DNA of 64,000 nt from Ignavibacteriales bacterium (GTDB lineage Bacteria > Bacteroidota > Ignavibacteria > UBA10030), in assembly GCA_016194505.1 (NCBI GenBank), contig JACQBK010000016.1, positions 5,654 through 69,653 of the forward strand, in the 5' to 3' direction. Numbering within the stretch: position 1 is the first letter of the stretch; each line of letters starts with the position of its first letter. A program made the translations under genes and the position numbers. The notes beneath the pieces are model-generated. The model saw nothing but the letters and a program-made list of their open reading frames with translations. It had not been told where the DNA came from and made no database searches. This document shows positions 1-64,000 of the stretch, in pieces.

Positions 1-456
1 ACCGGCGAAGAGCGTTTGATCATAGGTGTTGGGGTAGGATAAAAACTCATTATGGTTCACTTTCAGAATAAACGGAATCCTATGCGCATACTTTCGTGCG
101 ACCGCGCCGAGCACGCCGAGCGTCGAAGCAACAGCGTTGCATCCGCCTTCAAGAGCGAGCTTGACGATGTTTTCGGGAGCAAAGTACATCGGGTTGGGAG
201 CAAACGAAGCGCCCGCCGAATGCTCGATACCCTGGTCAACCGGCAAAATGGAAACGTACCCTGTTCCCGCTAATCGTCCATGGCCAAGTAACTGTTGAAG
301 GCTTTTTAGCACCGGCGTGGGACGATCCGATAATGCATACGCTCTATCAACATAATCGGGACCCGGAAGGTGCAGCGATTCTTTGGGAATCGTTTTGCAT
401 TGATGCTCTAAAAGATTTTTCGCTTCACTGCCTAATAACTGTTCAATGTTTATCAT
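1..456 (-). CDS. fbaB: Class I fructose-bisphosphate aldolase (FbaB/DhnA type), 3' end truncated by window edge
   Basis: Reverse-strand translation from ATG at 454-456 reads [24 protein letters not shown]...[10 protein letters not shown]...[20 protein letters not shown]...[18 protein letters not shown]. It is near-colinear with E. coli FbaB as recalled from memory. Confidence 0.85.
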
Positions 457-726
457 GGGATATTATTCTCCTTTGGACAAAAAAACTCACTCGCTGAATA
501 AAAATATCATCAAACAAGACTGATACAAAAATATATCAAACGTTTGATTCTGTTGCAAGGAAGATTATCGGCTTTCAATTCTCAACTTTAAGAGCACTTT
601 TTTATGGGTGAGGTGACCTCGCCCATATTGGAAATTGGAAAAGTAGAAATAGTTAGTCATTTACGTGCGACGCACATGCAAAGTAGGGCGAATTTTAATT
701 CGCCTATTTGGGTAGGTAGGCTTGGC

Positions 727-752
727 GGACTGTCCCGAAGGGATTCCTTTGG
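727..752 (+). other. Conserved 26-nt motif GGACnGTCCCnAnGGGATTCCTTnGG inside a structured 5' leader; second copy at 9438-9464
   Basis: Seen directly. ggactgtcccgaagggattcctttgg here versus ggacagtcccaaggggattccttcgg at 9439-9464. The motif is embedded in nested inverted repeats: gtagggcgaa/ttcgccctac, ggcgaatt/aattcgcc and gggtaggtagg/cctacc. Confidence 0.35.
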
Positions 753-821
753 AAAAGTTCGCCCTACGTGGCGTTTACCACCTACCTTGATTCTCACTGC
801 AAATCTCTCTACTTTGTTTTA

Positions 822-1991
822 ATGAAAAAACAAATTGTACTGAAGAAAAACGAAGAGCACCGCATTCTCGCGGGACATCAGTGGGTGTTCAGCAATGAGA
901 TAAAAACGGTTCACGGTAGCCCGGAAAGCGGAGACGTCATTGAACTACTGCGCCATGATGAAAAATTCCTGGGGATCGGCTTTTATAATCCCCATTCGCT
1001 TATCGCCTTTCGTCTGCTGAGCAGGGAGCAGGAAGAAGTGAGTTTCGAGTTCTTTGAGAAACGAATCTCGAGAGCGTTACAGCTTCGCAAGCGCATGTAT
1101 TCCGATTCAGAAACGTTTCGCGTCGTTCATGGGGAAGGGGATTTCCTGCCCGGGTTGGTGATAGACAAATATAACGAGTACATCTCACTGCAAACCCTTT
1201 CTGTGGGAATGGATCGAAGGCTTACGCTGATTTGTGATGTTCTGGAATCCATATTTCACCCCAAAGCAATCGTTGAGAGGAATGAATCTTCATTGAGAAG
1301 CCTCGAACAGCTTCCCATAGAAAAAGGCGTTCTCCGCGGCACTATCGGACAGACCATCATTACGGAGAACGCTATAAAGTATAAGGTGGATTTGCTGGAG
1401 GGGCAAAAAACGGGCTTCTTTTTGGATCAGCGGGAAAACAGGAAATCTATCCGTCAGTATGTGAAGGATGCAACAGTGCTCGATTGTTTTTGCAACGAGG
1501 GCGGATTTTCACTCAACGCCGCATTAGCCCATGCGAAATCAGTCCACGCGATTGATATATCGCAATCAGCAATTGCAAACGCCAAAGTGAATACTACCAT
1601 CAACGATGTAACAAATGCAAGATTTGAAACGGCAGATGTATTCGAACGTTTGAAGGAGTTGGAAACTACGGGCGAAAAGTTTGATGTCGTCATACTCGAC
1701 CCCCCTTCGTTCAGCCGAAACAAGAAAACGGTCGCAACCGCACTCAAGGGCTATAAAGAAATCAACACACGGGCGCTTCACTTACTCCATGCGGGCGGAA
1801 TTCTCGTTTCAGCATCCTGCTCCCATCACATCACGGAAGAATCATTTATCGAAACCATTGAAGCTGGCGCTCGCGCCAGCCACCGCTCGATTCAATTATT
1901 GGAATTCTCCGGCGCCAGCCCGGATCACCCCTCATTGCCTACCATGCCGGAAACGAAGTATCTGAAATTTACAATCTTTGCAGTTCAATAA
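822..1991 (+). CDS. rlmI: Class I SAM-dependent rRNA methyltransferase, RlmI/YccW-like (PUA-like N-domain plus Rossmann MTase)
   Basis: ORF 768..1991. The likely ATG is at 822 (MKKQIVLKK...). The Rossmann region VLDCFCNEGGFSLNAA and the motif DVVILDPPSF are typical of RlmI/YccW-family 23S rRNA m5C methyltransferases. Confidence 0.7.
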   Translation: MKKQIVLKKNEEHRILAGHQWVFSNEIKTVHGSPESGDVIELLRHDEKFLGIGFYNPHSLIAFRLLSREQEEVSFEFFEKRISRALQLRKRMYSDSETFRVVHGEGDFLPGLVIDKYNEYISLQTLSVGMDRRLTLICDVLESIFHPKAIVERNESSLRSLEQLPIEKGVLRGTIGQTIITENAIKYKVDLLEGQKTGFFLDQRENRKSIRQYVKDATVLDCFCNEGGFSLNAALAHAKSVHAIDISQSAIANAKVNTTINDVTNARFETADVFERLKELETTGEKFDVVILDPPSFSRNKKTVATALKGYKEINTRALHLLHAGGILVSASCSHHITEESFIETIEAGARASHRSIQLLEFSGASPDHPSLPTMPETKYLKFTIFAVQ

Positions 1992-2074
1992 AAATTTAGT
2001 TTGCTTCTCATTCCAAGGGGAATTATATTTCATGAGGTGATGTTGGATGAATATACAATATGGAGGGTTTGGTC

Positions 2075-2818
2075 ATGAAACGGCGTTTACTTTCTCTCGT
2101 TGCAATTGCGATCCTGTTTATTCCTTTCTCGGTGTTCAGCCAAGAACACGAAGGAAGGGATTCGACAATTATTTTTACTCCTTCAAACCCGGATATTATC
2201 CAAAAAAGCACTTACCAGCCGTTACGGAATGCGTGGGGGGTTGACATTCTCATCTCAAACAACGGATTCGGCGGCGGGGCGTTTTATCGTCACGAATATA
2301 CGGATGAGCTTTCCGGATTCATCTCGTTTGCCATTTCGGATGTGAAAGACGATAACGAAGTTGAGTTTTTCAACCAATTTACCGGTCAAAATTTTGTCCC
2401 TGGTAAGGTAAACCGGATGATACTGTTTCCACTAACCATCGGCGCACAATATCGCCTGTTTAAAGACGACATCGTTGACAATTTCCGGCCGTACCTTAGC
2501 ATTGGATTAGGACCTTCAATGGTCTTCGTATCACCCTACTCGACTACAAAGCAATACCAAGGACCTGATGGAGCGATTCTATCTCAACCGGAACAAGTGG
2601 AATTTTTCAACAGCCTAAAATACGGAAAAGCACATTACACCTTGGGCGGATATATTGGTGCAGGAGCATACTTCGGATTGGATAAAGGCACTCTTTCGGG
2701 AATAAGCATCCGTTACTATCTTGTCCCTTTCAGTAGCGGCATTGAAAGCATGAATAACGTCTTTATTAAAACATTCGGCGGTTTTTACATTACGCTGAAC
2801 TTCGGCTCGCTGTATTAG
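2075..2818 (+). CDS. Hypothetical outer-membrane beta-barrel protein with signal peptide
   Basis: GGAGGG RBS lies 6 nt before the ATG at 2075. The signal peptide is MKRRLLSLVAIAILFIPFSVFSQ. The sequence is Gly/aromatic-rich with alternating-hydrophobicity strands and an aromatic C-terminus (..NFGSLY). Confidence 0.5.
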   Translation: MKRRLLSLVAIAILFIPFSVFSQEHEGRDSTIIFTPSNPDIIQKSTYQPLRNAWGVDILISNNGFGGGAFYRHEYTDELSGFISFAISDVKDDNEVEFFNQFTGQNFVPGKVNRMILFPLTIGAQYRLFKDDIVDNFRPYLSIGLGPSMVFVSPYSTTKQYQGPDGAILSQPEQVEFFNSLKYGKAHYTLGGYIGAGAYFGLDKGTLSGISIRYYLVPFSSGIESMNNVFIKTFGGFYITLNFGSLY

Positions 2819-2846
2819 AAAAATTCAAGACTTCAATTGAACCACA

Positions 2847-2881
2847 ACGGCGTCCCGATGTATTGGGACGCCGTTTTTATT
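2847..2881 (+). terminator. Rho-independent terminator (GC hairpin plus T-run)
   Basis: acGGCGTCCCgatgtattGGGACGCCgtttttat lies immediately after the stop of the 2075..2818 gene. Confidence 0.55.
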
Positions 2882-3129
2882 TCAGTCTCACAATGCCCTA
2901 AAATGCCGAAGCGCTCTGAGAACCATAGAGCCTCCCCTTGGCTCTAGGGTCACACAAAGCGCTTCAGAACTACAATGCCAATATAATGGAATCGCCGGTG
3001 CCGCACTGTGATTGCAGTCACCAAGCAGCCTTTCCCTTTTTCACCAAGTCCATAAGATTGAAACTCTTCTCAACTTTTTTTACCATCGAATAGTATTGTA
3101 GCGTTTTGGCTTCCCCAAGCATCATACCT

Positions 3130-3690
3130 ATGAGCCGGCAAACCGAACCTATGCAAGAAGAAACCCAGTGGGTCAATAAAGCGCGACAAGGTGATCATAA
3201 GGCCTTTAAAATCCTTTATGATATACATATCGCGTCGTTATATCGGTTTATGAGGCAATTTTCACCTGATACGCATGAAGTGGAAGAATGGGTTCAGCGG
3301 GCATTCATCAAAGCATTTAACCACCTCGGCTCGTTCGATGGGAAAGCCCGGTTCTCAAGCTGGCTTTTTAGAATAGCAATGAATGAAATGCGGATGGATC
3401 GGCGGAGAGCAGCCATCATCCCTTTTACTCACCCGGAAGATGATGAAATTTCTTCCTCTCCTTCCAATGAAAAAGAAAGCGATGCTTGGGAATGGAATGA
3501 AACCATGAGAACGTGGATGCAAGAACTTGATGAGACAAAACGAATGGTTTTTTTACTCTATGAAGTAGAAGGATATTCGCACGCGGAGATTGCTTCGATG
3601 TTAGGAATAAGCGAGAGCACATCGAGAACGATTCTTTCCCGCACAAAACGGTACCTGAAAACACGATGGCAACAGGAGATGACGCAATGA
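3130..3690 (+). CDS. ECF (sigma-70 region 2/4) RNA polymerase sigma factor
   Basis: Region-2-like LYRFMRQF....AFIKAF and region-4 HTH LYEVEGYSHAEIASMLGISESTSRTILSRTKRYL. The ORF opens at TTG 3106; the first ATG at 3130 is taken as the start. Confidence 0.8.
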   Translation: MSRQTEPMQEETQWVNKARQGDHKAFKILYDIHIASLYRFMRQFSPDTHEVEEWVQRAFIKAFNHLGSFDGKARFSSWLFRIAMNEMRMDRRRAAIIPFTHPEDDEISSSPSNEKESDAWEWNETMRTWMQELDETKRMVFLLYEVEGYSHAEIASMLGISESTSRTILSRTKRYLKTRWQQEMTQ

Positions 3691-4190
3691 AACCCGAAGA
3701 ATATTATCAACCGAATGATTTGCCCGACAACACTACAAAGAGCATACTGTGGCATGCAATCGAAAAAGAAATTGCCCCGCATCGGTTTTCACTTTTTGCC
3801 ATAAACGATAAACGAAGTTTTGCGTACGGTATCGCGGCGGCTCTTGTGCTGTACCTTTCCACGGTAGGAGCTTTTACGCTCATCAAACAATTGATTGAAA
3901 ATGGCCAACCTTCCGTGGTGCAGGTAGATAAGGCATATCAATCCGCCATTTATGAATTTGAAAAAGTGATGCCAAGAGTTACAACCATATCGGGGTCGCC
4001 TCAAAACTCCGATGTCCTCTTGGCAAGAAAAGACCAGCTTAAGTTGCTCGATACAGCAATCAACGAGTTTAAGAGTGAAACACAAAATACCGACCTCTCT
4101 CCTCTGAAGCGGACAAAGCTCCGTCAGTTGTATAGTTTAAAATTGCAAATACTTCAACAAATGATCGAGAATGGAGAAATTGAATTATGA
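3687..4190 (+). CDS. Putative membrane-anchored anti-sigma factor
   Basis: The ATGA start/stop overlaps the sigma gene. There is a single predicted TM helix (YGIAAALVLYLSTVGAFTLI) and a coiled C-terminal region. The position directly downstream of the ECF sigma is typical. Confidence 0.55.
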   Translation: MKPEEYYQPNDLPDNTTKSILWHAIEKEIAPHRFSLFAINDKRSFAYGIAAALVLYLSTVGAFTLIKQLIENGQPSVVQVDKAYQSAIYEFEKVMPRVTTISGSPQNSDVLLARKDQLKLLDTAINEFKSETQNTDLSPLKRTKLRQLYSLKLQILQQMIENGEIEL

Positions 4191-5584
4191 AAACCCTTCT
4201 TGCAACATTAGCGATCTCATTGTTGCTTACAATGCCGGAATCCGATAAATCGCGCGATATTGAAAAAAGGATTCAAACACAGCCATCACAACGAATTGAA
4301 ATTAACGGCTTTAATGGGTCCGACATAACATTCAAATCATGGGATAAAAATGAAGTGTATCTCAAACTTAACGTCAGCATTTCTTCATCGGATGAAAGCT
4401 ATGAACGAGATTATATTGAATCGGTCAATGTTATAGACTCTCAGACGGCAAACGCGGTCATATTGACTTTTCGGGAACCAACAAAGGAATTTAACGGGAA
4501 GACGTTTTGGGGAACCGTAAAGTCTCTTTTTGTTTCCTACATTCGAAAAAAAATTTCCGGCGAGATTTATGTACCGCAGTCAAACCCGCTTTCGACGGAT
4601 ATGAAATATGGTTCTCTTTCGCTTGAAAATATGAGGGGGAGCGTCCGTTTGCTGGGGCGCAGCAATACCGTAACGCTAAAAAATTGCTCTACAATTGAGG
4701 AAGTCCAAAACGACTATGGCAAAACGACAATCGAGAATTCCGGCGGCAACCTCCAAATTGAAGGAAGAAGTGGCACGATTACTATAGATACATTCAACGG
4801 GCCCATCAGCGCGGATGCTGAATATTCGACTATTACCATAGGCAAGATTAAAGAGAAGCTTTCCATCAAGTCCCGGAGCGCAAAGTTGAAGCTTGAAGAT
4901 ATTCAGGGCGACTTATCTGTTAACTCCGACTACTCGAACATTACCATCAATAACGTCTCCGGCTTTGTCGATGTGGGGACAAAAAGCGGCACCGTCAAAG
5001 TAAAACAGGTCGAAGGAATCAATATCGACGCGGACTATACGAAGGTGGAGGTTATTTCTGTCAGTGGAAAATCAAAAAAGGAAATCATCATCAATGGACG
5101 TTCGGGGAGTCTTATCCTTGAAGACGCTGTCGGCGATCTGAAAATTGATAACCCGTATTCGAAAATGGATTTAAAGAAAATTCGCGGCAATGTTGAGCTT
5201 CGGACAACAAGCGCTACCGTGCGAGCAGAAGATATCATTGGAGATTGGACATCCTATACAGAATATGCAACGGTTACGCTCGATAATTTAACCGCGCAGA
5301 CAATTTCAATGACAAATAAAAGCAATCCGATCGAAGTTCAGCTTAAGAATGCCCCGAACAAAATCAGCATTAAAAACCAGTACGGCAGAGTTGATGTAGA
5401 AATGCCGCAGGGATTCAGCGGCGAAGTAAATCTTGAGTCAGAGTACGGAAAAATTGACACAAACTTGCCTATCAAATCAAAAAATCTCGGCAGCGGCGCT
5501 TATGGAATGGGAAAAATAGGCACTGGCAATGGCTCTATCAACATCGAAACTAAATCCGCAAACATTAAGTTGATTCAGCGATAA
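4187..5584 (+). CDS. DUF4097-like 'putative adhesin' beta-helical repeat protein, secreted
   Basis: ATGA overlap with the upstream gene. There is a signal peptide. Degenerate ~20-aa repeats (..SGTITIDTFNGPISADAEYSTITIG.., ..SGTVKVKQVEGINIDADYTKVEV.., ..YGRVDVEMPQGFSGEVNLESEYGKIDT..) are typical of the DUF4097/YvlB family that is co-operonic with sigma/anti-sigma pairs. Confidence 0.6.
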   Translation: MKTLLATLAISLLLTMPESDKSRDIEKRIQTQPSQRIEINGFNGSDITFKSWDKNEVYLKLNVSISSSDESYERDYIESVNVIDSQTANAVILTFREPTKEFNGKTFWGTVKSLFVSYIRKKISGEIYVPQSNPLSTDMKYGSLSLENMRGSVRLLGRSNTVTLKNCSTIEEVQNDYGKTTIENSGGNLQIEGRSGTITIDTFNGPISADAEYSTITIGKIKEKLSIKSRSAKLKLEDIQGDLSVNSDYSNITINNVSGFVDVGTKSGTVKVKQVEGINIDADYTKVEVISVSGKSKKEIIINGRSGSLILEDAVGDLKIDNPYSKMDLKKIRGNVELRTTSATVRAEDIIGDWTSYTEYATVTLDNLTAQTISMTNKSNPIEVQLKNAPNKISIKNQYGRVDVEMPQGFSGEVNLESEYGKIDTNLPIKSKNLGSGAYGMGKIGTGNGSINIETKSANIKLIQR

Positions 5585-5598
5585 CGTTGGACGATTGC

Positions 5599-5626
5599 AG
5601 AGCGTCCCGATACATCGGGACGCTCT
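5599..5626. terminator. Perfect 12-bp stem hairpin between convergent genes (bidirectional terminator candidate; no clear U-tract)
   Basis: agAGCGTCCCGATacatATCGGGACGCTct. It is nearly the same hairpin as at 2849-2874. Confidence 0.35.
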
Positions 5627-5634
5627 ACAACATT

Positions 5635-6105
5635 TTACGGGTAAAACCTCAACGCAATCCCTATTTCAAGACCCATTGCTACTGTGGGAGTCAATAGCAA
5701 CGATGGACCAAGCTCAAAAGCAATGTCAAAGGGAAATTCACGAGGAAGATAATCTACTCCGAACACTCCCCGAACGCCAAATGCAAACGAATTGCGTGCG
5801 AATGACCGCCCGGAAAGACCCGCATCGCCAATATATGCACCCGCTCCATAATAGAATGGGAGCTCGGCATTATGAAACGTATCATAATGACCCAAGTAAT
5901 CTACTCCAACCGTCAAACCTCCGCCGAACGAAGCGCCAATAGAACCCTGGTATGCAATGGTCGAGTTCTGCCAATACTTGATGGAAAATCCTGTCGGCGC
6001 ACCAAGGACCACTCCGACTCCCATCTTTTTTCTTGAATTGGCTCCATAACTCACCGAGGTTAATACCAAACCAAACAAGAAAGCAAACATCATTAGTTTC
6101 TTCAT
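5635..6105 (-). CDS. Small glycine-rich outer-membrane beta-barrel protein
   Basis: Signal peptide MKKLMMFAFLFGLVLTSVSYG, then Gly/Tyr/Phe-rich amphipathic strands. Confidence 0.5.
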   Translation of the reverse strand: MKKLMMFAFLFGLVLTSVSYGANSRKKMGVGVVLGAPTGFSIKYWQNSTIAYQGSIGASFGGGLTVGVDYLGHYDTFHNAELPFYYGAGAYIGDAGLSGRSFARNSFAFGVRGVFGVDYLPREFPFDIAFELGPSLLLTPTVAMGLEIGIALRFYP

Positions 6106-6250
6106 AAATCCTCCGGTTGAATTATAACTTGTTCCCAGAACTCTTTTCGTTTGCTGGAAGGGCTAAAGCCCTTCTCCGTTTTGGACGCTATTCTACCGTT
6201 AATTACTGTAAGGATTTTAACTCTCAAAAAACATTTAGAAAGAATCATCT

Positions 6251-9153
6251 TTAAAATGACTTGTAGAGATATTCCTTCAAAAACTTTCCCGTGTATGAGT
6301 TGGGAGATTGAGCTATGGTCTCCGGTGTTCCGGTGGCAACGATGCGACCTCCGGCGTCTCCCCCTTCGGGACCCAAGTCAATCACAAAATCGGCACATTT
6401 TACAACATCCATATTGTGCTCGATCACAACAAGTGAATGCCCTGCTTCTACAAGCGCATCGAAACATGTAAGCAGTTTTGCGATATCATCAAAATGCAAG
6501 CCGGTGGTAGGCTCATCGAAGATAAAGAGAATTTTCCCTTCTGTGTGCGATGCCGTAAGGTGGTGGGCAAGTTTTATCCGTTGCGCCTCTCCACCTGAAA
6601 GCGATGTCGCCGGTTGTCCCAGATGAAGGTATCCTAACCCGACATCATCCAATACCTGCAAGCGTTTTGCAACGCGTTTGCCATCGGCAAATTGGGAAAA
6701 GAACCCAATCGCTTCCATCACCGTCATTGCAAGAATCTCGTCAACATTTTTTCCATGATAACGGATTTCCAACACTTCCTGCTTAAAACGTTTTCCCTTG
6801 CATCCCTCGCAGATCAGATACAAATCGGCAAGGAACTGCATCTCGATTTTTTGGAACCCATCCCCCTCGCACACATCGCAACGACCTCCGGGAACGTTAA
6901 ACGAGAAATGCCCGGACTTAAACCCTCGAATCTTCGCCGCTTGCGTGTTTGCAAGCAAATCGCGAATGAGATCAAAGGCTTTAATATAGGTAATTGGATT
7001 CGACCTCGGCGTACGGCCAATCGGCGATTGGTCAACAAGCTCGACAAGATTAATGTGATGATCGCCTTTGATGGAAGAAAATTTCCCTACGCTCCCTTCA
7101 AACCCACCTTTGATTTTTTGGATGCCGGCATAGAGAATTTCATGTACCAGTGTGCTCTTGCCTGAGCCGCTTACCCCCGTAACGCATACAAACAAACCAA
7201 GCGGGATGCGGACGTCAATTTCTTTCAGGTTGTGTTCCGAAGCGCCCTTGACAAAAATAGATTGCTCGGAATCTTTCCGTCGTTTTTTCGGTACGGGAAT
7301 AGAGTTTTTGCCGTTAAGATACCGCGCCGTCAAAGATGTCGGATGCTTCAGCAATTCATCAATCGTTCCGTTGAAAACAACTTCGCCGCCGTGTTCCCCC
7401 GCCTTTGGTCCCATATCCACAACAACATCCGCAGAGCGCATCATTTCTTCATCGTGCTCAACGACCATGACCGTGTTGCCGACATCCCGAAGGGATTTTA
7501 AAATATTGATAAGCTTGTTGTTATCCCGCGGATGGAGACCGATGCTTGGTTCATCCAAAACGTATAACGAGCCGACAAGCGATGAGCCAAGCGACGTTGC
7601 AAGATTGATGCGCTGGGATTCTCCGCCCGAAAGCGTCATCGTCAGCCGGTCGAGCGTTATGTAGCCGATACCGACATCGTTCAGAAATTTTAGCCGCTTG
7701 CGGATTTCTTCCAAAATCCGTTTGGCAATGTCTATCTCGGCTTTCGTCAGCCTGATTTCTTGAAAGAACGCATGCGCTTCCTCAATCGTCATACGAACGA
7801 CATCATAAATTGTTTTCCCGCCGACACGAATGTTGCTTCGTTCCGCAATCGCGCCCCACCGCATTCATCGCACGTCGTATAACCCCGAAAGCGGCTTAAA
7901 AAAACGCGGTAGTGGATTTTGTAGGACTTGCGCTCAATGAATTTGAAGAACTTGTTAATGCCGTCAAATCCCTTGTAACCGTTCATGACTACATCGTGTT
8001 GTTGTTCGGTAAGGCGTTTGTAAGGAACATCCAACGGCACACCCGCTTCGCCCGCAATGCGTTGTAAGTCCAGAAGATTTTCTTTCCAGCGAGGAAATGT
8101 CCACGGGAACACCGCTCCCTCCCTGAGCGTTTTGGTGGGATCGGGTATGACTAAATCCATATCAATCCCCATCGAGCGGCCGAAGCCCTGGCATTTTGGG
8201 CACGCGCCGACTGGATTGTTGAATGAAAACATGCGCGGGTCGGGGTCCTCATAACGAATTCCATCATCAGGGCACTCATAATGCTGGGAGAAGCGGAGCA
8301 TTTTGGCGGAATCAAGCAACTGCACGAGAGCATAGCCTTCGCCTTCCACAAACGCCGCTTCGATGGAATCGGCTAAGCGCGTGTCGTTATCCTTATCATC
8401 CTTGCGGATAATCAAACGGTCAACGAGAACGAAAATTCCCTTTTTGCTTTTCGCTTTGTAATCGGTTTCGTTCAGGTCAATAAGTTCACCCGCCATCTTT
8501 TCGGCGGGTTCCGTAACGACAATCCTAAAGAATCCGCGTTGCTTGAGGACATCAAATTCTTCTTTGAGCGAGCGACCCGGATGGTCGTGCATAGGGAAAA
8601 GGATATAGAGCTTTGTCCCGTCCGATTCTTGTTTCAGACGATCAACAACATTCGAAACCGTATCGCGCTTAACGAGCTTGCCGCACACGCGGCAATACGT
8701 TTGCCCGATGCGCCCGAAGAGCAAGCGGAGATAATCGTACACTTCGGTCGTTGTTCCAACGGTCGAGCGGGGATTGCGGGTAGATGTTTTTTGCTCGATA
8801 GCAATGGAGGGGCTGATGCCCGAAATCAAATCTACATCGGGCTTATCCATTCGCTCGAGAAATTGGCGGGCGTATGAGGAGAGGCTTTCTACATACCGTC
8901 GTTGACCCTCGGCATAGATGGTGTCAAATGCGAGGCTCGATTTTCCTGAGCCGCTGACACCGGTAACAACGATAAGCTTGTTACGCGGAAGCTCCAGGCT
9001 GATGTTCTTGAGATTGTGAACCCTCGCCCCTTTGACAACGATTTTGGTAAGTTTTTTGCCTGCTCCCCCGTTTGTCGGGAACGGTGCGGTTACGGCAGGA
9101 TTCTCGCCTGCAAGAACTGCGGTTTTTTTCCTTTTTCTTTTTTCATTTTTCAT
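6251..9153 (-). CDS. uvrA: Excinuclease ABC subunit A (UvrA), reading frame broken by an apparent 1-nt frameshift near 7850-7865
   Basis: Two abutting ORFs (7789..9153 and 6251..7864) carry the UvrA N-half (..VTGVSGSGKSSLAFDTIYAEGQRRYVESLSSYARQFL.., zinc fingers) and C-half (second Walker A VTGVSGSGKSTL, two LSGGE signatures). The junction ..CDECGGARLRNEAT / NIRVGGKTIYDV.. is colinear with E. coli UvrA in a different frame. Confidence 0.85.
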
Positions 9154-9437
9154 TGAATAAGTAACTTACTTCATCAAAGCCGCAAAATCAAGAGGGATAT
9201 GGGATATGTCACGCGAAGCGGGATCTCCGCCGTAGGCGGATGCGCCTTCGGTGCAAGCCTCTGGCTGAGGATACGGGATGTGAGACGTGAGCTAAAGAAT
9301 GTGAGGCGGAAGACGGGAGATGAAACACACATCTCACATCTTGCTACCACTTTTTCCCCCGCCTCCCCTTGACTTTTAAGAGAGCCTTCCACAGATTAGT
9401 CGCAAATGAATCTCCAGTTGTCCGAGAGTTAAACTCT

Positions 9438-9464
9438 CGGACAGTCCCAAGGGGATTCCTTCGG
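9438..9464 (+). other. Second copy of the conserved GGACnGTCCC..GGGATTCCTT motif, flanked by perfect hairpins
   Basis: ccgagagtt-aaactctcgg hairpin, then the motif, then cttcgattccg-ttca-cggaatcgaag (11-bp perfect stem). Lies in the 366-nt divergent intergenic region upstream of uvrA. Confidence 0.35.
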
Positions 9465-9573
9465 AAGAATTTCTTCGATTCCGTTCACGGAATCGAAGAA
9501 CAATACAGATTAGTCTCAGATGAATCGTGTGAAATTGCCTTTCGATGGGCAGATAAAAAAGGAATCAAACTTC

Positions 9574-9978
9574 ATGGACAAAAAGAGAATTTCATCTATT
9601 ATAATATTCATCGGGGGTGCATTAATCTTTTTTATGGGGATTGCCCATGCATTGGGCATTTCCAGCATCAAGGAGTCATTGTCTCAACATTCTACGCTGA
9701 CTCAAAGCCGTCAGAACCAAATCTTGATTAATTGGGTTTTCTCCGGAGCGGCGATCAGCGCGTTGGGTCTCATTGCTTTCTTGCTTGCACCTCAAGTAAG
9801 AAGGGGAAAAAAGTTCGCACGAGACATTACCGCACTCATTGGAGTGTTCTTTCTTTTGATTTCTTTAATAGCGTACCTCATTGAGCCTGACCCAAGGCTT
9901 CTTCTCGTATTTACTTTTCCGGCGCTGTTGCTCCTGATGCCTATGATATTCTTCAGGAAAGAATTTACCTCGGACTAA
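9574..9978 (+). CDS. Hypothetical small integral membrane protein (4 TM)
   Basis: ORF 9520..9978. The start is uncertain; MDKKRISSIIIFIGGALIFF at 9574 was chosen. Four hydrophobic helices. Confidence 0.45.
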   Translation: MDKKRISSIIIFIGGALIFFMGIAHALGISSIKESLSQHSTLTQSRQNQILINWVFSGAAISALGLIAFLLAPQVRRGKKFARDITALIGVFFLLISLIAYLIEPDPRLLLVFTFPALLLLMPMIFFRKEFTSD

Positions 9979-10012
9979 CATCGTAGTCTGAGCCAATGAA
10001 ACCTCGACTCCC

Positions 10013-10387
10013 ATGCTCAAAACCGCCTCAAACCTTTATCTATTAAACGCCACCCTTCTTATCACGCACGAGATAGACTCCGCATACTGGAAGGAGTGGG
10101 AGCTGTTCGGGATCCCCGGCGGCATACAACTCTTTCTGATACTGAATTTTTTGCTCCTGCTCGCGTTTCTCTTCGGATACAAACAGTTGCTGCTGGGGAC
10201 AAAAAGTGGTTATATATTTTCTCTTGCATTGGCTTTTGGGGGTATCTTTGCCTTTGTTATTCACACGTATTTTATACTCGCGGGACATGCCGAGTTCACA
10301 CCGCCCATTTCGCTGGTGATCCTTATCGCTACGCTGATCGTATCGCTTGCGCAGGGATTGGTTGCGCTTAAATCGTTACGAACTTAA
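10013..10387 (+). CDS. Hypothetical small integral membrane protein
   Basis: 124 aa with 4 predicted TM helices. Confidence 0.45.
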   Translation: MLKTASNLYLLNATLLITHEIDSAYWKEWELFGIPGGIQLFLILNFLLLLAFLFGYKQLLLGTKSGYIFSLALAFGGIFAFVIHTYFILAGHAEFTPPISLVILIATLIVSLAQGLVALKSLRT

Positions 10388-10404
10388 AAAAAATAGAATG
10401 ATAT

Positions 10405-10608
10405 GTCATTGCGAGGAGTCCCGACCTGTCCCGATGTTTTTTATCGGGGAGGGACGACGAAGCAATCCCACCTGCCCCGTGTAGCGGGGTAAATCACTAA
10501 AAAAGGGATTGCCCGCCTGTCCCGCCATGCCTGCGGCAGGCAGGTTGTACGGGATCCCGAAAAACGGGATCGGCGGACAGGCTTCAGCAAAAAACGCTTC
10601 GCAATGAC
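10405..10608. repeat. ~200-bp multi-hairpin repeat element with 12-bp terminal inverted repeats (MITE/BIME-like). Shares its core with the elements at 14931-15147 and 55109-55155
   Basis: TIRs GTCATTGCGAGG...CTTCGCAATGAC. Internal hairpins are gtcccgat/atcgggga, ccccg-tgtag-cgggg, gcctgtcccgcc..ggcggacaggc and gatcccg-aaaaa-cgggatc. The 22-nt core ccatgcctgcggcaggcaggtt is identical to 14992-15013. Confidence 0.5.
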
Positions 10609-10700
10609 GCAAAAATTTTATTTTTCAGATGTCTCTACTTATTACGTTCTACAGTTAAATATGCGGCAAGTTTATGTATCAAGTAGTCCGAGGAGGATAA

Positions 10701-11156
10701 ATGAAATTCATTAGTCTGCTCTTTTCCGCATGGGTTTTTTCTCACAACATTATTGTAGCGCAAATAACTGAAGATGCAGCTATAAAGTATGCTCAGAAGA
10801 TTTCCGTAGCCAAACTTGATTCAACGTTGACCGGAAAGCCGCTTGCCGATTGGCTGCGAGGAATTGTGGGAAAGAACGCAACCATACATTGGGAACTGAA
10901 CGACTGCGGCGAGCAAACAGGCAATCCGGAAGTTGATGAGAAGCGTGATATACCAGCCTGTGTAGGTCTCGATGTGGATTTAATGGATGGGCGTAAGGTG
11001 AGCATGGCAATTCTTATCGGTACCTATAAGAAGGGCATTTTCGGCTCCCCTGAAATTTATGACATCTTCATAGATTCTAACGATGGATATCATTCGATAA
11101 AGCGACTGAGCGAGTTTGAAAAAATTCTACGGCACAAAATGAAAATAAAAGAATAA
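10701..11156 (+). CDS. Hypothetical secreted protein
   Basis: N-terminal signal peptide MKFISLLFSAWVFSHNIIVAQ. No recognisable domain. Confidence 0.45.
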   Translation: MKFISLLFSAWVFSHNIIVAQITEDAAIKYAQKISVAKLDSTLTGKPLADWLRGIVGKNATIHWELNDCGEQTGNPEVDEKRDIPACVGLDVDLMDGRKVSMAILIGTYKKGIFGSPEIYDIFIDSNDGYHSIKRLSEFEKILRHKMKIKE

Positions 11157-11209
11157 TCAATAACTTTAAAAGATTTTAGAATGACTTTTTTCTTTTATCG
11201 TTTTAGCTC

Positions 11210-12145
11210 ATGCCCGAACTCCCCGACGTAACAATTTATATCGAAAGCCTGCAAGCGCGACTTTTTAACCAACCGCTGCAAAACATACGCATCTCCAGTC
11301 CGTTTCTTGTGCGGAGTGTTGAGCCGCCTATTGAATCGGCAAAGGGAAAGAAAGTGATTGGATTTCATAGAATTGGCAAACGGATTGTTTGGAAACTCGA
11401 AGGCGATTTGTATTTGATCTTCCATTTGATGATTGCAGGAAGATTTCACTGGAAAAAATCGGGGGCAAAGCCTGCTGGAAAAATCGGGCTTGCAGCATTT
11501 GACTTTCCCAACGGAACGTTACTCCTCACCGAGGCAAGCACAAAAAAGCGGGCATCGCTCCATCTCGTACGAGGCAAAACAGCATTAGCGGTGTTTAACC
11601 GCGGCGGATTGGAAGTGTTCACTGCAACGTTGGGTGATTTCCGCTCCGCTCTTCTCAGAGAAAACCATACGCTCAAGCGCTCGCTCACCGACCCGCGCCT
11701 GTTCAGTGCAATCGGTAACGCCTACTCGGATGAAATTCTCCATCGCGCCCGCCTCTCCCCTTTGCGGCAAACCAAACAGCTAACAGACGAGGAAATCTCG
11801 CGATTGCATCAAGCAACTCAAGAGACACTCAGGGAATGGATCGAGAGACTTCGGCAGGAAAATGGGAACAGTTTTCCTGAAAAAGTTACCGCCTTCCACA
11901 AAGAAATGGCTGTGCATGGAAAATTTGGGAAACCATGTCCGGTGTGCGGCTCTAAAATCCAGCGGATCGTCTATGCGGAAAACGAATGCAATTACTGTCC
12001 ACGCTGCCAAACGGGGGGAAAGCTTTTGGCGGACAGGTCTCTTTCCCGGCTTTTGAAAGACGACTGGCCCAAAACGATTGAGGAGTTGGAAAACCTAAAA
12101 AAATTTAACCACCAAGGCACAGAGAACACCAAGAAAAATTTTTAA
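11210..12145 (+). CDS. mutM: Formamidopyrimidine-DNA glycosylase / Nei family (Fpg/MutM)
   Basis: Starts MPELPDV (catalytic Pro2, Glu3), H2TH region, C-terminal [13 protein letters not shown] zinc finger, with an extra C-terminal tail. Confidence 0.8.
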
Positions 12146-12256
12146 AAAAATAGAACACGGGAGATCGGGAGTTTCTTTCAACCCCTTAGTGTCTTGACGG
12201 TTCACCATTTCTTTATTCTTGCATTTTATTGAACATTCTCTATCTTTCTTCACATT

Positions 12257-12727
12257 ATGCTTAACTTCGCTCAAGCGACTTCGCAAGAACAAATTAACCT
12301 CGCACGGGAACTGTTCCTCGAGTATGCCGCTTCACTCAAGATAGATTTGTGCTTTCAAGGCTTCGATGAAGAACTGAAAGAGCTACCGGGCGAGTATGCG
12401 CCCCCACACGGCAGACTCTTTCTTTTCTCCTACGATAGCCAATTGGCAGGATGCGGGGCTCTCAGGAAACAGGACGAGGGCATCGGCGAGATGAAACGAT
12501 TATACTTGAAACCCGCATTCCGTGGCAAAGGACTCGGGAGAGCGATGACAATGCACCTTATCAACGAAGCGCGCGCTATCGGCTACAAAAGCGTCAGGTT
12601 AGATACGCTCCCGATGATGAGAGAAGCAATTTCGTTGTACCGTTCGCTTGGGTTCCGGGAAATCGAGCCATATCGCCTCAACCCCATTGTCGGAGCGTTG
12701 TATATGGAACTTGAACTTACTCAATAA
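12257..12727 (+). CDS. GNAT family N-acetyltransferase
   Basis: Motif A region [25 protein letters not shown] (Q/RxxGxG/A). 156 aa. Confidence 0.75.
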
Positions 12728-12744
12728 CGTTTTCCCAAAGAAGA

Positions 12745-14307
12745 ATGACATCAAAAACAATCGGGCTGATTCTTGGCGCATTGTGTTTTATTCTCATACT
12801 CGTGTTGCCGACGTTTGAGACATTCCTTTCTTCCTCAGAACAATTTATTCTTCAGCACCAATTAAACATTTCCGCTTCCCAACTTGCAGGCTCTATGCAG
12901 GCTGTTTTCGCGTTGCTTGCGTTAATGGTCATCTGGTGGATTACGGAAGCCATTCCTTTACCCGCCACCGCCTTGCTTCCCGCTGTTCTGCTGCCGCTGT
13001 TTCATATTATAGGAGTGCAAGGAACGACTATCACCGAGTTTACGTTTAAAAATGTTCTCCTCAATTATTCCAATCCCGTCATTTTCCTTTTCCTTGGAGG
13101 ATTTCTCATTGCGGCGGCAATGCAAAAGTGGAAACTCGATCAACGCTTGACGCTCTGGATGTTGACACGTGGCTCTTTGGCAAATAATTCCCATTTGATA
13201 GTATTGGGCATGATGGCGGTAACGGCGTTCCTTTCGATGTGGATTTCCAACACCGCAACCGCGGCAATGATGCTGCCGCTTGGGCTTGGAATACTTTCTT
13301 TGATGGGGTTAAGGCCGGGAGAATCCCGTTTCGGAACCGCGCTGATGCTTGGCATTGCATGGGCGGCTTCAATCGGTGGCGTAGGAACAATCATCGGAAC
13401 GCCGCCAAATGGCATTGCACTCGGGATATTAAACACCACATTCGCAACCGATCCTTCGTATCATCGCATTACATTCCTCGATTGGATGGCGTTCGGTATA
13501 CCGTATGTTATAATCTTTATTCCGGTAGCGTGGTTTATTTTGCTCAAACTACACCCGCCGGAAATTACCACAGTGAGCGGCGGCAAGGAGAAGTTGTTGT
13601 CCGAGCGTGCAGCTCTCGGTCCGATGAATATTGGTGAGCAATTGACAATCGTGATGTTCCTATTTGCTGTCGTGCTGTGGATATCCAACCCCTTTTGGGA
13701 TTTTTTGCTCCCCTCATCACTTGCAATACGATTATCATGGATTGATGAATACGCCATAGGCCTTTTGGTTGGAACGCTGTTGTTTATCATTCCGGTTGAT
13801 ATTAAAAAAGGAGTTTTTGTCCTTGACTGGCGGGACACAAAATTCGTGGACTGGGGGACGCTCATTCTCTTTGGGGGCGGGATCGCGCTTTCGGACGCGA
13901 TGTTCAAAACAGGGCTTGCCTCGTGGATTGCAACTTCGTTCGTGGCGTTGCTCGGCACGCCCTCCACGCTCGCAATGATGTTCGCGGTGGTTTTCCTGAT
14001 TGATTTTTTGACAGAAGTAACATCCAATACCGCTGTTACATCAATGATCGTTCCCGTCGTTATCTCTATAGCCGTCCGAACGGGCGAAAATCCAATAACG
14101 CTTTCCATAGCAGCAGCCATTGCCGCTTCGATGGCATTTATGTTGCCGGTGGCAACTCCTCCGAACGCTCTTGTCTATGCGACCGGCTATATCCGGCTTA
14201 AGGATATGGTAAAAGCGGGATTTGTTCTTGACATCGTCGGCTGGTTATTAACGGTAGGAATACTTATTGTCTTCGGCAGTTGGATATTCGGTGTGATAAA
14301 GTTTTAA
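12745..14307 (+). CDS. DASS/SLC13 family Na+-coupled anion (di/tricarboxylate or sulfate) symporter
   Basis: Two hallmark re-entrant loop motifs, IGTPPNGIALG and VATPPNALVYATG. Many TM helices; 520 aa. Confidence 0.8.
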   Translation: MTSKTIGLILGALCFILILVLPTFETFLSSSEQFILQHQLNISASQLAGSMQAVFALLALMVIWWITEAIPLPATALLPAVLLPLFHIIGVQGTTITEFTFKNVLLNYSNPVIFLFLGGFLIAAAMQKWKLDQRLTLWMLTRGSLANNSHLIVLGMMAVTAFLSMWISNTATAAMMLPLGLGILSLMGLRPGESRFGTALMLGIAWAASIGGVGTIIGTPPNGIALGILNTTFATDPSYHRITFLDWMAFGIPYVIIFIPVAWFILLKLHPPEITTVSGGKEKLLSERAALGPMNIGEQLTIVMFLFAVVLWISNPFWDFLLPSSLAIRLSWIDEYAIGLLVGTLLFIIPVDIKKGVFVLDWRDTKFVDWGTLILFGGGIALSDAMFKTGLASWIATSFVALLGTPSTLAMMFAVVFLIDFLTEVTSNTAVTSMIVPVVISIAVRTGENPITLSIAAAIAASMAFMLPVATPPNALVYATGYIRLKDMVKAGFVLDIVGWLLTVGILIVFGSWIFGVIKF

Positions 14308-14342
14308 GGGAATAACCGAAATTATATTCCGCGTGCGAAAAT

Positions 14343-14888
14343 TTATTTATCAGGATTCTCTTCATCGTACTCCCATTGTACCACATTGTTGATGATGTAT
14401 TCATTGATACGCCTCAAATCATCTTCATTGCGAATGACATGTTCCCAGTAATTACGTTGCCAAACAGGTATGCGAGGCGTGTTGCGCAACTGATTGACAC
14501 GTTTTGTGACTGCGGATTTAAACAATCGAACGATGGTAGGAATGGAATTTGATGTTGGTTTTCCAAATTGTTCGTTTGTAGGGGCACGTTGCAACGTGCC
14601 CCTACTATTATTTATTAAGATTATTACGCCGTGAAAATGGTTTGGCATAATAACAAACTCACCTAGCTCTATATCGGGACGAATGATCGGTGTTTTTAGC
14701 CATTCATCTTTTACAATGTTACCGACATCACTCAATATCATTTTCCCACCAACAATTTCTCCAAACACACATTGTTTATTAAATGTGCAAATCGTTATGT
14801 AATATCCACCTTCTTGAGAATAATCATATTTTCTTAATCGAATAGAGCGGCGTTGACGGGCGATTGAATATTTATTCATCAAACACAA
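14343..14888 (-). CDS. IS200/IS605-family HuH Y1 transposase of the REP-associated tyrosine transposase (RAYT) type
   Basis: HuH motif MPNHFHGVI and catalytic-Tyr motif WQRNYWEHVIRNEDD, compare E. coli RAYT ..PEHMHCIW.. and ..QPRFWEHAIRN.. as recalled from memory. A REP/BIME-like element lies 43 nt upstream. Confidence 0.75.
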   Translation of the reverse strand: MCLMNKYSIARQRRSIRLRKYDYSQEGGYYITICTFNKQCVFGEIVGGKMILSDVGNIVKDEWLKTPIIRPDIELGEFVIMPNHFHGVIILINNSRGTLQRAPTNEQFGKPTSNSIPTIVRLFKSAVTKRVNQLRNTPRIPVWQRNYWEHVIRNEDDLRRINEYIINNVVQWEYDEENPDK

Positions 14889-14930
14889 GGAAATTTTATC
14901 TCTTGTTGAATTGTTTTAATTAGAAGCCAT

Positions 14931-15147
14931 CTCAAAAACTATAGTCAAGGCTAAAGCCCTGTTTGTTTTTGAGCTTCCCCCGACCTATCCCGCCATGCCT
15001 GCGGCAGGCAGGTTTTACGGTTCCGTTCTTTGGAATCCCGCACTAAGAACGGAATCCAAAAAGCGGGAGATGCTGAAAAGCGCAAAGGTCGGGGTTATTA
15101 AGATACCTCTCTAGCCAAAGTTATAACTACGTCCTTTAGGACGTAGA
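14931..15147. repeat. REP/BIME-like multi-hairpin repeat (copy A), immediately upstream of the RAYT gene. Paralogous to 48958-49147
   Basis: Starts ctcaaaaactat.. like copy B. It contains a gggctaaagccc hairpin, the gcctgcggcaggc hairpin and ccccgacct...aggtcgggg inverted repeats. The ~95-nt core (..ggttccgttctttggaatcccgc..gaacggaatccaaa.agcgggagatgctgaaaagcgcaaaggtcggggtt) is near-identical to copy B. The terminal hairpin is ctacgtcc-ttta-ggacgtag. Confidence 0.55.
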
Positions 15148-15247
15148 CACAATCCAGAACAATTCGAGGGTTTCAACCCTGAAAAAAAACATAAATCATT
15201 TTTGAGATAGCTTCTACGTAAATTCTTTCACTCCGGTAAGCGTTTAT

Positions 15248-16171
15248 CTAAAACGTCAATGTTGCGGTTGCGGTAGGGACAAATTCAACGAAGCCGTACG
15301 GTCGCAGTGTAGGTTTGAGATGCGCTTCAAGTTTCAATTGCTGGTTGAATTGCGTGGCGCTCCACGCGGCATCAAGCGCGCTTAAGATGTGGTTCGCCAC
15401 AAGCACGGAAGCGGATGTGCTCGCTATGTTAAAGAAATCATTCGCTTTGCCGCGCATAGCCGAATACTCAAGAAAGCGCGGAGAAACATTGCTCGTAATA
15501 ATATCTGAAGGCGTGATGTTTCCATCATCCCATCCGCCCGCGAATTGCGGATATTTTCCAATCAGCTCGTAATATTGTTGTTCCGGTCGCCGCGGCAAGC
15601 GGTGAGTAAAACCATTGCCGCTTTTTTTTGCAATTTGATCTTCGGCAGCATTTAACTTTGCCCAGTCAACACGCTCCCATGGCGGCTGGCTGCCACTGCC
15701 TGTTACAAGTCCCGAGAAGCCGCCAGCGTCAGGGTTCAACTGCCCGCCGTACTTCTCAATCCATTGAGCATAGAGAACAACCGACCAGTGCTCGTCGGCA
15801 TAGTTTTGGAAAAAATCCGTCTGGTTATTTCCTTTTGACGTGTAGGCGGCGTACACGATCCACAAAGCGACCTCAGCCGCCAAAAATCCTCCCGCCCTCC
15901 AATAGTTTTGAGTATACAATTCGCCCGTACCGGGAATAGCGGCGGAAAACAACCCTGCCAGCAACGGCGATTTTTTTTGTTCGTCATACTGAGAAAGCGT
16001 GCCCTTAAGAGAATCAAGAGATCCCCATTCAAACCCCGCCATCAAATCAGCTCGTAGGTTACCCGTAAGCTGAAAAGCTTTTATCCCCTCGCTTTGAGCA
16101 AATCTCATCTGCCCGATTGCCGCGGCAGGCAACAGCATAACCATCATCACTACAACACGTGAAGCGCGCAT
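15248..16171 (-). CDS. DUF5683-like hypothetical outer-membrane/secreted protein
   Basis: Signal peptide from M17 (MRASRVVVMMVMLLPAAAIGQ). The segment SPLLAGLFSAAIPGTGELYTQNYWRAGGFLAAEVALW resembles the DUF5683 core. The C-terminal ..ATATLTF is beta-barrel-like. Confidence 0.45.
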   Translation of the reverse strand: MRASRVVVMMVMLLPAAAIGQMRFAQSEGIKAFQLTGNLRADLMAGFEWGSLDSLKGTLSQYDEQKKSPLLAGLFSAAIPGTGELYTQNYWRAGGFLAAEVALWIVYAAYTSKGNNQTDFFQNYADEHWSVVLYAQWIEKYGGQLNPDAGGFSGLVTGSGSQPPWERVDWAKLNAAEDQIAKKSGNGFTHRLPRRPEQQYYELIGKYPQFAGGWDDGNITPSDIITSNVSPRFLEYSAMRGKANDFFNIASTSASVLVANHILSALDAAWSATQFNQQLKLEAHLKPTLRPYGFVEFVPTATATLTF

Positions 16172-16184
16172 GATCGCTCTCTTT

Positions 16185-19100
16185 CTATTCTCCTGTATGC
16201 ACCGCGTTTCTAAAAACATTACTCACCTGATTCAATTCAAACCCAAAGAGCACTCCTAAATAAAATCGCCATTCTTTTCCGTACGATACATCCACGTTGT
16301 TGAATGTTTTGTTGAACCGGTCGAAGCCGTACGCTCCGCTGAAAAAAATACGCGTAGGATATTGATAAAACGAAAATGCTTCGAGGCGAAGCTCGAACCC
16401 CGCATCGCTTTTCCAAGTGCTGAAAGATGGCGTTGCGCCCGTCCACGCTTCTCCGTAATCGCCGAAGACGGAGCCGTATAGTTTCGTGAAATAAAATTGG
16501 AACAGCCGAACATTGATGGAAGTCCAAATCGGAAAACGATACGTGGCATTGAACGTCGCCGCATTATTGCCGCCCAAGGCATAGAATGGATAGCCCCGCA
16601 TCCCGATAAATCCGCCGGCATAAAAATCGAAAAATCTATCCACTTCTTTCCCCAGAGTGCTATGCGCTTGCGCCGATAACGTAAGGGTATGTTTCGATAT
16701 GGGCAAGCCTATGTGCTCATTCCATTGAAGCTCGAGGCGATGAAAGCTGGGCTTGCTGTAACGAGGAACAAGGACACCACTTTGAATATCAAACTCACCT
16801 TCGGCGTTGAACTTATTTGTTTCATATGAATACTTCAATGAAAATGTCCGACCGATAGGGTTAATATCCTTATCAACGGATGGCTGAATACCTTCGTGAG
16901 TAAATTGGGCGGAAAAAACATTGCCTATGAGATATAAATTATCGAACGCGGGAGAAACTCCCACGGTGGGAATGAAAAAACCCCCGATGGCGGCGCTGTA
17001 ACGGCTGAGCGCGTACCCGATTCTTAGTTGGTTATGTTCACTAAAAATCTTTTGCCGCATCGTGACATCGAATTCAAGAAGGTTATAGGTTACGTCGGTT
17101 GGGATGCTATAATTTCGATCCGTATACACAGAGAGAGAGACATCCGTTTTGCGGGAAATGTTGTATAATTCCAACGAGACAACCGGCTCTAACCCAAGTT
17201 GATAGAGCAACGGAACTGCGTCCTTGTATTCAAACACAAAAAATAAATCCCGCTCTAAGCGCCGATTGATCGCCGCGCCACCGAACAGCGAAAACTTATC
17301 GAGCATATCGCTCGATGAAAAATAAAAGCCGGGACGAATAATATCTAAGCCAGTATTGTGAGGATTATAATTATCTACGCGCAAAAAGGGAATAACAGTA
17401 AGGCTGGTGAATACGTTCTTGTAGGGTTTCGAGTGTGATGAGACCGAATCTGGCAACGAGCGGACGATTGTAACCATTCTCGTCCCGTCCAATGCAGGCA
17501 CTTTGACCGAATTGTTCTCATTGAGGTTTTGACCGGCAGAAAAATAAGGTGTAGCTTCAACTTCCTTCGGGTTTTGTAAATAGGCAATCTTATAACCGCT
17601 GGATATATAGGAAGCGAACGCAAGCGCTCCATCAGAGTTGATGACGGGCAACAACGCTCCGCCTAGAACATTGGTAATTTGTTGTTTTGTTTTTGTCCCG
17701 ATTTCATAACGATAAATGTTAAATATCCCGCTCGCATCGGAAGCGTAGTAAATATATCTGCCATCGGGTGAAAAACCTGGGTTCCGCGAATCGCCATCGC
17801 GCACGAGTATTTCAAAGCGAGACCCATCTTCTGCAATTATCGCCACAGATTGATTATGTCCGACCGAATAACCGAACGCAATGAGTTTCCCGTCCGGCGA
17901 CCACGCAGGTGTGTACGATTGCTCGCCCTCCGTAAACTTTGTCACCTGTTTGACATTTTTTCCCTCCGCGTCCGCAATACCAATATTGACTGTGCCGTCA
18001 TGGCCGTATGCAAAGACGAGTTTCGTTCCATCGCGAGAAATGCCGGGGTTCCATGCGCGCAATCCATACGTCAGACGCTGTTCTTTTTTGGCGATAAGAT
18101 CGTATCGGTAAATATCGGAAAGCTTCGACCAATGGGGATTATCCCTGCTCAGTTTGGAATAATACACATAGCGCCCATCCGGTGAAAACGACAACGATGA
18201 CCTTGTGGTAATATCTAACTCCTGAGATTTTTTTGATTCAAGATCATAGAGATACACAGAGCTTAGACTGAAATAATCTTTGCCCTTGTTGGAGATGTAA
18301 GCAAGTTTTTTTCCATCCGGAGAAAATGCCGGATAAAAATTGCCAAAACCCTCCGGCTCGATTATTGCTCCTTCAACTCTTGCAGATGACATTGAGCTAA
18401 GCAGTTGTCGGTAGTGCTCCGTCTTGGCTTTTTTCCACTCTTGGTATAATTCTTCACCCGATTTTTCGAGAACGGCGGCGATCGCGCCATCCACCGTTGC
18501 TCGCGGCAATACGCTTAGTGCCTTAGAAATTTCACGAAGCTTATCCACGCCGTACGTTTCCGCAATATACTGCACGATAGAAAAGCCCGCATTGTACGAT
18601 GATTCGTTGCCGAGACTTGTCTTCCCGAACACCGACATTTCTTCCCACGTCAGCGGGTTACCATCGAGCATATACATCCTTAAAATCATATCACGGTGCG
18701 AATCCCAGTAATCATAATTGATGTCCGGATGATTATACTGGGCAACGCCTTCCGCAAGCCACGTCGGCACGACAAACGCTGAAAATGGGTACGAGGCAAT
18801 GACATTCGGATAGCCATACAGGACATCGGGGCGACGCTCGGCTTCATACCCCAACCATTGGAAATACACGGCGGGAAATTTTCTTCCCAGCTTCATCGCC
18901 GTTTGAATCTGGACAATATGAGTAAACTCGTGCGTTACCACATCTTTGAGCCACGGGTGGGTTCCGCGAAGCTCAAAATCAAGCGCAGGAGCCCAAATCT
19001 CGATTTTGTTATCATAAAAATATGCCGCCCCGTTTGAATAATCATCGTGGTCGCGAATAACGAAGCTGACTTTTTGATCCGGCTGATGCTGATACATTTC

Positions 19101-19301
19101 AGTAATAGGACCGTAGATTTCTTCGGCGATGACGGCTACTTCACGAGCCGTCCGTTCAGCGCCGTTGTGGAAATGCACGAGGAAGCGTGGGGTCTCAATT
19201 GTTTGCCAATTCAATTCGGGATGGGTGTATTCATCATCCTGAGCAACCGCATGACAAACGAAAAAGAATAAATAAAGAAAAAGTAGGGAGAGTGTTTTCA
19301 A
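16185..19301 (-). CDS. Large secreted multidomain protein: N-terminal HEXXH zinc-metallopeptidase-like domain, central TolB/PD40-like beta-propeller repeats, C-terminal Omp85/BamA-like beta-barrel
   Basis: Signal peptide, HEFTHIV motif, PD40-like repeats (..SPDGKKLAYISNKGKDYFS.., ..SPDGRYVYYS.., ..SRDGTKLVFAYGHDG.., ..SPDGKLIAFGYS.., ..SPDGRYIYYASDASGIFNIY..). The C-terminal 400 aa have alternating aromatic strands (..FELRLEAFSFYQYPTRIFFSGAYGFDRF..). Confidence 0.6.
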   Translation of the reverse strand: MKTLSLLFLYLFFFVCHAVAQDDEYTHPELNWQTIETPRFLVHFHNGAERTAREVAVIAEEIYGPITEMYQHQPDQKVSFVIRDHDDYSNGAAYFYDNKIEIWAPALDFELRGTHPWLKDVVTHEFTHIVQIQTAMKLGRKFPAVYFQWLGYEAERRPDVLYGYPNVIASYPFSAFVVPTWLAEGVAQYNHPDINYDYWDSHRDMILRMYMLDGNPLTWEEMSVFGKTSLGNESSYNAGFSIVQYIAETYGVDKLREISKALSVLPRATVDGAIAAVLEKSGEELYQEWKKAKTEHYRQLLSSMSSARVEGAIIEPEGFGNFYPAFSPDGKKLAYISNKGKDYFSLSSVYLYDLESKKSQELDITTRSSLSFSPDGRYVYYSKLSRDNPHWSKLSDIYRYDLIAKKEQRLTYGLRAWNPGISRDGTKLVFAYGHDGTVNIGIADAEGKNVKQVTKFTEGEQSYTPAWSPDGKLIAFGYSVGHNQSVAIIAEDGSRFEILVRDGDSRNPGFSPDGRYIYYASDASGIFNIYRYEIGTKTKQQITNVLGGALLPVINSDGALAFASYISSGYKIAYLQNPKEVEATPYFSAGQNLNENNSVKVPALDGTRMVTIVRSLPDSVSSHSKPYKNVFTSLTVIPFLRVDNYNPHNTGLDIIRPGFYFSSSDMLDKFSLFGGAAINRRLERDLFFVFEYKDAVPLLYQLGLEPVVSLELYNISRKTDVSLSVYTDRNYSIPTDVTYNLLEFDVTMRQKIFSEHNQLRIGYALSRYSAAIGGFFIPTVGVSPAFDNLYLIGNVFSAQFTHEGIQPSVDKDINPIGRTFSLKYSYETNKFNAEGEFDIQSGVLVPRYSKPSFHRLELQWNEHIGLPISKHTLTLSAQAHSTLGKEVDRFFDFYAGGFIGMRGYPFYALGGNNAATFNATYRFPIWTSINVRLFQFYFTKLYGSVFGDYGEAWTGATPSFSTWKSDAGFELRLEAFSFYQYPTRIFFSGAYGFDRFNKTFNNVDVSYGKEWRFYLGVLFGFELNQVSNVFRNAVHTGE

Positions 19302-19309
19302 GTAAATTT

Positions 19310-20056
19310 TTAAAATTTAATGTCTATACGGGTTATATGGTTCTTCTCGATGTGCAGATAAATTGATCTGCTGTTGTTTTCCGCCAATGCAAACTGAAGA
19401 ACCACATAAGGAATGATGCGGTGATTACCATAGTACACTGAACTATCAGAATTGTATAACGGAACAGGGTAAAAATCTATCGGTAGATTATCGTCGGGAA
19501 TCAAAAATTTCCCGAGCGAATCCGTCCGTGCCGTCACATTGCCGCTTACCGTAACAGGATATGATTTCTTCGTTTGCTCATCAACTATATACCGGACAGT
19601 ATAGACGCCGCTTGGCGCAGGCACACCGTTGGATTCTTTTTGATCCCATACAATGACAAAGGGTCCCCTCTCAGCGCGACCATTAAACAAAATTCGCTTT
19701 AAATGTTCTTTACGGTCATAGACTCCAACGAGAATAATCTTAACAGGGTCGTTCACCTGGAACTCTTTGGAAGGAGGGTCGTTGCTATCAACAGACCCGT
19801 AATCATAAAAAAGCTGCACGGGAATATCACGATAGGGATTCCCTAACCGGTCCGTCAATGTCCCCTCGATGCGGTACCCTGAGATCTCCGGTTCACTCGA
19901 TAAGGCAAGCGGAATTTCTCTCTCACAGCCGGACACAACGACAATCATGAAAGCATAGAACACAAAAAAACCTCTAACACTGAGGTGATTCTTCCTTGCA
20001 CTATCTTGTCCTGCTAACGTTTTCATATCCTCGACAGCACCCGGCGATCCATTCAC
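19310..20056 (-). CDS. Hypothetical lipoprotein
   Basis: Lipobox ..MIVVVSGC. The GTG at 20056 overlaps the upstream stop as GTGA; the alternative ATG start (MKTLAGQ) is at 20026. Confidence 0.45.
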   Translation of the reverse strand: MNGSPGAVEDMKTLAGQDSARKNHLSVRGFFVFYAFMIVVVSGCEREIPLALSSEPEISGYRIEGTLTDRLGNPYRDIPVQLFYDYGSVDSNDPPSKEFQVNDPVKIILVGVYDRKEHLKRILFNGRAERGPFVIVWDQKESNGVPAPSGVYTVRYIVDEQTKKSYPVTVSGNVTARTDSLGKFLIPDDNLPIDFYPVPLYNSDSSVYYGNHRIIPYVVLQFALAENNSRSIYLHIEKNHITRIDIKF

Positions 20057-23000
20057 TTCACCACTGCAATTTTGATGATCGCCACTTCATTGCGACTGCC
20101 ATCCGTTGCTTCGATTCGAGCAAGATACACGCCGCTTTGAACGTTTGAAACATTCCAAGCGACTTCGCCGTCAATACCTGCAAGGGAGCGAGCTTTTAAC
20201 TCTGTTATTTTCGTGCCCGCCAGGTCAAAAATTTTGATTGAAATATCCGCATCTTCGGGCGTGTAGTACCGAATGTGCGTTGTCGAGCCATACACGGGGT
20301 TGGGCCAATTGTAGGTTCGAGCTTTCGGCAGAAATTCTGATGGAGTTGGATTGGTAATAGCTATCACGGACCCATCCCTGTTCTGATGCAGAGCATCGCC
20401 AAGATACTGCGACCACATCATCGTCTCTGCTTTGTATGACCGATTCAACTCAACTGCTTGGAGGGAGCCTGATGCCGTGACTCTGAGAGCTCCAATTTTC
20501 CCGTTGGAGGTTTGAAACAAACTTGGGAACGCTTCACCCGCACCGCTGAGTTGGATCGGAAAGCCAGAAATTATTTGACCATTCCTATCGCACGCCGTCA
20601 CCTCACCCGTTGATTGAAGCGCAATAATGTCGGGGAACGAATCTCCGTTCACATCTCCGATGAGAGGGAAACCGACAAACGAGCCATCGCCGGAGGCACG
20701 AAGAGGGAATCCTGCCAAGAAACTACCCGCTTGGTTCATCGCATAGAGATTTTTCCCAGCCAGTAAAACTATGTCCTTCTTGCCATCGCCATCTACATCG
20801 GCAACCGAGACCGAAGAAATGCTTCCATCCGCAATAGTGTTATCAAAAACCTTGTCGGTGAGGTTTCTATTATAAACAACAACCCTTCTCCCTCCGCGTT
20901 GAGCCGCTACTATAAAATTACCCAACGACGATGTACCCCCGGCAAGAATCCACGGAAACGACGAATCACCCAAGGATACGGAAGCCAGCTCACTGTAAAT
21001 TTTGCCACCGCACGCGAAGAAATACTCGTTAGGCTTGGAAAGCGCCACTGTAGGCAATTGTGCTATTGAAGAAACAGGGCTTGTGGAGACGCTTGTTTTT
21101 TTGCTTACGGCACCGTTAAGGTTCACTTGCCAAATCGTTCCGCTTTCTCCTCCAATAATAACAGAGCGGGCAATGGAAAGGTCAGCAAAAGCAGGCGGCG
21201 TCGTTACGCGTGCGCCAAGGGGAGTAATCACTGTTTGCAGGCTGTCATACACTCCATCGTTATTTCGGTCGTACGCCGTCCAGAAATATAACGAGCTATC
21301 TTGTGCCCCAGCTAACATGTGTCCGTTGTTGATCGTCTCAAATCCGGCTATTGGAAATTGTCCTCCTGCGGATGCAAACAACCCAGTCGGATCATTTGTT
21401 TTGCTCGTCCCCTTTTGTTGGAACGCATAAACTTTTCTTCCTGCGGGGACAATGGATGCAGTAGGAAAAATTGTCGGCGGCAGCGTCGAGTTGTTTACTG
21501 AAAGTGATCGGGAAAAATTATCCAGCCGTTGAAATTGGTCATCCCCGATTTGCACCGTTGCGGTCATGCGCGGCAACCGCTTGCTGAAATTTTTAATCGT
21601 TATTAAACTTTGCGCCCCGCTGTTACTCTTGCTATTGGGACTGGAATTTTTATCGAAGAGATTTTTATACACAATGGTCGTATTGCCGTCAAACCAGCAA
21701 TCGAGGGGCCAGCCAAACTCGGTGCCGGAGCCGGCTTCTTGGAAGGTGTACGTTCTTCCCACATCTTGAGAGCCGTCGGCTTCTTCGAGATCAACGCCGC
21801 GCAGATTCTGGTTTGCATTGACCGTGTTATCCTGCAACCCTCGTGCGATCACATCCTCATCAATATGCCAGATGAGAATTCCCCCGCCTTTGAATTCCTC
21901 CGATTCAGCCAACAAACCGGGAAGCGCCCAATCGAAATCTTCCACGTCAATAACTGATCCCGTAATTGCGCTGACATCTGCAAATGCGCTATGCAAAAAA
22001 CCCACTGTATCAACAGGAAAATATTTTGTGATAATGGAATTTCCCTGACGAATCGTCAATCGCTGGCCATTCTGTTGCGGGTCGCGGCTGCGATTTTCGA
22101 TAAGGAAATATTCCCGCTCGTTAATCGGGACCTTGTAAATCGTATCCTGCCCCACATTGGTGAGGCTCACTGCCGGAAGCGAAAGAGTCGTTGTGCCCGA
22201 TGAAACAGTAATCGGCGTAACCCATCCAAGATAGACCTTTTCCCACGCCGAAGGTTCAGGCGGAAACAATCCGTTAAATGCGCTGATGCCGCCTCTATCC
22301 ATCAATCCAAATCTGCCAATACCAGAGGCACCTGTTTTCGTATTGAAGAGATCCGGCAAACCGAGATAACTTCCAAATGAATTAGCAAGCAACCCATTGA
22401 AACTTAATCGTATTGTATCAAGTACCCCACCCACAACAAGAACGCGGGATTCGGTTTCGGGGAGCACCATTGTATTGGTGATACGAAATGCGCCTTTGCT
22501 CACAGGAATTCCCGCATACGATGGGTCTTTGAGATATTCTTGAAATGTCTTAAGGTTAAACGTGATGGATGGTATGTCATTCGGCGTTGGGTCGAAGCCT
22601 AATATCTCTACTAAATCAATATCTCTCCCAGCACCAGCGTGAAACAATATAAACGCATTATACTGAGAGAACTGAAGAGCAGGATAGAGAGAGTCTGCCG
22701 TATGCCAGCTCTCGACAACAAGATCGGCAAGGGGCTTATTGTTGCTCTTATCTTTGGGAGGCGAATACGCGGACATTTTTTTCGAAAGCGTAATCGTCTT
22801 GCCAAATACTTCCCCCTTAATATTTACTTTACCGTTCGATACTTTGCGGAAGTAATTGGAAAGAAACATCAGCTTATATGCGAAATAAGCGGAATCGTGC
22901 GGAGGCGGATCAATGAGCCGCGCTGCAGAGGCGGCATCCATTTGAAATCTGCCGTTACCAGTCGTGAGTGTATCCGTGTCTTGCGGAAAATTTACCATCA

Positions 23001-23163
23001 AAGCGAGAATACGGATTGTATCCGACGAGGAAGAAGACGGGGAAAGCGCACGCGCAACAGGCGCACCCATACCCTCTCGTTTCAACGACACGGCATGGCG
23101 GACTTGAGCCTGAAGGCTACAACCGAGAAGAAAAAAAAAGAAGAGAACGCGACCAGCTTTCAT
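20053..23163 (-). CDS. T9SS cargo protein: signal peptide, M6-peptidase-like N-domain apparently lacking HEXXH, FG-GAP/VCBS-type repeats, C-terminal Por-secretion sorting domain
   Basis: The C-terminus ..YNWPNPVYGSTTHIRYY...GVYLARIEA...IKIAVVK matches the T9SS type-A C-terminal domain pattern. VADVDGDGKKDIVLLAG is FG-GAP-like. SYLGLPDLFNT resembles the M6 GLPDEY region, but no HExxH was found. Confidence 0.6.
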   Translation of the reverse strand: MKAGRVLFFFFLLGCSLQAQVRHAVSLKREGMGAPVARALSPSSSSSDTIRILALMVNFPQDTDTLTTGNGRFQMDAASAARLIDPPPHDSAYFAYKLMFLSNYFRKVSNGKVNIKGEVFGKTITLSKKMSAYSPPKDKSNNKPLADLVVESWHTADSLYPALQFSQYNAFILFHAGAGRDIDLVEILGFDPTPNDIPSITFNLKTFQEYLKDPSYAGIPVSKGAFRITNTMVLPETESRVLVVGGVLDTIRLSFNGLLANSFGSYLGLPDLFNTKTGASGIGRFGLMDRGGISAFNGLFPPEPSAWEKVYLGWVTPITVSSGTTTLSLPAVSLTNVGQDTIYKVPINEREYFLIENRSRDPQQNGQRLTIRQGNSIITKYFPVDTVGFLHSAFADVSAITGSVIDVEDFDWALPGLLAESEEFKGGGILIWHIDEDVIARGLQDNTVNANQNLRGVDLEEADGSQDVGRTYTFQEAGSGTEFGWPLDCWFDGNTTIVYKNLFDKNSSPNSKSNSGAQSLITIKNFSKRLPRMTATVQIGDDQFQRLDNFSRSLSVNNSTLPPTIFPTASIVPAGRKVYAFQQKGTSKTNDPTGLFASAGGQFPIAGFETINNGHMLAGAQDSSLYFWTAYDRNNDGVYDSLQTVITPLGARVTTPPAFADLSIARSVIIGGESGTIWQVNLNGAVSKKTSVSTSPVSSIAQLPTVALSKPNEYFFACGGKIYSELASVSLGDSSFPWILAGGTSSLGNFIVAAQRGGRRVVVYNRNLTDKVFDNTIADGSISSVSVADVDGDGKKDIVLLAGKNLYAMNQAGSFLAGFPLRASGDGSFVGFPLIGDVNGDSFPDIIALQSTGEVTACDRNGQIISGFPIQLSGAGEAFPSLFQTSNGKIGALRVTASGSLQAVELNRSYKAETMMWSQYLGDALHQNRDGSVIAITNPTPSEFLPKARTYNWPNPVYGSTTHIRYYTPEDADISIKIFDLAGTKITELKARSLAGIDGEVAWNVSNVQSGVYLARIEATDGSRNEVAIIKIAVVK

Positions 23164-23235
23164 AAAGCTCCCGGGGTTGCTCACAAGAAATACCCTTCTG
23201 CATTTTCCCAACAAAGGTTCCTTCGGAACACCCTC

Positions 23236-24348
23236 TTATTCGGGTGCTCCTCCCCAAGAGATTAAAAGAGTAAAGCGTAATGTTTCTCCGAGTGGATGCT
23301 GTTCTTCAAATGCACTAATGTAACTAAAATCAAAACCGTAAATGTCATACCGAACGCCAGCGCCGAACGTCGCAAACTTACGATTACCCGCCTGAGGGTC
23401 TTCATAGAAGTACCCTACACGCAAGGCAACCCATTTTTTATACCAATATTCGAGACCGGCTCCGGTGACAAACTCACGCATAATTTGATTGAAAGACTTG
23501 CCCGTCCACGTGGTGAAGATCGCCTTATAGAAAGGATCGTATGTTGAACCATCACCAGTCTTCTTCACAAGCAATTTATTAACGTCGAGGATACCGGTAA
23601 GGTTATTAAAGTCGCTTTCGATAATTTTATATGCAATTCCTAAACGCAGATAGGTGGGGAGCGCATCGGCTTGAGCCTTATCAATGTACGTCAATGCGGG
23701 ACCTAAATTCGAAATGTTCATCCCGGCGCTGAAGCGATCTCCCAAATCAATTCCCGTAAAGGGTATTGATGACGAACGGGGCCTATACAACAATCCGACA
23801 TCGAAACTAAAACCGGAGGCAATACCTTTCCCTTTTTCCTCAGCCGTTCCAAACGGCGCAAGATAACTGTAGATGAAACGCGCGTTAATGCCCAGAGCAA
23901 AACTTTCGGAAATTTTCGTAGCGTATCCCGCGGTAACCGCAAACTCGTACGCCTTAAAAGTCTCAATGACAGTGGGGTCAATTTCAGTTCTGTTGAATGA
24001 GCCGAGATTCAGATAGGTAATACTCGCGGCAACGGTGCCGTCCAGCTCGGGTACTTCTCTTCTATACACCAAATAATCAATGAAGAGATCGTCCAAGCGA
24101 AATGCCGGCAGCCAATTTGCATGAGAGACGCTGATTTCCTGCCCGTGTTGATACGCGAGACCGGCGGGATTCCAAAACAACGCGGAAGCATCATCTGCCA
24201 GAGCAACGCCCGCTTCTCCCATACCGCTCGCCCTTGAGTTCGGGGAAATTAACAGAAATGGCACTGCCGATGTGGTAACTTGAGCATTCAGCATTTCACT
24301 GGACGCCACGATCATAACCATCAGCGCAAACCCAACAAGATTCTTCAT
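23236..24348 (-). CDS. porV: Type IX secretion system outer-membrane channel protein PorV (LptO) family
   Basis: Signal peptide, then the PorV/PorQ signature ..ASGMGEAGVALADDASALFWNPAGL... About 370 aa with a FadL-like barrel. Sits downstream of PorU in the same orientation. Confidence 0.7.
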   Translation of the reverse strand: MKNLVGFALMVMIVASSEMLNAQVTTSAVPFLLISPNSRASGMGEAGVALADDASALFWNPAGLAYQHGQEISVSHANWLPAFRLDDLFIDYLVYRREVPELDGTVAASITYLNLGSFNRTEIDPTVIETFKAYEFAVTAGYATKISESFALGINARFIYSYLAPFGTAEEKGKGIASGFSFDVGLLYRPRSSSIPFTGIDLGDRFSAGMNISNLGPALTYIDKAQADALPTYLRLGIAYKIIESDFNNLTGILDVNKLLVKKTGDGSTYDPFYKAIFTTWTGKSFNQIMREFVTGAGLEYWYKKWVALRVGYFYEDPQAGNRKFATFGAGVRYDIYGFDFSYISAFEEQHPLGETLRFTLLISWGGAPE

Positions 24349-24454
24349 AACGCACATCCTCCAAATAAGAAATAGTTTCCGGCATCATCCCCTGCCAGAG
24401 TGAGTAAAATAGTCGTTTTTATAGTGATATTCAACAGTCGCCATTGAAGATTTA

Positions 24455-25129
24455 TTAATCAAGCACGTACTTCACACCAAATGAAGCCCCAAACGTATTG
24501 ATGCTGTTTATTGCGCTGTGGCCATAATACTTACCAACAAAATTGAATTTATACTGAAACTCCGTTCCAATAACGACCCCGCCTGGCATCGGCCAAGACA
24601 TTGTAGTCATAAAATACAGTGAGGGACATATAATACTTTCATCACGGCTAACCTGCCTACCTAAATTTAGCATACCTTCGTTCGAACTTGCATTATTTTG
24701 AGTAAAACTCGTTCCAACAATCCTCACATCGTGAACGGTTATCCATTCTAACCCAACTCCCGCCCCTACCGCGCTTATAGAACTCAAGCGTTCTAACAAA
24801 CCAACACCCAATGTAACATTGCTCCAGGAAAATGGACCTTGAACAACATTAATCCCTTGTGGATCTTGAAAAGTAACAGTCCAAAATTGATTTTGAGTTC
24901 GAAAATATTCGCCTCGTATGTTCAGCAAAAATTCTTTTCCCAGAGCAATATCCGTGAAAGCTGACAAAACAATATGATCGTTTATCTTTGAAGAATTATA
25001 TGTATTAGCATACCCAATGCGAAAACCTACTCCCGAGACGCTGACTGATAATTCATTTTCGCCTTGCTGGGCTTTTAAAACCGACGACACAAACAGCAAT
25101 GCTACGATAAAACCACGATGAGGGTTCAT
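24455..25129 (-). CDS. Small outer-membrane beta-barrel protein (PorT/OmpA-like family candidate)
   Basis: Signal peptide MNPHRGFIVALLFVSSVLKAQQ. 224 aa with alternating hydrophobic strands. Lies between porU and porV. Confidence 0.45.
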   Translation of the reverse strand: MNPHRGFIVALLFVSSVLKAQQGENELSVSVSGVGFRIGYANTYNSSKINDHIVLSAFTDIALGKEFLLNIRGEYFRTQNQFWTVTFQDPQGINVVQGPFSWSNVTLGVGLLERLSSISAVGAGVGLEWITVHDVRIVGTSFTQNNASSNEGMLNLGRQVSRDESIICPSLYFMTTMSWPMPGGVVIGTEFQYKFNFVGKYYGHSAINSINTFGASFGVKYVLD

Positions 25130-25199
25130 GATATCCTCCCTTAGTTAAGTGGCAGCGATGATGCAACATCGTGAATTAGAGTCGTATCAACTGAACCAT

Positions 25200-28100
25200 T
25201 TACCTTAGCACCGTAAGTTTTCCCAACACTTCGCTCGTAGAGCTTCGGTCGAGCGACTTTGCTATCACCTTATAAAAATAAACGCCGTTAGCGATTTCAT
25301 TACCATCCCGGTCCCGACCATCCCACGGAACTTGCACAAACCGATCTATTATAGATGGCGTGCTCAACGACTGAATCAACCTTCCTGCGATAGTATATAC
25401 TTTTATCTCTACATCTATAGGGTCTATGGAGGTTCGCTGGAATGTGAAGGTCGTTGTCCGGTTAAACGGATTCGGAAAATTGAAAACATTATGAATCGAA
25501 AACACGGACGAATCCCGAACTTCAAAATACGTGTCAGCGAAAGCTGGATTATTATACGTATCCCATGCCTTGACGGAGAGCGTATGCCGCCCTTCCGGCA
25601 AACTCGTAAGCGGATAGCGAACCTGGCCGCTTTGATAGGTATCCAATTTGCCCCGGTAAAAATCCGTCAGATCAAATGAGCGGGAATTATCCATCAACGC
25701 CTCAAGCCGGTGCCCTATGCCGGCAGTGGAGGTATTTATCCCGCTGCTATCCGTCAAGTCAACTACGAGCATCGCATTCGGTTTAACGACATCCCCTGCC
25801 CGGAATGACGGGTCATCGAGATGGATTGAGATTTTTGGACCCACAGTATCCACGCCGGCGTTAGCATTTCCGAAGATGGTAATGCTTTCCGTGTACCCGC
25901 TCGCATCGGTAGAATCGCTATACGCATACACCGCAATGCGCGAACGGCTATCGCCATAGGAAACATCTTTGGGCACAGGGAACGTTGATTTGAACAAGCC
26001 GTTCTTTACGGAAACCTCACCGCGATAAATGAGACTGCCATCTACTTCGAAATAATAATCATTGCCCCACTCCGGCACGAACACTTTTCGTTTTGCATCG
26101 AACACTTCAAGCAACGCGCGACCGTTAAACGTATCCCAGATGGTTCCATTGTTTTTTTTGAGCGCACCGTTCGCTGCAACACGTCCCAATGATGGGACGG
26201 TAATCAGTCTTGCCGTGCTCTGCCCGTTGATGCTATCCACTGTTGCCGTTGCGCGCGGCATAGCAAGCCGCATCGTTGGATCGGCGAGGAGATGGTGTTT
26301 TTGGTCATTGAGACGATTATAAATTTGCTTCGTCGCCCACATCGCATCTCCAAGGCGCACTACTTGCCCTTGAGTATTCTTCGGGAAAAAATAGCTATAC
26401 AAAGCGGCGTTCAATTGAAAATTGTCGTATGAATACACAACCCGAGCCGCCGTTACAACGCCAATGGCTCCGGTTTGCGGCATTGCCAACAACACCTCGC
26501 CGGCGCTTACTTCAAATGGATAATCATAGCGCGCGTAGTCGCACGTAGCGGCAACGACGAGGAATGGCTTACCTGTGTTTCTGATCTGGGAAAAACTCTC
26601 ATCCTTTGAAAATATTTTCTCGTGCGCCCACTGGTCGGGATTACCGTGTCCTGTATAATTGAGAATCAACGTTCCGCGATTGATTGCATCAATGATTGCT
26701 TGATTTGCAGTCGGCTTCCGGCGACCGGTTGATGTAATAACAGTGGGATATTCGACGATATAAATCTTATCTCTTTCAAAGCTTGCCGGCGTATAATCTC
26801 GTGCTATTTGCTCAGCCTGATCGGTATGGATAATCCCATCATCCCCACTGTTGGTTAACCCATCATCGGCAACAAAAGTGATTCTGTTGCGCCAAGGATC
26901 GAACGGCATGGCAGTCTCGTACGCGATAATCTTATCAACAACATCCTTTGCTTCTTTAGTCGAATGAACGGGCAATCGCCCGATAGGCAGAGAAATACGA
27001 TCCACATTAGGTGTCAGGAACACAAAAAAATCGTCGCTTGCAAGCGTAAGAATTTGATGGATAGAATTGAGCGATTCATACGGGAGGACCCAGTTCTTCA
27101 TCGAGCTTTTAATATTTTTATAGTCAAAATTGCCGGCGCCAAACAACAAAACATATTTTGGTCTGATTGTCCAGTTCGTCTGGGCATATTTTAGAAAATC
27201 CCTTATCGCCATCGGATCAATCATGCCGCAGGAAAATTCGTTGAAGATTTGCTCGGTATTAACGACAACAGTTTTTAACTGATCGTTTTTCTCGCGATGT
27301 GCTTTAAGCCGCTCGGCTTCGGAAAGAAAATCCGATGGGGCAATAATAATAAAATCCGCACCATCGGCAATGCCATGCAAATTTGAATTTGTAAGGCGTT
27401 TGGCATTTGTCGGCGTTTTATAGCCATTGGGCCCTACCACTGCAAACTCACGCACAGAACCAGCTACCTGCGGAACTTGAAATTTGACTATGGAAGTGTT
27501 CGCAGGATCAAAAACCAAATTCGTTATTTGCTTGACATTATTGTGCTGTGCAACATCGAAAGCATACACATCCGTACGCGACGAAAGATTTTTCAAATTG
27601 TATTCGATGGTTGCCGTCGTATCGGGCGAGGAGAATAATAAAAAATCGTTTACAGCTTCAAATCGCTGGCGATAGAGTATTTCAAACCAATCTACCCATC
27701 CTTTTGCGGACGAGCTACCTCTCCCAAACAGCACGCGCAATATACTCCTGTCGTTTGGGATTGCACCAAAACGATCATACGTCATAACACCGGTTTGATA
27801 TGCTTTCTCATTTTCGATGGAGTTTACATCAATGGGATATGTGAGAGCCAGAAATCCAAACGGTTGGTTGTTTTCCTGAACACGAAACGTATCAATTGAT
27901 GTTGACTGGCTTAAAAAAGTAAAACGATACGTCATTGTTTTCGTCGCATCCACACCCGGAAGAAGCGTCGTATACACAGCTGAGGTTGTCACGTCGTCAA
28001 ATTTTCTACCAATCCACTGGCGACCGGAGTTCACGAGATTTTCCGCCTCTTCTTCCACAAATACTTTGCCCTGAAAATCCGTTGGATTATAGACACCCGG

Positions 28101-29180
28101 AAGATTCGTCGAGGAGATTGTAGCCATATTTTTCCCGCGCCCTGCTCCACCGTAAGTCAGGAAATAATAATTCGTCTCCGTGTAGTGGTTAATATAGTGG
28201 AAATACGTTTTTGCGCTTGGATCGTATTTCCACCCGCGGGTTGATTTGCCGTAAAAAAGAACAAAGTCGTCTGAATCGAACACGCCATTGCCATTCCTAT
28301 CTACAACGAGGCGCGGAATTTCGTCAATCCCATCAGGTCTTGCCGCGGTAAGGTCTTCCGGAAGCTCCTCTCCCCCGTTACCAAATATTCTTATAGAATT
28401 AATATTCCCGATAGCGCTCAAAGGAATATTTGCCGCCGCAAAAAACGCTTGGTCAATCTTATAGATGCCGTTCTCCTTGACTTCCATTCTGTACCACTCC
28501 CCCTGCGCAAGCGGTGAATCTGAAACTACTTTGCTCGACTTCGCCAAACTTCGCTCCGAAGAGAACGACGGTAACTGATTCTTCAAAAACATGGAAGCCG
28601 AAAAATCTGGGCTTGCCGCTCCCAAAAATTCTATCCTCACGACGATACGAGTATACACGCGCACAGCGTTGCGCCCAAGAGCAACCTGGACGGGATAAAA
28701 CTTCAACGTGCCAAGAGTAAACCCTCGCGATTCCCCCACATCAGAAAGCTCGACAACATCTTTTGGCAAGAAATCCATAGTCTTGAATTTTTCGTCCGGA
28801 GCCGTATAACGAGGCACCACTCCAAACTCTTTGTCTTTTATGAACTGAGGGCGGGTTGCCGGTCGGACTCCAGTAACATCATGGTAATCCACTGCAAGAA
28901 CTTGGATTATATATTTATCGGAAGGGAGATTGACCAAGCCGGCGCGGAACGGCAACATGGGCGACCCTTGTTCACCATAAACAGTCACTGCTCCTTGGAA
29001 ATTAAAGCGCGTGTATTCTACTCCATCGTTGCCGGAAACAGCTGCATTGGTGAACACAGGCACGAATTCCACCACCAACGAGCGGGAGTCTTCGCTGAGG
29101 ACGCGCATGTCCGTACCCGACTGACCATACGAAGTCGCGCAGAAACCTATAAGAAGCACTAAAAAATTAATTTTCCTCAT
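25200..29180 (-). CDS. porU: Type IX secretion system C-terminal signal peptidase/sortase PorU (peptidase C25, gingipain-like) with its own T9SS C-terminal domain
   Basis: About 1330 aa. The signal peptide starts MRKINFLVLLIGFCATSYGQ (M35 of the ORF). Contains a C25-like caspase-fold region. The C-terminal ..FNFPNPFNRTTTFTF...KVYTIAGRL..GKLTVLR matches the T9SS C-terminal domain. porV is adjacent. Confidence 0.7.
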   Translation of the reverse strand: MRKINFLVLLIGFCATSYGQSGTDMRVLSEDSRSLVVEFVPVFTNAAVSGNDGVEYTRFNFQGAVTVYGEQGSPMLPFRAGLVNLPSDKYIIQVLAVDYHDVTGVRPATRPQFIKDKEFGVVPRYTAPDEKFKTMDFLPKDVVELSDVGESRGFTLGTLKFYPVQVALGRNAVRVYTRIVVRIEFLGAASPDFSASMFLKNQLPSFSSERSLAKSSKVVSDSPLAQGEWYRMEVKENGIYKIDQAFFAAANIPLSAIGNINSIRIFGNGGEELPEDLTAARPDGIDEIPRLVVDRNGNGVFDSDDFVLFYGKSTRGWKYDPSAKTYFHYINHYTETNYYFLTYGGAGRGKNMATISSTNLPGVYNPTDFQGKVFVEEEAENLVNSGRQWIGRKFDDVTTSAVYTTLLPGVDATKTMTYRFTFLSQSTSIDTFRVQENNQPFGFLALTYPIDVNSIENEKAYQTGVMTYDRFGAIPNDRSILRVLFGRGSSSAKGWVDWFEILYRQRFEAVNDFLLFSSPDTTATIEYNLKNLSSRTDVYAFDVAQHNNVKQITNLVFDPANTSIVKFQVPQVAGSVREFAVVGPNGYKTPTNAKRLTNSNLHGIADGADFIIIAPSDFLSEAERLKAHREKNDQLKTVVVNTEQIFNEFSCGMIDPMAIRDFLKYAQTNWTIRPKYVLLFGAGNFDYKNIKSSMKNWVLPYESLNSIHQILTLASDDFFVFLTPNVDRISLPIGRLPVHSTKEAKDVVDKIIAYETAMPFDPWRNRITFVADDGLTNSGDDGIIHTDQAEQIARDYTPASFERDKIYIVEYPTVITSTGRRKPTANQAIIDAINRGTLILNYTGHGNPDQWAHEKIFSKDESFSQIRNTGKPFLVVAATCDYARYDYPFEVSAGEVLLAMPQTGAIGVVTAARVVYSYDNFQLNAALYSYFFPKNTQGQVVRLGDAMWATKQIYNRLNDQKHHLLADPTMRLAMPRATATVDSINGQSTARLITVPSLGRVAANGALKKNNGTIWDTFNGRALLEVFDAKRKVFVPEWGNDYYFEVDGSLIYRGEVSVKNGLFKSTFPVPKDVSYGDSRSRIAVYAYSDSTDASGYTESITIFGNANAGVDTVGPKISIHLDDPSFRAGDVVKPNAMLVVDLTDSSGINTSTAGIGHRLEALMDNSRSFDLTDFYRGKLDTYQSGQVRYPLTSLPEGRHTLSVKAWDTYNNPAFADTYFEVRDSSVFSIHNVFNFPNPFNRTTTFTFQRTSIDPIDVEIKVYTIAGRLIQSLSTPSIIDRFVQVPWDGRDRDGNEIANGVYFYKVIAKSLDRSSTSEVLGKLTVLR

Positions 29181-29796
29181 AAAAAATAAAAAAGCCGAAC
29201 GAGGTGAAACAAACGCCCTCATTCGGCTAAACTTTTTATACCGGAGCAAAACCGAATTTGTAAAAGGCGTGTGTTGTAACATCTACTAATCCTGAACGAA
29301 ACTCCTTACACATTAGTTCAGGTACTAACCTTTAACAAATACGTTATTCTTTTACTCCGTTTGGTAATAAATGTTGGGATAAAGATACGCATTCGCTCTA
29401 AAATTGTCAAGGGAATTTTTCTTTTGTAGAACTCCAACGCAACCCCAGAAGCCGCCATCGGAAAAAACCAAATTCTGCCCTCTCCTGTCGAACGACTGTT
29501 TGATGAAGAGCACACAGTATCCGCGTAGTGTCCTCCGCGCTCCTTCGTTATTCATCATGTGTGTCGGAGAATCAATAATCATCGTGGATTTTCTGGGGCG
29601 CTTTTGAGGAGCGGGCAGACTTCAAATTCATCGCGGCAAAATAAACTCCAGAAATACTGCCATATCATATTTTGGAATACAAACCCTGTAAGCTTTGTAT
29701 AATAGCACATAAGGCGGCTTATGCGATTTCAATTGCTTATGAGCTAAAAAAATGGTATATTTCTTCGATTTTTTATGAATTTTACGTTTGGAGCCT

Positions 29797-31275
29797 ATGT
29801 CAAAACCGCTTAATATTTTGTTCCTTTCAAGTGAAGTAGAGCCATTTGCAAAAACTGGTGGCTTAGCCGATGTTTCCAGCGCCCTTCCGCAAGCGATAAA
29901 AGAGCTTGGTCATGAAATTCGCATTATGATGCCGCGGTACCGCTTCATCAGCGAACGAAAATTTAAGCTTCATGACATCATTCGCTTGAAAGAAATACCC
30001 ATTCCAATCGGAAAGAACTCCGAAATAGGAAACGTCAAATCTTCCTTCATCAGCAATTTGAAGGAAAAGGTCCAAGTCTATTTTCTCGACAACGCTAATT
30101 ATTTCGGCAGAGACGGCATCTACCAAAGCCCCGTAGGGAAAAAAGATTACAAGGATAATGACGAACGATATATTTTCTTCTGCCGCGGCGTGCTGGAAAC
30201 ATTGAAGCGGCTTGGCTGGCAACCGGATATTATCCACTGCAACGATTGGCAAACGGGGATCGTCCCTGCGTATATCAAAACTCTCTACGCTTCGGATGAC
30301 TTCTTCAAGTCAATCAAAACGGTTTTTACGGTTCATAACATGGCATATCAAGGGGCGTTTACGTCGGAGTCATTTGAAAAATCCGGGTTGCCCAAGAGCA
30401 TGTTTCATCCGGAAGGAGTAGAAGCGTACGGAAAATTTAACTTCCTCAAGACCGGACTCCATTATGCCGATGCAATCACGACCGTGAGCGAACGCTATGC
30501 GGAAGAAATTTGCAACTCCGATGAATACGGCGCCGGGTTAAACGGACTTCTTGCAAAACGTAAAAAAGACTTGAAGGGCATACTCAATGGCATAGATTAT
30601 GAAATCTGGAATCCTCTAACCGACGAATATACGTATCGAAAATTTGACGTTAAATCCATGGATGCGAAACTCGATAACAAAAAGGCGCTCCTGAAACGCT
30701 TCAACATACCGTATAAAGAAGGGGTCGCGCTCATTGGGGGTATTTCACGACTTGTTGAGCAAAAAGGATTTGACCTTGTTCTTGAAATTCTCGACGAGAT
30801 GATGAAGCTCAACGTGCAGTTCATTTTGCTGGGATCGGGCGAAAAAACGGTCGAAAAGAAATTTGAAACAATGCAGAAAAAATATCCTCACCAGATGGGG
30901 GTGCTTTTCGGATTTGATAACGAGTTAGCACATTTGATTGAGGCTGGAAGCGATCTCTTTTTAATGCCCTCCCGGTACGAGCCGTGCGGTCTCAACCAAA
31001 TGTACAGTATGCGGTACGGCACAATTCCTGTCGTTCGTGCTACCGGAGGTTTAGATGATACCGTGGAGGATTACGCGGGCGGCGGAAAAGGGACCGGTTT
31101 CAAGTTTGAGAAATACGATGCGAAAGAATTGCTGAAAGCTATCCAGCGGGCTATCAAAGTCTATCAACAGCCCGAGGAATGGAAGAAGCTGATGCGGAAC
31201 GGGATGCTGAAAGATTTCTCGTGGGAACATTCCGCCAAGAAATACGTCAACTTGTATAAAGAACTTTTGAGATAA
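29797..31275 (+). CDS. glgA: Glycogen (starch) synthase, GT5
   Basis: N-terminal ..ILFLSSEVEPFAKTGGLADV (KTGGL motif) and the C-terminal GT-B domain ..SRYEPCGLNQMYSMRYGTIPVVRATGGLDDTV.. Confidence 0.85.
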   Translation: MSKPLNILFLSSEVEPFAKTGGLADVSSALPQAIKELGHEIRIMMPRYRFISERKFKLHDIIRLKEIPIPIGKNSEIGNVKSSFISNLKEKVQVYFLDNANYFGRDGIYQSPVGKKDYKDNDERYIFFCRGVLETLKRLGWQPDIIHCNDWQTGIVPAYIKTLYASDDFFKSIKTVFTVHNMAYQGAFTSESFEKSGLPKSMFHPEGVEAYGKFNFLKTGLHYADAITTVSERYAEEICNSDEYGAGLNGLLAKRKKDLKGILNGIDYEIWNPLTDEYTYRKFDVKSMDAKLDNKKALLKRFNIPYKEGVALIGGISRLVEQKGFDLVLEILDEMMKLNVQFILLGSGEKTVEKKFETMQKKYPHQMGVLFGFDNELAHLIEAGSDLFLMPSRYEPCGLNQMYSMRYGTIPVVRATGGLDDTVEDYAGGGKGTGFKFEKYDAKELLKAIQRAIKVYQQPEEWKKLMRNGMLKDFSWEHSAKKYVNLYKELLR

Positions 31276-31282
31276 TAAGCGC

Positions 31283-31873
31283 GTGAAGGTTGAAGAAGTC
31301 GGCATTTTTTTTGACCGTGACGGTACCCTCAATACCGAAATAGATTTTCTCTCCCGTCCTGAGGAGCTTCAACTCATTCCCCATGCAGCCCGGGCAATAC
31401 GAGAGGCGAACGAATTCGGGGTTAAAGTGTTTGTCATTACGAATCAATCGGGGATTGCCCGGGGGTTATTCACCGAACACGATCTGGAAGCTATCCATAA
31501 ACGGTTAAAGGCATTGCTGGCGAAAGAACACGCTTATCTCGACGGCATATATTTTTGCCCGCATCATCTTGAGTATGGAACTAACGAATACAAAAAAGCA
31601 TGTGACTGCCGAAAACCAAAATCGGGGATGCTGACAAGAGCCGCGCACGAGCATACTATAAAGCTCAATCAATCGTTTGTCATCGGTGACCGATGTATTG
31701 ATATGGAGGCAGGCAAAGCAGCAGGATGCACGACAGCACTCGTGTTGACCGGCTATGGAACCGTAGATCGCAATGAATGCTCCCATGCCGATTTCATTGC
31801 ACAAGATGCATACGAGGCATGGCTTCACATTAAAAAAATTCTTGTCACGCATCATCGCAAACCTAACAATTAA
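31283..31873 (+). CDS. gmhB: HAD-IIIA phosphatase, D,D-heptose-1,7-bisphosphate phosphatase (GmhB)-like
   Basis: GTG start. Motif I FFDRDGTLN. Zn-binding CPHH..x..CDCRKP. GDRCIDMEAG is motif IV. Confidence 0.6.
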   Translation: MKVEEVGIFFDRDGTLNTEIDFLSRPEELQLIPHAARAIREANEFGVKVFVITNQSGIARGLFTEHDLEAIHKRLKALLAKEHAYLDGIYFCPHHLEYGTNEYKKACDCRKPKSGMLTRAAHEHTIKLNQSFVIGDRCIDMEAGKAAGCTTALVLTGYGTVDRNECSHADFIAQDAYEAWLHIKKILVTHHRKPNN

Positions 31874-31893
31874 ACGTTAAAAAGGCATTACTC

Positions 31894-33033
31894 TTGAGAC
31901 ATTTACAGATTGTTCTGATTCTCATCATCGTGTTGTTCCTTTCGAGTTGCAGTGAGGACCCGAACCCCGTCGGATTAGGGCTTCTTCCAAGATCAGATTA
32001 TATTAAAATTGATACGACGACATTTTTCGCAACGCAAAGTTACAGCCAAAGCTCGCATCCGGTTGCATCAAACCGACTGCTCATTGGTAACTATAAAGAC
32101 CTCGAGTCATGGGCAATCTTCCGTTTTGTCGCTATACCCGATACTCTGCAAGGCAAGACATTGGTGAGCGCACACCTGAAGCTCCGAGCCAACTACCATT
32201 TCGGTGATTCGCTTGCATCGTTTTCCGTTGCCGCTCATCAAGTGTACAGTACGTGGGGTGACTCGCTTTCTCTCGATTCGATAAAAGCCCCAAACTTTTA
32301 CAACACCTCTCCCATGTCACAATCTTCTGTCACTGCCATTGGGGATACCGACTTCTTCAACATAGCAATAGATACGAACCTTGTGAGAAAGTGGATAACC
32401 ACGGGTGCGGATTCTGCGGGCGTCGTTCTTCGACCGACAAATTCCAACGTCATAAAAGGATTTGGGTCGGGAAATAATGCGGATCCAGTTCAGTGGCCCA
32501 AACTTGTGCTTCGCGTTCTGCGCAGCGGCTCAACCGCTGTGGATACGGTTATCCTAACGGGTTCAATCACGCGATTTGCCGCCGGAATAGCAAACACATC
32601 GTGGGCAAAAGATAGTGCACAAATCTATGCACGCAACGGAATTTCCTACCGCGGCACCGTCAAGTTCGATGTTTCTTCTCTTCCGCGGCACGCGGCTATC
32701 CACAAAGCTATGCTCGAAGTCACACTGAATAGATCGCTTTCGCAATGGAATAGTTTCACTGCAGATTCGCTCTATGCTTATTTCATCGCCAAAGGTGTTA
32801 CCCTCAACGCCAGCTATATTCTCAGTGAGCGTTCAGACATAAATGGTTTTCATCGTTATAATTTTCAGGTTGGACCATTTGTCCAGCAATGGGTGCGGTC
32901 AACAGAGGATCAGAGCATCGCAATCGGCGGATATGGCGAGATAAACACTATAGATGTATTTGCACTCTACGGATCAGCGGCGGCAGCCGGTTTAAAACCA
33001 AAATTGACAGTTATTTACTCTATCGTGAGATGA
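31894..33033 (+). CDS. Hypothetical lipoprotein
   Basis: Lipobox LFLSSC. 379 aa. No catalytic motif recognised. Confidence 0.5.
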   Translation: MRHLQIVLILIIVLFLSSCSEDPNPVGLGLLPRSDYIKIDTTTFFATQSYSQSSHPVASNRLLIGNYKDLESWAIFRFVAIPDTLQGKTLVSAHLKLRANYHFGDSLASFSVAAHQVYSTWGDSLSLDSIKAPNFYNTSPMSQSSVTAIGDTDFFNIAIDTNLVRKWITTGADSAGVVLRPTNSNVIKGFGSGNNADPVQWPKLVLRVLRSGSTAVDTVILTGSITRFAAGIANTSWAKDSAQIYARNGISYRGTVKFDVSSLPRHAAIHKAMLEVTLNRSLSQWNSFTADSLYAYFIAKGVTLNASYILSERSDINGFHRYNFQVGPFVQQWVRSTEDQSIAIGGYGEINTIDVFALYGSAAAAGLKPKLTVIYSIVR

Positions 33034-33036
33034 TAT

Positions 33037-34284
33037 ATGAAGAATGGACGCAGGTGGTGGGCTAAACGCCATGTCGGAATAGTACTCGCCGGAATCTTAG
33101 GCGTTTCCCAAGCCTTTGCCGGAGGGTCAATCTATTCGCGGTTTGGAGTCGGTGATCTCCTTTACTACGGCAGCAGCCGAATTGATGCAATGGGCGGCGC
33201 GGGTATTGCTCTTATCGGTGATGGATTTATCAATAGATTGAATCCCGCGGGCATTGCACGAATTTCGCACACGCGCATTTCAGGCGGATTTGAATATTCC
33301 AATTTTTCCTCAACCGATAAATTCGGAACGTCAACCTTCGGCTACGGCTCCTATAAGGGATTAGCGTTCGGCATTCCCATCGCCAAAGACTACGGGATCG
33401 TCATGTTGTTAGAATCCTCCCCTTATAGCTCCATCAACTATGTAGTGGAGCAAGCCGATAGCCAGTTATCGCAAAAATTTTATGGAAAAGGTGGACTATC
33501 CCTGCTGAGCTTCGGCGGCTCGTATTCTCCATCAAGCACCTTGACATTTGGCGCAAAACTGAATTATGTGTTCGGGCGGGTCCGCCAATTTATTAAATTC
33601 GATTTTGCTGACGGAACATATAGTGATAGCGAGCTTGACCGTTCGGATTTTTATTCGGGTTTCAACTTTACCGTAGGAACTATTTATGAGGGGATGGGGG
33701 ATCTCTTTCATTCTCCTTCACTTAAGCCCCTCGCAGTCGGTCTGGTGCTTTCCACGCCAACGGTGTTATCTGTACAACAGGAGAGATATTTTATCACGAC
33801 TCAGACAACGGATACGACGTATACCAACTCCGGACATGTAGACCTTCCTCTTGCCGTTGGATTCGGGGCATCCTACCTCATATCAAGCAGATATTATCTT
33901 ACGGGGGATGTTTATTATCAAAACTGGCAGAGCGCTAATTTCTTTGGGCAGCACCCTGCTGAGATTAGAAACAACACACGCATTGCCGTCGGTTTTGAGT
34001 CGCTTCCTCAACGCGAAACCGAATCATACGGAAAGCGCATTGCGTATCGGGCTGGAATCTATTATAATTCCACCTACTACAACCTTAACAATACACCGAT
34101 CAACGAGTTGTTCTTAACAACCGGCATGGGGCTTCCTATCGGACCTGATGCGCGCCTGAACATCGGACTCCATATCGGAACACGCGGCACAACAACCAAT
34201 AATCTGCAGCGCGATACAATTTTCCGGCTTACGCTCTCCATCAGCGCAAGCGAAGTGTGGTTCATGAAGTTTGAGGACGAATAA
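33037..34284 (+). CDS. PorV/PorQ-like (FadL-fold) outer-membrane beta-barrel protein
   Basis: N-terminal motif RIDAMGGAGIALIGDGFINRLNPAGIA is analogous to the PorV/PorQ ..MGGA..A..D....NPAG.. signature. Gly/Tyr-rich barrel with a C-terminal ..WFMKF. Confidence 0.5.
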   Translation: MKNGRRWWAKRHVGIVLAGILGVSQAFAGGSIYSRFGVGDLLYYGSSRIDAMGGAGIALIGDGFINRLNPAGIARISHTRISGGFEYSNFSSTDKFGTSTFGYGSYKGLAFGIPIAKDYGIVMLLESSPYSSINYVVEQADSQLSQKFYGKGGLSLLSFGGSYSPSSTLTFGAKLNYVFGRVRQFIKFDFADGTYSDSELDRSDFYSGFNFTVGTIYEGMGDLFHSPSLKPLAVGLVLSTPTVLSVQQERYFITTQTTDTTYTNSGHVDLPLAVGFGASYLISSRYYLTGDVYYQNWQSANFFGQHPAEIRNNTRIAVGFESLPQRETESYGKRIAYRAGIYYNSTYYNLNNTPINELFLTTGMGLPIGPDARLNIGLHIGTRGTTTNNLQRDTIFRLTLSISASEVWFMKFEDE

Positions 34285-34298
34285 ACAAGACTAATTCT

Positions 34299-34736
34299 AT
34301 GATTGCTCTCGCAAGCGACCATGCCGGCTACGACTACAAGGAAAAAATCAAGACTCTTCTTGATGAGTTAAAGCTTCCCTACCGCGATTTTGGAACTTCC
34401 TCCAAAGATTCTACTGATTATCCTGATTGGGCGCATAAGGCAGCGCAAGCCGTTTCATCCGGCGAATGCGAGCAGGGGATTCTCGTCTGCGGCACAGGGA
34501 TAGGAATGTCCATCGTCGCAAACAAACATAAAGGCGTGCGCGCCGCCGTGTGTGAATCCGTTACCGCCGCACGATTAGCTCGACAACATAACAACGCAAA
34601 CGTTTTAACTGTTGGCGAACGGATTATCGGGTGGGAATCAGTCGTTGATATTGTGAAAGTATTTTTCTCTACTTCTTTCGAAGGCGGACGCCATGCACGG
34701 CGGGTAGAGAAAATCCATTCGACCACGGGATTGTAA
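34299..34736 (+). CDS. rpiB: Ribose-5-phosphate isomerase B (RpiB/LacAB family)
   Basis: MIALASDHAGYDYKEKI....GILVCGTGIGMSIVANKHKGVRAA. Confidence 0.8.
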   Translation: MIALASDHAGYDYKEKIKTLLDELKLPYRDFGTSSKDSTDYPDWAHKAAQAVSSGECEQGILVCGTGIGMSIVANKHKGVRAAVCESVTAARLARQHNNANVLTVGERIIGWESVVDIVKVFFSTSFEGGRHARRVEKIHSTTGL

Positions 34737-34739
34737 ATC

Positions 34740-34970
34740 ATGTCCCCAAACGACGCCGAGAAAAAGTATCGGGAGATTCTTAACAATTTGACTGCTGAAC
34801 AAAGAGTACGAATTGTTTTCGAACTCTACGACATGGGGAAAGAATTGGTAAGAGCAGGCATACGGAATGCTCATCCAATATGGGACGAACAACAAATAGA
34901 AACGGCAGTACGAGAGCGATTGAACCATGAAACAAGAAGAAATTCTTCTGTACACTCTCGAACGGCTTGA
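34740..34970 (+). CDS. Small hypothetical helical protein overlapping the downstream nucleotidyltransferase gene
   Basis: 76-aa ORF with a 44-nt overlap onto 34927..35475. No homolog recognised. Confidence 0.3.
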   Translation: MSPNDAEKKYREILNNLTAEQRVRIVFELYDMGKELVRAGIRNAHPIWDEQQIETAVRERLNHETRRNSSVHSRTA

Positions 34971-35475
34971 TAAACTCCGCATCCCGTACTTTATTACCGG
35001 TTCGGTGGCTGTGAGTATTTATGGAAAGCCTCGTTTTACTCATGATATAGATATTGTCGCCTCCTTATTCCCCACCAACATTTCCCAATTGGTTCAGGAA
35101 TTTAACCCTCAATTCTATATAAGTCCTGAAGGAATTCAGGATGCTCTTGCACACCACTCGATGTTCAACTTGATTCATCATGCTACAGGACTTAAGATTG
35201 ATTGTTGGATTCACAATCCTCAGAATGAGTTCTCACGTTCACAATTTGAGCGGCGGCGAGAACAAACGCTTTTCGGTTTGTCAATGTATTTTATTTCTCC
35301 CGAGGATCTCTTACTTCAAAAATTGATGTGGTTTAAAGATAGCGAGGCAACTCGGCACTGGGACGATGCGGTAGGCATCTGGGAATTACAACATTCATCG
35401 CTTGACCATTCATACCTCGAGCAATGGTCGAACATTTTATCACTCACCACGTTGTGGTATAAACTTTCATTATAA
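34927..35475 (+). CDS. Pol-beta superfamily nucleotidyltransferase-fold protein
   Basis: hG[GS]-x12-DhD motif: ITGSVAVSIYGKPRFTHDIDIV. 182 aa. Confidence 0.5.
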   Translation: MKQEEILLYTLERLDKLRIPYFITGSVAVSIYGKPRFTHDIDIVASLFPTNISQLVQEFNPQFYISPEGIQDALAHHSMFNLIHHATGLKIDCWIHNPQNEFSRSQFERRREQTLFGLSMYFISPEDLLLQKLMWFKDSEATRHWDDAVGIWELQHSSLDHSYLEQWSNILSLTTLWYKLSL

Positions 35476-35490
35476 AAATAATAATATCCT

Positions 35491-36792
35491 ATGCAACACT
35501 TGAATAATACCGACCATGAGATTTATTCCGTCATACAAAGCGAAATAAACCGTCAAAACACGAAGCTTGAGCTTATCGCTTCAGAAAATTTCGTCAGCCG
35601 CGCCGTGCTCGAGGCACTCGGCACAGTGCTTACCAACAAATATGCCGAAGGTTACCCCGGCAAACGTTACTACGGCGGCTGTGAGTTCGTTGATATGGCA
35701 GAAAATTTAGCGCGTGACCGCGTGAAAAAATTATTCGGCGCGGAGTATGCGAATGTCCAGCCCCACTCCGGCTCACAAGCGAACATGGCTGTTTATTTCA
35801 CGTTCCTTAAGCCCGGAGATAAGGTATTGGGGATGAATCTTTCACATGGAGGACATCTGACGCATGGCTCGCCGGTCAATTTTTCGGGACAGTTGTATAA
35901 TTTCACTGCATACGGCGTTGCAAAGGAAACTGGGTACATTGACTATAATGAAGTAGAAGCACTTGCGAAAAAAGAGCGCCCTAAGATGATTACCGTCGGG
36001 GCAAGCGCTTATTCACGCAATATTGATTATAAGGCATTCCGAGAAATTGCAGACCAAGTCGGCGCGTTTTTATTCGCCGATATTGCCCACCCTGCGGGCT
36101 TGATAGCAAGCAAGTTGCTCAACGACCCGCTTCCTCATTGCCATGTTGTAACCTCAACAACGCATAAAACATTGCGTGGTCCACGCGGCGGCTTAATGTT
36201 GATGGGCAAGGATTTTGAAAACCCCTTCGGTCAGGTCGCACCCAAATCCGGCAGAAAGAAAATGATGTCGGAACTATTGGACTCGATGGTTATTCCCGGC
36301 ATTCAAGGCGGACCTCTTATGCATGTTATCGCTGCGAAAGCAGTAGGATTTTATGAAAATCTCCAGCCGGGTTTCATTCAATATTCGGAACAGATCATCA
36401 AGAACGCAAAAGCGCTTGCCAATGCGCTGACGAAGAGAGGTTATCAAATCATTTCCGGCGGAACGGATAATCACTTGATGCTCATAGACCTGCGAAACAA
36501 AAACGTTACGGGCAAAGACACGCAGGAAGCGTTGGACCAAGCCGGCATCACGCTCAATAAAAACGCCGTGCCGTTCGATGATAAGTCTCCGTTCATTACT
36601 AGCGGCGTGAGAATTGGAACGCCTGCCATGACTACCCGCGGGATGAAGGAAGCAGAGATGGAAATCATAGCAGGATTGATTGACAAAGTCGTGATGAATA
36701 TCGGGAACGAGAACATCTATACTCAAGTTCGGAACGAAGTACACACCCTGTGCTTTTCATTCCCCCTCTACCCGGATCTAATCAAGAGCTAA
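35491..36792 (+). CDS. glyA: Serine hydroxymethyltransferase
   Basis: ..[36 protein letters not shown].. and the PLP-Lys region [16 protein letters not shown]. Confidence 0.9.
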
Positions 36793-36929
36793 ATAGGGCA
36801 CGTGATTTTATCCATCCTGAATAGATACGCTAAAACGTAGGAATAAGAATTTTGTTTAAACAATTGTTACTAAAATTTCTTCAGCGCAGCGCCTCGGCTT
36901 CAAAGGAAAGCGACAATACCCAAGAGGAA

Positions 36930-37694
36930 ATGTCTTTTCTCGACCATCTCGAGGAATTGCGGTGGCATATCTTGAAAATTGTCGCCGGGCTGTTGATAGC
37001 GACAATCGCTTGCGCTTTTTTTGTTGATTTCATCATTCAAAAAATTCTGTTAGGTCCCCTCATCGCAGTTGGTTTAAAAGCGCAAGTGCTCACACCGTAC
37101 GGGATCGTGATGCTGTATTTTCAAGCTGTGCTGATTTGCGGCTTGATCATCAGTATGCCCAATACGTTGTACTGGCTCTGGAAGTTCGTTTCGCCGGGAC
37201 TTATGCCGAAAGAACGCCGATACGTTTCAGGGATCGTTGGGTTTACCTCGTTTTGTTTTTTTTCGGGAGTAGCATTCGGCTATTTTATCCTTCTCCCTGC
37301 CGCGCTGGATTTCTTTGCTCATTTCGGCACGGAAAATATCACTCTCAATGTCGCTATTGACCGATATGTGAGCTTCGTCCTTGCGTTGATTCTCGGCGCA
37401 GGGTTAGTATTCGAGCTTCCGATGATTTCATACTTCTTATCGAAGATGGGCATTCTCACACCGGCATTTATGCGTCATTATAGGCGCCATGCGTATGTTG
37501 TCATACTACTTATTTCAGCAATCGTCACACCGACACCCGATATCGTTACCCAGTTATTGCTTGCCGCTCCGATGTTTGTCTTGTATGAGGTTAGCATTTT
37601 CATTTCAAAAATTGTTCTGAGGAAAAAAGAGCGCGCGAGCAAAGAAGAAAACACCATCGGCAGCGAGGAGCACCATGACTCTGACCAAACGTAA
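36930..37694 (+). CDS. tatC: Twin-arginine translocase subunit TatC
   Basis: MSFLDHLEELRWHILK start, with an AAGAGGA RBS upstream. Six TM helices. The ORF is open from TTG 36852, which is an alternative start. Confidence 0.8.
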   Translation: MSFLDHLEELRWHILKIVAGLLIATIACAFFVDFIIQKILLGPLIAVGLKAQVLTPYGIVMLYFQAVLICGLIISMPNTLYWLWKFVSPGLMPKERRYVSGIVGFTSFCFFSGVAFGYFILLPAALDFFAHFGTENITLNVAIDRYVSFVLALILGAGLVFELPMISYFLSKMGILTPAFMRHYRRHAYVVILLISAIVTPTPDIVTQLLLAAPMFVLYEVSIFISKIVLRKKERASKEENTIGSEEHHDSDQT

Positions 37695-38670
37695 GCCCGC
37701 CTCGCTCGATACGATTAAAGCCCCCATTGAATCAGAGCTTAAGAAATTCAGCGGGTTCTTTAAGGACTCCATGCGCTCCAAAGTCGGGCTTGTTGATATT
37801 ATTGCCCGCTACCTTGTTCGCCAAAAAGGGAAACGTGTCCGACCGATTTTAGTATTCTTAAGCGCAAAGGCGTGCGGTGAGATCAATGAAAGCACCTATC
37901 GCGCCGCGACGTTGGTAGAGATTTTGCATACCGCAACGCTCATTCACGACGACGTTGTTGATGATGCGGATACGCGCCGGGGACTTGCCTCTATTAACGC
38001 GGTGTGGAAAAATAAAATCGCGGTCCTTATGGGTGATTATCTCCTCTCCCGCGGTTTGCTTCTCTCGTTAGAAAGCAATGATTATTTTTTCCTCCTCTCC
38101 ACTTCCAATGCCGTAAAACGGATGAGCGAAGGCGAGTTACTGCAAATTCAAAAAAGCAGGCAGCTTAATATTGACGAAAAAACTTATCTTAAGATCATAG
38201 GTGATAAGACCGCATCGCTGCTTTCCACATGTACGGAAATTGGCGCGGCAAGCGCAACGCAGGACCAGCATAAACGAACGCTGTTGCAGGAGTTTGGCGA
38301 GCATGTGGGGATGGCATTCCAAATTCGGGATGACCTTTTGGATTACCTCGGACGAAAAAGCATTATAGGAAAACCCACGGGCATTGATTTAAAAGAAAAA
38401 AAACTCACATTGCCGTTGATTTATGCATTGAACCATGCCCCTCGTAAAGATGCAAAGCAAGCGTTAAAAATGGTAAAAAATGGAGCGAAACAAAAAGAGA
38501 TCGAGTGGGTCGTTCAGTTTGTTGAAGCGAATGGGGGGATTGAGTATGCAATATCGCGGGCGGAATATTATTCCGAGCTTGCGCGAACAAATCTCGCTCC
38601 CCTGCCGGAATCGCCTGCTAAAGAATCGTTGCTTCAGTTCGTGGATTTTGTGATGGAAAGGAACAGTTAG
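37675..38670 (+). CDS. ispB: Long-chain polyprenyl diphosphate synthase (IspB-like hepta/octaprenyl)
   Basis: First DDxxD motif LIHDDVVDDADTRRG and second IRDDLLD. 331 aa. Has a 20-nt overlap with tatC. Confidence 0.85.
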   Translation: MTLTKRKPASLDTIKAPIESELKKFSGFFKDSMRSKVGLVDIIARYLVRQKGKRVRPILVFLSAKACGEINESTYRAATLVEILHTATLIHDDVVDDADTRRGLASINAVWKNKIAVLMGDYLLSRGLLLSLESNDYFFLLSTSNAVKRMSEGELLQIQKSRQLNIDEKTYLKIIGDKTASLLSTCTEIGAASATQDQHKRTLLQEFGEHVGMAFQIRDDLLDYLGRKSIIGKPTGIDLKEKKLTLPLIYALNHAPRKDAKQALKMVKNGAKQKEIEWVVQFVEANGGIEYAISRAEYYSELARTNLAPLPESPAKESLLQFVDFVMERNS

Positions 38671-38688
38671 CAGATTGCTGATAACAAC

Positions 38689-38722
38689 AAAAAACCCGCT
38701 TCAAATAAAGCGGGTTTTTTGT
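38689..38722. terminator. Bidirectional rho-independent terminator
   Basis: aaaaAACCCGCTtcaaataaAGCGGGTTtttt, between the convergent ispB and the TlpA-like gene. Confidence 0.6.
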
Positions 38723-38735
38723 TGCAACTCAACAT

Positions 38736-40649
38736 TCAATGTGGAGAATAAAAACTATCGTCCAACAATAGTTCTATTTGGAGGTTCAATGTCTTCTCCA
38801 TCATTTCCTCTCCTTCAAACCCCAAACTTTTGAACTGAATTTTCCCGTTCTTATCAATAATAAATTTTGTCGGTATGCCCTGCACGCCGTATTTATCCGC
38901 ATATCCTTCATCGAATAACACGGGGAAAGTATATTTCTTATCAGCGATAAACTTCTTTACAAGGCTGGCTCTTGTGGTCCCCTTTTCATATTCCCAAGTA
39001 TTAAGAGTGAGGATAACGACGTTCGGGTTACCTTTGTATTTATCGTATACTTTTTGAAGATAAGGGAATGAGGATATACACGGACCGCACCATGTTGCCC
39101 AAAAATCAATCACAACCACCTTACCTTTCAAGCCCGACAACTTCACCGTTTTTCCATCAAGCCCCTTGAGCGCAAAATTAATTGCCGGTTTATTGAGACG
39201 GGTTTTCAAGAATTCTTTTTTCAAATTTTCCATTCCCCGGTTTTTTAACTCAGCCAGTTTTTCATCAAACCCTTTTTCGGAACCGATTACTTTTATATAG
39301 GCAGTCTTGAACCGTTCCACCAGCTTCGCATCGAACTTATTTTCCTTTATACATTGTTCTGCAACAGTGAGCGCTTGAGTATAATTGCCAGTTTGCACAT
39401 AACAATCTATAAGCCGCTCGTTCGTCGTCACTTGCTCACCCTTAGTCAGGTTATACGCTTCCTGATAGACATCCCCCGCTTCGCGCAGCTTTCCCCATTT
39501 ATATAACCCCTCCCCGTACGTATTGAGGGCCTTTCCTAAATTATCGTTTTTATTTTTTTTCCACTCACTTGTACTGTAATGTGGCGGTTTCAAAGCAGAG
39601 TCGTTGCTCCTGAAAAATTCGACTCCTTTTTTTGCCCATCTTACTGCATCGTCCATATTTTTTCCATCGTTAATCATTGCCGTTGCTAAAATGGTATATC
39701 CATTGTCCAAAATCTTCGGCAGCGAGTCTAAAAGGGCTGCCGCTTTACTGTAATGCTTGGCTTGTATGAAAAAGTGCACAAGCATTCCTTGGTAGCGACC
39801 TCTGATCTCCTCTTTCGGCGGGAAGTTCTTCAAGAATGCTTCAAGCATTTCAGCTTTCTTCACTCCATCTTTTTCCCGAAAAATTTCTATCCATCGACTT
39901 CGTTCGGCAATTTTTCCCTTTGGGTTTGCAGCCATTGCAGCTGTGATGATCTCGTTTTTCTTCTCTTGTTGCCCTGCTTGGTCAAGCCAAGCCAGTAAAT
40001 CCGCAACCGCTTCTTCATTGCCCTTGTTAGTTTCGTATAAACTCAATATCTCTTCCTTAATTTTTTGTTTAGTCGAATCTCCTGGGGTTTCCATTGTCCA
40101 AAAGTGCCAAAGCGTTGCAAAAGCTAATATGTTAGCAGGGTACAATTTTTTCTCTCGAGCAATCTCGGCTTTGCCTTCGTTGACATTTCTTAGAAGAGAC
40201 CAGGATCCAGCAGCGGGGTAGAATAACAATTCCGCATATTGGAGGTGAGCACCTCGTACGGGTTTACCGTCCTTTCCGTACACCAAGTAACGCCAAACAT
40301 TCTCACCGTTATCGTCCTTAAGGTCGCCGGAAGTAAATCGTAAAAGTATCAGGTTCGCTTTTTCATCAGAAAGCTTCGTTGAACCGAACCATTTTTTCCC
40401 TTTTTTTTTCATCGGCACTTCGACCAGGAAGGGCTGAGCCCCTAGTCCTCTCATTAAAAGCACTTCGGCCGTTATCTCTTTTACTGACTGCAAATTAGCC
40501 GATTTTGCCCCGGCATTATAAGAAATGGAAATCTCGTCGCCAATTTTTGGCATCTTAGGAGAAATGGAAGCAACCTGCTCTTGACCTGCACATACTGACA
40601 AGAGCAACAATATCATAAGCAACGGTGCAGTGAAAATATTTCGCATCAT
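38736..40649 (-). CDS. Secreted TlpA-like thiol:disulfide oxidoreductase with a large N-terminal TPR/helical domain
   Basis: The C-terminal thioredoxin fold has a WATWCGPC active site. The upstream ~450 aa are helical-repeat rich. Signal peptide present. Confidence 0.65.
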   Translation of the reverse strand: MMRNIFTAPLLMILLLLSVCAGQEQVASISPKMPKIGDEISISYNAGAKSANLQSVKEITAEVLLMRGLGAQPFLVEVPMKKKGKKWFGSTKLSDEKANLILLRFTSGDLKDDNGENVWRYLVYGKDGKPVRGAHLQYAELLFYPAAGSWSLLRNVNEGKAEIAREKKLYPANILAFATLWHFWTMETPGDSTKQKIKEEILSLYETNKGNEEAVADLLAWLDQAGQQEKKNEIITAAMAANPKGKIAERSRWIEIFREKDGVKKAEMLEAFLKNFPPKEEIRGRYQGMLVHFFIQAKHYSKAAALLDSLPKILDNGYTILATAMINDGKNMDDAVRWAKKGVEFFRSNDSALKPPHYSTSEWKKNKNDNLGKALNTYGEGLYKWGKLREAGDVYQEAYNLTKGEQVTTNERLIDCYVQTGNYTQALTVAEQCIKENKFDAKLVERFKTAYIKVIGSEKGFDEKLAELKNRGMENLKKEFLKTRLNKPAINFALKGLDGKTVKLSGLKGKVVVIDFWATWCGPCISSFPYLQKVYDKYKGNPNVVILTLNTWEYEKGTTRASLVKKFIADKKYTFPVLFDEGYADKYGVQGIPTKFIIDKNGKIQFKSLGFEGEEMMEKTLNLQIELLLDDSFYSPH

Positions 40650-40795
40650 AATAGTTTCCTCTCTTCGGTGAACTACTATTGGTTAAGGTGCTTATATGAG
40701 AGATGCAGAAAGGTGAAAAAAGTTGCTTTTCAACAAAAAAAATGAAGCCACCTTAAAAGTCCGGCTTTAAGATGGCTTAAAAAAAAGATAAAAAT

Positions 40796-41353
40796 CTACA
40801 CCTTTACAAATTCATGTTCGTCGTAGCGTACGACCAATACCGGACAAGGAGCATAGCGAACAACCTTTTCTGCGGTACTGCCGAATAAAATATGTTCCAC
40901 ACCCGTATGTCCGTGTGTTGCAATGATAATCAGGTCGAACGATGCTTCACGGGCAAAGCGATCAATTTCATAGAAAGCTTTACCGGTACGAATAACATAA
41001 TCAGCCTTGACCTTCTTACCTATTTCCTTTTTAATTAAGCCCTCTAATTCCTCCGCTCCTTTTTTACGCAGTTCGTCTTCAACGCTTGGGAATCCCACTT
41101 GACCGAAGCTGAAATCAGCGGGATAGACGGCTGGCTCGACAACATAGATGAGATTGATAGAAGCGTTGAATTGCCGTGCAAAGGGGATGGCGTACTTTAA
41201 CGCATTTTTGGAATGCTCCGAAAAATCTATCGGAACCAGAATGCGTTTGAGTTCGATGGGGCGCGCTTTAGCGGGACTTACCGGCTTTTTGCGCTGAAGG
41301 TCTCTTTTTTTCGCTGTTGATTTTCCGCGAAGGATCTGTTTTCTCTTTGCCAT
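40796..41353 (-). CDS. Universal stress protein (UspA family)
   Basis: ..ILVPIDFSEHSKNALKYA....IIIATHGHTGVEHILFGSTAEKVVRYAPCPVLVV (ATP-binding G-x2-G-x9-G-S/T). The start overlaps the upstream gene. Confidence 0.65.
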   Translation of the reverse strand: MAKRKQILRGKSTAKKRDLQRKKPVSPAKARPIELKRILVPIDFSEHSKNALKYAIPFARQFNASINLIYVVEPAVYPADFSFGQVGFPSVEDELRKKGAEELEGLIKKEIGKKVKADYVIRTGKAFYEIDRFAREASFDLIIIATHGHTGVEHILFGSTAEKVVRYAPCPVLVVRYDEHEFVKV

Positions 41354-41903
41354 CGTTTTCCCTTTCATGGTGAGGTTGTAGATGGTCGAGTTGATTCTTC
41401 AATTTCGAAAGCTCTCGGTCCGTTTTACGAAGCCGTTCCGCAACGATTTCTGCAAGTTTTAAAACGATTTTGATGCCAAGGTCGCGTTTCTTTTCAATCA
41501 ATTCAAAGAGATCGGGGCGGAAAAAACCGATGAGGGAACATTTCGTTCGGCATATCGCGGTTGCAGAACGGGGCGATTCGTCCAGTAACGCTAACTCTCC
41601 GAAGAAATCTCCTTCGGAAAGAACCGCAAGCTCTTTTTCACCGCCGTCTTTTCCTGCAATCGTAATGGAAATCTCCCCCTCTTGAACGATGTACATTCCC
41701 AACCCGGGATCACCCTGGAAGAACACAGGCTCCGCAGGTTGGTATTCTCGTTTATGGACGATTGCGGCAACTTCTTTCAGCTCACGCGCCGAAAGGTTCG
41801 CAAATGCAGGGACTTTACTGAGCAGAGACTCGGTTGAACCTTCGCTCACGCCCCGTCCCGAAAAAATATTCTTCCAGATTGCGCTCTCAACAACCTTGGT
41901 CAC
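41268..41903 (-). CDS. Cyclic-nucleotide-binding (cNMP) domain protein with a Lys/Arg-rich C-terminal tail
   Basis: CAP-family cNMP-binding motifs ..FFQGDPGLGMYIVQEGEISI....GDFFGELALLDESPRSATAI. There is no HTH domain. The 3' ~90 nt overlap the Usp gene in another frame. Confidence 0.65.
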   Translation of the reverse strand: MTKVVESAIWKNIFSGRGVSEGSTESLLSKVPAFANLSARELKEVAAIVHKREYQPAEPVFFQGDPGLGMYIVQEGEISITIAGKDGGEKELAVLSEGDFFGELALLDESPRSATAICRTKCSLIGFFRPDLFELIEKKRDLGIKIVLKLAEIVAERLRKTDRELSKLKNQLDHLQPHHERENDGKEKTDPSRKINSEKKRPSAQKAGKSR

Positions 41904-41915
41904 GATATTCCTCTG

Positions 41916-42839
41916 TTAATCGTAAACGAAATTCAGCCAATTGTATTTATCGTTCGCATCATTCACAACATTAAAGAAGGCTTTTTGCAACGAACGCGTG
42001 ACGGGACCCGGCTTTCCTTCCCCTACAACAATTTTATCAATAGCGTGAATGGGCGTAATTTCTGCCGCGGTTCCCGTAAAGAACACCTCATCGGCAGTAT
42101 ACAACATTTCCTTCGGAATATTCATTTCGCGGACTTCATAACCGGCATCTGTTGCCAACGTCATCACACTGACGCGCGTAATACCGGGCAATAACGCCGC
42201 AACAAGAGGGGGTGTATAGATAGTTTTATCTCTCACGAGGAAAATATTTTCCCCGCTTCCCTCACTGATGTTGCCAGAAGCATCGAGCGCTATTCCTTCG
42301 GTAAAGCCTCGCGCAATCGCTTCCATTTTGATCAATTGAGAGCTTAAATAGTTTCCACCGGATTTTGCCATGGTGGGTATCGTGTTCGGAGCGGGTCTTT
42401 GCCATGAAGAAACACACACCTCAATTCCTTTTTCGAGCGCTTCTTTGCCAAGGTACGCGCCCCACTCCCACACTGCAATCATGACATCAACGGGGCAACC
42501 CAGTGGATTAACTCCAACATCACCGTACCCGCGATAGGCTACCGGCCGGATGTAACATGCTTTTAATTTATTTGCGCGGATCGTTTCTTTTACCGCTTCT
42601 TCCAGTTGTTTCATCGTATAGGGAATTGGTGCGCGATAAATTTTTGTCGAATCATATAATCGTCTCAGATGTTCTTCAAGGCGGAAAATGGCGGAGCCGC
42701 GTTTCGTTTCGTAGCAGCGGATACCTTCGAACCAGCCTGATCCGTAATGAATAACATGCGAAAGCACATGAATCTTCGCATCGTCCCAATTGACGAGTTT
42801 CCCGTTCATCCAGATTTTGTCAACTTTATTGATTGGCAT
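41916..42839 (-). CDS. ilvE: Branched-chain amino acid aminotransferase (class IV PLP)
   Basis: ..[35 protein letters not shown].., ..[14 protein letters not shown]... It abuts the GNAT gene stop. Confidence 0.8.
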
Positions 42840-42878
42840 GATAATTCTTTCTCCAATGTTAAATGTTAAAGAGAACAA

Positions 42879-43997
42879 CTAAATCTCACGTTCGTACAAC
42901 CGATAACGTTTCGAAATTTTCCCGTTCATCATGTCCGCCGCCTTCACCATCCGCACGTTATCTTCGAGTACCCAGCTCGCTTCACCATACCGGTAACCGA
43001 GCCGTTTAGCTTTGACTGCAGTTTCATAAAACAACACCCCTGCTGCGCCTGTGGCGGCATATTCCGGAAGCACTCCGAGAGCAATAATGCGTACGATGTT
43101 AATCTCTTTTTTGTGCAAAAACAACCGCGCAAGTCCGGGAAGCAATCGCCCCTTCGTATTATATTTAAGGGGAATATTAATATCCGGCACCGAAAGCGCA
43201 AAACCGATTGGTTTACCTTTTACTTCGGCAAATATTATCAGATCTGGCACAACAACCGGTTTCAGGTCCGCCGCCATAGCATCAATTTCTGCGCCAGTCA
43301 TGGGAACGGCTCCCCAATTTTTTTCCCACGCCCTATTGTATAATTCTTTGATCAATCCAACATCGCTATCGAAGTTTTTCATGTTTAAGGAACGAAAGGT
43401 CAGCTTATTCCTTTCTTTGACAAGATTGTTGACCCGTTCCAATTTTTCGGAATAGACCGTATCTTGACTAAGCAGATACGCATATAAATCTTTGGACTTT
43501 TTAAAGCCGTATGCTTCGATAAGCTTAGGATAATATTCGGGATTATACGGCATTAACAACGTAGGTGTAACGTTGAATCCTTCAACTAAAAGACCATACT
43601 CGTCATTCACGGAAGGGTTAGCCGGACCGCGCATTGCGGTTGCCCCTTTTTGCTTCAGGTATGATTTTGCCGTATCGAACAATGCATTCGCTACATGCTG
43701 GTCATTGACACACTCAAAGAACCCAAAAAAACCCATGTTTTCATTGTGCTCTTTGTTATGGTTGTGATTAACAATAGCCGCAATACGCCCTACCATCGCG
43801 CCATCGCGCTCGGCAATAAAAAACTCCGCATCGGCATGCTGATAAAACGGATTTTTCTTTTTGTCCATCAGCTTACGCCGATCCATCCACAAAGGAGGCA
43901 CCCAATAGGGATTGCCTTCGTAGATAGTCCAAAGAAATCTGATAAACTGATCCCGGTCCTTTGTTGTTGTAACAGGTCGTATTCGGATTTCACTCAT
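42879..43997 (-). CDS. Large (372 aa) GNAT/FemAB-like N-acyltransferase. Candidate bacterial ceramide synthase (bCerS-like) or N-acyl-sphingoid/capnoid acyltransferase
   Basis: No classical GNAT motif was called from sequence. Its size fits FemAB-like N-acyltransferases. Its position is between a serine-palmitoyltransferase-like gene and ilvE, opposite an epimerase-family reductase. The functional call is inference from context. Confidence 0.5.
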   Translation of the reverse strand: MSEIRIRPVTTTKDRDQFIRFLWTIYEGNPYWVPPLWMDRRKLMDKKKNPFYQHADAEFFIAERDGAMVGRIAAIVNHNHNKEHNENMGFFGFFECVNDQHVANALFDTAKSYLKQKGATAMRGPANPSVNDEYGLLVEGFNVTPTLLMPYNPEYYPKLIEAYGFKKSKDLYAYLLSQDTVYSEKLERVNNLVKERNKLTFRSLNMKNFDSDVGLIKELYNRAWEKNWGAVPMTGAEIDAMAADLKPVVVPDLIIFAEVKGKPIGFALSVPDINIPLKYNTKGRLLPGLARLFLHKKEINIVRIIALGVLPEYAATGAAGVLFYETAVKAKRLGYRYGEASWVLEDNVRMVKAADMMNGKISKRYRLYEREI

Positions 43998-44095
43998 AGT
44001 ATCTATAGTGTTAAAAAATTAGTAGAAGTAAAAAAGCCGCAGCGACTTTGCACAGCGGCTTTCGAACTTTAAGAACATACGAATAAACACCGTCA

Positions 44096-45310
44096 TCAGT
44101 TAATAACGCCAAGTCTCTTTCCGACAACAGAAAAAACATCGAGGATTTTATCAAGATGTTTATCCTCATGGGTGGACATGTAGCTTGTGCGGAGCATTTC
44201 CATGCCCGGAGGCACACCGGGACGAATAAACGCATTGACAAACACTCCGGCATCAAACAAATGCTTCCACATAAGGAGAACTTTGTCTGTATCACCAATG
44301 ATAACCGGAACAACCGCTGAGTCATGCTCTCCCACGCGGAAGCCCAGGCTCTTAAGCCCCTCCCTCATTTTCCGAGCGTTGCGCATAAGTTTATCAATAA
44401 ACTCCGGGTGAGTTTCCAATACATCAAGAGCGGCAAGCGCCGATGCTACGGAAGCCGGCGTCGGGCTTGCGCTGAACATCAATGCCGAGGCTTGATGCTT
44501 TAGAAAATTGATGACCACCTTATCACCGACGACGAAGCCTCCTAACGAAGCGAACGTTTTACTGAACGTTCCCATCGTGAGATCCGTTTCGGCTTCGAGA
44601 TTATAATGGCTTGCGGTGCCGCGCCCACCTTTTCCGATGACACCTACGGCGTGGGCATCATCAACCAGTACTCGGGCATTATATTTTTTCGCAATCTTCA
44701 CCATGTCGGGAAGATTAACAATTTCACCGGACGTGCTGAAGACGCCGTCCGAGACAATCAGTTTTCCGCTCTCCAACGGCAACTTAGAAATGACTGTTTC
44801 GAGATGTTGCATATCGTTATGTTTATAGCGCACAATGGTTTGCGAATTTTGGTCTATCAACGCATTTGCTCCATTTGCCATAAGGTTGCCAACGACGATG
44901 CAGGCGTGGTTGTCCTTATCAGAAACGACAAAGTCACCATGTTGAACAAGCGTTGGGATAATTCCCTGCGCTGTCTGATACCCCGTGCTGAAGAGAAGGC
45001 AATCCTCCTTGCCGAAAAATTTGGCGAGGCGCGCTTCTAATTCGACGTGAAGATCGAGAGTGCCGGTCAGGTAACGGGAACCGGAACAGCCGCTGCCATA
45101 TTTTTTCACAGCGTTAATGGCTGCTTCTTTAACCTTCGGGTGGGTTGTAAGTCCAAGGTAATTGTTCGATCCGGCCATAATAATTTTTCTGCCTTCGATC
45201 TGAACAACCGGTCCTTCGCTCTCTTCAATGGCATGGAAATAAGGATAGTTTCCGCTGGCTTTTGCTTCATCTGCCCGCGTAAAGTTACGGCATTTGTCAA
45301 AGAGGTCCAA
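44096..45310 (-). CDS. PLP-dependent alpha-oxoamine synthase of the SPT/KBL/BioF family. Candidate serine palmitoyltransferase or cysteate-C-fatty-acyltransferase
   Basis: ..[15 protein letters not shown]..; PLP-Lys motif [14 protein letters not shown]; ..[16 protein letters not shown]... 404 aa. Confidence 0.75.
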
Positions 45311-45410
45311 TTCGTGCTCCGCTCGTTAGTGAATTTCATACTCCCCCGCTACTTTGCTAATCAAAACTTTTTTGAATATACTTCAATAAGCCAAGAAAGT
45401 CAACGAACAG

Positions 45411-46418
45411 TTTGAGAAGATTTATGGAGGTCGCATCGCGAACGCACTTGTAACAGGCGGCACAGGTTTTATAGGAAGCCACACGGTCGAATTGCTCCTA
45501 AAACACGGATTGAATGTCCAATGCCTCATCCGCCCCGGTCGAAAAAATCTCGGCTGGCTTGAAGGATTGCCGGTGGAAGTGTTGGAAACAAATCTGCTCG
45601 ATCCTCACTCCCTCAAGCCAATTGCTCAAGGGGCGGATTATATCTTTCACATCGCAGGCGTCACAAAAGCCAAGCATCAGAAGGATTTTTTTGAAGGAAA
45701 TGTTGCCGCCACAAAAAGCCTGTTAGAAGCGGCTAAAAACAATACCCGGTTGAAGAAATTTTGTCTTGTGAGCAGTCTCACTGCCGCAGGTCCAAGTAAG
45801 GATGGCTCGCCGCTCCACGAGGAATCACCTTGCAATCCTATTACCGCCTATGGAAGGTCAAAATTAGAAGCCGAGAACATTTGCCGGTCGTACTCTCACA
45901 ACATCCCGATAGTTATTATTCGCCCGCCGGCGGTCTATGGTCCCCGCGACCAAGACATCTTAGAGATTTTTCGATGGGTGGTAAAAGGATTTATGCCCAT
46001 TATCGGCGGAAGACAAAAAACCCTCAGCTTCGTTTACGCGAGCGATTTAGCCCGCGCAATTATGGAGGCGACTCTCTCGGAAAAGACAAAAGGAGAAACA
46101 TACTTCGTTGCCGACCAGCCGATGTATCTTTTTACTGATTTAGTCAAGCGGCTTGCGGCGATTGCCGGCAAAAGAACAACTCCCCTGCCCATTCCCTCGC
46201 CCGCTCTTTATTCTGCGGCGGCTGTTGCGCAATTTTTCTCTCACTTTTCCTCCAAGCCATCCGTACTTAATATCGAAAAGGCACGCGATTTATTACAGCT
46301 TCACTGGGTGTGCAGTTCAAAAAAAATAGAACAGCATATCGGCTTTACATGTACCACATCAATTGACGATGGCTTGCGCAATACGTATCATTGGTATAAA
46401 GAACAAGGATGGCTGTGA
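45411..46418 (+). CDS. NAD(P)-dependent epimerase/dehydratase-family (extended SDR) reductase. Candidate ceramide/3-ketosphinganine reductase (CerR/CapC-like)
   Basis: The Rossmann motif ALVTGGTGFIGSHTVELLL lies upstream of the track ORF start (TTG 45492) in the same frame. The likely start is TTG 45411, as no in-frame ATG exists. The catalytic motif YGRSK is YxxxK. Confidence 0.6.
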   Translation, partial: FEKIYGGRIANALVTGGTGFIGSHTVELLLKHGLNVQCLIRPGRKNLGWLEGLPVEVLETNLLDPHSLKPIAQGADYIFHIAGVTKAKHQKDFFEGNVAATKSLLEAAKNNTRLKKFCLVSSLTAAGPSKDGSPLHEESPCNPITAYGRSKLEAENICRSYSHNIPIVIIRPPAVYGPRDQDILEIFRWVVKGFMPIIGGRQKTLSFVYASDLARAIMEATLSEKTKGETYFVADQPMYLFTDLVKRLAAIAGKRTTPLPIPSPALYSAAAVAQFFSHFSSKPSVLNIEKARDLLQLHWVCSSKKIEQHIGFTCTTSIDDGLRNTYHWYKEQGWL

Positions 46419-46449
46419 CGGTGTCTCTTAAACCAAAGGAGAATGGTTC

Positions 46450-46824
46450 GTGGTGAATATTATACTTGTGTTTTTAGGAGGCGGCATTGGCGCAGCAGCG
46501 CGCTATTGGCTTTCCGGGGTTGTGTACCAAAAAGTGAGCACGGATTTTCCGTACGGCACGCTGACAGTCAATGCAATAGGATGCCTCCTCATCGGTATTT
46601 TGATGGCAGCTATGGAAGAACGATTTCTCGTCCAGCCTTCTCTTCGTGTATTTCTCACCATCGGGATTCTCGGCGGCTTTACGACGTTCTCGACGTTCAG
46701 TTTCGAAACCATTGCACTTCTCAGAGACGGCGAAATTCTTTACGCGCTGGTGAATATCTTCACAAGCATATTTGTGTGTTTATTCGGGACGTGGGTTGGA
46801 ATGCAAATAGGAAAATTATTGTAA
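46450..46824 (+). CDS. crcB: Fluoride ion channel CrcB/Fluc
   Basis: GTG start. ..GIGAAARYWLS..TLTVNAIGCLLIG..GILGGFTTFSTFSFE.. are canonical CrcB motifs. Confidence 0.8.
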   Translation: MVNIILVFLGGGIGAAARYWLSGVVYQKVSTDFPYGTLTVNAIGCLLIGILMAAMEERFLVQPSLRVFLTIGILGGFTTFSTFSFETIALLRDGEILYALVNIFTSIFVCLFGTWVGMQIGKLL

Positions 46825-46844
46825 TTAAGAAAGGTATTCTATCT

Positions 46845-47198
46845 ATGAAACTTTCGGGCGAAGGCAAGTTACTGAGGATTTTCCTCGGAGAATCCGATAA
46901 GGTTGACCACAAACCGCTTTACGAAGCAATCGTTCGGGCAGCGAAAACCAACGGGCTTGCCGGGGCAACAGTGCTCAGAGGCGTGGAGGGTTTTGGAGCG
47001 GATAGCCGAGTCATTCACACGGCAAAAATCTTGCGCCTCTCTGAAGACTTACCCATCGTTGTGGAAATAGTTGATAAAGAAGAGACGATTAAAGCGTTCT
47101 TGCCGGAAGTGGATAAACTCTTTGAAGCCGCAGGCTGCGGCGGCATGATGACGCTTGAAAAAGCGGAAGTGATTCGGTACTCGACGGGGAAAAAATAA
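46845..47198 (+). CDS. DUF190 (PII-like) protein commonly paired with crcB
   Basis: MKLSGEGKLLRIFLGESDKVDHKPLYEAIVRAAKTNGLAGATVLRGVEGFG.. matches DUF190. The track ORF 46443..47198 is a chimera; its 5' part overlaps crcB out of frame. Confidence 0.7.
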   Translation: MKLSGEGKLLRIFLGESDKVDHKPLYEAIVRAAKTNGLAGATVLRGVEGFGADSRVIHTAKILRLSEDLPIVVEIVDKEETIKAFLPEVDKLFEAAGCGGMMTLEKAEVIRYSTGKK

Positions 47199-47230
47199 TT
47201 CGGATGATTATCTCCACCTCGAACTATGCC

Positions 47231-48229
47231 TTATGCAAACAACTGCCTCAAAAAAGAAACCAACCAATAAGAAACCGCGGCAACAACCGCCGAGCAGGGA
47301 ATCGTCAATACCCACGCGGTGACAATCCTTCCCGCTAACCCCCATCGGACTGCTGAGACCCGCTTCGTTGCACCCACACCCATAATCGCGCCCGTAATGG
47401 TGTGCGTGGTGCTTACTGCTATGCCAAAAAATGCTGTGAGAAGCAGCGTAATACCGCCGGCAGTCTCCGCGCAAAATCCGCCTGATGCCTTCAGCTTCGT
47501 AATCTTCTGACCCATGGTTTTGACGATTCTCCACCCGCCGAACAACGTGCCAAGCGCAATTGCAAAATGGGAGCTAATAATCACCCACCAAGGCACTTCA
47601 AATGTTTTAAGATAGCCTGAGGTCACAAGCAGGCTTGTGATAATACCCATGGTCTTTTGGGCATCATTTGTTCCATGCCCCAAGCTATAAAGAGCCGCAG
47701 AGCCGAGCTGCAGTTTCCGGAACAAGCCATTAATTTTGGATGAAGAGCGTTCATGAAACATCCACATTAAAATTACCATGAGCGTAAAGCCGATTGCCAT
47801 GCCCATTAATGGAGCAATTGCAATAAAGATTATCGTATTCGTCCAACCGCCAAGAAGAATAACGCCAAAGCCAGCCTTAGCAATTGCGGCGCCCCCGTAC
47901 CCCCCTATAAGAGCATGCGAAGAGCTTGTGGGGATGCCAAAATACCATGTAATGATATTCCAGGCGATTGCACCGGTCAGTCCGCTAAGAATAACATATT
48001 CATTTACTGCGGAAAGCTCAACGAGACCTTTTCCAATCGTTTTGGCAACGTGAACGTCGAAGAGAAAGGCGGCGATAAGGTTGAATGCCGCCGCCCACAT
48101 CACCGCCTTGCGGGGCGTGAGAACGCGGGTCGAAACAATTGTCGCTATTGAATTTGCTGAATCGTGGAAACCATTAAGAAAATCAAAAACGAACGCGACG
48201 AGGATGATAACAATGACAAGGGTTAGCAT
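47231..48229 (-). CDS. pit: Inorganic phosphate transporter, PiT family
   Basis: GFHDSANSIATIVSTR.. N-terminal PiT signature and the repeated GTNDAQKTMGII motif. Confidence 0.8.
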   Translation of the reverse strand: MLTLVIVIILVAFVFDFLNGFHDSANSIATIVSTRVLTPRKAVMWAAAFNLIAAFLFDVHVAKTIGKGLVELSAVNEYVILSGLTGAIAWNIITWYFGIPTSSSHALIGGYGGAAIAKAGFGVILLGGWTNTIIFIAIAPLMGMAIGFTLMVILMWMFHERSSSKINGLFRKLQLGSAALYSLGHGTNDAQKTMGIITSLLVTSGYLKTFEVPWWVIISSHFAIALGTLFGGWRIVKTMGQKITKLKASGGFCAETAGGITLLLTAFFGIAVSTTHTITGAIMGVGATKRVSAVRWGLAGRIVTAWVLTIPCSAVVAAVSYWLVSFLRQLFA

Positions 48230-48247
48230 GGAAGCTCGAATTCGATA

Positions 48248-48895
48248 TTAAGCGTGTTTGATATAAATGCCTTCAAGCACATTTGCCGCATCCTCGCATT
48301 TATCGGTTGCGGTCTCTAACCCTACGTAAATTTCTTTCAGTTTGATGATTTGGATGGGGTCTTTTTCATTCTCGAAGAGATCGGCAATCGCATGTTCGAA
48401 GACGGCGTCTGCTTGATTCTCATATTCATTCACCTTTTGGAACACTCGCTGCAGTTCTTCAGCTTTGTGAAGAGTGCGTAACAACGTAACGCCTTTGTAC
48501 AATTCGGTAATCGAAAGATGAAGAATATCCACAAGCTTAATCATCTGTTCAGGAAAACCCTTTAATTTGTACAAGGAAGTCCGGCTGGAACTGCCGTCAA
48601 TGTGGTCCATAATGTCATCAAGTGCGGATGTCAGCGAGTGAATATCTTCGCGGTCAAACGGCGTAACGAATGTGGCATTCAATTCCGAAAAAATATTATG
48701 AGTAACCGTATCGCCGTGATGCTCTAATTCCTGAATTTGCGCCACAATTTTGTCCCGATCTGCCGCTGTTTGAGTAAGGCAGAGTTCCTTAAAAAGTGTT
48801 GCCGCATCAATAAGATTCTGCGATGATTGTTCAAAAAACGAATAGAACTTCTCATCGTGCGGAATCAATTTTTGAATCAGTTGATCAAGTTTCAT
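48248..48895 (-). CDS. DUF47 (PhoU-like, YkaA/TIGR00153) phosphate-transport regulator paired with PiT
   Basis: Helical protein ..FYSFFEQSSQNLIDAATLFKEL.. immediately upstream of pit. This is the typical pit-ykaA pair. Confidence 0.75.
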   Translation of the reverse strand: MKLDQLIQKLIPHDEKFYSFFEQSSQNLIDAATLFKELCLTQTAADRDKIVAQIQELEHHGDTVTHNIFSELNATFVTPFDREDIHSLTSALDDIMDHIDGSSSRTSLYKLKGFPEQMIKLVDILHLSITELYKGVTLLRTLHKAEELQRVFQKVNEYENQADAVFEHAIADLFENEKDPIQIIKLKEIYVGLETATDKCEDAANVLEGIYIKHA

Positions 48896-48957
48896 ATTGT
48901 ATGCCTTTTAAGATAAGTTGAACGAAAGTGCAACCTATTATTTTAATTACAAATTGT

Positions 48958-49147
48958 CTCAAAAACTATCTTCGTTGCTGGAAGCGGGCTGAATCCCTTA
49001 TTTATTTTGTGTGCTGTCCCACCCCGACCTATCCCGTTGTACGGTTCCGTTCTTTGGAATCCCGCTCACTGAACGGAATCCAAAGAGCGGGAGATGCTGA
49101 AAAGCGCAAAGGTCGGGGTTATAGCCACGTCCTTTAGGACGTGGCTA
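48958..49147. repeat. REP/BIME-like multi-hairpin repeat (copy B), paralog of 14931-15147
   Basis: Same ctcaaaaactat 5' end. Near-identical ~95-nt core (ccccgacctatcccg..ggttccgttctttggaatcccgc..gaacggaatccaaagagcgggagatgctgaaaagcgcaaaggtcggggtt). It lacks the gcctgcggcaggc insert. The terminal hairpin gccacgtcc-ttta-ggacgtggc has compensatory changes relative to copy A. Confidence 0.55.
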
Positions 49148-49272
49148 CAATAACATTTGACACTTTATGGATTTTAACCCTCACAAAAAGTCTATAGAAA
49201 TCATTTTGGGGAAACTTATACTTTCCACGGCATCTCAGAGATGGCGGGAAAATGGTCAATTAAAGATTTCCG

Positions 49273-51027
49273 TCAGGGCAACCTCTCGAGCCTCTGCTTT
49301 AATTGGTTATATTCATCCCACATTTCGCTCGGCATCCGATTGCCGAATGAACCATAAAATGTATGTATCTCATTCATGGTATTCAGCCAGCCTGCTTTGT
49401 CAACAGATGTCAGTTCTTCCATCGTCCCCGGTTTCAATGTTAAACCTTCGACATCAATCTCGTCGGCAGTCGGTAAATACCCGATGGCAGTTTCCTGCGC
49501 TTTGCCCCCGCCGTGAACTCGCGCCAAAATCCATTTAAGCACGCGGATGTTATCCCCATAGCCGGGCCAATAGAATTTTCCTTCTTTATCTTTACGGAAC
49601 CAATTCACGCGGAAAATGAGCGGAGGTTTTTTCAGCTTTTTGCCTATATCCAGCCAATGGCAAAAATAATCTCCCATATTGTATCCGCAGAACGGCAGCA
49701 TCGCCATAGGGTCGCGGCGAACAACACCAACTGCACCAGTTGCAGCAGCGGTCGTCTCTGCACCCATACTGGAACCTAAAAACACCCCATGCTGCCAGTT
49801 GAATGCCTGCATCACCAGTGGCACAACTGTGGAGCGTCGGCTTCCCCAAATAATTGCTGAAATTGGAACGCCTTTCGGGTCTTCCCAATGCTTTGAAATT
49901 GTCGGGCATTGTTTGGCAGGCGCAGTAAAACGAGAATTAGGATGCGCGGCATTTCCTCGTGCACTCTCCCACTTGCCGCCTTGCCAATCTATAAGTCCAT
50001 GCGGTGGCTCCGTTCCCATTCCTTCCCACCACGGTTCTTTCGAAGGAGTCATTGCCACGTTCGTAAAGATGGTATTTCGATTGATGGTATCAATAGCAAT
50101 GGGATTGGTGGAATTGCTTGTTCCGGGCGCCACACCAAAGAATCCGGCTTCGGGATTGATAGCGTGCAATTGCCCTTCCTCGTCAATGTGCATCCAAGCG
50201 ATATCATCACCCACTGTCCAGACTTTGTATCCTTGTTCCGCCATCGTGGAAACCATCATGGCAAGATTGGTTTTGCCGGATGCGCTTGGGAACGCCGCCG
50301 CCATATACGTTACTTTGCCCGATGGATCCTCCAACCCGATAATCAGCATGTGCTCTGCCATCCATCCTTCTTGCCGAGCCATGTAACTGGCAAGGCGAAG
50401 TGCGAAGCATTTCTTTCCAAGCAGCGCATTGCCACCGTAACCTGAGCCGATGCTCCAAACGAGCTTCTCTTCCGGGAAGTGCATAATGAAGCGCCTCTCT
50501 GGAGAAAGATCACCAAGAGAATGCAAACCGGGGACAAAATTTTCGGAACTGCCTAAGTGCTCCAATGCAACATTCCCCATCCGTGTCATGATCCGCATGT
50601 TTGCCGCAACATACGCGCTATCTGTTATCTCAACACCGACTTTACTGTATGGCGAGCCGACAGGACCCATCAAATAAGGAACTACATACATCGTGCGCCC
50701 CTTCATGGAACCATCAAACAATTTGCTTACTCGTTCTTTGGCTTCTTTGGGGTGCATCCAGTTATTGGTGGGACCGACATCGTCTTTCTTTTCGGTGCAA
50801 ATAAAAGTAAGGTTTTCTGTTCGGGCAACGTCGCTGGGGTGACTTCGATGGAGGTAGCAGTTGGGATAGGTTTTTTGATTTAACTCTATCAACGTGCCAT
50901 CGCCTACCATGATCTGGATAAACTTATTGTATTCCTCTTCCGAGCCATCGCACCAATGCACGCGGTCGGGTTTCGTAAGCCGGCTACATTCATCAACCCA
51001 TTGTTGCAAAGCAGAATTTCTCACCAT
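49273..51027 (-). CDS. pckG: Phosphoenolpyruvate carboxykinase (GTP)
   Basis: 584 aa. ..VVPYLMGPVGSPYSKVGVEITDSAYVAANMRIMTRMG.. and the kinase-1a region ..AAAFPSASGKTNLAMM.. are typical of GTP-PEPCK. Confidence 0.9.
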   Translation of the reverse strand: MVRNSALQQWVDECSRLTKPDRVHWCDGSEEEYNKFIQIMVGDGTLIELNQKTYPNCYLHRSHPSDVARTENLTFICTEKKDDVGPTNNWMHPKEAKERVSKLFDGSMKGRTMYVVPYLMGPVGSPYSKVGVEITDSAYVAANMRIMTRMGNVALEHLGSSENFVPGLHSLGDLSPERRFIMHFPEEKLVWSIGSGYGGNALLGKKCFALRLASYMARQEGWMAEHMLIIGLEDPSGKVTYMAAAFPSASGKTNLAMMVSTMAEQGYKVWTVGDDIAWMHIDEEGQLHAINPEAGFFGVAPGTSNSTNPIAIDTINRNTIFTNVAMTPSKEPWWEGMGTEPPHGLIDWQGGKWESARGNAAHPNSRFTAPAKQCPTISKHWEDPKGVPISAIIWGSRRSTVVPLVMQAFNWQHGVFLGSSMGAETTAAATGAVGVVRRDPMAMLPFCGYNMGDYFCHWLDIGKKLKKPPLIFRVNWFRKDKEGKFYWPGYGDNIRVLKWILARVHGGGKAQETAIGYLPTADEIDVEGLTLKPGTMEELTSVDKAGWLNTMNEIHTFYGSFGNRMPSEMWDEYNQLKQRLERLP

Positions 51028-51063
51028 GGATATTCCTTATACATGATTTGTTTCGTGGGGCTG

Positions 51064-51714
51064 TTAAATTCTTGATTTCCAGCCTCGCACAAGCTTGGCG
51101 TCAATCTTAATCTCATTATTCGCCACCGAACTGGAAATCGGATCGGGATAAAATTTTTGACAACAAGCATATGCTTCCATGCTCGACATGTTCCAATACG
51201 ACGGACATGCGGCGCAATGAATATCATGACCTTCCAAATAGAAATCCGTTGAGCGGCAATTTTCACTGATGCTCATCGCCGTAACGATTTTCCCTTCGGG
51301 GGTAACGTAAGCGATCATCGGAACAGACTGGATATGCTCCGGATCGAAGAAACGGACAAGCTTGTTTTCAAGAACAGCATTGAGTGGCACAACTATCGAA
51401 CCTTGATTAATCTGAACCTCAATAAGTTTACTCGGAATTTTCTGAGCCGCACCGTAATCTATGGATACGACAACGGAAGGCTGGTTCTCGATCACAGGAT
51501 GAAATTGGCGAAGTAAAACTTTGAAATAGGCGGAAAGTCCACCCACCAACACGACAGCCAAAATTCCCGCGATAACCCACTTCTTTTTCGAAACAGGTGT
51601 TTGAGTGTTCGAAACCGATTCGGTCTCAGCGACAGAGACACTCACGCCGCATTGAGGGCAGAACTTTGCTCCCTCGTTTATCGGCGCACCACATTGTTGG
51701 CATTGGGAAGGCAT
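51064..51714 (-). CDS. Zinc-ribbon plus single-TM hypothetical protein
   Basis: N-terminal CQQCGAPINEGAKFCPQCG zinc ribbon, one TM helix, and a C-terminal Cys-rich region (HCAACP...CC). Confidence 0.4.
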   Translation of the reverse strand: MPSQCQQCGAPINEGAKFCPQCGVSVSVAETESVSNTQTPVSKKKWVIAGILAVVLVGGLSAYFKVLLRQFHPVIENQPSVVVSIDYGAAQKIPSKLIEVQINQGSIVVPLNAVLENKLVRFFDPEHIQSVPMIAYVTPEGKIVTAMSISENCRSTDFYLEGHDIHCAACPSYWNMSSMEAYACCQKFYPDPISSSVANNEIKIDAKLVRGWKSRI

Positions 51715-51754
51715 AAGGTATACCAGATTTAATGATAGTTTGACAATGTGCTGC

Positions 51755-52945
51755 TCAGGAACTTGTTAAGGTAGCAGCATACCGAATTTTTTGCCAGGAT
51801 GATTGCTCTGCTTCGCCAATGAGATCTTTGACAAACGCAACGGACTTTTCCACGTCTGCTATTCTATCCCCAAGCATAGTAACATGACCCATCTTTCGCT
51901 TCGGCTCAAGCCGTTTCTTACCGTAGAGATGAAGCTTTATTCCCGTCACCATCATAAGCTTATTCACATCCAGTACCGAAAGATGCTTACCCAAAAGATT
52001 CACCATGGCGCAAGGTTTCAACAAACGTGGTTGGTGCAATGGCAAGCCGCAGATCGCCCGGACAACCGCTTCAAATTGTGAATAATCGCACGCATCGAGT
52101 GAAAAATGCCCCGAGTTGTGGGGACGCGGAGCTAACTCGTTCACTAACACCTTACCTTCTTTTGTAACGAACATTTCTACACAAAGCACTCCCACGATGT
52201 TGAACGCCTTCATTACAGAACGCGCGAGGGAGACAGCCTCTTTTTGGATATTCTCAGAAACGCGAGCAGGAACGATCGTCGTGTGCAAAATATTATCCCG
52301 ATGGGTATTTTCACAAACAGGAAAAGTCGTTACAAATCCATCTTTGCCGCGGACGGCGACAACGGATAATTCATATTCCAAATCAATAAATTTTTCGATA
52401 ACGCACTCCCCGGCAAGCTCTTTGGATTGGTCCAGAAACTCCCGAACTTCCTCCTTTGTCCGCAATATCGTTTGACCTTTTCCATCATAACCGGCAGTGG
52501 ATGTTTTCAAAACAACCGGCAGACCGATAAGCTCGATACAGGGCCAGAGTCCTTCTTTACCAAGAACCGGCTGATATTCGACGACAGGAAATCCTTTTCG
52601 CTTCAGTTCTTCCTTCTCCAAACGGCGATGTTGCGTACTGCGAAGGATCGCGCTCCCGGGGTACACCTGCTTCGATTGCTCAAGCCATTCAACGATTTCC
52701 GGACTAATATGCTCAAACTCGTAAGTAATAACATCCGCTTGCTCGGCTAATCGTTTGGCAGCTGCGTAATCGTTGAATGGAGCTGTAATAGTTTCATCGG
52801 CAAGCCGGGATGCGGGACACTCGGCATCAGGATCCCACACAATACTCCGATATCCCATGCGCTGTGCTTCTCGGATAATCATCATACCGAGTTGACCGCC
52901 GCCTATGATTCCTATCACTGCCGGAGGGAGAATGGGATTGTTCAT
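51755..52945 (-). CDS. purK: N5-carboxyaminoimidazole ribonucleotide synthase
   Basis: ATP-grasp ..[13 protein letters not shown].. N-terminus. 396 aa. Overlaps purE by 4 nt. Confidence 0.85.
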
Positions 52946-53448
52946 ACTTTCATCGTTAAAACTTTTTTCTCTAACTCTTCGCGATAGCGTTCGAGTTTTT
53001 TTCGAATATCAGGATACTTCACGCCAAGAATACGTAATGCTAACAATGCCGCATTCACCGCGCCATCAATTGCTACGGTTGCTACAGGCACGCCGGCAGG
53101 CATTTGGACAATAGAGAGAAGCGAATCAAGTCCCTTTAATGCTTTTGATTTTACCGGCACTCCAATAACCGGAAGCACCGTCTTGGATGCTATCATACCG
53201 GGAAGATGAGCCGCTCCGCCTGCGGCGGCAATAATGACTTCGATGCCGCGGGCATGGGCTTGCTCGGCATAACGGAACATGTGGTCGGGAGTTCTGTGCG
53301 CCGACACAACTTTAAACTCGAATGGAACATCAAATTCTTTCAGTGTCATTCGCGCAGGTTCCAAATGCTCGGCATCGGAAGCGCTGCCCATGATGATACC
53401 GATAAGGGGCTTTGAAACTTTAGGGGATTTAGATGATTTGTTTTTCAT
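52942..53448 (-). CDS. purE: N5-CAIR mutase
   Basis: ..[17 protein letters not shown]....[28 protein letters not shown].. are canonical PurE motifs. Confidence 0.85.
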
Positions 53449-53622
53449 ATCGTGTCCAATTATGACCTCACCCCGACCCTCTCCTGAAGGAGAGGGGGCA
53501 ATTCAAATTCTTTTTGTCTAAGTAAAAGCTCATCTCTTGATGAATTAACAGTTCAAGTCCCTTCCCCTCCAGGGGAAGGATAGGATGGGGTCAGTTATTG
53601 CCTCTGGCTCTTTCTATCCTGC

Positions 53623-54249
53623 TCAAATATTGCCGACATTTATAATTAAGTATTTAAAAAGCCCATTTTTTGTGTGTGCCTGACTCGAATATTTTTTCCA
53701 ATCTAAAGTGTAACTCCCTTGGATATTTATAGATCCTTCCCTCCCCCTTTTGGACCCATCTGCTCCTCCTGTCCAATTCAAATTGCCATGTATTCTTTTC
53801 CCTTGCCAAATGCGAAATTGAGCACCAATGGTGTTGTCGTTTTCTCGGCTCTTCCAACACGTATAATCATTGGTTAGAAAAATCGCAGCAGCTTTCGAGC
53901 ATTTGTCCTCTTTAACCCATCTCTCAAGTCTTTCAATATCGCGCAAGAAATCATACCCACCCTGGTCTCCTGCTCCTTGATTAGCAAGGGCAAATGCCTC
54001 TCTTTGAGCCTCTATCTGTAATTCTTTGGTTTTGTACTTCGTTTCAATAAAATAAACAGACTCATCATACCTGATCATAATATCCACATATTCACGCTTT
54101 TGGGATTCAGGTTTATACTCAAGGCGAATTGAGCAATTTGGATTTTGCTGTTGAATGTACCAAGCAAAAGAAAATTGAAAATCTGCCTCAGAATGAAATA
54201 TGGGACGACTTTCTGCAAGTCCTTTTAATATTTCAGGGAGATTAATCAT
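53623..54249 (-). CDS. PD-(D/E)xK nuclease-fold hypothetical protein (restriction-endonuclease-like orphan), AT-rich
   Basis: Candidate catalytic core ..EYVDIMIRYDESVYFIETKYK.. (D...E.K). The start lies 9 nt after the larB stop. The gene is visibly more AT-rich than its neighbours. Two GC hairpins follow its 3' end (ccctctcct-gaa-ggagaggg and ccttcccct-cca-ggggaagg, 53470-53580). Confidence 0.4.
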   Translation of the reverse strand: MINLPEILKGLAESRPIFHSEADFQFSFAWYIQQQNPNCSIRLEYKPESQKREYVDIMIRYDESVYFIETKYKTKELQIEAQREAFALANQGAGDQGGYDFLRDIERLERWVKEDKCSKAAAIFLTNDYTCWKSRENDNTIGAQFRIWQGKRIHGNLNWTGGADGSKRGREGSINIQGSYTLDWKKYSSQAHTKNGLFKYLIINVGNI

Positions 54250-54258
54250 TCTAACATT

Positions 54259-54993
54259 TTATAATTTATTTCTCTCAACTTTTGCGCGGGCAACTTGATT
54301 GGCAATAAGCGCTGCTGTAGCGCCTGCGCCAAATCCATTATCAATATTCACAACGGTCAAACCCGGCGCACAGGATTGCAGCATCGTCATCAACGCCGCT
54401 TCGCCTTTTCCTCCATAGCCGTACCCTGTGCTTACGGGAACGCCGATAACCGGCATCGGCACCAGTCCGCGTACAACGGAAGGAAGCGCGCCTTCCATCC
54501 CCGCAACTACTACTACCGCGGAGACTTCTTTTTCAAGAATTAGTTTCAAAGGCTCCATCAAACGATGGATGCCGGCAATGCCGACGTCATAGCAGGCGGT
54601 AACATCGCATCCCATAGTTTCGGCTGTGACTTTTGCTTCTTCCGCCACGGGAAGGTCTGCCGTGCCCGCCGCAAAGATTGCAATTTTGCCACCGGACGAT
54701 TTCGGATTATAATTGTGGTTCTTAGCGACGAACGTTCTACCCAATTGGTTATGATTGACGGTACATGCAGTACCCAAAGAATCGGATAGGGCTTTGGCGC
54801 ATTCATCACTCACACGTGTAACGAGAGCAATCCCCGCTTTTTCAACCATCGAACGTACAAGCGAAATAACCTGCTCATTTGTCTTGCCTTCGGCAAATAT
54901 CGCTTCGGGAACACCCGTCCGCTCCGCCCGGTGAATATCTAAGCGGGCAAATTCTTCTACCATTTCAACTTGGCTGGAATGACGATGGGGCAT
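54259..54993 (-). CDS. larB: LarB-like (PurE-related) pyridinium-3,5-biscarboxylic acid mononucleotide synthase family protein
   Basis: PurE-like fold ..KIAIFAAGTADLPVAEEAKVTAETMG....VVVAGMEGALPSVVRGLVPMPVIGVP... 244 aa. Confidence 0.6.
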   Translation of the reverse strand: MPHRHSSQVEMVEEFARLDIHRAERTGVPEAIFAEGKTNEQVISLVRSMVEKAGIALVTRVSDECAKALSDSLGTACTVNHNQLGRTFVAKNHNYNPKSSGGKIAIFAAGTADLPVAEEAKVTAETMGCDVTACYDVGIAGIHRLMEPLKLILEKEVSAVVVVAGMEGALPSVVRGLVPMPVIGVPVSTGYGYGGKGEAALMTMLQSCAPGLTVVNIDNGFGAGATAALIANQVARAKVERNKL

Positions 54994-55108
54994 TTCGTTG
55001 TGTTGGTTAACTTTCGCCTGCTCCCTCTTTGGGATGGGTTTAAATATAAAGCAAAATCTTCAAAAGAACAGGGAGAAAATGAACTAGGATAATATTCTAA
55101 AAATAATA

Positions 55109-55155
55109 GGACGCCCGCCTGCCGTGCCTGCGGCAGGCAGGCGTCGGGCAGGCTG
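55109..55155. repeat. GC-rich hairpin sharing the gcctgcggcaggcagg core of the dispersed repeat family. Probable minus-strand terminator for tsaC
   Basis: ggacgcccgcctgccgtgcctgcggcaggcaggcgtcgggcaggc. On the minus strand it is followed by cctattattttt. Confidence 0.4.
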
Positions 55156-55275
55156 AAACAGCAGAAAAAACTGAAAAATCGCCGATAAAAAACTTCCAAT
55201 ATTTTAATCGGCTGATGTTGAGGCAAAAACTAAAATACTACCAAAAGAAATTGAAAAAGACGAAAAGAATATGTG

Positions 55276-56280
55276 CTATCCTGCCGCGCGTCTGAGACGA
55301 TCCATAACTGTAGCGCCAAGCCCTTGCTCCTCCACCCCTTCGATGATGAGAACATCCACTCCCAGAGCATCCAATTCGCGGATAGTGCTAAACAAGTAAC
55401 GGGCGAGAATATCAATGGATGAAGGCAAGACACGAAAAAAAACGCCCGTTTCAACTTTTGCGAGAAGCGGGGAATTAACAATACAACCAACGTTTTTTCC
55501 TTGCTGTCTGTAGTGCTGAAGCGCTGCTGTAAATCCTTCCACATCTTGATGGTTCACCAATACAGCTTTTGCGCGCGGCGCATAATGGCGATGCCTCGTT
55601 CCCGGCGAGCGATGGGAGAGTGGCTCGCTTCCGCCGACTTGGACGCTCCCGATCACTTCTTCTATCCGCTCTTGTGTCAATCCACCTAAACGCAAGATGA
55701 CGGGCGGCTCGACCGTTACATCAACAACCGTTGATTCCACGCCAATCTGCGTCGGACCTCCATCGAGAATAAGATCAACGCTTCCGCGCAGGTCATCGTA
55801 CACATGCTGTGCTGTCGTCGGGCTTGGACGACCCGAAAGATTTGCACTAGGTCCGACAATTCCTTCGCCAAATGCTTTAATCAGCGCGAGCGCAACAGGG
55901 TGGTTCGGCATCCTCACGGCGACTGTATCCAAATCAGCGGTGACGAGGTCTGAAATCAAAATAGTCCGTTTCAGAACAAGCGTGAGCGGCCCGGGCCAAA
56001 AGGTCTCAGCCAAAATTTTACCCTTCTCCGGCACCTCGTCCGCAATGTCTTCAAGCTGCCTGTACGTCGCAATGTGTACAATAAAAGGATTATCCGAAGG
56101 CCTGCCTTTTGCCTCAAACACTTTTTTTACAGCTTCCAAGTTGAGAACATCCGCACCTAACCCATAGACGGTTTCAGTCGGGAAGGCGACAAGCCCGCCC
56201 CGCTTAAGAACCTGAACAGCGGTTTCAATAGCGGCATCGGCATCAACTGAAGCGATCTGAAGAATTTTAGTCTCAATCAC
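55276..56280 (-). CDS. tsaC: L-threonylcarbamoyladenylate synthase (Sua5/YrdC with Sua5 C-domain)
   Basis: ..GGLVAFPTETVYGLGAD....KGRPSDNPFIVHI.. YrdC motifs plus a C-terminal Sua5 domain. Confidence 0.8.
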   Translation of the reverse strand: MIETKILQIASVDADAAIETAVQVLKRGGLVAFPTETVYGLGADVLNLEAVKKVFEAKGRPSDNPFIVHIATYRQLEDIADEVPEKGKILAETFWPGPLTLVLKRTILISDLVTADLDTVAVRMPNHPVALALIKAFGEGIVGPSANLSGRPSPTTAQHVYDDLRGSVDLILDGGPTQIGVESTVVDVTVEPPVILRLGGLTQERIEEVIGSVQVGGSEPLSHRSPGTRHRHYAPRAKAVLVNHQDVEGFTAALQHYRQQGKNVGCIVNSPLLAKVETGVFFRVLPSSIDILARYLFSTIRELDALGVDVLIIEGVEEQGLGATVMDRLRRAAG

Positions 56281-56358
56281 AAGAAAAGTCTTTTCGAAAT
56301 TGAATGAAATGTTTCAAATAACTGCGGAGCACAGGCGGGTCTCAATGGCAAAAAACAC

Positions 56359-56901
56359 TCACAGCGGTTTAAAGCGTTCAAATGATTGACTGCACTGTTC
56401 ACAATAAAAAATTTGCCTGCAGAGCGTCGGTCCGAAAAAACTTTCAAGTCGCGTTCGTTCAGAGTGACAAAAAGGACACTGGACCGGCTGCCGGAGGCTT
56501 TCTGAAAGTCGGTCTTGATACGCCTGGCGTTTTTCCAAGGATTGCAACCGTGCAGGCGGGGCAATACCGAATACCGTAAGTTTCTCCCGCACCGTATCAT
56601 CAAGCAATTCGGTTGACCAAGCTTCGGAAAATGAAATTTCCACATTCACTTGCTTAAATCCCAAACCCAAAAGACGTTCTCTTACTTCTTCTTTCATCAA
56701 CTGTAATGCGGGGCAACCGGCAAACGTCGGGGTCATGAGCACAGTCACGGTTGTATCATTCACTTCAACCCGCCGGATGATTTTCATCTCAACAAGAGAA
56801 AGTACCGGAATTTCCGGGTCTTTCACTTTCGATAGTTCTTCCCACACATGTTGAGAAAGAGTATCTTTCTCTATCACCGAGAAGGTTGGATTTTGCTCCA
56901 T
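56359..56901 (-). CDS. paaD: Phenylacetate-CoA oxygenase subunit PaaD-like (MIP18/DUF59 plus zinc ribbon)
   Basis: DUF59-like N-terminus ..VKDPEIPVLSLVEMKIIRRVEV.. and C-terminal CPFCHS...CEQC. Confidence 0.7.
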   Translation of the reverse strand: MEQNPTFSVIEKDTLSQHVWEELSKVKDPEIPVLSLVEMKIIRRVEVNDTTVTVLMTPTFAGCPALQLMKEEVRERLLGLGFKQVNVEISFSEAWSTELLDDTVREKLTVFGIAPPARLQSLEKRQAYQDRLSESLRQPVQCPFCHSERTRLESFFGPTLCRQIFYCEQCSQSFERFKPL

Positions 56902-56904
56902 GCT

Positions 56905-57291
56905 TTATCTTTTCGTGATGACCATAATAATGCCCGCGACATGCCCCGTCCCATATGCCAATGTGGCATCCTTCGGGTCTATGTAACGAATCTCTTTTAT
57001 GTCTATCACAGAAATATTGTTCAACGTCTCCAACTCGCCATAGAATATATCATTCACATAGACAAGGGGGTTGATGGTCGAGCGGGTGCCCCTGACAATC
57101 GATTTAGGTCCTCTTGAAGTAAGAAACGCGGGCCTGCGTAAGCGCACTGCGTCAAAGGCGGTAATAGCGCTTGTCGTTGCGATTTCCTCCGCTGTCAACA
57201 CGTCCTTTGAAAGAGTGGCTTTGGAACCTTCATGGGAAGATCCGCAAGCAATAAATATTGCCGCCAACGCCAACACTATAACAATGTTCCT
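56905..57291 (-). CDS. Hypothetical lipoprotein inserted between paaC and paaD
   Basis: MRNIVIVLALAAIFIACGSS lipobox. No domain recognised. Confidence 0.4.
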   Translation of the reverse strand, partial: RNIVIVLALAAIFIACGSSHEGSKATLSKDVLTAEEIATTSAITAFDAVRLRRPAFLTSRGPKSIVRGTRSTINPLVYVNDIFYGELETLNNISVIDIKEIRYIDPKDATLAYGTGHVAGIIMVITKR

Positions 57292-57337
57292 CATACCGCA
57301 CCCTCCTTTTGAGTGAGTGATACCAACTCTCCTCCTT

Positions 57338-58138
57338 CTACCACTTTGACTGCGGAGCAAGGTCATATACTTGTCGTAGATCGCTGACCAATTGTTGAAG
57401 ATGCTCCGTTTGCGCTCCGCGACGTCCGCCGTCGTCGCTTGAACAAAGAATTCTATATATATCGTGTTCGCTTTTCACTGGTAGGGTAAGTGTTGCAGCT
57501 TTTAACATAGGAACAATACTGTGTAACCATTGATTCCGGAGAACATCATTTCCCGGAAATACGCCCGCTTGAATCAGTCCTTCTTCATCTTGCAAGGTTT
57601 CAAACATGCCAAGCGATTGAGAAAAAGCTTCATCCAATGCGGCTTGCATCCGGCGGTGGCTTTCTTCCGTTGCATCGCCCAATCGTTCCACTAAACTTTG
57701 ACTGTGAAGGAGATGGTAGGATTCTTCGCGTATTAATTTTTCGGCAATTTCTTTCAAAGGCTTGAAGGAACTTTGCGCTAACGATTGAAGGCGCACTTGT
57801 TCCGCCGCATCAAATAAATACTGCCGAACGACCGTATAAGCAAAATCTCCCTTGGGATACGAAACAAATCGGCAGCAGGTAAATTCTTTCCAAGAACGCT
57901 CGAACGCCATCGCATCGGGACTGCGACCGCCCAGTTGTTCACACAATGTCAACCAAACTAATGAGTGGCCAATTTCATCCTGAGCGATGTTGGAAAAAGC
58001 AATATCCTCTTCAAGGATGGGTCCGTAGCCCGTCCACTCAGAGTCGCGATGTCCCAAGATGAACTCATCATCTGCAAGCGAGAGAACAAACCGGCTGAGC
58101 GCCTTAGAAGAAATATTTGAGGGGACTTCAATGCTCAT
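57338..58138 (-). CDS. paaC: Phenylacetate-CoA oxygenase subunit PaaC (PaaI)
   Basis: Ferritin-like helical protein ..LADDEFILGHRDSEWTGYGPILEEDIAFSNIAQDEIGH.. in the paaA-B-C order. Confidence 0.7.
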   Translation of the reverse strand: MSIEVPSNISSKALSRFVLSLADDEFILGHRDSEWTGYGPILEEDIAFSNIAQDEIGHSLVWLTLCEQLGGRSPDAMAFERSWKEFTCCRFVSYPKGDFAYTVVRQYLFDAAEQVRLQSLAQSSFKPLKEIAEKLIREESYHLLHSQSLVERLGDATEESHRRMQAALDEAFSQSLGMFETLQDEEGLIQAGVFPGNDVLRNQWLHSIVPMLKAATLTLPVKSEHDIYRILCSSDDGGRRGAQTEHLQQLVSDLRQVYDLAPQSKW

Positions 58139-58415
58139 CGTCTACCGCTTTTTCAGGTGATTCAAAGGCTTTCGGATCGCGATAACTTTTATCGGTACTC
58201 TGTGCGAAGAAACCATCATCTTGATAATCTGTCGCTGTAACATCTTTTGTTCGAACAACCCACAAGCTTACGCACTTCAGGCGGCGAGCGAATTGATCCT
58301 TCGCAAGCTGTAACGCCATCTGAGGGTCAGGGGCATGAACCGAGCCAACGTGAACGTGTGCATCGCCCCGTTTCGTTTGATGAAACACTTCGTATGTTTC
58401 CCACTGGGTATCCAC
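58128..58415 (-). CDS. paaB: Phenylacetate-CoA oxygenase subunit PaaB
   Basis: 95 aa, MDTQWETYEVFHQTKRGDAHVHVGSVHAPD.. typical of PaaB. Confidence 0.8.
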   Translation of the reverse strand: MDTQWETYEVFHQTKRGDAHVHVGSVHAPDPQMALQLAKDQFARRLKCVSLWVVRTKDVTATDYQDDGFFAQSTDKSYRDPKAFESPEKAVDDEH

Positions 58416-58423
58416 TTACGCTT

Positions 58424-59365
58424 TTACGCCGCTTTAGGAGTTTTCGATTGTTTTGCTGCCAATGCTTCGCGCACCCATGTGCCTTCCTCGTGTACTTTTC
58501 GTCGAACAGCTAAACGTTCGGCGTTACAGGGACCGTCGCCGTTCACTACGCGCCTTAATTCCTCCCAGTCCGGTTGGGTATAATGATAATGCCCTGTTGC
58601 TTCATCGAGATAACAATTCGTGTCGGGGACATCAAACCCCAGCGCACGAATTTGCGGAACAATAAGATCAACGAACTCCTGCCGCACTTGCTCATTCGTT
58701 TTCGTTTTAATCTTCCATCGCATCGCCTGGTCTGTATGCACGGAAATTTTATCCGGCGGGCCCGACATCATCAGCGTCGGATACCACCACCGATTGATGG
58801 CATCTTGAGCCATAGCGCGCTGTGCGGGTATTCCTCTTGCAAGGGTGGCAACAGCATCGTACCCTTGCTTAATGTGAAACGATTCCTCGTAGCAGATGCG
58901 CTTCATCGCCCGTGCGTAAGGACCGTAAGAAGTTTGCGCCAACATAGTTTGGTTAATGACAGCAGAAGTGTCCACAAGCCAACCGATGACACCCACATCC
59001 GCCCATGTTGGGGTCGGGTAATTGAAGACGTTGGCATATTTCGCTTTTCCGGTCAGCAGCTCTTCCATCATTTCTTCGCGGGATTTGCCCAGCGTTTCCG
59101 CCGCACGATAGAGAAGCTGGCCATGGCCTGCTTCATCCTGCACTTTCGCGATGAGAGTCAATTTGCGCCGAAAGCCCGGTGCATAGGGAATCCATTTCCC
59201 CTCAGGCAATTGCCCCACGATTTCGCTGTGAGCATGCTGGCTTATTATGCGAATCAAATTTTTCTTGTACTCATCGGGCATCCAATCGCCCGGCTCAATT
59301 TTTTCGCCGCGCGCGATGCGAGCTTCAAATTCGGCTAATTTTTGCTCGTGGGTCTTTTCTTGCAT
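58424..59365 (-). CDS. paaA: 1,2-phenylacetyl-CoA epoxidase catalytic subunit PaaA
   Basis: Di-iron ligand regions ..[12 protein letters not shown].. and ..[12 protein letters not shown]... Confidence 0.8.
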
Positions 59366-59496
59366 TCGTTAATCAAAAATTTGAGTTTGTCTATTCTTGT
59401 ACAGAATATAGAGATTTTTGTGTTTGAAGTAAACCTCAATGCGATGAACCGTCATTCAAAACGAAGATGGTTCCTAAGCTTGTTGCGGTACGGGAT

Positions 59497-60246
59497 TTAG
59501 AACGAAGTAATAATGAGCTTGATTGCAGCCAAAACAAGAACAACAGCAAGAAGCCGTCTCAAAACCATGCCGGAAAGCTTATTTGCGCCGTAATAAGAGC
59601 CTACTATTCCTCCAAGAAATGCGGCAAGAATTAACGGAGCAACACCGCCGAACTGGAATCCACCCCGAAGAAATCTTCCCCCTAATCCCGCCAGTGAATT
59701 TACAACGATAAAAAGTGCCGAAACAGCGGATGTTCGCTTCGGATCAGCCCAACGCATAAGCAACAGCATGGGGCTGAGGAAAATCCCTCCGCCGACACCA
59801 ACTACTCCTGAAAGCAAGCCTATTGCTCCCCCTATGGCAAGGGAAACAACGAAGTTGACATCCTTGTTTGAATCTTCGGCAGAGGAAGGTGACAATGAAA
59901 TTCCTAAACGAAAAGCCGCCGCTAATAATACTAACGCCAAAATCAAAAAGTACGTTCGGTCAGAAATATCCAGTACACCACCGACGAACGCTGCCGGAAT
60001 GGATAAGAGCATAAAGGGTCCTGCAAGCTTCAAGGATAAATGCCCTGCCCGATAATAAGCGATGAGCGAAATCGTAGCAACAAGAACATTCAGTATCAGT
60101 GCAGTTGAAGACATAATTGCCGGAGCTACCGCAAACAGCGAGAGCACGGCAAGGTACCCCGATGCTCCGCCATGACCGACCGAGGAATACAAGACGGCAA
60201 CGATAAAAATGAGAAGCGAGACAACGAGAAGCGTTACCGGCTCCAT
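59497..60246 (-). CDS. TauE/SafE (DUF81) family membrane anion exporter
   Basis: Two-fold repeated TM topology with GxGGG motifs (..VGHGGASGY.., ..VGVGGGIFLSP..). Confidence 0.75.
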   Translation of the reverse strand: MEPVTLLVVSLLIFIVAVLYSSVGHGGASGYLAVLSLFAVAPAIMSSTALILNVLVATISLIAYYRAGHLSLKLAGPFMLLSIPAAFVGGVLDISDRTYFLILALVLLAAAFRLGISLSPSSAEDSNKDVNFVVSLAIGGAIGLLSGVVGVGGGIFLSPMLLLMRWADPKRTSAVSALFIVVNSLAGLGGRFLRGGFQFGGVAPLILAAFLGGIVGSYYGANKLSGMVLRRLLAVVLVLAAIKLIITSF

Positions 60247-60249
60247 AGA

Positions 60250-61938
60250 TTATTTATTTCCTTGTTTCCATCCCGGACCACGGACAACCATTCCGGGTTT
60301 TACTCCTGTGTGCTCGCCATCCTTCAGCACTTGCTTGCCGTTGACAAAGACATGAACCATACCTGTTGCATATTGATGCGGCTTATCGAACGTTGCATGG
60401 TCACTAATGTTCGCGGGATCAAAGACAACGACATCCGCATAATAATCTTTGAGAAGTGCGCCGCGGTCTTTGATTTTTAGATTCTTAGCGGGCAACGAGG
60501 TCAATCGCCGGATTGCTTCTTCTAACGGAATAACCTTCTCTTCGCGAACGTACTTCCCCAGCAACCGCGCAACATTGCCATACGCCCGCGGATGCGGATT
60601 GGATTTCAAGAATGCTCCTTCTGGGGCAAGAGATTCGGCGTCGGAACAAAAGCTCACCCACGGAAGCGCGATTTGTTTTTTTACATTGTCTTCATCCATG
60701 AGAAAGTACACTGTGCCCACGCGCGTATCATCATCAATAACCAAATCCATCGCAGTTTCTTCGGGGGATTTGTGGCGAAGAGCAGCGATCTCCGCCAGCG
60801 TTTTACCTGTTAAATATTTAAGGCTATCTTGTTTGAAGCCGACTAACAATACATTCTTAGCCGAGCCTGCCGCTAAATACAGATTCTCCCACGTATCGGT
60901 CGGCGTGCTCATTTCCTGTTTTACGCGTTTTCGTATCGCAGGGTCTTTGAGCCGCTTCTGCCACTCTTTAAGCCCGCCTTCTTGAACCCACGGCGGCATG
61001 GATGCATCCAAACCGGTCGCACCTGCAATGTAGGTGTACATATCAGCCGTTATAACAAGACCCTCTTTGCGCGCCGCTTCCACTTTTTTTATCACATCAT
61101 CTATTTTACTCCAATTGGATTTGCCGGCGGCTTTCAAGTGATAAATCTCCGCGGGAATATCTGCCTCACTCGAAATTTTTATTAATTCATCAACTGCTTG
61201 AAGCAATTGATTCCCCTCACTGCGGATATGCGAGATATACATTCCGCCATAGCGAGAGGCAACCTTGCAAAGCTCGATAAGTTCGTCCGTCTTCGCATAG
61301 AACGCCGGCGCATAGATGAGCGAAGAACCGACACCAAGCGCCCCTTCCTCCATTGCCCGACGGACAAGACTCCGCATGTGCTCTAGTTCTTGAGGGTTCG
61401 GAGCGCGGTCGGCATAGCCAATAACATATTCACGCACGGTCGTTGCACCGATAAACGATGCAACATTGGTAGAGATACCCCGCTTAACGAGGTATTCGAG
61501 ATATTCATTCAAGCTCGTCCATTCTATTTTGTATTTTATATCTCCCTGCGTTCGCTGGATTTCCGCTTTCATGGTATCGTTCCACGGTCCGAAAGACTCC
61601 CCCTCGCCGAAAATCTCAAGCGTTACACCTTGACGAATATCGCCTTGCGATTTTCCATCTTCAATCAACGATTCGGTTGCCCAACTGAGCATATTGATAA
61701 AGCCGGGAGCGACGGCAAGACCTTGAGCATCAATCTCCCTTCGTCCTCGGACATTCTCCCATTTTCCAACGCCGGCAATTTTTCCATTATTCATGAGAAC
61801 ATCCGCAACGACGGGTGGCGAGCCGCTGCCATCGTAGACTGTCCCATTGCGGATAACGACATCATATTCTGTAACGCGCGAACAGGAAGAGAATAAGCAT
61901 ATAAAGAAAACAACAATTATTCCTTTAAAAAATTTCAT
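60250..61938 (-). CDS. Lipoprotein amidohydrolase, N-acyl-D-amino-acid deacylase (D-aminoacylase) family
   Basis: Lipobox LFSSC. ..DVVIRNGTVYDGSG..ADVLMNNGKIAGVG.. and the metal-binding region ..GFINMLSWATESL... 560 aa. Confidence 0.65.
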   Translation of the reverse strand: MKFFKGIIVVFFICLFSSCSRVTEYDVVIRNGTVYDGSGSPPVVADVLMNNGKIAGVGKWENVRGRREIDAQGLAVAPGFINMLSWATESLIEDGKSQGDIRQGVTLEIFGEGESFGPWNDTMKAEIQRTQGDIKYKIEWTSLNEYLEYLVKRGISTNVASFIGATTVREYVIGYADRAPNPQELEHMRSLVRRAMEEGALGVGSSLIYAPAFYAKTDELIELCKVASRYGGMYISHIRSEGNQLLQAVDELIKISSEADIPAEIYHLKAAGKSNWSKIDDVIKKVEAARKEGLVITADMYTYIAGATGLDASMPPWVQEGGLKEWQKRLKDPAIRKRVKQEMSTPTDTWENLYLAAGSAKNVLLVGFKQDSLKYLTGKTLAEIAALRHKSPEETAMDLVIDDDTRVGTVYFLMDEDNVKKQIALPWVSFCSDAESLAPEGAFLKSNPHPRAYGNVARLLGKYVREEKVIPLEEAIRRLTSLPAKNLKIKDRGALLKDYYADVVVFDPANISDHATFDKPHQYATGMVHVFVNGKQVLKDGEHTGVKPGMVVRGPGWKQGNK

Positions 61939-62000
61939 AAGGAGATCCTTATTGCGTGAGAAAATACAGCACACATTCAATGTTTCGATTTGTTGTGAAA

Positions 62001-63692
62001 TTAACGCAGTCGATCTTGCAGTTTTTTCAGCTCTCGTTGAGCTTCTTCATCCATTGGATTCATCCTCACAACTACTTCGAATTCATGCAGTGCATTATGA
62101 ACTTTTCCCTGTTCAGCAAGAAGTAATCCCATATTAAAATGTGCCGCCGCAAGGTTAGAATCGGCATGAATGGCTTTAGCGTATTGCTCAATGGCTTCAA
62201 CTTGCTTTCCCTGCTTTGTCAGTGATACTCCCCAATCGATGTAGGCGTTCGTAAGACTCGAGTCAAGGCGCAATGTCTCGCGATATTGGTCAATAGCTTC
62301 TTCGTACTTCGTTTCATCTTTCAAGACATTTCCGAGATTGTAATGAGCAACCGCAAATGATGGATATAGTTCGAGAGTTTTTAAGAAATGAGCGCGAGCG
62401 TCTTCAAGATGTCCTTCTTTCATCAATGCCCAGGCCAGATTATGATGGGCAAGCCAGTTATTTTCTGTTACTGCGATCGTATGCTCAAAAAGAGTTCTGC
62501 CATTTTCCCAGTACCGGGTTTGCTTCCACGTAAGAAACGAAAGAGTAGCAACTATAACCATTGCCGAAAACGCCAAAATAGTCTTTGAGTGAGAAACATG
62601 TCGAAAGCCTTCTGCAATTCCCCATGTAATCACGATAAAAAGACCAATGTGCGGAAGATACATATAACGATCCGCCATCGCCTGAGCGCCAACCTGTACC
62701 AACCCAATGACAGGAACGAGCGTTCCCACAAACCACAGCCATCCGACTACGCCATAGGGATGATTTTTTGCTTTCGCTATAGCCAATCCTGTGATCAGCA
62801 ATAAGAGGATACCCGAGCCAATCACTTGCCACAATGGAAGTGTTTCCCCAACGTGGGGATAAAACACCGCAAGATTGATCGGAACAAATGTTTTCACAAT
62901 ATATGTCACATATGACACAAGCGCATTAGCAATACGAACGGCAAGCGATGTACTATCAAGAGTGGAAACGGCTTTCCCTGCTTTCTGCACAAGATACGTG
63001 ATGTTGCTGGAAAGGAGAGCAAGTACGAAGAGCCAAAATTTTTCCCATGACAAATCCGAGATACGGCTGGAAAAGCCAGCCGCTCCCATATTCAATCTCT
63101 TTAATGGCCAATAATCAAGCAGAAGAAGAATAAAGGGCACCGTAACAAGCATTGGCTTGGACATCAAGCCTAACGCATAGACAATCCATACAACAATAAA
63201 TCGCCAGCTTGACGGCGTTTGGACATACACTGTATACGCGTAAACTGTCAGGAGAAAAAACATCATACTCAATACGTCTTTGCGCTCTGCAATCCATGCG
63301 ACGGATTCAACATGCAACGGGTGAAGCGCAAAGAGCGCGGCAACAACAAGGCTGTGCCATTCGTTCCCCGTTAAGCGAAACAACACAAAAAAAAGGAGAA
63401 CGATATTGACGCAATGAAAAACAAGATTGACGAGGTGATGCTTGCCGGGATCAAGCCCAAAGATTTGTACATCTGCGGTATGACTCAGCCATGTCAGCGG
63501 GTGCCAGTTTGATGCGTGCCCTGATGTAAACGCCCACGAGATGTTCTCCCGCGTAAAACCGCTTTGAACATGTTCATTGTTTTGAACATACTTGTCGTCA
63601 TCATAAGGAATAAAATCATGATGGCTCACCTGCCAATAAATGCCAATAGTCAGAAGAACTATTAGAAAAAGAATAACGCGAGGATTCTTCAT
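62001..63692 (-). CDS. GT-C-fold membrane glycosyltransferase-like domain (DUF1736/PMT-like) fused to C-terminal TPR repeats (TMTC-like)
   Basis: About 11 TM helices, then TPR repeats (..AHYNLGNVLKDETKYEEAIDQY.., ..AHFNMGLLLAEQGKVHNALHEF..). Confidence 0.55.
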   Translation of the reverse strand: MKNPRVILFLIVLLTIGIYWQVSHHDFIPYDDDKYVQNNEHVQSGFTRENISWAFTSGHASNWHPLTWLSHTADVQIFGLDPGKHHLVNLVFHCVNIVLLFFVLFRLTGNEWHSLVVAALFALHPLHVESVAWIAERKDVLSMMFFLLTVYAYTVYVQTPSSWRFIVVWIVYALGLMSKPMLVTVPFILLLLDYWPLKRLNMGAAGFSSRISDLSWEKFWLFVLALLSSNITYLVQKAGKAVSTLDSTSLAVRIANALVSYVTYIVKTFVPINLAVFYPHVGETLPLWQVIGSGILLLLITGLAIAKAKNHPYGVVGWLWFVGTLVPVIGLVQVGAQAMADRYMYLPHIGLFIVITWGIAEGFRHVSHSKTILAFSAMVIVATLSFLTWKQTRYWENGRTLFEHTIAVTENNWLAHHNLAWALMKEGHLEDARAHFLKTLELYPSFAVAHYNLGNVLKDETKYEEAIDQYRETLRLDSSLTNAYIDWGVSLTKQGKQVEAIEQYAKAIHADSNLAAAHFNMGLLLAEQGKVHNALHEFEVVVRMNPMDEEAQRELKKLQDRLR

Positions 63693-63752
63693 ACTTACGG
63701 AATTGACGTCAATGAATACGAACAATTATGCTACTTCAGGGTGAGAAAAAAT

Positions 63753-64000
63753 TTAAATCCGGTTAACCGCTCCTCTCACAATTGGTCTTCGTAAATAAAT
63801 AATCATTCCGATGCACGGAATTATCCACAAGAAAAATCCTATCACAATCGAATAGTACCCGATGGAATTGAGAGAAGAATACTGCCCCCCTCCAATCCCG
63901 CTGAATACCGCCGAAATCAAAGATTGCATGCCTTTCCAAATATAATAACTGATAGCGGTATCAACGAACGCATTAAAAAGACCGACCCAGCATGCGATCT
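63753..64000 (-). CDS. Hypothetical membrane protein, 5' end outside the window
   Basis: Reverse-strand ORF open to the window edge (..IACWVGLFNAFVDTAISYYIWKGMQSLISAVFSGIGGGQYSSLNSIGYYSIVIGFFLWIIPCIGMIIYLRRPIVRGAVNRI*). The stop is at 63753-63755. Confidence 0.35.
   Translation of the reverse strand, partial: IACWVGLFNAFVDTAISYYIWKGMQSLISAVFSGIGGGQYSSLNSIGYYSIVIGFFLWIIPCIGMIIYLRRPIVRGAVNRI

Follow-up and report, generated by a model that had tools for sequence, protein, structure and literature searches.

In a 64,000-nucleotide stretch of DNA from an uncultured Ignavibacteriales bacterium (hereafter “the window”), uvrA occupies two overlapping open reading frames (ORFs) instead of one. The question raised by this locus is whether the gene was broken by a mutation in the organism, is split or recoded and still functional, or is intact in the cell and interrupted only in the assembled sequence.

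An interrupted class-I uvrA and its surroundings

The two ORFs lie on the minus strand exactly where the initial annotation had placed them, with a 76-nt overlap (Table 1), and both are UvrA, as it had proposed. The N-half ORF matches NF001503 (NCBIfam) over profile positions 4-429 of 943 (E=1.6e-126, 423.6 bits), and the C-half ORF matches positions 422-941 (E=1.1e-237, 791.5 bits). Each half as sequenced scores below the NF001503 cut-off of 1147 bits. In the N-half ORF, Pfam detects the UvrB-interaction domain (PF17760, residues 165-279, E=6e-16) and the UvrA DNA-binding/insertion domain (PF17755, residues 331-396, E=8.9e-14). Given these profile positions and domains, we conclude that the two ORFs are colinear parts of one class-I uvrA. 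The span of 2903 nt has a remainder of 2 on division by three, and the frame shifts by -1 from the upstream to the downstream part, in agreement with the different frames described initially.

In its native frame, the 5′ part of the gene carries the Walker A motif of the first nucleotide-binding domain (NBD-I), the UvrB-binding and insertion/DNA-binding domains and the zinc-module cysteines of the CDEC pair (residue 428). The 3′ part carries the NBD-I signature motif, the NBD-I Walker B motif and the entire NBD-II. The break is located just past the CDEC pair and separates the Walker A motif of NBD-I from its signature and Walker B motifs. Each ORF also includes a short out-of-frame segment beyond the break. 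The start of the C-half ORF at 7864 is a mechanical ORF start, and initiation there is putative.

When the missing Leu is re-inserted, the gene encodes one continuous UvrA, as had been predicted, although its length is 968 aa and not the approximately 967 aa given initially. The repaired protein scores 1232 bits on NF001503, an NCBIfam equivalog model, which is above the cut-off, and 1179.5 bits on TIGR00630 (cut-off 729.8). Residues 32-964 align with the UvrA of Geobacillus stearothermophilus (2r6f), and the alignments with 3pih, 9gxk and 3zqj are comparable. The Walker A, signature, Walker B and H-loop motifs are intact in both NBD-I (residues 65, 509, 531 and 565) and NBD-II (residues 661, 853, 877 and 911), and the CxxC pairs are intact as well. 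The protein resembles canonical class-I UvrA (NF001503/TIGR00630; 2r6f, 3pih, 3uwx) in having two ABC nucleotide-binding domains, UvrB-binding and insertion domains and CxxC zinc modules, whereas the window gene is interrupted after codon 440. It also differs in an N-terminal extension of ~35 residues, which is common to the close Ignavibacteriales homologs (96-100% query coverage). The class-II UvrA2 of Deinococcus radiodurans (2vf7) has the ABC-ABC architecture in common but matches residues 421-962 only. We rejected identity as a UvrA2 paralog, given the presence of the PF17760 UvrB-binding domain and a score above the class-I equivalog cut-off.

A search with the joined protein returned homologs from metagenome genomes of Ignavibacteriales, Ignavibacteriota and Bacteroidota. 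The best 120 homologs listed are all single ORFs of ~950 aa; among the matches listed, the best (P0001) is 94% identical to the joined protein and the next ones ~80%. The uvrA of the window is not a single ORF of about 940-970 codons, the form typical of class I. Judged from its sequence, the gene is a class-I UvrA in every feature but ORF continuity. Neither uvrB nor uvrC is encoded in the 64-kb window.

Several other features of the window were recorded (Table 1). An intact gene for a Fpg/MutM-type DNA glycosylase is located 2 kb from uvrA, and its product has a C-terminal extension of ~44 residues past the 276-position profile. One 181-aa ORF matches only positions 69-134 of the 146 in the REP-associated tyrosine transposase (RAYT) profile, in its C-terminal part, and is possibly a divergent RAYT or a degraded one. 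A type IX secretion neighbourhood fits the Bacteroidota/Ignavibacteriota placement, and a phenylacetate-CoA oxygenase-like cluster includes a small unrelated ORF between the paa genes. In the gene for an SDR/NAD-dependent epimerase, the interval from the upstream stop to the GxxGxxG motif lacks any ATG, GTG or TTG, and the first residues (Met) of its homologs align to an in-frame ATC codon; either translation starts at this rare ATC or an ATG start has been lost. The corresponding ORF, at 45492, looks N-terminally truncated. A frameshift was considered for it and rejected, as the peculiarity concerns the start codon and involves no indel.

Table 1. Location of uvrA features, matching contigs and other genes, in window coordinates
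Feature	Position	Strand	Details
N-half ORF	7789..9153	-	454 aa
C-half ORF	6251..7864	-	537 aa
uvrA 5′ part, native frame	7835..9153	-	codons 1-440; NF001503 profile 4-429, Pfam
uvrA 3′ part, native frame	6251..7834	-	527 codons + stop; NF001503 profile 422-941
Deletion point	7834..7835	-	GAAGC (7839..7835), then AACATT (7834..); nucleotide and codon alignments
Out-of-frame tail of N-half, TFVSAGKQFMMSFV	7789..7833	-	followed by TGA stop, 7791..7789
Out-of-frame leader of C-half, MRWGAIAERS	7835..7864	-	from the first ATG past a TGA stop
Slippery-type heptamer G_GGA_AAA	7813..7819	-	N-half phase; 15 nt downstream of the deletion point
ATGA	7789..7792	-	N-half TGA overlaps a conserved Met codon (in VVRMTI) read in the downstream native frame
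In-frame 21-nt insertion relative to L001	8495-8515	-	7 aa; UvrB-binding domain region
Logan contigs L002, L003	3654-6413
Logan contig L004	9415-10515		diverges from the window after 10496 (last ~20 nt)
Logan contigs L085, L086	10596-13344		both end at 13344
Fpg/MutM-type DNA glycosylase	11210-12145	+	311 aa
ORF, possible RAYT	14343-14888	-	181 aa
Type IX secretion neighbourhood	20053-29282	-
Por_Secre_tail/FG-GAP protein	20053..23214	-
PorV	23236..24357	-
C25-peptidase protein, PorU-like	25200..29282	-	1360 aa
SDR/NAD-dependent epimerase, 5′ region	45387-45500	+	upstream stop at 45387; ATC at 45435
Phenylacetate-CoA oxygenase-like cluster	56359-59365	-
PaaD	56359..56901	-
Small unrelated ORF	56905..57366	-	weak Plug-domain match
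PaaA/PaaC-type ORFs	58424..59365, 57338..58138	-
PaaB	58128..58415	-

Size, position and age of the break

The initial annotation had attributed the break to a single-base indel at 7850-7860. Alignments with relatives show instead that 4 nt are missing between 7835 and 7834, corresponding to one conserved Leu codon plus one base, with a net change of -1 in frame. In detail, the DNA encoding P0001 (L001) shares 90% of nucleotides with the window uvrA and reads GAT GCG CTG AAC at the junction, where the window has GAA GC----AAC. The alignment contains three gaps. Those of 21 nt and 12 nt are in-frame, and the 4-nt gap at the junction is the sole one out of frame. The 21-nt gap is an insertion in the window gene, and the 12-nt gap reflects a longer 3′ end of the window uvrA; both look like ordinary natural length variation.

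The missing codon is well conserved. When 20 relatives are compared codon by codon, the closer ones all read GAx GCx CTx AAy (E/D-A-L-N), and in the protein alignment all of the 40 top homologs have a residue between the A and the N, which is Leu in 38. Their consensus is RLRx(D/E)A-x-N/H/A-I-R/K-V, and the window sequence jumps from RLRNEA to NIRVGGK in the other frame, which confirms the amino-acid junction described initially. It had also been correctly noted that the site is not a homopolymer; the 4-nt gap lies in non-repetitive sequence. With the four bases restored, the junction is GAAGCNNNNAACATT and the ORF is continuous over 968 codons, where the window reads GAAGC followed directly by AACATT. 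Insertion of 1 nt anywhere in 7792..7864 also reopens the ORF, without recreating the ancestral protein.

We compared the gene with L001 by the Nei-Gojobori method. The dN/dS values of the N-half and C-half are 0.057 and 0.054 (0.056 overall), at a dS of about 0.46, and the 2.9-kb uvrA contains no second stop or frameshift besides the 4-nt deletion. This substitution pattern indicates that strong purifying selection acted for essentially all of the divergence from the nearest known relative. With dN/dS low in both halves and only one lesion in the gene, either the break arose very recently or the organism's DNA does not contain it. The interruption of the gene would also fit an old pseudogene decaying in a lineage that had abandoned nucleotide excision repair, but we find this barely credible. 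Such a gene should have multiple lesions and relaxed selection, and both are absent here; moreover, the Walker, signature, H-loop and CxxC motifs have all survived and the repaired protein remains above the equivalog cut-off. We therefore rejected a long-decayed pseudogene.

Translational rescue and split-gene readings

A broken uvrA could still provide some UvrA activity, via -1 slippage at the G_GGA_AAA heptamer or via reinitiation at the ATGA, the latter giving two polypeptides that would have to reassemble. From the sequence features of the overlap, we consider such leaky rescue very improbable. The heptamer is of the X_XXY_YYZ type and is inside the 76-nt overlap in phase, and a simulated -1 slip yields a full-length protein of 967 aa in which TFVSA replaces LNIRVG; the peptide diagnostic of this event would span NEATFVSAGKTIYDVVR. 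However, the heptamer is simply the native-frame GGC GGG AAA codons (G-G-K) read out of frame, and the same codons are found in the intact relative L019. We estimate that roughly 0.1 in-phase heptamers of any kind would be expected by chance in 25 codons. We detected no downstream stimulatory structure in the 83 nt from the heptamer, which have a minimum free energy of -15 kcal/mol versus a shuffle mean of -17.0 kcal/mol (z=+0.74); of 200 shuffled sequences, 153 gave a fold at least as stable. There is also no frameshift in any of the 40 aligned homologs or in the DNA of 20 relatives, so the heptamer is not a conserved recoding site.

Programmed -1 frameshifting, as in dnaX and the IS3-family transposases, likewise involves a -1 downstream frame and an in-phase X_XXY_YYZ heptamer in the overlap. 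In contrast, the uvrA site has neither conservation nor a hairpin or pseudoknot, and, judged by homology, its frame changes 15 nt upstream of the heptamer. Given that two of the three defining features (structure and conservation) are absent and the heptamer alone is present, we rejected a programmed -1 frameshift gene.

Reinitiation is conceivable in that the N-half stop overlaps, as ATGA, a conserved Met codon that is in frame with the downstream half. An ATGA overlap is the classic arrangement for stop-start coupling; that in uvrA is almost certainly fortuitous. Two polypeptides made in this way would lack 15 native residues (LNIRVGGKTIYDVVR) and divide NBD-I between chains, and a scan of the region found promoter-like and terminator-like sites around uvrA at chance frequency, which likewise speaks against rescue.

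Truncated UvrA products encoded on long contigs occur in many other metagenome assemblies (including P0252, P0274 and P0306), some of which are visibly noisy. Three of them end in the same RLRxEA...GGK stretch, and the breakpoints are otherwise scattered over residues 355-671. We rejected a recurrent natural split site, given this scatter and the fact that the shared stretch probably reflects ascertainment by the N-half query. A naturally split gene was rejected as well: no relative is split here by design, the truncations are scattered, the ATGA is the only coupling signal and fortuitous, and promoters are at chance level.

A deletion in the cell or an error in the assembly

The initial annotation was right in its core reading of one uvrA split by a frameshift, with a genuine inactivating mutation and an assembly error as the two possible causes. 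The reading that we prefer, with a probability of about one half, is that a genuine deletion, very recent in evolutionary terms, has removed 4 bp of uvrA between window positions 7835 and 7834. The competing explanation is that uvrA is intact and that four bases dropped out in assembly, in polishing or when contigs were merged, to which we assign somewhat less than even odds.

To evaluate the quality of the assembly, we scanned ~50 other ORFs of the window with Pfam and NCBIfam. Their family matches are essentially full-length over the profile, and no second split gene was found among them. Same-strand overlapping ORF pairs that appeared suspicious are distinct genes (a sigma factor and its neighbour, a Usp and a cNMP-binding regulator, and paaA-D). 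Of the 160 homopolymer runs of at least 6 bases in the window, 43 of which have at least 7, none was found to break a gene. Via exact neighbour-gene products, we identified contigs of the same strain in the Logan assemblies of runs SRR12113409 and SRR12113410; no papers on these runs were found by accession. The contigs are 99.5-100% identical to the window and, apart from the diverging end of L004, have no indels over ~6.6 kb of matching sequence (3654-6413, 9415-10496 and 10596-13344), within which identity is 99.9-100%. Five substitutions were detected in total, three of which are clustered in an intergenic spacer (5593, 5596 and 5598). Given that ~6.6 kb of flanking sequence matches independent short-read contigs without indels and that ~50 genes are intact, the assembly is not generally indel-noisy.

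The flanking Logan contigs are 1-2.7 kb in length, and none extends to the junction. The uvrA body (6413-9415) was not found in the same-strain Logan assemblies as protein fragments of at least 190 aa. No exact product of the N-half, of the C-half from the ATG at 7864 or of the C-half from the ATG at 7792 is on record. Searches for the junction DNA with a gap of 0-4 nt gave 0 matches in GTDB representative genomes and JGI metagenome contigs, and a codon-degenerate junction pattern gave 0 matches in JGI metagenome contigs. No near-identical protein fragments were found with either the N-half or a 220-aa segment around the junction as query, the best being 77% identical.

Long conserved genes are frequent victims of assembly error, and a plausible route to one here would be co-occurring relatives that share k-mers in the highly conserved uvrA. 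One lone lesion, with strong purifying selection over the rest of the gene (dN/dS ~0.055), is equally expected of an intact gene with one consensus error. The fully intact catalytic motifs and the single ORFs of the best homologs listed are also consistent with an artefact, as are the truncated UvrA calls at scattered positions in many other MAG assemblies. Recovery of the flanks without the uvrA body from the Logan data is compatible with a tangled assembly graph, and the fact that no independent contig spanning the junction was found counts against a real deletion. To our knowledge, uvrA is almost universally retained, which further argues against a real loss. Even a tick endosymbiont that has lost mutSL still keeps uvrABCD (PMC8709577), and we counted this toward an artefact. 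A literature search on uvrA pseudogenes yielded mostly papers on endosymbiont genomes.

On the other hand, consensus errors typically affect homopolymers or a single nucleotide, and losing 4 nt from non-repetitive sequence is unusual for short-read or high-accuracy long-read consensus; this favours a real deletion. An error-prone consensus is also difficult to reconcile with the lack of any other frameshift in ~50 genes and of indels relative to the independent contigs. The gene has diverged from L001 to a similar degree on either side of the junction (dS of 0.52 and 0.42), so there is no sign of a chimeric join. One broken gene per ~55 is within the normal content of real pseudogenes, which we counted for a real deletion. 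Ordinary frameshift pseudogenes, and “frameshifted” coding sequences in draft genomes and MAGs, likewise show a small indel that generates two overlapping ORFs. They usually involve a change of one base in a homopolymer, whereas the indel in the window is of 4 nt in non-repetitive sequence, and nothing else of substance distinguishes them. Housekeeping genes interrupted by a frameshift are an ordinary and already well-known kind of observation in draft genomes. Overall, we lean slightly toward the genuine deletion over the artefact, and we infer that the deletion is present in the real DNA rather than in the consensus only.

If the deletion is genuine, loss of the Leu codon and one base would place everything downstream in the -1 frame, and translation from the native start would end after 440 native and 14 junk residues. 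The truncated product would keep the NBD-I Walker A motif, the UvrB-binding domain and the insertion domain. Without the NBD-I signature motif, the NBD-I Walker B motif and all of NBD-II, it could not be an active UvrA ATPase. By analogy with the architecture of ABC ATPases, neither product is expected to be an active UvrA alone. For the 527 native codons downstream, no promoter or initiation signal of their own was identified and, as the N-terminal product is probably inactive, the allele would be a uvrA null, possibly representing only one variant in the sampled population.

The mutator phenotype that the initial annotation derived from the break is overstated. Cells that lose UvrA mainly become sensitive and hypermutable to UV and bulky adducts, and do not turn into strong spontaneous mutators as after the loss of mutS or mutL. 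If the break is an artefact, only the annotation needs correction, with the two ORFs merged or flagged as one frameshifted uvrA; real or artefact, neither outcome bears on an open question. Leaky rescue, if true, would show in nature how translational leakiness can buffer a core repair gene that is broken. If the deletion is real, the genome represents a strain or subpopulation without UvrA-dependent nucleotide excision repair, which should be sensitive and hypermutable to UV and bulky-adduct damage. It would then provide a small data point, and no more, on the dispensability of nucleotide excision repair in dark habitats.

Follow-up and report, generated by a model that had tools for sequence, protein, structure and literature searches.

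A subclass 2.4 RAYT gene carrying an in-frame REP palindrome, and a neighbouring composite hairpin repeat, in an Ignavibacteriales genome

A short open reading frame (ORF) in an Ignavibacteriales contig lies beside a GC-rich, multi-hairpin repeat that has further copies nearby. The question is whether the ORF encodes a REP-associated tyrosine transposase (RAYT) and, if so, whether the repeat, together with its dispersed copies, makes up the REP/BIME population of this enzyme, as an earlier note on this DNA had proposed. The analysis covered the 64-kb window (the whole stretch of DNA, 64,000 nucleotides), together with homologs and matching loci from other genomes and metagenomes. Two features are central to the first part of the question, the second of which is absent from the earlier note:

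14343..14888, minus strand: RAYT (TnpA-REP) gene of subclass 2.4 (Group 4), assigned from motifs, profile and PDB matches, the AF2 fold and Table 1 of PMC6006769.
14578..14605, no strand assigned: perfect 28-nt 'double-foot' REP palindrome GTAGGGGCACG-TTGCAA-CGTGCCCCTAC in the RAYT ORF, seen in the sequence, in homolog DNA and in metagenome copies.

The ORF encodes 181 aa when read from a TTG codon. Its annotated form of 178 aa, which starts from the ATG at 14879 and provides the numbering used here, is 100% identical to an NCBI protein from an Ignavibacteriales MAG. The HuH motif NHFHGVI is present as previously described and reads MPNHFHGVI, with N80-H81-F82-H83 matching the NH[IFV]H pattern of subclass 2.4; 68 homologs all retain N80 and H81, and conservation of H83 among them is at least 90%. 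The catalytic Tyr had been placed in RNYWEHVIRN, a stretch that aligns instead with the GTAG-recognition motif of E. coli TnpA-REP. In this alignment, VWQRNYWEHVIRN of the RAYT (W140 Q141 ... E146 H147 ... R150) faces IWQPRFWEHAIRN of 4ER8, and all five residues that contact GTAG in the E. coli protein (W94, Q95, E100, H101 and R104; PMC6006769) are retained. The true catalytic position is Y161 in the motif E-Y161-I-I-N-N-V; in the same 68 homologs the Tyr never varies and conservation of N165 reaches at least 90%. Subclass 2.4 is characterized by the motifs NH[IFV]H, WQ and YIxNNP (Y-x3-NP for class 2) and a median length of 194 aa (PMC6006769). The NHFH, WQ and YIINN motifs of this RAYT match that description and its length agrees with the median; the final residue of the Y motif is V here and P in the family consensus, and we counted the motif as YIxNNP with this deviation.

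REP_Tyr_transpos (NF047646) was the sole NCBIfam model matched by the RAYT (64.3 bits, below the curated cut-off of 80), and the Pfam model PF01797 (Y1_Tnp) scored 19.1 bits (cut-off 23; E = 0.0015), both models covering mainly the C-terminal half of the protein. Since both scores fall below the curated cut-offs, subclass membership rests on motifs, fold and literature. The only sequence match in the PDB is E. coli TnpA-REP (4ER8), with E = 0.004 for a single sequence and 2.6e-5 for a profile, compared with 0.16 for ISDra2 TnpA. The AF2 model (pLDDT 82.5) also finds 4ER8 as its best fold match (E = 1.6e-7, rmsd 2.8 A over 157 columns of the predicted structure), and its rmsd to IS608/ISDra2 TnpA is 6-10 A. 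In JGI, homologs are labelled 'REP element-mobilizing transposase RayT'. Within the 64-kb window there is one RAYT copy, and no tnpB, IS ends or second copy were found; the 3' side of the gene is separated from a convergent gene by 35 nt. Homologs also occur as single genes with unrelated neighbours, packed tightly among housekeeping or hsd genes. The earlier classification of the ORF as RAYT-type and not IS200-type is borne out by these matches, motifs and absences. By its sequence, the ORF is an intact REP-associated tyrosine transposase that fits subclass 2.4 / Group 4, an ordinary member of a described class, and it adds one Ignavibacteriales example to a subclass known since 2017-2018.

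Type I restriction-modification operons repeatedly host RAYT homologs. The RAYT and two of its homologs had no match in PADLOC.

The palindrome GTAGGGGCACGTTGCAACGTGCCCCTAC at 14578-14605 (GTAG-GGGCACG-TTGCAA-CGTGCCC-CTAC) is perfect and is read in frame within the RAYT ORF. It encodes (S)RGTLQRAP(T), residues 92-101 of the protein, and residues 92-100 belong to a loop predicted to be disordered (pLDDT < 50 in the AF2 model). Double-foot GT[AG]G...C[TC]AC REPs and an in-frame REP insertion between HuH and Y were described as a hallmark of subclass 2.4 by Quentin et al. 2018 (PMC6006769), and Table S1 of the same paper lists GTAGGGGCACGG...CCGTGCCC REPs, which are of the same GTAGGGGCACG type. 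The gene with 1 kb on either side has a REP of exactly this kind, double-footed and in frame between the two motifs. Literature searches by sequence string returned nothing for the palindrome or for RGTLQRAP.

In the homologs examined from other phyla, the 28-mer is identical at the DNA level apart from its central hexamer, and the proteins are just 57-70% identical. Variation of the hexamer is confined to palindromic forms. Among 120 homologs, the central dipeptide is LQ in 70, AR in 11, VH in eight, MH in one and SR in one, all of which correspond to palindromic hexamers (GCGCGC was verified in DNA); one homolog translates the palindrome in a different frame, as VGARCNVPL. Constraint on the DNA was assessed in nine RAYT coding sequences picked by protein similarity alone, which have a coding identity of 67% and a third-position identity of 45%. 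A single codon is used in 10 of their 62 invariant amino-acid columns, six of these being R93, G94, T95, R98, A99 and P100. Because the hairpin is constant at the nucleotide level across phyla, changes only in ways that preserve the palindrome and lies in a disordered protein loop, the evidence argues that the hairpin itself, as DNA or RNA, is under selection, for example for self-recognition or regulation, rather than being a merely tolerated insertion.

A metagenome scan with the 28-mer listed at least 120 stretches, on contigs of 33-66% GC. Among these matches there are at least 133 exact copies, 16 inside RAYT ORFs and 117 outside them. The 28-mer is found on both flanks of the RAYT in three metagenome contigs and is also dispersed between genes in other genomes. 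The 64-kb window contains no further 11-nt REP arm at zero to one mismatch, and matches with two mismatches occur at chance level; the in-gene copy thus stands alone in the window, which does not show the REPtron arrangement of REPs flanking the gene and dispersed elsewhere. Judged from these co-occurrences, the 28-mer palindrome is the cognate REP of this RAYT clade.

The second part of the question concerns the upstream repeat, which was found to be a composite of nested hairpin modules with a unit of about 300 nt. The composite and related elements of the window are the following:

14910..15220, plus strand: first copy (copy 1) of the composite repeat of nested hairpins, within the spacer of 359 nt that precedes the RAYT start.
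14978..15094, plus strand: 'B' module of copy 1, multi-hairpin, with closing stem CCCCGACCT/AGGTCGGGG.
14993..15012, plus strand: 'C' module, a 20-nt hairpin CCATGCCTGCGGCAGGCAGG, in B of copy 1.
15127..15146, no strand assigned: hairpin CTACGTCC-TTTA-GGACGTAG of copy 1, with a minus-strand 5' foot GTGT, not GTAG.
48937..49222, plus strand: composite repeat, copy 2, between two minus-strand genes, with its B module at 49022-49118.
49121..49148, minus strand: hairpin GTAG-CCACGTCC-TAAA-GGACGTGG-CTAT of copy 2, with the canonical 5' GTAG foot.
6117..6290, plus strand: partial copy of the outer 'A' unit, lacking a B module and lying, like copy 2, between minus-strand genes; weakly similar, with patches at about 75%.
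10405..10608, plus strand: mosaic element 'D' with ends GTCATTGCGA...TCGCAATGAC, a GTCCCGAT hairpin at 10428-10448 and a C module at 10525-10544 nested inside other stems.
55110..55145, minus strand: 15-bp hairpin with a T-rich tail after it, enclosing a variant C module (55122-55141, CCGTGCC...); terminator-like, downstream of the gene at 55276-56280(-).

About 30 nt separate the RAYT start codon from copy 1 upstream of it, and an inverted repeat matching at 16 of 17 positions (14922-14938 / 15199-15215) delimits the outer A unit of this copy. The two full copies are 88% identical over 255 aligned columns, and the C module, present in B of copy 1 and missing from B of copy 2, is a precise 20-nt indel. 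The composite core folds strongly as ssDNA on both strands (z = -5.2 to -5.8). The multi-hairpin element of the earlier note is real, at about 300 nt of nested composite and not about 215 bp. Its near-identical recurrence near 48958-49147 also holds, as an 87-nt core with 93% identity between copies. A 22-nt core, said to recur at two more places, is exact at 10525-10546, and the site within 55109-55155 has a one-base variant of its first 20 nt. The 12-bp terminal inverted repeats assigned to 10405-10608 are 10 bp when perfect (GTCATTGCGA/TCGCAATGAC) or match at 11 of 12 positions. In total, the window supports a dispersed multi-hairpin repeat family with two full composite copies, one partial copy and separate modules, all of them intergenic on a simple ORF map, as had been claimed. 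The statement that several copies resemble terminators fits the hairpin with a T-run at 55110-55145, and the other copies listed there miss the hairpin-plus-T-run pattern. Rfam returned nothing credible, either at gathering thresholds (the window and 18 loci) or at permissive ones (two elements), and JGI metagenomes contained no match to a 23-nt probe taken from the right-hand end of B. An interpretation of the composite as a MITE was rejected, the 16/17 inverted repeat of copy 1 being degenerate in copy 2 and no direct repeat flanking the element.

Scanning a genome collection with the 20-nt C module listed at least 112 stretches from many genomes, and among these matches the module is common to many FCB-group (and other) genomes. 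Proteobacterial matches, which lie in a conserved coding region, were treated as unrelated and excluded. When the ORFs near 85 C-module loci were clustered, neither a transposase nor any recurring neighbour was found. In 17% of cases the C module is flanked by stems of at least 7 bp, compared with 4% in shuffled controls (means 4.1 and 3.7), and we dropped the claim that the module always caps a flanking stem, which is true of a subset only. A purine occupies position -1 at 78 of the 85 loci, which fits a stem one pair longer and not a target motif. In BLAST comparisons of the A, B and D units with all fetched loci, only the 21-nt GTCCCGAT hairpin recurs besides the C module. Literature searches by sequence string found nothing for the C module, and no paper describing a vocabulary of nested modules was found.

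The reading that we consider likely combines a single-copy domesticated RAYT of subclass 2.4, with the 28-mer as its partner hairpin, and a separate upstream composite that probably adjoins the gene by chance. The alternative taken from the earlier note, in which this RAYT recognises and mobilises the hairpins of the composite and of its dispersed copies as its REP/BIME population, is improbable. It draws on the 30-nt distance to the start codon, the strong multi-hairpin folding, the presence or absence of modules between copies (the 20-nt C indel and the missing B at 6117-6290) and the perfect GTAG-foot hairpin of copy 2. In the window, GTAG is also the 4-mer most enriched ahead of perfect stems if AAAA is left aside, with 5 cases observed where 0.33 would be expected. 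However, neither of the conserved modules B and C carries a 5' GT[AG]G foot. One hairpin of copy 2, at 49148-49121(-), has the GTAG foot, and its counterpart next to the RAYT reads GTGT. The composite lies on one side of the gene only, and in other genomes the 28-mer itself is found on the flanks. In the homolog nearest in sequence (70% identity), a GTAG-foot REP lies at the 3' end and the composite is missing. No RAYT was found within the 8 kb fetched for the 112 C-module stretches listed from other genomes, and no C module in 738 kb of contigs carrying the RAYT palindrome, so that co-occurrence across genomes is lacking in either direction. Nor is the chance of such adjacency small, as hairpin-repeat elements occupy about 4-5 of the roughly 45 intergenic gaps of the window. 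A link between the composite and the RAYT is unlikely on this evidence, and the identification of the composite as the REP/BIME of this RAYT gives way to the in-gene palindrome. The GTAG enrichment, together with the copy 2 hairpin at 49121-49148, means that the RAYT may be functionally connected to parts of the composite.

The composites might alternatively be immobile, either duplicated transcription-control cassettes that separate tandem genes (terminator, RNA-stabilising hairpins, promoter/5' leader) or a small structured RNA gene, a scenario that we regard as unlikely. The three A-unit copies share one orientation, each between two minus-strand genes, and their left ends are 12-42 nt away from the start codon that lies downstream. 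The fold is also highly stable, and related modules resemble intrinsic terminators at 2846-2875(+) and 55145-55110(-). Against this, three of three copies in the same orientation has a chance probability of one in four, the A and B hairpins have no T-runs, Rfam gave no match even at permissive thresholds, and the equally good folding of both strands suits DNA hairpins as well as RNA; moreover, insertion or spread, and not local evolution of regulation, is indicated by the nested indels and by a 20-mer that is the same in different phyla although its surroundings are otherwise unrelated. A third possibility, that an autonomous IS200/IS605-type element has the ORF as its transposase gene and the flanking hairpins as its ends, is highly improbable. 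The weak Y1_Tnp similarity and the HUH fold common to IS608/ISDra2 TnpA would agree with this, but the protein has NHFH and Y-x3-N (YIINN), not the DH[VI]H and Y-x3-Q (Y[IV]ENQ) of subclass 1.1. There is also no 3' hairpin in the short gap to the convergent gene, no tnpB and no second copy, and the homologs are single genes between housekeeping or hsd genes; the IS200-type reading was rejected on these grounds. A broader proposal is that the upstream composite belongs to an undescribed cross-phylum set of small hairpin modules able to insert into the stems and loops of each other; these would be ssDNA elements that target hairpin loops and depend for their movement on a Y1 HUH enzyme acting in trans, possibly a RAYT. 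The modules concerned are the 20-nt CCRTGCCTGCGGCAGGCAGG hairpin, the GTCCCGAT...ATCGGGAC hairpin, and the GTCATTGCGA...GCAATC and GTCATTCCTGCG...GCAGGAATC outer hairpins. We hold this proposal to be rather doubtful; if it were true with a RAYT as the enzyme, the neighbourhood of RAYT and composite would perhaps be no accident.

Returning to the likely scenario of a domesticated RAYT with its in-gene partner hairpin, the protein would act as a single-copy Y1 HUH single-strand DNA endonuclease/transposase, an activity predicted here. By homology with E. coli TnpA-REP, it is expected to bind DNA hairpins with a 5'-GTAG foot via W140, Q141, E146, H147 and R150, and may cut and rejoin ssDNA with a metal on H81/H83 and a covalent link to Y161. 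The nesting of the composite's modules within each other's stems and loops suggests that extruded single-stranded hairpins are the sites where they insert or where template switching occurs.

RAYT subclass 2.4 of Quentin, Siguier, Chandler and Fichant 2018 (PMC6006769) corresponds to RAYT Group 4 of Bertels, Gallie and Rainey 2017 (PMC5581495). It is common in Chlorobia/Chlorobi, Cyanobacteria and Bacteroidetes and also occurs in scattered phyla (PMC6006769, PMC5581495), which leaves outdated the novelty earlier claimed for this locus on the ground that REP/RAYT systems are best described in Proteobacteria. A subclass 2.4 gene with a REP inside it was itself already described in 2017-2018. The constancy of the in-gene REP across phyla, with palindrome-preserving changes, goes somewhat beyond the described subclass, as does, as a side result, the location of homologs within type I restriction-modification operons. 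The composite reveals a vocabulary of nested hairpin modules common to FCB-group genomes, for which no Rfam family was found either.

Compared with other members of subclass 2.4, the RAYT described here shares the NH[IFV]H, WQ and YIxNN motifs, a size of about 180-195 aa, the low copy number, and a GTAG-foot REP with GGG at the stem base, in double-foot form and in frame between HuH and Y. It differs in the final V of its Y motif in place of P, and in having neither flanking REPs nor an extragenic copy in the 64-kb window. The subclass 2.4 insertion was called 'highly variable in length and sequence', whereas the 28-mer of this clade is constant in the homologs examined, bar the palindromic changes of the central hexamer. 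E. coli RayT/YafM (TnpA-REP, 4ER8; subclass 2.2 / Group 2) is the best match in sequence and fold, with the W/Q/E/H/R residues kept, and the same mechanism of hairpin and GTAG recognition and Y-mediated ssDNA cleavage would be expected, but the identity is only about 19%. E. coli has hundreds of REPs, which are palindromes with bulges and imperfections and occur on the flanks of the gene as REPINs, whereas the REP here is perfect and lies inside the ORF. With IS200/IS605 TnpA (subclass 1.1) the protein has in common the HUH/Y1 fold and a predicted activity on ssDNA hairpins, and it is set apart by other HuH and Y motifs, the large rmsd of 6-10 A, its single copy, and the lack of IS ends and tnpB. 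The composite resembles E. coli BIMEs and Pseudomonas REPINs in being an extragenic, GC-rich, multi-hairpin and repeated mosaic of modules. Unlike these, its main modules have no GT[AG]G foot and are nested in each other, whereas BIMEs and REPINs consist of alternating inverted REPs with linkers; two to three copies are seen in the window, and the C module occurs in RAYT-less stretches of many genomes.

The ORF at 14343-14888 on the minus strand encodes 181 aa from a TTG start, and its 178-aa form (ATG at 14879) is 100% identical to the NCBI protein 'MAG: transposase [Ignavibacteriales bacterium]', which bears out the gene call of the earlier note. The product carries the HuH motif noticed there (MPNHFHGVI), its motif set being NHFH, VWQRNYWEHVIRN and EYIINNV. 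In curated HMM libraries, its only matches were below threshold, namely the NCBIfam 'REP-associated tyrosine transposase' model, with 64 of the required 80 bits, and Pfam Y1_Tnp, with 19 of 23 bits. Among solved structures, only E. coli TnpA-REP (4ER8) is related in sequence, with E = 0.004 in the single-sequence search and 2.6e-5 with the family profile, whereas ISDra2 TnpA reached only E = 0.16. An AlphaFold model (68 homologs, mean pLDDT 82.5) also matched 4ER8 best (rmsd 2.8 Å over 157 columns), followed by the IS608 and ISDra2 transposases at 6-10 Å. The stretch previously read as the catalytic-tyrosine motif aligns with IWQPRFWEHAIRN of 4ER8 and is the W motif that contacts GTAG (W94/Q95/E100/H101/R104 in E. 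coli TnpA-REP; PMC6006769); the catalytic tyrosine is Y161, invariant among the 68 homologs. An IS200-type transposase was considered and rejected: neither tnpB nor a second RAYT copy was seen in the 64-kb window, no hairpin was found 3' of the gene, and only 35 nt separate its stop codon from the convergent transporter gene. Together with the motifs and the fold, these absences identify the ORF as a RAYT, as had been proposed, and not as an IS200-type transposase.

Within this gene lies the following element, which encodes (S)RGTLQRAP(T):

14578-14605, within the RAYT ORF: perfect 28-nt palindrome GTAGGGGCACG-TTGCAA-CGTGCCCCTAC

REPs of subclass 2.4 carry a GT[AG]G foot on a stem whose base consists of three G-C pairs, some are 'double foot' (GT[AG]G...C[TC]AC), members with REPs such as GTAGGGGCACGGCATGCCGTGCCC appear in Table S1 of Quentin et al., and in-frame REP insertion between HuH and Y is unique to this subclass (PMC6006769). 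The palindrome is an exact double-foot REP of this type, cognate to the RAYT. The identical 28-mer is found in homologs from a Deltaproteobacteria MAG, Meiothermus ruber, a Bacteroidota MAG, a Desulfomicrobiaceae MAG and the closest relative (70% identical), the overall protein identity among these being just 57-70%. Constraint was measured on nine RAYT coding sequences picked by protein similarity alone, with a median nucleotide identity of 67% (45% at third positions). A single codon is used in 10 of their 62 invariant amino-acid columns, and six of these ten are R93, G94, T95, R98, A99 and P100 (AGG GGC ACG ... CGT GCC CCT). Among 120 homologs, the central residue pair is LQ in 70, AR in 11, VH in 8, and MH and SR in one each, corresponding to the palindromic hexamers TTGCAA, GCGCGC, GTGCAC, ATGCAT and TCGCGA; the GCGCGC centre was confirmed at the DNA level. 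One homolog carries the palindrome in another reading frame (VGARCNVPL), and inside the model pLDDT drops below 50 only at residues 92-100. From the codon constraint, the palindrome-preserving centres, the alternate frame and the low-confidence loop, we conclude that the conserved object is a DNA (or RNA) palindrome and not a peptide.

In several homologs, one palindrome arm is duplicated in frame, or another copy lies at the gene's 3' end. Tandem arm duplications and related copies on fetched contigs are:

L122:5272-5370
L124:5260-5350
L124:7648-7700
L002:6275-6320
L002:6999-7045

The arm duplications and second 3' copies fit repeated cutting, joining or slippage at the palindrome; the tandem duplications suggest that the hairpin is repeatedly cleaved and rejoined, or prone to slippage. 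The in-gene hairpin may, speculatively, be kept for use by the enzyme or the mRNA (self-recognition, regulation or a reservoir copy); the alternative is that it is merely tolerated. In-frame duplications within the gene include RGTLQRAPTSIQRTPTSTQHAPTSPQHTLT in protein P0072 and the QRAPTIM repeats of P0105, and tandem arm duplication is also present in extragenic palindrome copies. On the plus strand, antisense to RAYT, the palindrome is followed by TATTATTTAT (14578-14615), a combination that conforms to the terminator pattern; the convergent transporter gene 12745-14307 ends 270 nt before it, and transcription reading through from there could likewise be stopped at this site.

A search for the exact 28-mer among JGI metagenome contigs gave at least 120 stretches, with at least 133 copies among the matches listed (contigs of 33-66% GC), 16 of them within RAYT ORFs and 117 elsewhere. 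Contigs L190, L186 and L172 carry it in the RAYT gene and on both flanks, a classical REPtron layout that is frequent on longer RAYT contigs; extragenic copies lie a few kb away from RAYT in L120 and L124, and M. ruber hsdR contains a degenerate in-frame copy. In the window, the arm CGTGCCCCTAC is confined to the RAYT gene, and two-mismatch matches are at chance level; this genome, or at least this 64 kb, has a RAYT with an internal REP and no visible REP population. A REPIN-like pair sits in a divergent intergenic spacer, upstream of the gene at 768:

683-704: GTAGGGCGAAT-TTTA-ATTCGCC
759-768: inverted arm TTCGCCCTAC

This pair forms a GTAG...CTAC double foot across 86 nt and is similar to subclass 2.4 REPs in its GTAG and GGC stem base, but differs from the in-gene REP in stem sequence.

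The GC-rich multi-hairpin element 5' of the ORF, also pointed out earlier, belongs to a family of repeats in the window:

14889-15247: spacer with the GC-rich element, upstream of the RAYT ORF
14922-14938 / 15199-15215: 16/17 inverted repeat bounding outer unit A, copy 1
48937-49222: composite copy 2
6117-6290 (approximate): weaker partial copy of the outer part
14993-15012, 10525-10544, 55122-55141: sites of hairpin C
10405-10608: mosaic element containing C
2846-2875 (plus), 5597-5628 (minus), 10428-10448 (plus, 21-nt version): second hairpin module, (G)CGTCCCGAT-loop-ATCGGGACG(C)

As single-stranded DNA, the core is far more strongly folded than shuffled controls, with z = -5.8 for the plus and -5.2 for the minus strand. 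The repeat anticipated near 48958-49147 is copy 2, with an 87-nt core 93% identical; in a gapped alignment, the two copies are 88% identical over 255 aligned columns, a further 87 columns being gaps. The 22-nt core containing C recurs exactly at 10525-10546, as claimed, whereas the site at 55122-55141 holds a one-base variant of its first 20 nt, within a hairpin (55110-55145) resembling an intrinsic terminator. All composite copies and core recurrences lie between ORFs, in agreement with the earlier reading. The three copies of A share one orientation, each between two minus-strand genes; two enclose B, a 97-117-nt multi-hairpin with the closing stem CCCCGACCT/AGGTCGGGG. C is a 20-nt hairpin, CCATGCCTGCGGCAGGCAGG, in B of copy 1, and exactly these 20 nt are missing from B of copy 2. 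The upstream element is a nested composite with indels. In the mosaic element, which has ends GTCATTGCGA/TCGCAATGAC and an inner hairpin GTCCCGAT...ATCGGG, C has the same immediate flanks as in copy 1.

A scan for CCRTGCCTGCGGCAGGCAGG in one genome per species gave at least 112 stretches, and this hairpin is identical at at least 80 intergenic sites (loci L007-L117) of Ignavibacteria, Bacteroidota, Calditrichota, candidate phyla and others. Many of the matches listed are in Ignavibacteria, Chitinophagaceae, Flavobacteriales, Cytophagales, Calditrichota and candidate phyla, often several per genome; they are embedded in AT-rich intergenic DNA, the flanks being otherwise unrelated. Proteobacterial matches fall in a conserved coding region and look unrelated. 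In a subset, C is nested in another hairpin, e.g., GTCATTCCTGCG[C]AAGGCAGGAATC, for which L028 has an uninterrupted GTCATTCCTGCGAAAGCAGGAAT close by. Stems of 7 bp or more flank C in 17% of cases vs 4% in shuffled controls. A 21-nt GTCCCGAT hairpin identical to that of the window directly adjoins C in a Bacteroidota MAG (L104:7862-7882). The fetched contigs frequently contain a GTCATTGCGA...GCAATC hairpin whose inner hairpins vary; in two instances, C lies within it. The widespread outer form GTCATTGCGA...(G)AAGCAATC occurs at window 10405-10470 and in L063, L115, L130, L140, L141, L152, L157, L167, L182, L205, L226, L230 and L242, with GTCATTGCGAGCGAAGCGAAGCAATC as its minimal version and inserts of 20-40 nt in longer ones, and resembles the GTCATTCCTGCG...GCAGGAATC hairpins of Ignavibacteria. 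One window copy of the second module is a textbook intrinsic terminator after gene 2060-2818, and one on the minus strand has a 5' TTGTAG foot. No Rfam family covers the composite, C or the related modules, and a literature search returned no paper with the composite or C sequences; a related string, GTCATTCCCGCGAAAGCGGGAATC, turns up once, in a paper on Neisseria gonorrhoeae (PMC7593972). The composite is a genuine, uncharacterised repeat, and its modules may, speculatively, spread by insertion into single-stranded hairpin loops.

The earlier note took this adjacent element for a REP/BIME-like unit of the RAYT, but the composite is probably not the REP of this RAYT. A GT[AG]G foot is missing from its conserved modules, it borders the gene on a single side, and the composite is absent from the 70%-identical homolog, whose 3' end bears a GTAG-foot REP (GTAGGGGCTTGAT...). 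Among the matches listed, the 112 C-module stretches are free of RAYT genes within the fetched 8 kb and share no recurrent neighbouring protein family, and C is absent from all 120 palindrome-bearing contigs (738 kb). Conversely, no 4-mer other than AAAA is more enriched than GTAG immediately 5' of the window's perfect stems (5 observed vs 0.33 expected, in a test defined after the data were seen); GTAG stands there at 683, 14578 (counted on both strands), 5628 (minus) and 49148 (minus). The 49148 hairpin belongs to copy 2, but its counterpart in the RAYT-adjacent copy has a GTGT foot. Because of this enrichment and the 49148 hairpin, we keep the composite as an improbable candidate for the RAYT's REP.

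Close RAYT homologs (57-62% identity) from M. ruber, two Desulfobacterota lineages and two metagenome contigs are embedded in type I restriction-modification operons, where the ORFs abut or overlap and follow the orders hsdM-hsdS-RAYT-hsdR and hsdM-RAYT-hsdS-hsdR; one further homolog adjoins an N6_Mtase/Methylase_S pair, an SLFN/AlbA_2 gene and DndB. The restriction-linked loci are:

L002:3139-9719
L118:1127-8056
L119:601-7530
L122:2214-8827
L132:9-4736
L206:2448-6328
L124:1-5627

The hsd context is absent around the window copy, no PADLOC model exists for the protein, restriction and hsd genes go unmentioned in Quentin et al. 2018 (PMC6006769), and a literature search returned nothing direct on this linkage. 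Alongside the in-gene REP invariant across phyla and the shared hairpin vocabulary, the hsd linkage is a noteworthy side point.

By analogy with E. coli TnpA-REP (4ER8; Quentin et al.), the window RAYT would recognise a GTAG-footed hairpin in single-stranded DNA and would cleave and rejoin it via Y161 and the HuH metal site. Subclass 2.4 (HuH NH[IFV]H, W motif WQ, Y motif YIxNNP, median length 194 aa; PMC6006769) is Group 4 of Bertels et al. 2017, which is common in Cyanobacteria, Chlorobia and Caldilineae and rare in Proteobacteria (PMC5581495). The novelty once attached to an FCB-group example therefore falls away, the window RAYT belonging to a subclass already documented for its part of the bacterial tree.

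Follow-up and report, generated by a model that had tools for sequence, protein, structure and literature searches.

What kind of constraint, if any, lies behind a paired base change in a small hairpin that occurs in two copies of a repeat in the genome of an uncultured Ignavibacteriales bacterium? The question was raised by the first-pass annotation of a 64-kb stretch of DNA (hereafter the window, by which we mean the whole stretch analysed), in which a T-to-C change on one arm of the hairpin was reported to be matched by an A-to-G change on the other. This was read as the covariation signature of a selected stem, acting either as RNA or as a substrate for a HuH transposase. Both hairpins are indeed present (Table 1). 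The hairpin of copy A lies one base lower than originally placed, and that of copy B, gccacgtcc/ttta/ggacgtggc at 49124-49145, is the inner part of a longer 11-bp stem. The double change is also real: columns 106 and 123 of the alignment form a U-A pair in copy A and a C-G pair in copy B.

There are exactly two perfect matches to the 16-mer ACGTCCTTTAGGACGT in the window, compared to 0.32 occurrences expected even if three mismatches are allowed. Perfect hairpins of at least 8 bp account for 25 entries in the window, about 13 of them distinct; Markov simulations gave 7.6 on average. Within the 34-nt hairpin region, copies A and B differ at five positions, and all five fall in the extended stem; the pairs concerned are 9/26 (T-A in A vs C-G in B), 7/28 (A.A vs G-C) and 6/29 (A.C vs A-T). 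By combinatorics, the chance of obtaining two complete pairs among five random changes in 30 positions is ~0.02, and that of a single compensated pair is ~0.03-0.04. A shuffle control, which has no statistical power when applied to two sequences, reached the observed value in 250 of 500 shuffles. The pattern of changes in the stem is real and mildly non-random, yet it is not a covariation test. The reported double change stands, but two copies, one compensated pair and a value that so many of the shuffles attain do not suffice to establish the covariation signature of a selected stem.

Two full copies, A and B, of a composite repeat measuring about 290-315 nt are present in the window, and the hairpin lies within this repeat. 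Each copy fills a gap between two minus-strand genes: copy A is bordered by the stop of one gene, 15248-16219 (-), and by the start of another, which encodes a REP-associated tyrosine transposase (RAYT), and copy B lies between the stop of the PEPCK gene (49273) and the start of the PhoU_div gene (48895). The repeat consists of two layers, namely an outer part and an inner, very stable multi-stem core. The core is pseudo-symmetric, being made of two diverged inverted units of ~42 nt that have no obvious GTAG tags, and its reverse strand matches the core covariance model with an E-value of 4.7e-7. Apart from two indels the cores of A and B are 98% identical, compared to 78-79% with many indels in the outer parts and a divergence of about 15-25% around the hairpin. 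Such uneven divergence would be consistent with the core being a younger or constrained mobile unit. The outer part of copy A ends in terminal inverted repeats of 24 nt, the arms of which are 88% complementary; the right arm of copy B has decayed. Both copies fold very stably relative to shuffled sequences (z -5.7 to -7.0), equally well on either strand. From the hairpin to the terminal motif, the sequence folds no better than shuffles (z -1.9 in A and +0.1 in B), and the possibility that the right-hand module forms one long double-foot hairpin was rejected on that ground.

Table 1. Positions of the hairpins, of the composite repeat and its parts and relatives, and of the neighbouring transposase gene in the window.
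Feature	Position	Strand	Description
Second GTAG...CTAC "double-foot" structure	683..767	.	GTAGGGCGAA...TTCGCCCTAC, nested hairpin modules
S3, third decayed copy	6106..6250	+	Outer part only; without core, without 5' arm
C, related GC-rich multi-hairpin element	10405..10612	+	Shares block with copy A
REP-associated tyrosine (Y1/HuH) transposase gene (RAYT)	14343..14879	-	178 aa; NHFH, WQRNYWEH, YIINNV
GTAG...CTAC "double-foot" REP	14578..14605	.	Perfect 28-nt palindrome GTAGGGGCACGTTGCAACGTGCCCCTAC, in frame in RAYT gene
Composite repeat, copy A	~14911..15222	+	~312 nt, boundaries +/-~4 nt
Left arm of terminal inverted repeat, copy A	14915..14938	+	24 nt, imperfect, TTTAATTAGAAGCCATCTCAAAAA
Inner multi-stem core, copy A	14978..15095	+	CCCCGACCT...AGGTCGGGG, with 20-nt extra hairpin 14993-15012
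Insertion specific to copy A	15099..15124	+	26 nt between core and hairpin, GTTAT direct repeats at both ends
Hairpin, copy A	15127..15146	.	CTACGTCC-TTTA-GGACGTAG, 8-bp stem (ctacgtcc-ttta-ggacgtag)
Right arm of terminal inverted repeat, copy A	15199..15222	+	Includes terminal CTACGT at 15214-15219
Composite repeat, copy B	~48940..49229	+	~290 nt
Inner multi-stem core, copy B	49022..49119	+	98 nt, pseudo-symmetric
Hairpin, copy B	49122..49147	.	TAGCCACGTCC-TTTA-GGACGTGGCTA, 11-bp perfect stem
CCAC at right terminus, copy B	49225..49228	+	Insertion boundary; counterpart of CTAC 15214-15217 in A

The third copy, S3, has no terminal inverted repeats and is oriented relative to its flanking genes in the same way as A and B. 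At the homologous place it reads TTTT|GGACGC, where GGACGC occupies the position of the 3' arm of the hairpin. It follows from this structure that the core, the 5' arm and the loop were either inserted in A and B or deleted in S3; the 3' arm belongs to the outer layer of the composite repeat. Element C shares a block with copy A that measures 42 nt at 93% identity in gapped blastn (37 nt at 95% ungapped), and the motif CCCGACCTRTCCCG is common to both. Short contigs of the same organism, assembled from short reads, terminate inside A and C, which is a weak indication that these are multi-copy sequences.

Two further observations concern this part of the window. The uvrA gene is split into two reading frames, 6251-7864 and 7789-9153 (-), which overlap by ~75 nt and carry the UvrA_inter/UvrA_DNA-bind and the ABC_tran domains, respectively; the gene is continuous in the related locus L103, and the split is a frameshift, due to either a pseudogene or an assembly error. 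At 9193-10719, ~1.3 kb with two small genes (one encoding 152 aa, the other DUF6713) are present where L103 has 192 nt. This stretch is bracketed by GC-rich hairpin clusters, one at 9193-9519 and the other being element C, and for this reason it may be a mobile cassette.

Comparison with close relatives bears on the origin of copy B. The spacer between the PEPCK and PhoU genes is 377 nt long here and 79-80 nt long in four to five contigs of close relatives, whose PhoU-like protein is 88-94% identical to that of the window, and in the relative L094 (92-93% DNA identity over 20 kb) 33 nt stand in place of 331 nt of the window. These relatives lack copy B at the orthologous position, and it is therefore an insertion, gained relative to them. 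No further copy was found in 46 kb of sequence from the empty-site relatives. A target-site duplication was not detected either: there is no direct repeat at the boundaries of A or B, which are uncertain by ~4 nt, nor does one appear in comparison with the empty sites of L094, L095 and L096.

GC-rich hairpin modules have been gained or lost at other places between the window and L094, and small palindromic modules are common to several elements. At ~55096-55210, a segment of ~110 nt that is missing in L094 contains the GC-rich hairpin GCCCGCCTGCCGTGCCTGCGGCAGGCAGGCGTCGGGC, which carries the GCCTGCGGCAGGC module also seen in copy A and element C; a comparable module, GCCTGCCGGCAGGC, occurs elsewhere in L094. 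An orthologous hairpin cluster is found at 53449-53622 of the window and at 5624-5740 of L094, where modules have been gained or lost and the stems are kept. One difference between the two clusters is in a loop (CCTTCCCC-TGGA-GGGGAAGG vs CCTTCCCC-TAAA-GGGGAAGG) and another affects paired bases (CCCTCTCC...GGAGAGGG vs CTCCCCC...GGGGGAG). In the same comparison, an intergenic segment of ~100 nt at 54994-55095 (minus-strand sense), upstream of the AIRC/purE-like gene at 54259-54993, is ~98% identical to L094, which exceeds the 92-93% of the surrounding coding DNA. It has no match in Rfam and could be a conserved leader or a regulatory RNA. A variable island relative to L094 extends over 38666-40796 (L094 18098-18688), where the window has a gene for a 637-aa TPR-thioredoxin-like protein (38736-40649) together with a stretch of 618 nt, 40650-41267, that is free of ORFs, and L094 has Usp and HicB-like genes.

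Searches for additional copies were conducted at several levels and gave negative results. A 23-mer had no match in 185,579 species-representative genomes, and three scans of viral contigs gave none. A 20-mer had 13 matches in metagenomes, all of which are attributable to chance and lie in coding sequence; likewise, matches to CATTGCGAGG in more distant genomes are coincidences in coding sequence. No match was obtained by blastn against plasmids and phages, by short-word blastn against 1.29 Mb of related loci, or by comparing the concatenated six-frame translation of the element with 5.8 billion predicted proteins. The core covariance model, applied to 687 kb, found nothing below an E-value of 0.4 outside the window.

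The RAYT gene begins ~30 nt from the left end of copy A. Its ORF has no match in Pfam at the default threshold and matches Pfam Y1_Tnp weakly (E 0.0015). It matches the NCBIfam model NF047646, "REP-associated tyrosine transposase", with an E-value of 1.1e-17 and a score of 64 bits, which is below the 80-bit cut-off for equivalogs, and its sole match in PDB is 4ER8, the E. coli TnpArep, to which it aligns across the HUH and Tyr motifs. Comparison with the ortholog of a relative revealed the sequence ...VWQRNYWEHVIRNEDDLRRINEYIINNV... in the protein. RAYTs of subclass 2.4 are described by the motifs NH[IFV]H, WQ and YIxNNP (Quentin et al. 2018, PMC6006769); the subclass equals Group 4 of Bertels et al. 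2017 and is common in Cyanobacteria, Chlorobia and Bacteroidetes. With NHFH, WQ and YIINNV, the protein fits a REP-associated Y1/HuH transposase of this subclass. A published hallmark of subclass 2.4 is a REP in frame within the transposase gene. Here the gene contains in frame a perfect palindrome of the GTAG...CTAC type, which encodes RGTLQRAPT and is identical in L101, a related locus whose contig ends exactly at the palindrome and whose RAYT ortholog is found at the same position with 87% protein identity.

No second copy of the RAYT gene occurs in the 64-kb window, nor in 1.3 Mb of related loci besides the positional ortholog in L101, and as far as the window and the fetched loci show the gene appears to be a single locus with vertical descent. 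Annotation and profile searches found no transposase in the window other than the RAYT. The repeat flanks the gene on the 5' side only, there being nothing of the kind in 35 nt on the 3' side, and from the count of intergenic gaps the probability that copy A adjoins the gene by chance is roughly 0.07-0.1. RAYT flanks have been recognized by the high genome-wide frequency of 16-mers from the flanking intergenic sequence (PMC5581495); in the present case the 5' flank is copy A, the core of which recurs at 98% identity 34 kb away.

REPs of subclass 2.4 carry GT[AG]G on the 5' side and the complementary C[TC]AC on the 3' side, and in the long ones the bottom of the stem consists of three G-C pairs. 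The pair that covaries in the hairpin coincides with the R/Y position of these tetranucleotides, which read CTAC/GTAG in copy A and CCAC/GTGG in copy B. The motif occurs three times in each copy, as CTACGT at 15127, ACGTAG at 15141 and CTACGT at 15214 in A, and as CCACGT at 49125, ACGTGG at 49139 and CCACGG at 49225 in B. The third instance is located at the right terminus of the element, outside the hairpin, and in copy B it coincides with the insertion boundary given by the empty sites. It has switched in step with the other two, from CTAC in A to CCAC in B, and since this instance is unpaired, the switch suggests a coordinated identity of the motif within each copy rather than selection on the hairpin stem alone.

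The GC skew of the plus strand is negative across the whole window, and hence the minus strand, which is G-rich, has the sequence of the lagging-strand template; A, B and S3 share one orientation. Read along the minus strand, each full copy has GT[AG]G at the terminus, followed ~70-85 nt on by C[TC]AC-GTCC-TAAA-GGAC-GT[AG]G and then by the multi-stem core. The first four pairs of the core's closing stem are C-G, and this stem lies 6 nt (B) or 32 nt (A) from GT[AG]G.

Short modules of related kinds recur elsewhere in the window. The module CGGAC[T/A]GTCCC..GGGATTCCTT[T/C]GGAA is present at 725-760 and at 9437-9473 (30 of 36 positions identical), and the former copy is nested within the second GTAG...CTAC structure of Table 1. 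The hairpin (G)CGTCCCGAT-loop-ATCGGGACG(C) occurs at 2846-2875, 5599-5626 and 10428-10450, of which the first two are situated at gene ends and resemble terminators; all three share the stem base CGTCC/GGACG with the hairpin of copies A and B.

The interpretation that we favour, with moderate confidence and on the basis of the sequence comparisons described above, is that the repeat is a REP/REPIN/BIME-like one, mosaic and non-autonomous, that it belongs to the system of the adjacent RAYT, and that the hairpin is one of its features at the level of DNA. Of the two roles proposed at the outset, that of a HuH substrate is thus the one that gained ground, given a RAYT gene 30 nt from copy A and the match to its motif, and the RNA role found no support. 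The hairpin arms are a C[TC]AC and a GT[AG]G set on opposite sides of a mini-palindrome of 12 nt; being, on this reading, the same recognition motif in opposite orientation, the arms pair automatically. The apparently compensatory change from T-A to C-G would then mean that the type has switched throughout the copy, being GTAG in A and GTGG in B, a reading that relies on two copies and arose post hoc. We infer that the RAYT enzyme acts on the composite repeat: it would bind hairpins that fold in single-stranded DNA and have GT[AG]G at the foot, cut and rejoin them, and in this way it would have moved or copied the element, or its nearly identical core, to site B. Effects on mRNAs that run through the element would be secondary.

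The insertion polymorphism, the identity of the neighbouring gene, the match of the motif and the uneven divergence of core and outer parts all speak for this link between repeat and RAYT. Several observations speak against it. Only two full copies were examined, while genome-wide abundance is the core criterion for a REP. The order of motifs in the hairpin, 5' C[TC]AC...GT[AG]G 3', is the reverse of the published double foot, 5' GT[AG]G...C[TC]AC 3', and GT[AG]G is separated from the core stem by a spacer. The GTAGGG...CCCTAC palindromes at 14578-14605 and 683-767 look different from the composite repeat and may be the true partners of the RAYT. The one-sided position of the repeat, a profile score short of the cut-off and an adjacency probability that is not small count in the same direction, as does the lack of a significant fold between terminal motif and hairpin, and inverted terminal repeats as long as those of copy A are more typical of transposons that use other enzymes.

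It is known for IS608 that recognition involves pairing between a guide and the cleavage site. By analogy, one may conceive a rule, to which we assign a low probability, that the tetranucleotide at the cleavage end must match the foot of the internal hairpin, through either pairing or copying, and that the core is a separate unit which inserts site-specifically beside GGACGT in an older element. If such a matching rule were true, the locus would offer an example from nature of how a system of the REP/RAYT type can have its recognition of ends re-programmed.

The same observations can be accounted for in other ways. We consider it unlikely that the composite repeat is an ordinary MITE that adjoins the RAYT gene by coincidence, with the symmetric changes resulting from mutation within a palindrome, either by templating of one arm on the other in replication or repair or by gene conversion between the arms. 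Templated correction of palindromes could produce symmetric changes in the stem, and the stem of B is a longer and more perfect palindrome than that of A, as templated "perfecting" predicts. An ordinary MITE would also accommodate the 24-nt terminal inverted repeats of copy A with their 88% complementarity, the insertion relative to close relatives, and the resemblance of S3 to the outer element without its core, which implies that nesting or internal deletion occurs; furthermore, the adjacency to the RAYT has p ~0.07-0.1. However, no target-site duplication is seen at A or B, the right inverted repeat of B is decayed, and the window yielded neither a matching transposase nor an insertion sequence that shares these ends and could be the parent. 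A MITE would leave unexplained both the in-step switch of the third, terminal instance of the motif and the fact that the base that varies is the variable base of GT[AG]G. Two other DNA-level candidates were rejected: an integron attC site, because GTTAT does not fit GTTRRRY, and palindromic filler at a break opened from a hairpin, because the TTTA loop is not self-complementary.

Selection at the level of RNA, in which the element would be part of minus-strand mRNAs leading into the RAYT and PhoU-like genes or of a small RNA from the plus strand, with hairpin and core serving as a stabiliser, a processing site or a regulator, appears quite improbable to us. The location of A, B and S3 between co-directional genes, in the same orientation and 12-45 nt upstream of the next start codon, would agree with it, as would the very stable folds on either strand, the conservation of the core at 98% compared to 78% in its flanks, and the nature of the compensated pair, a double transition that can be passed via a G.U intermediate. 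Roles of REP elements in mRNA stability and termination have also been published (PMC3733652). Yet the element is missing in close relatives, so that the flanking genes do not need it, and a search of 687 kb of Ignavibacteria DNA revealed no structural homologue. The evidence from G.U pairs is contradictory, in that the core (GGUUCC/GGAAUCC) favours the plus strand and the hairpin extension the minus strand. The covariance models of Rfam 15 gave no match at the gathering score in the whole window and only chance-level matches around copy A at E-values up to 10, which argues against HEARO or omega-RNA, a riboswitch, a retron ncRNA and curated RNAs of other kinds; neither a tRNA nor a tmRNA was detected in the window with ARAGORN. 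Scans for sigma-70 promoters and intrinsic terminators yielded nothing above shuffles, and the hairpin was rejected as a terminator since no run of T follows it. Finally, the compensated pair might be a chance coincidence between two diverged copies with an unconstrained stem, which we regard as very unlikely. In favour of chance are the small number of sequences, which is two, a divergence of about 15-25% around the hairpin, and the shuffles, half of which reach the observed value; on the other hand, all five differences fall on stem positions and four of them make up two complete pairs (~0.02), and the third instance of the motif changes in step.

Within the interpretation as a REP/BIME-like element linked to the RAYT, the feature is probably a lineage-specific representative of a known kind of bacterial repeat rather than a new kind of RNA or a new class. 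REP/REPIN-RAYT systems are best studied in Proteobacteria, and to our knowledge subclass 2.4 (Group 4) has been described from sequence surveys only. The present locus resembles systems of this subclass in having an apparently single-locus Y1/HuH gene with palindromic repeats in the flanking intergenic DNA and a REP in frame, in the GT[AG]G and C[TC]AC tetranucleotides, and in a long stem with G-C pairs at the bottom; the construction of the core as an inverted doublet is reminiscent of a REPIN. It differs from them in that two copies are seen, the order of motifs at the hairpin is reversed, a spacer separates motif and core, the repeats are one-sided, and the element is a composite of ~300 nt as opposed to a REP of 20-40 nt or a doublet of ~100 nt. 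With the BIMEs of enterobacteria it has in common a mosaic structure of short palindromic modules, variously combined, in gaps between co-directional or convergent genes, such modules being common to A, B, C, S3, the structure at 683-767, the clusters at 9.2-9.5 kb and 53.5 kb and the hairpin at 55.1 kb. Unlike in BIMEs, no IHF-type or other accessory motifs were identified here, and the module sequences are unrelated.

Some properties are shared with other mobile elements. The locus shares with IS200/IS605 elements and their gene-less derivatives (PATEs) an enzyme of the Y1/HuH type and hairpins close to the ends of the element. In both, no target-site duplication is obvious, the terminal tetranucleotide has a matching sequence at the foot of a hairpin inside the element, and all copies are oriented alike with respect to a replication-strand signal. 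In contrast to IS200/IS605, the enzyme here is of the REP-associated class and is encoded outside the element, and neither a TnpB gene nor an omega-RNA was found in the window or with Rfam. The inverted repeats of ~24 nt, the small size, the intergenic location and the strong folding are features of TIRYT/"TIRtrons" (Di Nocera et al. 2013, PMC3733652) and of MITEs such as Correia, ERIC and RUP (PMC2229807). It is the transposase gene that lies between the inverted repeats in TIRtrons, but a neighbouring element that lies between them here; no target duplication was seen, and the published motif GGGGWSAS was not found.

The interest of the locus is that it combines in one place a RAYT with a REP in frame, an adjoining composite repeat, an empty site, and a coordinated GTAG/GTGG difference between copies, and the empty site in a relative that is 92-93% identical shows that the gain was recent. 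If the link between transposase and element does not hold, the repeat is an ordinary lineage-specific one; if it is true, the locus would provide a compact natural case for how RAYT enzymes read hairpins.

Follow-up and report, generated by a model that had tools for sequence, protein, structure and literature searches.

Detailed work on the T9SS has been confined almost wholly to Porphyromonas and Flavobacterium. By homology with these two systems, PorV would collect cargo proteins by their C-terminal sorting domain (CTD) as they leave the translocon, and the CTD would be removed by PorU, which is a cysteine peptidase of the C25 type and has a conserved His/Cys pair. In Porphyromonas gingivalis, these proteins belong to the PorU/PorV/PorQ/PorZ attachment complex, and adjacency of porU and porV is common to the Bacteroidia, the Flavobacteriia and the DNA studied here. 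For the Ignavibacteriota, reviews say only that a T9SS 'may be present' (PMC11285876), and our literature searches on Ignavibacteria T9SS gene clusters, DUF5683 and PorU2/PorV2 returned no relevant paper. A second point of comparison is the WD40-like Omp85 subfamily, which was described by Heinz and Lithgow in 2014, in a paper that nowhere discusses a link to the T9SS (PMC4104836), and which has been without an assigned function since then.

We analysed a window of 64,000 nucleotides from an Ignavibacteriales bacterium, that is, the whole stretch of DNA presented above, and identified a cluster that is probably the class-wide, vertically inherited and canonical porU-porV operon of the Ignavibacteria, together with accessory genes. 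It resembles the P. gingivalis attachment complex in that the PorU and PorV orthologues of the window pass the equivalog models. It differs in that the operon is extended, in all Ignavibacteria sampled, by genes for an M6-like inactivated metalloprotease (M6i), a WD40-like Omp85 protein and a DUF5683-like protein. No PorZ or PorQ homologues were found in the locus. The invariant five-gene core around porU-porV thus yields three concrete candidate accessory components, one of which belongs to the Omp85 family and carries an intact protease domain.

Layout of the cluster

Seven co-directional genes occupy positions 15248-29180 of the minus strand with intergenic gaps of 8-106 nt, in agreement with the seven tightly spaced genes of the first-pass annotation. 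Gene starts were chosen by Shine-Dalgarno-like motifs and orthologue N-termini; the longest open reading frame (ORF) calls span 15248-29282. With the chosen starts, the gaps from porU to the DUF5683-like gene measure 70, 97-106, 72, 26, 8 and 13 nt. The tight packing noted previously is supported; the 4-nt overlaps reported with it appear solely with the longest possible ORF starts. Ribosome-binding sites are present at the gene junctions, and a signal peptide or a lipobox was identified in all seven products (7/7). From the short gaps, the junction ribosome-binding sites and the invariant gene order described below, the seven genes look operon-like.

The top-scoring site of a consensus scan is a sigma-70-like promoter candidate (TTGACA-17-TATCTT; minus strand, 29382-29410) about 200 nt upstream of porU, a consensus match only, at 10/12 positions. 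Across the region, the counts from promoter and terminator scans were at chance level (23 against 25.3 expected, and 25 against 19.7), and the scan is thus uninformative on operon structure. Rfam and tRNA scans of the whole window gave no matches.

PorU and PorV

The porU gene (25200-29180, minus strand) encodes a T9SS sortase of 1326 aa, whose parts are a signal peptide, a peptidase domain of the C25 cysteine type and a CTD of type A. It matches NF033707 at 993.8 bits (cutoff 420; profile positions 2-1094 of 1095), Peptidase_C25 (PF01364) at 311 bits over the full profile (1-374 of 374) and, within the CTD, TIGR04183 at 25.1 bits (cutoff 23; residues 1269-1342 of the long ORF). The protein thus keeps the C25 domain, the His/Cys pair and the CTD of its own that are found in P. 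gingivalis PorU. His845 (YTGHGN) and Cys880 (VAATCDY) show no variation across 46 sequences and, by analogy, may form the catalytic dyad.

The porV gene (23236-24357, minus strand; an alternative start at 24348 is favoured by the ribosome-binding site) encodes the outer-membrane shuttle protein of the T9SS. It narrowly passes NF033710 (279.2 bits, cutoff 250) and more clearly NF033709 (329.7 bits, cutoff 90) and PF19572 (133.8 bits, cutoff 27), and reaches merely 104 bits against the PorQ model (cutoff 220). Both assignments made from inspection of the DNA are thus upheld by domain searches.

The first-pass annotation had additionally suggested that the cluster is a dedicated PorU/PorV attachment-complex unit with its own substrates. 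On this reading the unit would be self-contained, with M6i as a private cargo and the extra barrel encoded between porU and porV as a private component. NCBIfam does contain models for a putative second sorting pair, PorU2 and PorV2 (NF052324 and NF052325). However, PorU and PorV of the window pass the canonical models and fail these two (161.3 against 450 bits, and 56.1 against 325 bits), and on this and the further evidence given below we consider a dedicated unit improbable.

An M6-like protein without HEXXH

The gene encoded directly after porV (20053-23163, minus strand) specifies M6i, a T9SS-dependent M6-like inactivated metalloprotease, which consists of a dead M6-like domain, a beta-propeller (FG-GAP), a linker and a type A CTD. 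By its best-supported start the protein has 1036 aa, not the 1040 aa first proposed, and is identical in sequence to NCBI protein P0001. It matches NF052323 at 853.9 bits (cutoff 600; profile positions 3-1043 of 1043) and is a full-length member of that family, without HEXXH and with a type A CTD, showing no family-level difference. The dead M6-like family is thus already named by NCBI, and we found no published paper on NF052323 or the M6-like inactivated metalloprotease; the fixed position of M6i after porV is documented in the present analysis. The CTD was recovered with both Por_Secre_tail (PF18962; 32.4 bits, cutoff 27) and TIGR04183 (28.9 bits, cutoff 23).

The N-terminal domain is weakly similar to immune inhibitor A (peptidase M6), with which it shares a conserved xLGLPDLF stretch, but it differs from that enzyme by scores below cutoff against the profiles of active M6 peptidases (PF05547, 19.3 against 22 bits; TIGR03296, 73.1 against 110.8 bits) and by the replacement of HEXXH. 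A search for HE..H in the window protein and 11 orthologues found the motif in 0/12 sequences, and the site reads A[NA]SxGS-xLGLPDLF in this set. Since A[NA]SxGS stands in every sequence where the zinc-binding HEXXH would be, M6i is, as judged from its sequence, not an active M6 peptidase. The earlier description of a protein with a T9SS sorting domain and an M6-like N-domain that lacks HEXXH was therefore accurate. For a dedicated unit, these data cut both ways: the type A CTD marks M6i as a T9SS substrate and its gene follows porV directly, but the supposed cargo is catalytically dead in 12/12 sequences.

Like PorZ (PDB 5M11), M6i is a CTD-bearing T9SS protein built around beta-propeller structure, although the fold match is weak. 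In the AF2 model of M6i, the propeller lies at 550-910 and the CTD at 949-1034; both AF2 models used here are moderate in confidence (pLDDT ~69-70). A Foldseek search with M6i placed 5M11 fifth of 350,542 chains, with TM-scores of only 0.18-0.24, and this alignment was the longest among the listed matches. By sequence, the PorZ model (NF052228; cutoff 260) matches in the locus at the CTD level only, with 15-16 bits (15.2 bits when a full-length match was sought), and a PDB sequence search with M6i returned nothing meaningful (best E 0.27). Within the canonical operon, M6i might be pictured as a fixed, surface-exposed and non-enzymatic partner of PorU/PorV, with a PorZ-like role rather than PorZ homology.

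Gene order in related genomes

Matches were found in at least 552 species genomes, and we investigated gene order in the best 80 of these, counting informative loci separately for each gene. The order PorU-PorV-M6i-(lipoprotein)-Omp85-DUF5683-like was kept in every informative locus of this sample, down to 37% M6i identity. Around M6i, adjacency was identified for PorV in 72/72, PorU in 54/54, Omp85 in 58/58 and the DUF5683-like gene in 52/52 informative loci, in the same 80 best of at least 552 genomes. Chance therefore does not account for the arrangement, which recurs in every informative related genome.

The flanks were less constant, with glgA found in 43/51 loci and a downstream DASS transporter in 6/50, again among these 80 best. 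Since the order is kept in every informative locus while flanks and insertions vary, the data point to a canonical class-wide operon with lineage-specific accessory genes, and not to a dedicated second unit, against which it also speaks that at least 54 species-level genomes keep the locus in one position. Similarly, the conservation of M6i next to porV, taken with its catalytic inactivity, is more in keeping with a fixed partner than with a generic substrate. The suggestion of a unit with its own substrates was consequently not borne out.

The surroundings of the cluster consist of housekeeping genes, and the locus is usually found beside glgA. A BamG-family assembly factor is encoded near the cluster. 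A RAYT-like (REP-associated tyrosine transposase-like) ORF adjoins it, which prompted us to consider a mobile island; we rejected this in view of the flat base composition, the housekeeping neighbours and the conserved position of the locus across species.

The WD40-like Omp85 and DUF5683-like proteins

The protein of 1038 aa encoded at 16185-19301 (minus strand) comprises a gluzincin-type HEXXH domain, a TolB-like beta-propeller, a disordered linker and an Omp85-type beta-barrel, with the propeller N-terminal to the C-terminal barrel. All three parts of the HEXXH/TolB/Omp85 giant noted previously were confirmed. The HEXXH domain is intact: HEFTH and E184 are invariant among orthologues, and Peptidase_MA_2 was identified in 25/25 of them, with the window protein just below the cutoff (32.0 against 32.4 bits). 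As in the published WD40-like Omp85 proteins, a TolB-like propeller is joined to an Omp85 barrel and an aminopeptidase-like (gluzincin) N-terminal domain, with no POTRA domain; the window protein differs from these in its placement in a porU-porV operon, with a DUF5683-like gene always next (PMC4104836 for the subfamily).

That DUF5683-like gene (15248-16171, minus strand) follows the Omp85 gene in 52/52 loci from the 80 best of at least 552 genomes. Its product is an envelope protein of 307 aa, with a signal peptide, the DUF5683 hydrophobic hairpin, a conserved domain of ~150 aa and a C-terminus that ends in F and resembles a beta-signal. As to the DUF5683 label given at first inspection, 19/20 orthologues match PF18935 at E<=0.01 (best E 2.3e-8), whereas the window protein itself stays just below the Pfam cutoff (24.6 against 26.7 bits) and aligns with profile positions 2-49 of 151 only. 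Conserved motifs of the family are TGNLRxDL, EQQYYELIGKYPQF and VEFVPTAxxxxxF.

M6i and these two genes are locked into the porU-porV operon in every sampled genome, which suggests, with less certainty than for PorU and PorV, that all three may have a role in the T9SS. The Omp85 and DUF5683-like pair could serve the complex by anchoring it in the outer membrane, by assembly or by proteolysis in the periplasm. A different explanation, which we consider somewhat unlikely, is that two or three separate units have been joined by inheritance and operon economy, with porU-porV (perhaps with M6i) serving the T9SS, and Omp85 and the DUF5683-like protein forming a general pair for outer-membrane biogenesis or proteolysis. 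Pfam and NCBIfam searches identified no T9SS-specific domain in either protein of this pair, and the nearby BamG-family factor would suit such a function. The WD40-like Omp85 subfamily was moreover defined independently of the T9SS, and deltaproteobacterial entries appear to be among its published members (organisms assigned from accession codes); these are not known to have a T9SS, so that the architecture is not intrinsically tied to this system. The unrelated glgA is also syntenic (43/51 loci, from the 80 best of at least 552 genomes); local synteny is therefore well preserved in this clade, and conserved order taken by itself exaggerates how closely the genes are linked in function. Against separate units, however, the Omp85 and DUF5683-like genes adjoin M6i without exception (58/58 and 52/52), compared with 6/50 for the downstream flank in the same sample of the 80 best, the gaps in this part of the window are merely 8-26 nt, and the Omp85 ORF lies right against the M6i stop in many loci.

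Returning to the canonical operon with accessory genes, we tentatively propose, as a doubtful extension of it, that M6i, the WD40-like Omp85 and the DUF5683-like protein are previously unrecognised T9SS components of the Ignavibacteria, and perhaps also of FCB lineages outside the Bacteroidia, which take the jobs of PorZ and PorQ of Porphyromonas. M6i with its propeller could be a surface adaptor presenting the anchor or cargo to PorU, and the Omp85 barrel could hold or assemble the complex, with its periplasmic protease and propeller and a partner bearing a beta-signal. If the link is functional, the locus would reveal the construction of the sorting step beyond the Bacteroidia and provide a role for the WD40-like Omp85 proteins; otherwise it is simply a well-conserved housekeeping operon.

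Dispensable members of the cluster

Two of the seven genes would be dispensable additions. The lipoprotein gene (19310-20026, minus strand), an optional member of the module, was found in about half of the loci and lineages; elsewhere M6i directly abuts the Omp85 gene. Its product has Ig-like domains (CarboxypepD_reg-like and FlgD_ig-like), with FlgD_ig identified in 15/21 orthologues and CarboxypepD_reg in 9/21. Orthologues share the conserved lipobox GC|EREIP, in accordance with the initial designation of the protein as a lipoprotein.

The gene for the secreted 224-aa protein (24455-25129, minus strand) is flanked by the two largest gaps of the cluster, and its ATG is preceded by a strong GGGAGG ribosome-binding site. 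The protein has no Pfam or NCBIfam match, and a Pfam scan of 21 members of its family assigned none, with 1/21 matching OMP_b-brl (E 0.03). A signal peptide is present and the family alignment shows an alternating hydrophobicity pattern; a small outer-membrane beta-barrel (for example of the PF13505 type) is a plausible candidate identity. Homologues are scarce: an indexed search of 5.8 billion proteins gave 3 matches, and 27 representatives matched among 1.84 billion.

The extra gene that had been said to separate porU from porV, and to encode a barrel, exists, but its membership of the module does not hold, as it is absent from nearly all relatives, which likewise speaks against its being a private component of a dedicated unit. 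From this distribution, the gene appears to be a rare insertion limited to one small clade, outside the conserved module. In three contigs (L081-L083) the closest homologue lies after porU, and before porV where the contig extends far enough. A distant copy in L018 has the same placement, after porU and before porV. In the window, a weak hairpin was observed between the 224-aa gene and porV, a point against the operon.

Organisation of the porU-porV locus

The ORF listing contains seven minus-strand genes in succession between 15248 and 29282, bearing out the co-directional module described in the first-pass annotation. With starts picked by Shine-Dalgarno-like motifs and ortholog N-termini, these are porU (25200-29180), a 224-aa gene (24455-25129), porV (23236-24357, start probably 24348), an M6-like gene encoding 1036 aa (M6i, 20053-23163), a lipoprotein gene (19310-20026), a 1038-aa gene (16185-19301) and a DUF5683-like gene (15248-16171). 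The intergenic gaps, from porU to the DUF5683-like gene, are 70, 97-106, 72, 26, 8 and 13 nt; the 4-nt overlaps previously claimed are seen only with the longest possible ORFs. We infer that the module is co-transcribed. It is bordered by a divergent glycogen synthase gene, glgA (29788-31275, plus strand), and by a RAYT-like (REP-associated tyrosine transposase-like) ORF (14343-14888, minus strand). A weak, terminator-like hairpin (24378-24399, minus strand; 7 pairs, 4 G-C) in the gap between the 224-aa gene and porV may be an insertion remnant or a partial attenuator.

Direct reading of the N-termini gave a type I signal peptide for six module products, each with Gln at +1, and a lipobox for the seventh. 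The likely cleavage site in the predicted signal peptides of the non-lipoprotein genes was A|Q or G|Q in 6/6. Gln after the cleavage site is the Bacteroidetes "Q-rule", which is reported to be high in Ignavibacterium album (77%; PMC5837995).

Domain architecture of the encoded proteins

Domain searches agreed with the earlier PorU and PorV assignments. PorU passed its NCBIfam equivalog model (993.8 bits, cutoff 420), with a full C25 peptidase and a type A type IX secretion system (T9SS) C-terminal sorting domain (CTD) in profile searches, and its His845 (YTGHGN) and Cys880 (VAATCDY) are invariant across 46 sequences. PorV passed both NF033710 (279.2 bits, cutoff 250) and PF19572. By homology, the two proteins would act as PorU and PorV; neither reached the models of the putative second sorting pair, PorU2 (161 vs 450 bits) and PorV2 (56 vs 325 bits).

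M6i is identical to an NCBI protein of an Ignavibacteriales metagenome-assembled genome (MAG). It belongs, over its full length, to the already catalogued family NF052323, "T9SS-dependent M6-like inactivated metalloprotease", scoring 853.9 bits against a cutoff of 600. It contains FG-GAP repeats and a type A CTD. The M6 site is dead: HEXXH is absent from the window protein, as the first-pass annotation suspected, and from the 11 orthologs examined, and the site reads A[NA]SxGS, then xLGLPDLF, in all of them.

The 1038-aa protein has an intact MA site and an Omp85 fold. HEFTH (124-128) and E184 are invariant across 25 orthologs, and Pfam searches matched PD40 repeats and Peptidase_MA_2 in the window protein (the latter falling just below cutoff) and in 25/25 orthologs, and Omp85 (PF01103) in 4/25, with a best E of 6e-8. 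In the AlphaFold2 model, which is of moderate confidence (pLDDT 69.8), residues 1-305 fold into a helical domain and 310-575 into a propeller; a disordered linker (587-621) then leads to a beta-barrel spanning 624-1017. This architecture was named "WD40-like Omp85" by Heinz & Lithgow 2014 (PMC4104836), whose Table S3 gives TolB and aminopeptidase matches for its members. About 17 residues (16185-16235, minus strand) follow the last barrel strand (LGVLFGF) in the window protein; in the model this poorly conserved tail is a helix of low confidence, and it overlaps the following gene when that gene is given its longest possible ORF.

The DUF5683-like family is well conserved, with the DUF5683 hydrophobic hairpin, a EQQYYELIGKYPQF motif, and a C-terminus (VEFVPTAxxxxxF) resembling an outer-membrane beta-signal; the window copy lies just under the Pfam cutoff, and 19/20 orthologs match. 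Lipoprotein orthologs share the lipobox GC|EREIP and contain Ig-like domains (FlgD_ig 15/21, CarboxypepD_reg 9/21). For the 224-aa protein we found no Pfam family; its signal peptide and alternating hydrophobicity would fit a small barrel, without constituting proof of one.

Conservation of gene order

An M6i-ortholog profile matched at least 552 species-representative genomes, and the analysis used the best 80 loci, every one labelled as an Ignavibacteria-type or Bacteroidota MAG (M6i identity 37-65%). Neighbours were identified by phmmer searches of the window proteins against six-frame ORFs, and adjacencies were counted per informative loci. Among these best 80 loci, the order of the core is invariant: PorU precedes PorV in 54/54, PorV precedes M6i in 72/72, the Omp85 gene follows M6i in 58/58, and the DUF5683-like gene follows the Omp85 gene in 52/52. 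In contrast, glgA lies upstream in 43/51 and the downstream transporter is adjacent in 6/50, indicating that the five-gene core is steadier than its surroundings.

The remaining two genes vary. The Ig-like lipoprotein gene occurs in approximately half of the best 80 loci, M6i otherwise abutting the Omp85 gene. In two loci (L025, 13206-13892; L029, 13149-13844) the lipoprotein's position between M6i and the Omp85 gene instead holds an unrelated ORF of ~230 aa (15% identity); this is apparently a site at which different small genes can be accommodated. Besides the window, a single distant locus of the best 80 carries the 224-aa gene, which has 3 relatives in an index of 5.8 billion proteins and 27 representatives among 1.84 billion. 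Where its surroundings can be seen, the gene is placed between porU and porV or, at contig ends, next to either of the two.

The locus is best read as the canonical porU-porV operon of the class, joined by three accessory envelope genes that are lineage-specific and by two optional genes. Its accessory products, the Omp85 and DUF5683-like proteins and M6i, may have roles in type IX secretion. The main rival reading takes the Omp85 and DUF5683-like proteins as a general outer-membrane pair that shares no more than the operon with the other genes; it is plausible, since the WD40-like Omp85 subfamily apparently also occurs outside T9SS-bearing lineages and glgA is likewise syntenic. Judging by accession codes, the listed subfamily members appear to include Ignavibacterium and Melioribacter, and also deltaproteobacterial entries. 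Least supported is the first-pass view of a dedicated PorU/PorV unit with its own substrates. Each single family in the module is already known or named; a literature search returned no description of a fixed linkage of M6i, WD40-like Omp85 and DUF5683-like genes to porU-porV.

Genomic surroundings

Housekeeping genes surround the module (gmhB, a BamG-family protein, SHMT, tatC, uvrA, pckG and purK), and base composition is flat. Rfam and tRNA scans of the window gave no matches, and no T9SS core genes were found among the 20 other window ORFs scanned. Just past glgA, the stretch 31283-34284 (plus strand) encodes the LPS heptose phosphatase GmhB, a DNRLRE-domain protein and, at 255 bits (cutoff 250), a BamG-family protein of beta-barrel assembly; the gmhB/BamG-family stretch adds further envelope-biogenesis genes adjoining the T9SS operon.

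The RAYT-like ORF matched its family model in the C-terminal part only (64 bits, cutoff 80), and its reading frame contains a 28-bp perfect palindrome, GTAGGGGCACGTTGCAACGTGCCCCTAC (14578-14605), which occurs once in the window. uvrA is divided into two overlapping ORFs (6251-7864 and 7789-9153, minus strand) that match positions 4-429 and 422-941 of the UvrA profile, pointing to a frameshift, either as a pseudogene or an assembly error. A serine palmitoyltransferase-like gene (44096-45310, minus strand) scored 472 bits, under the 640 cutoff. Finally, a TPR protein (62001-63725, minus strand), at 76 bits and under cutoff, resembles the Myxococcus motility lipoproteins Tgl/GltE.
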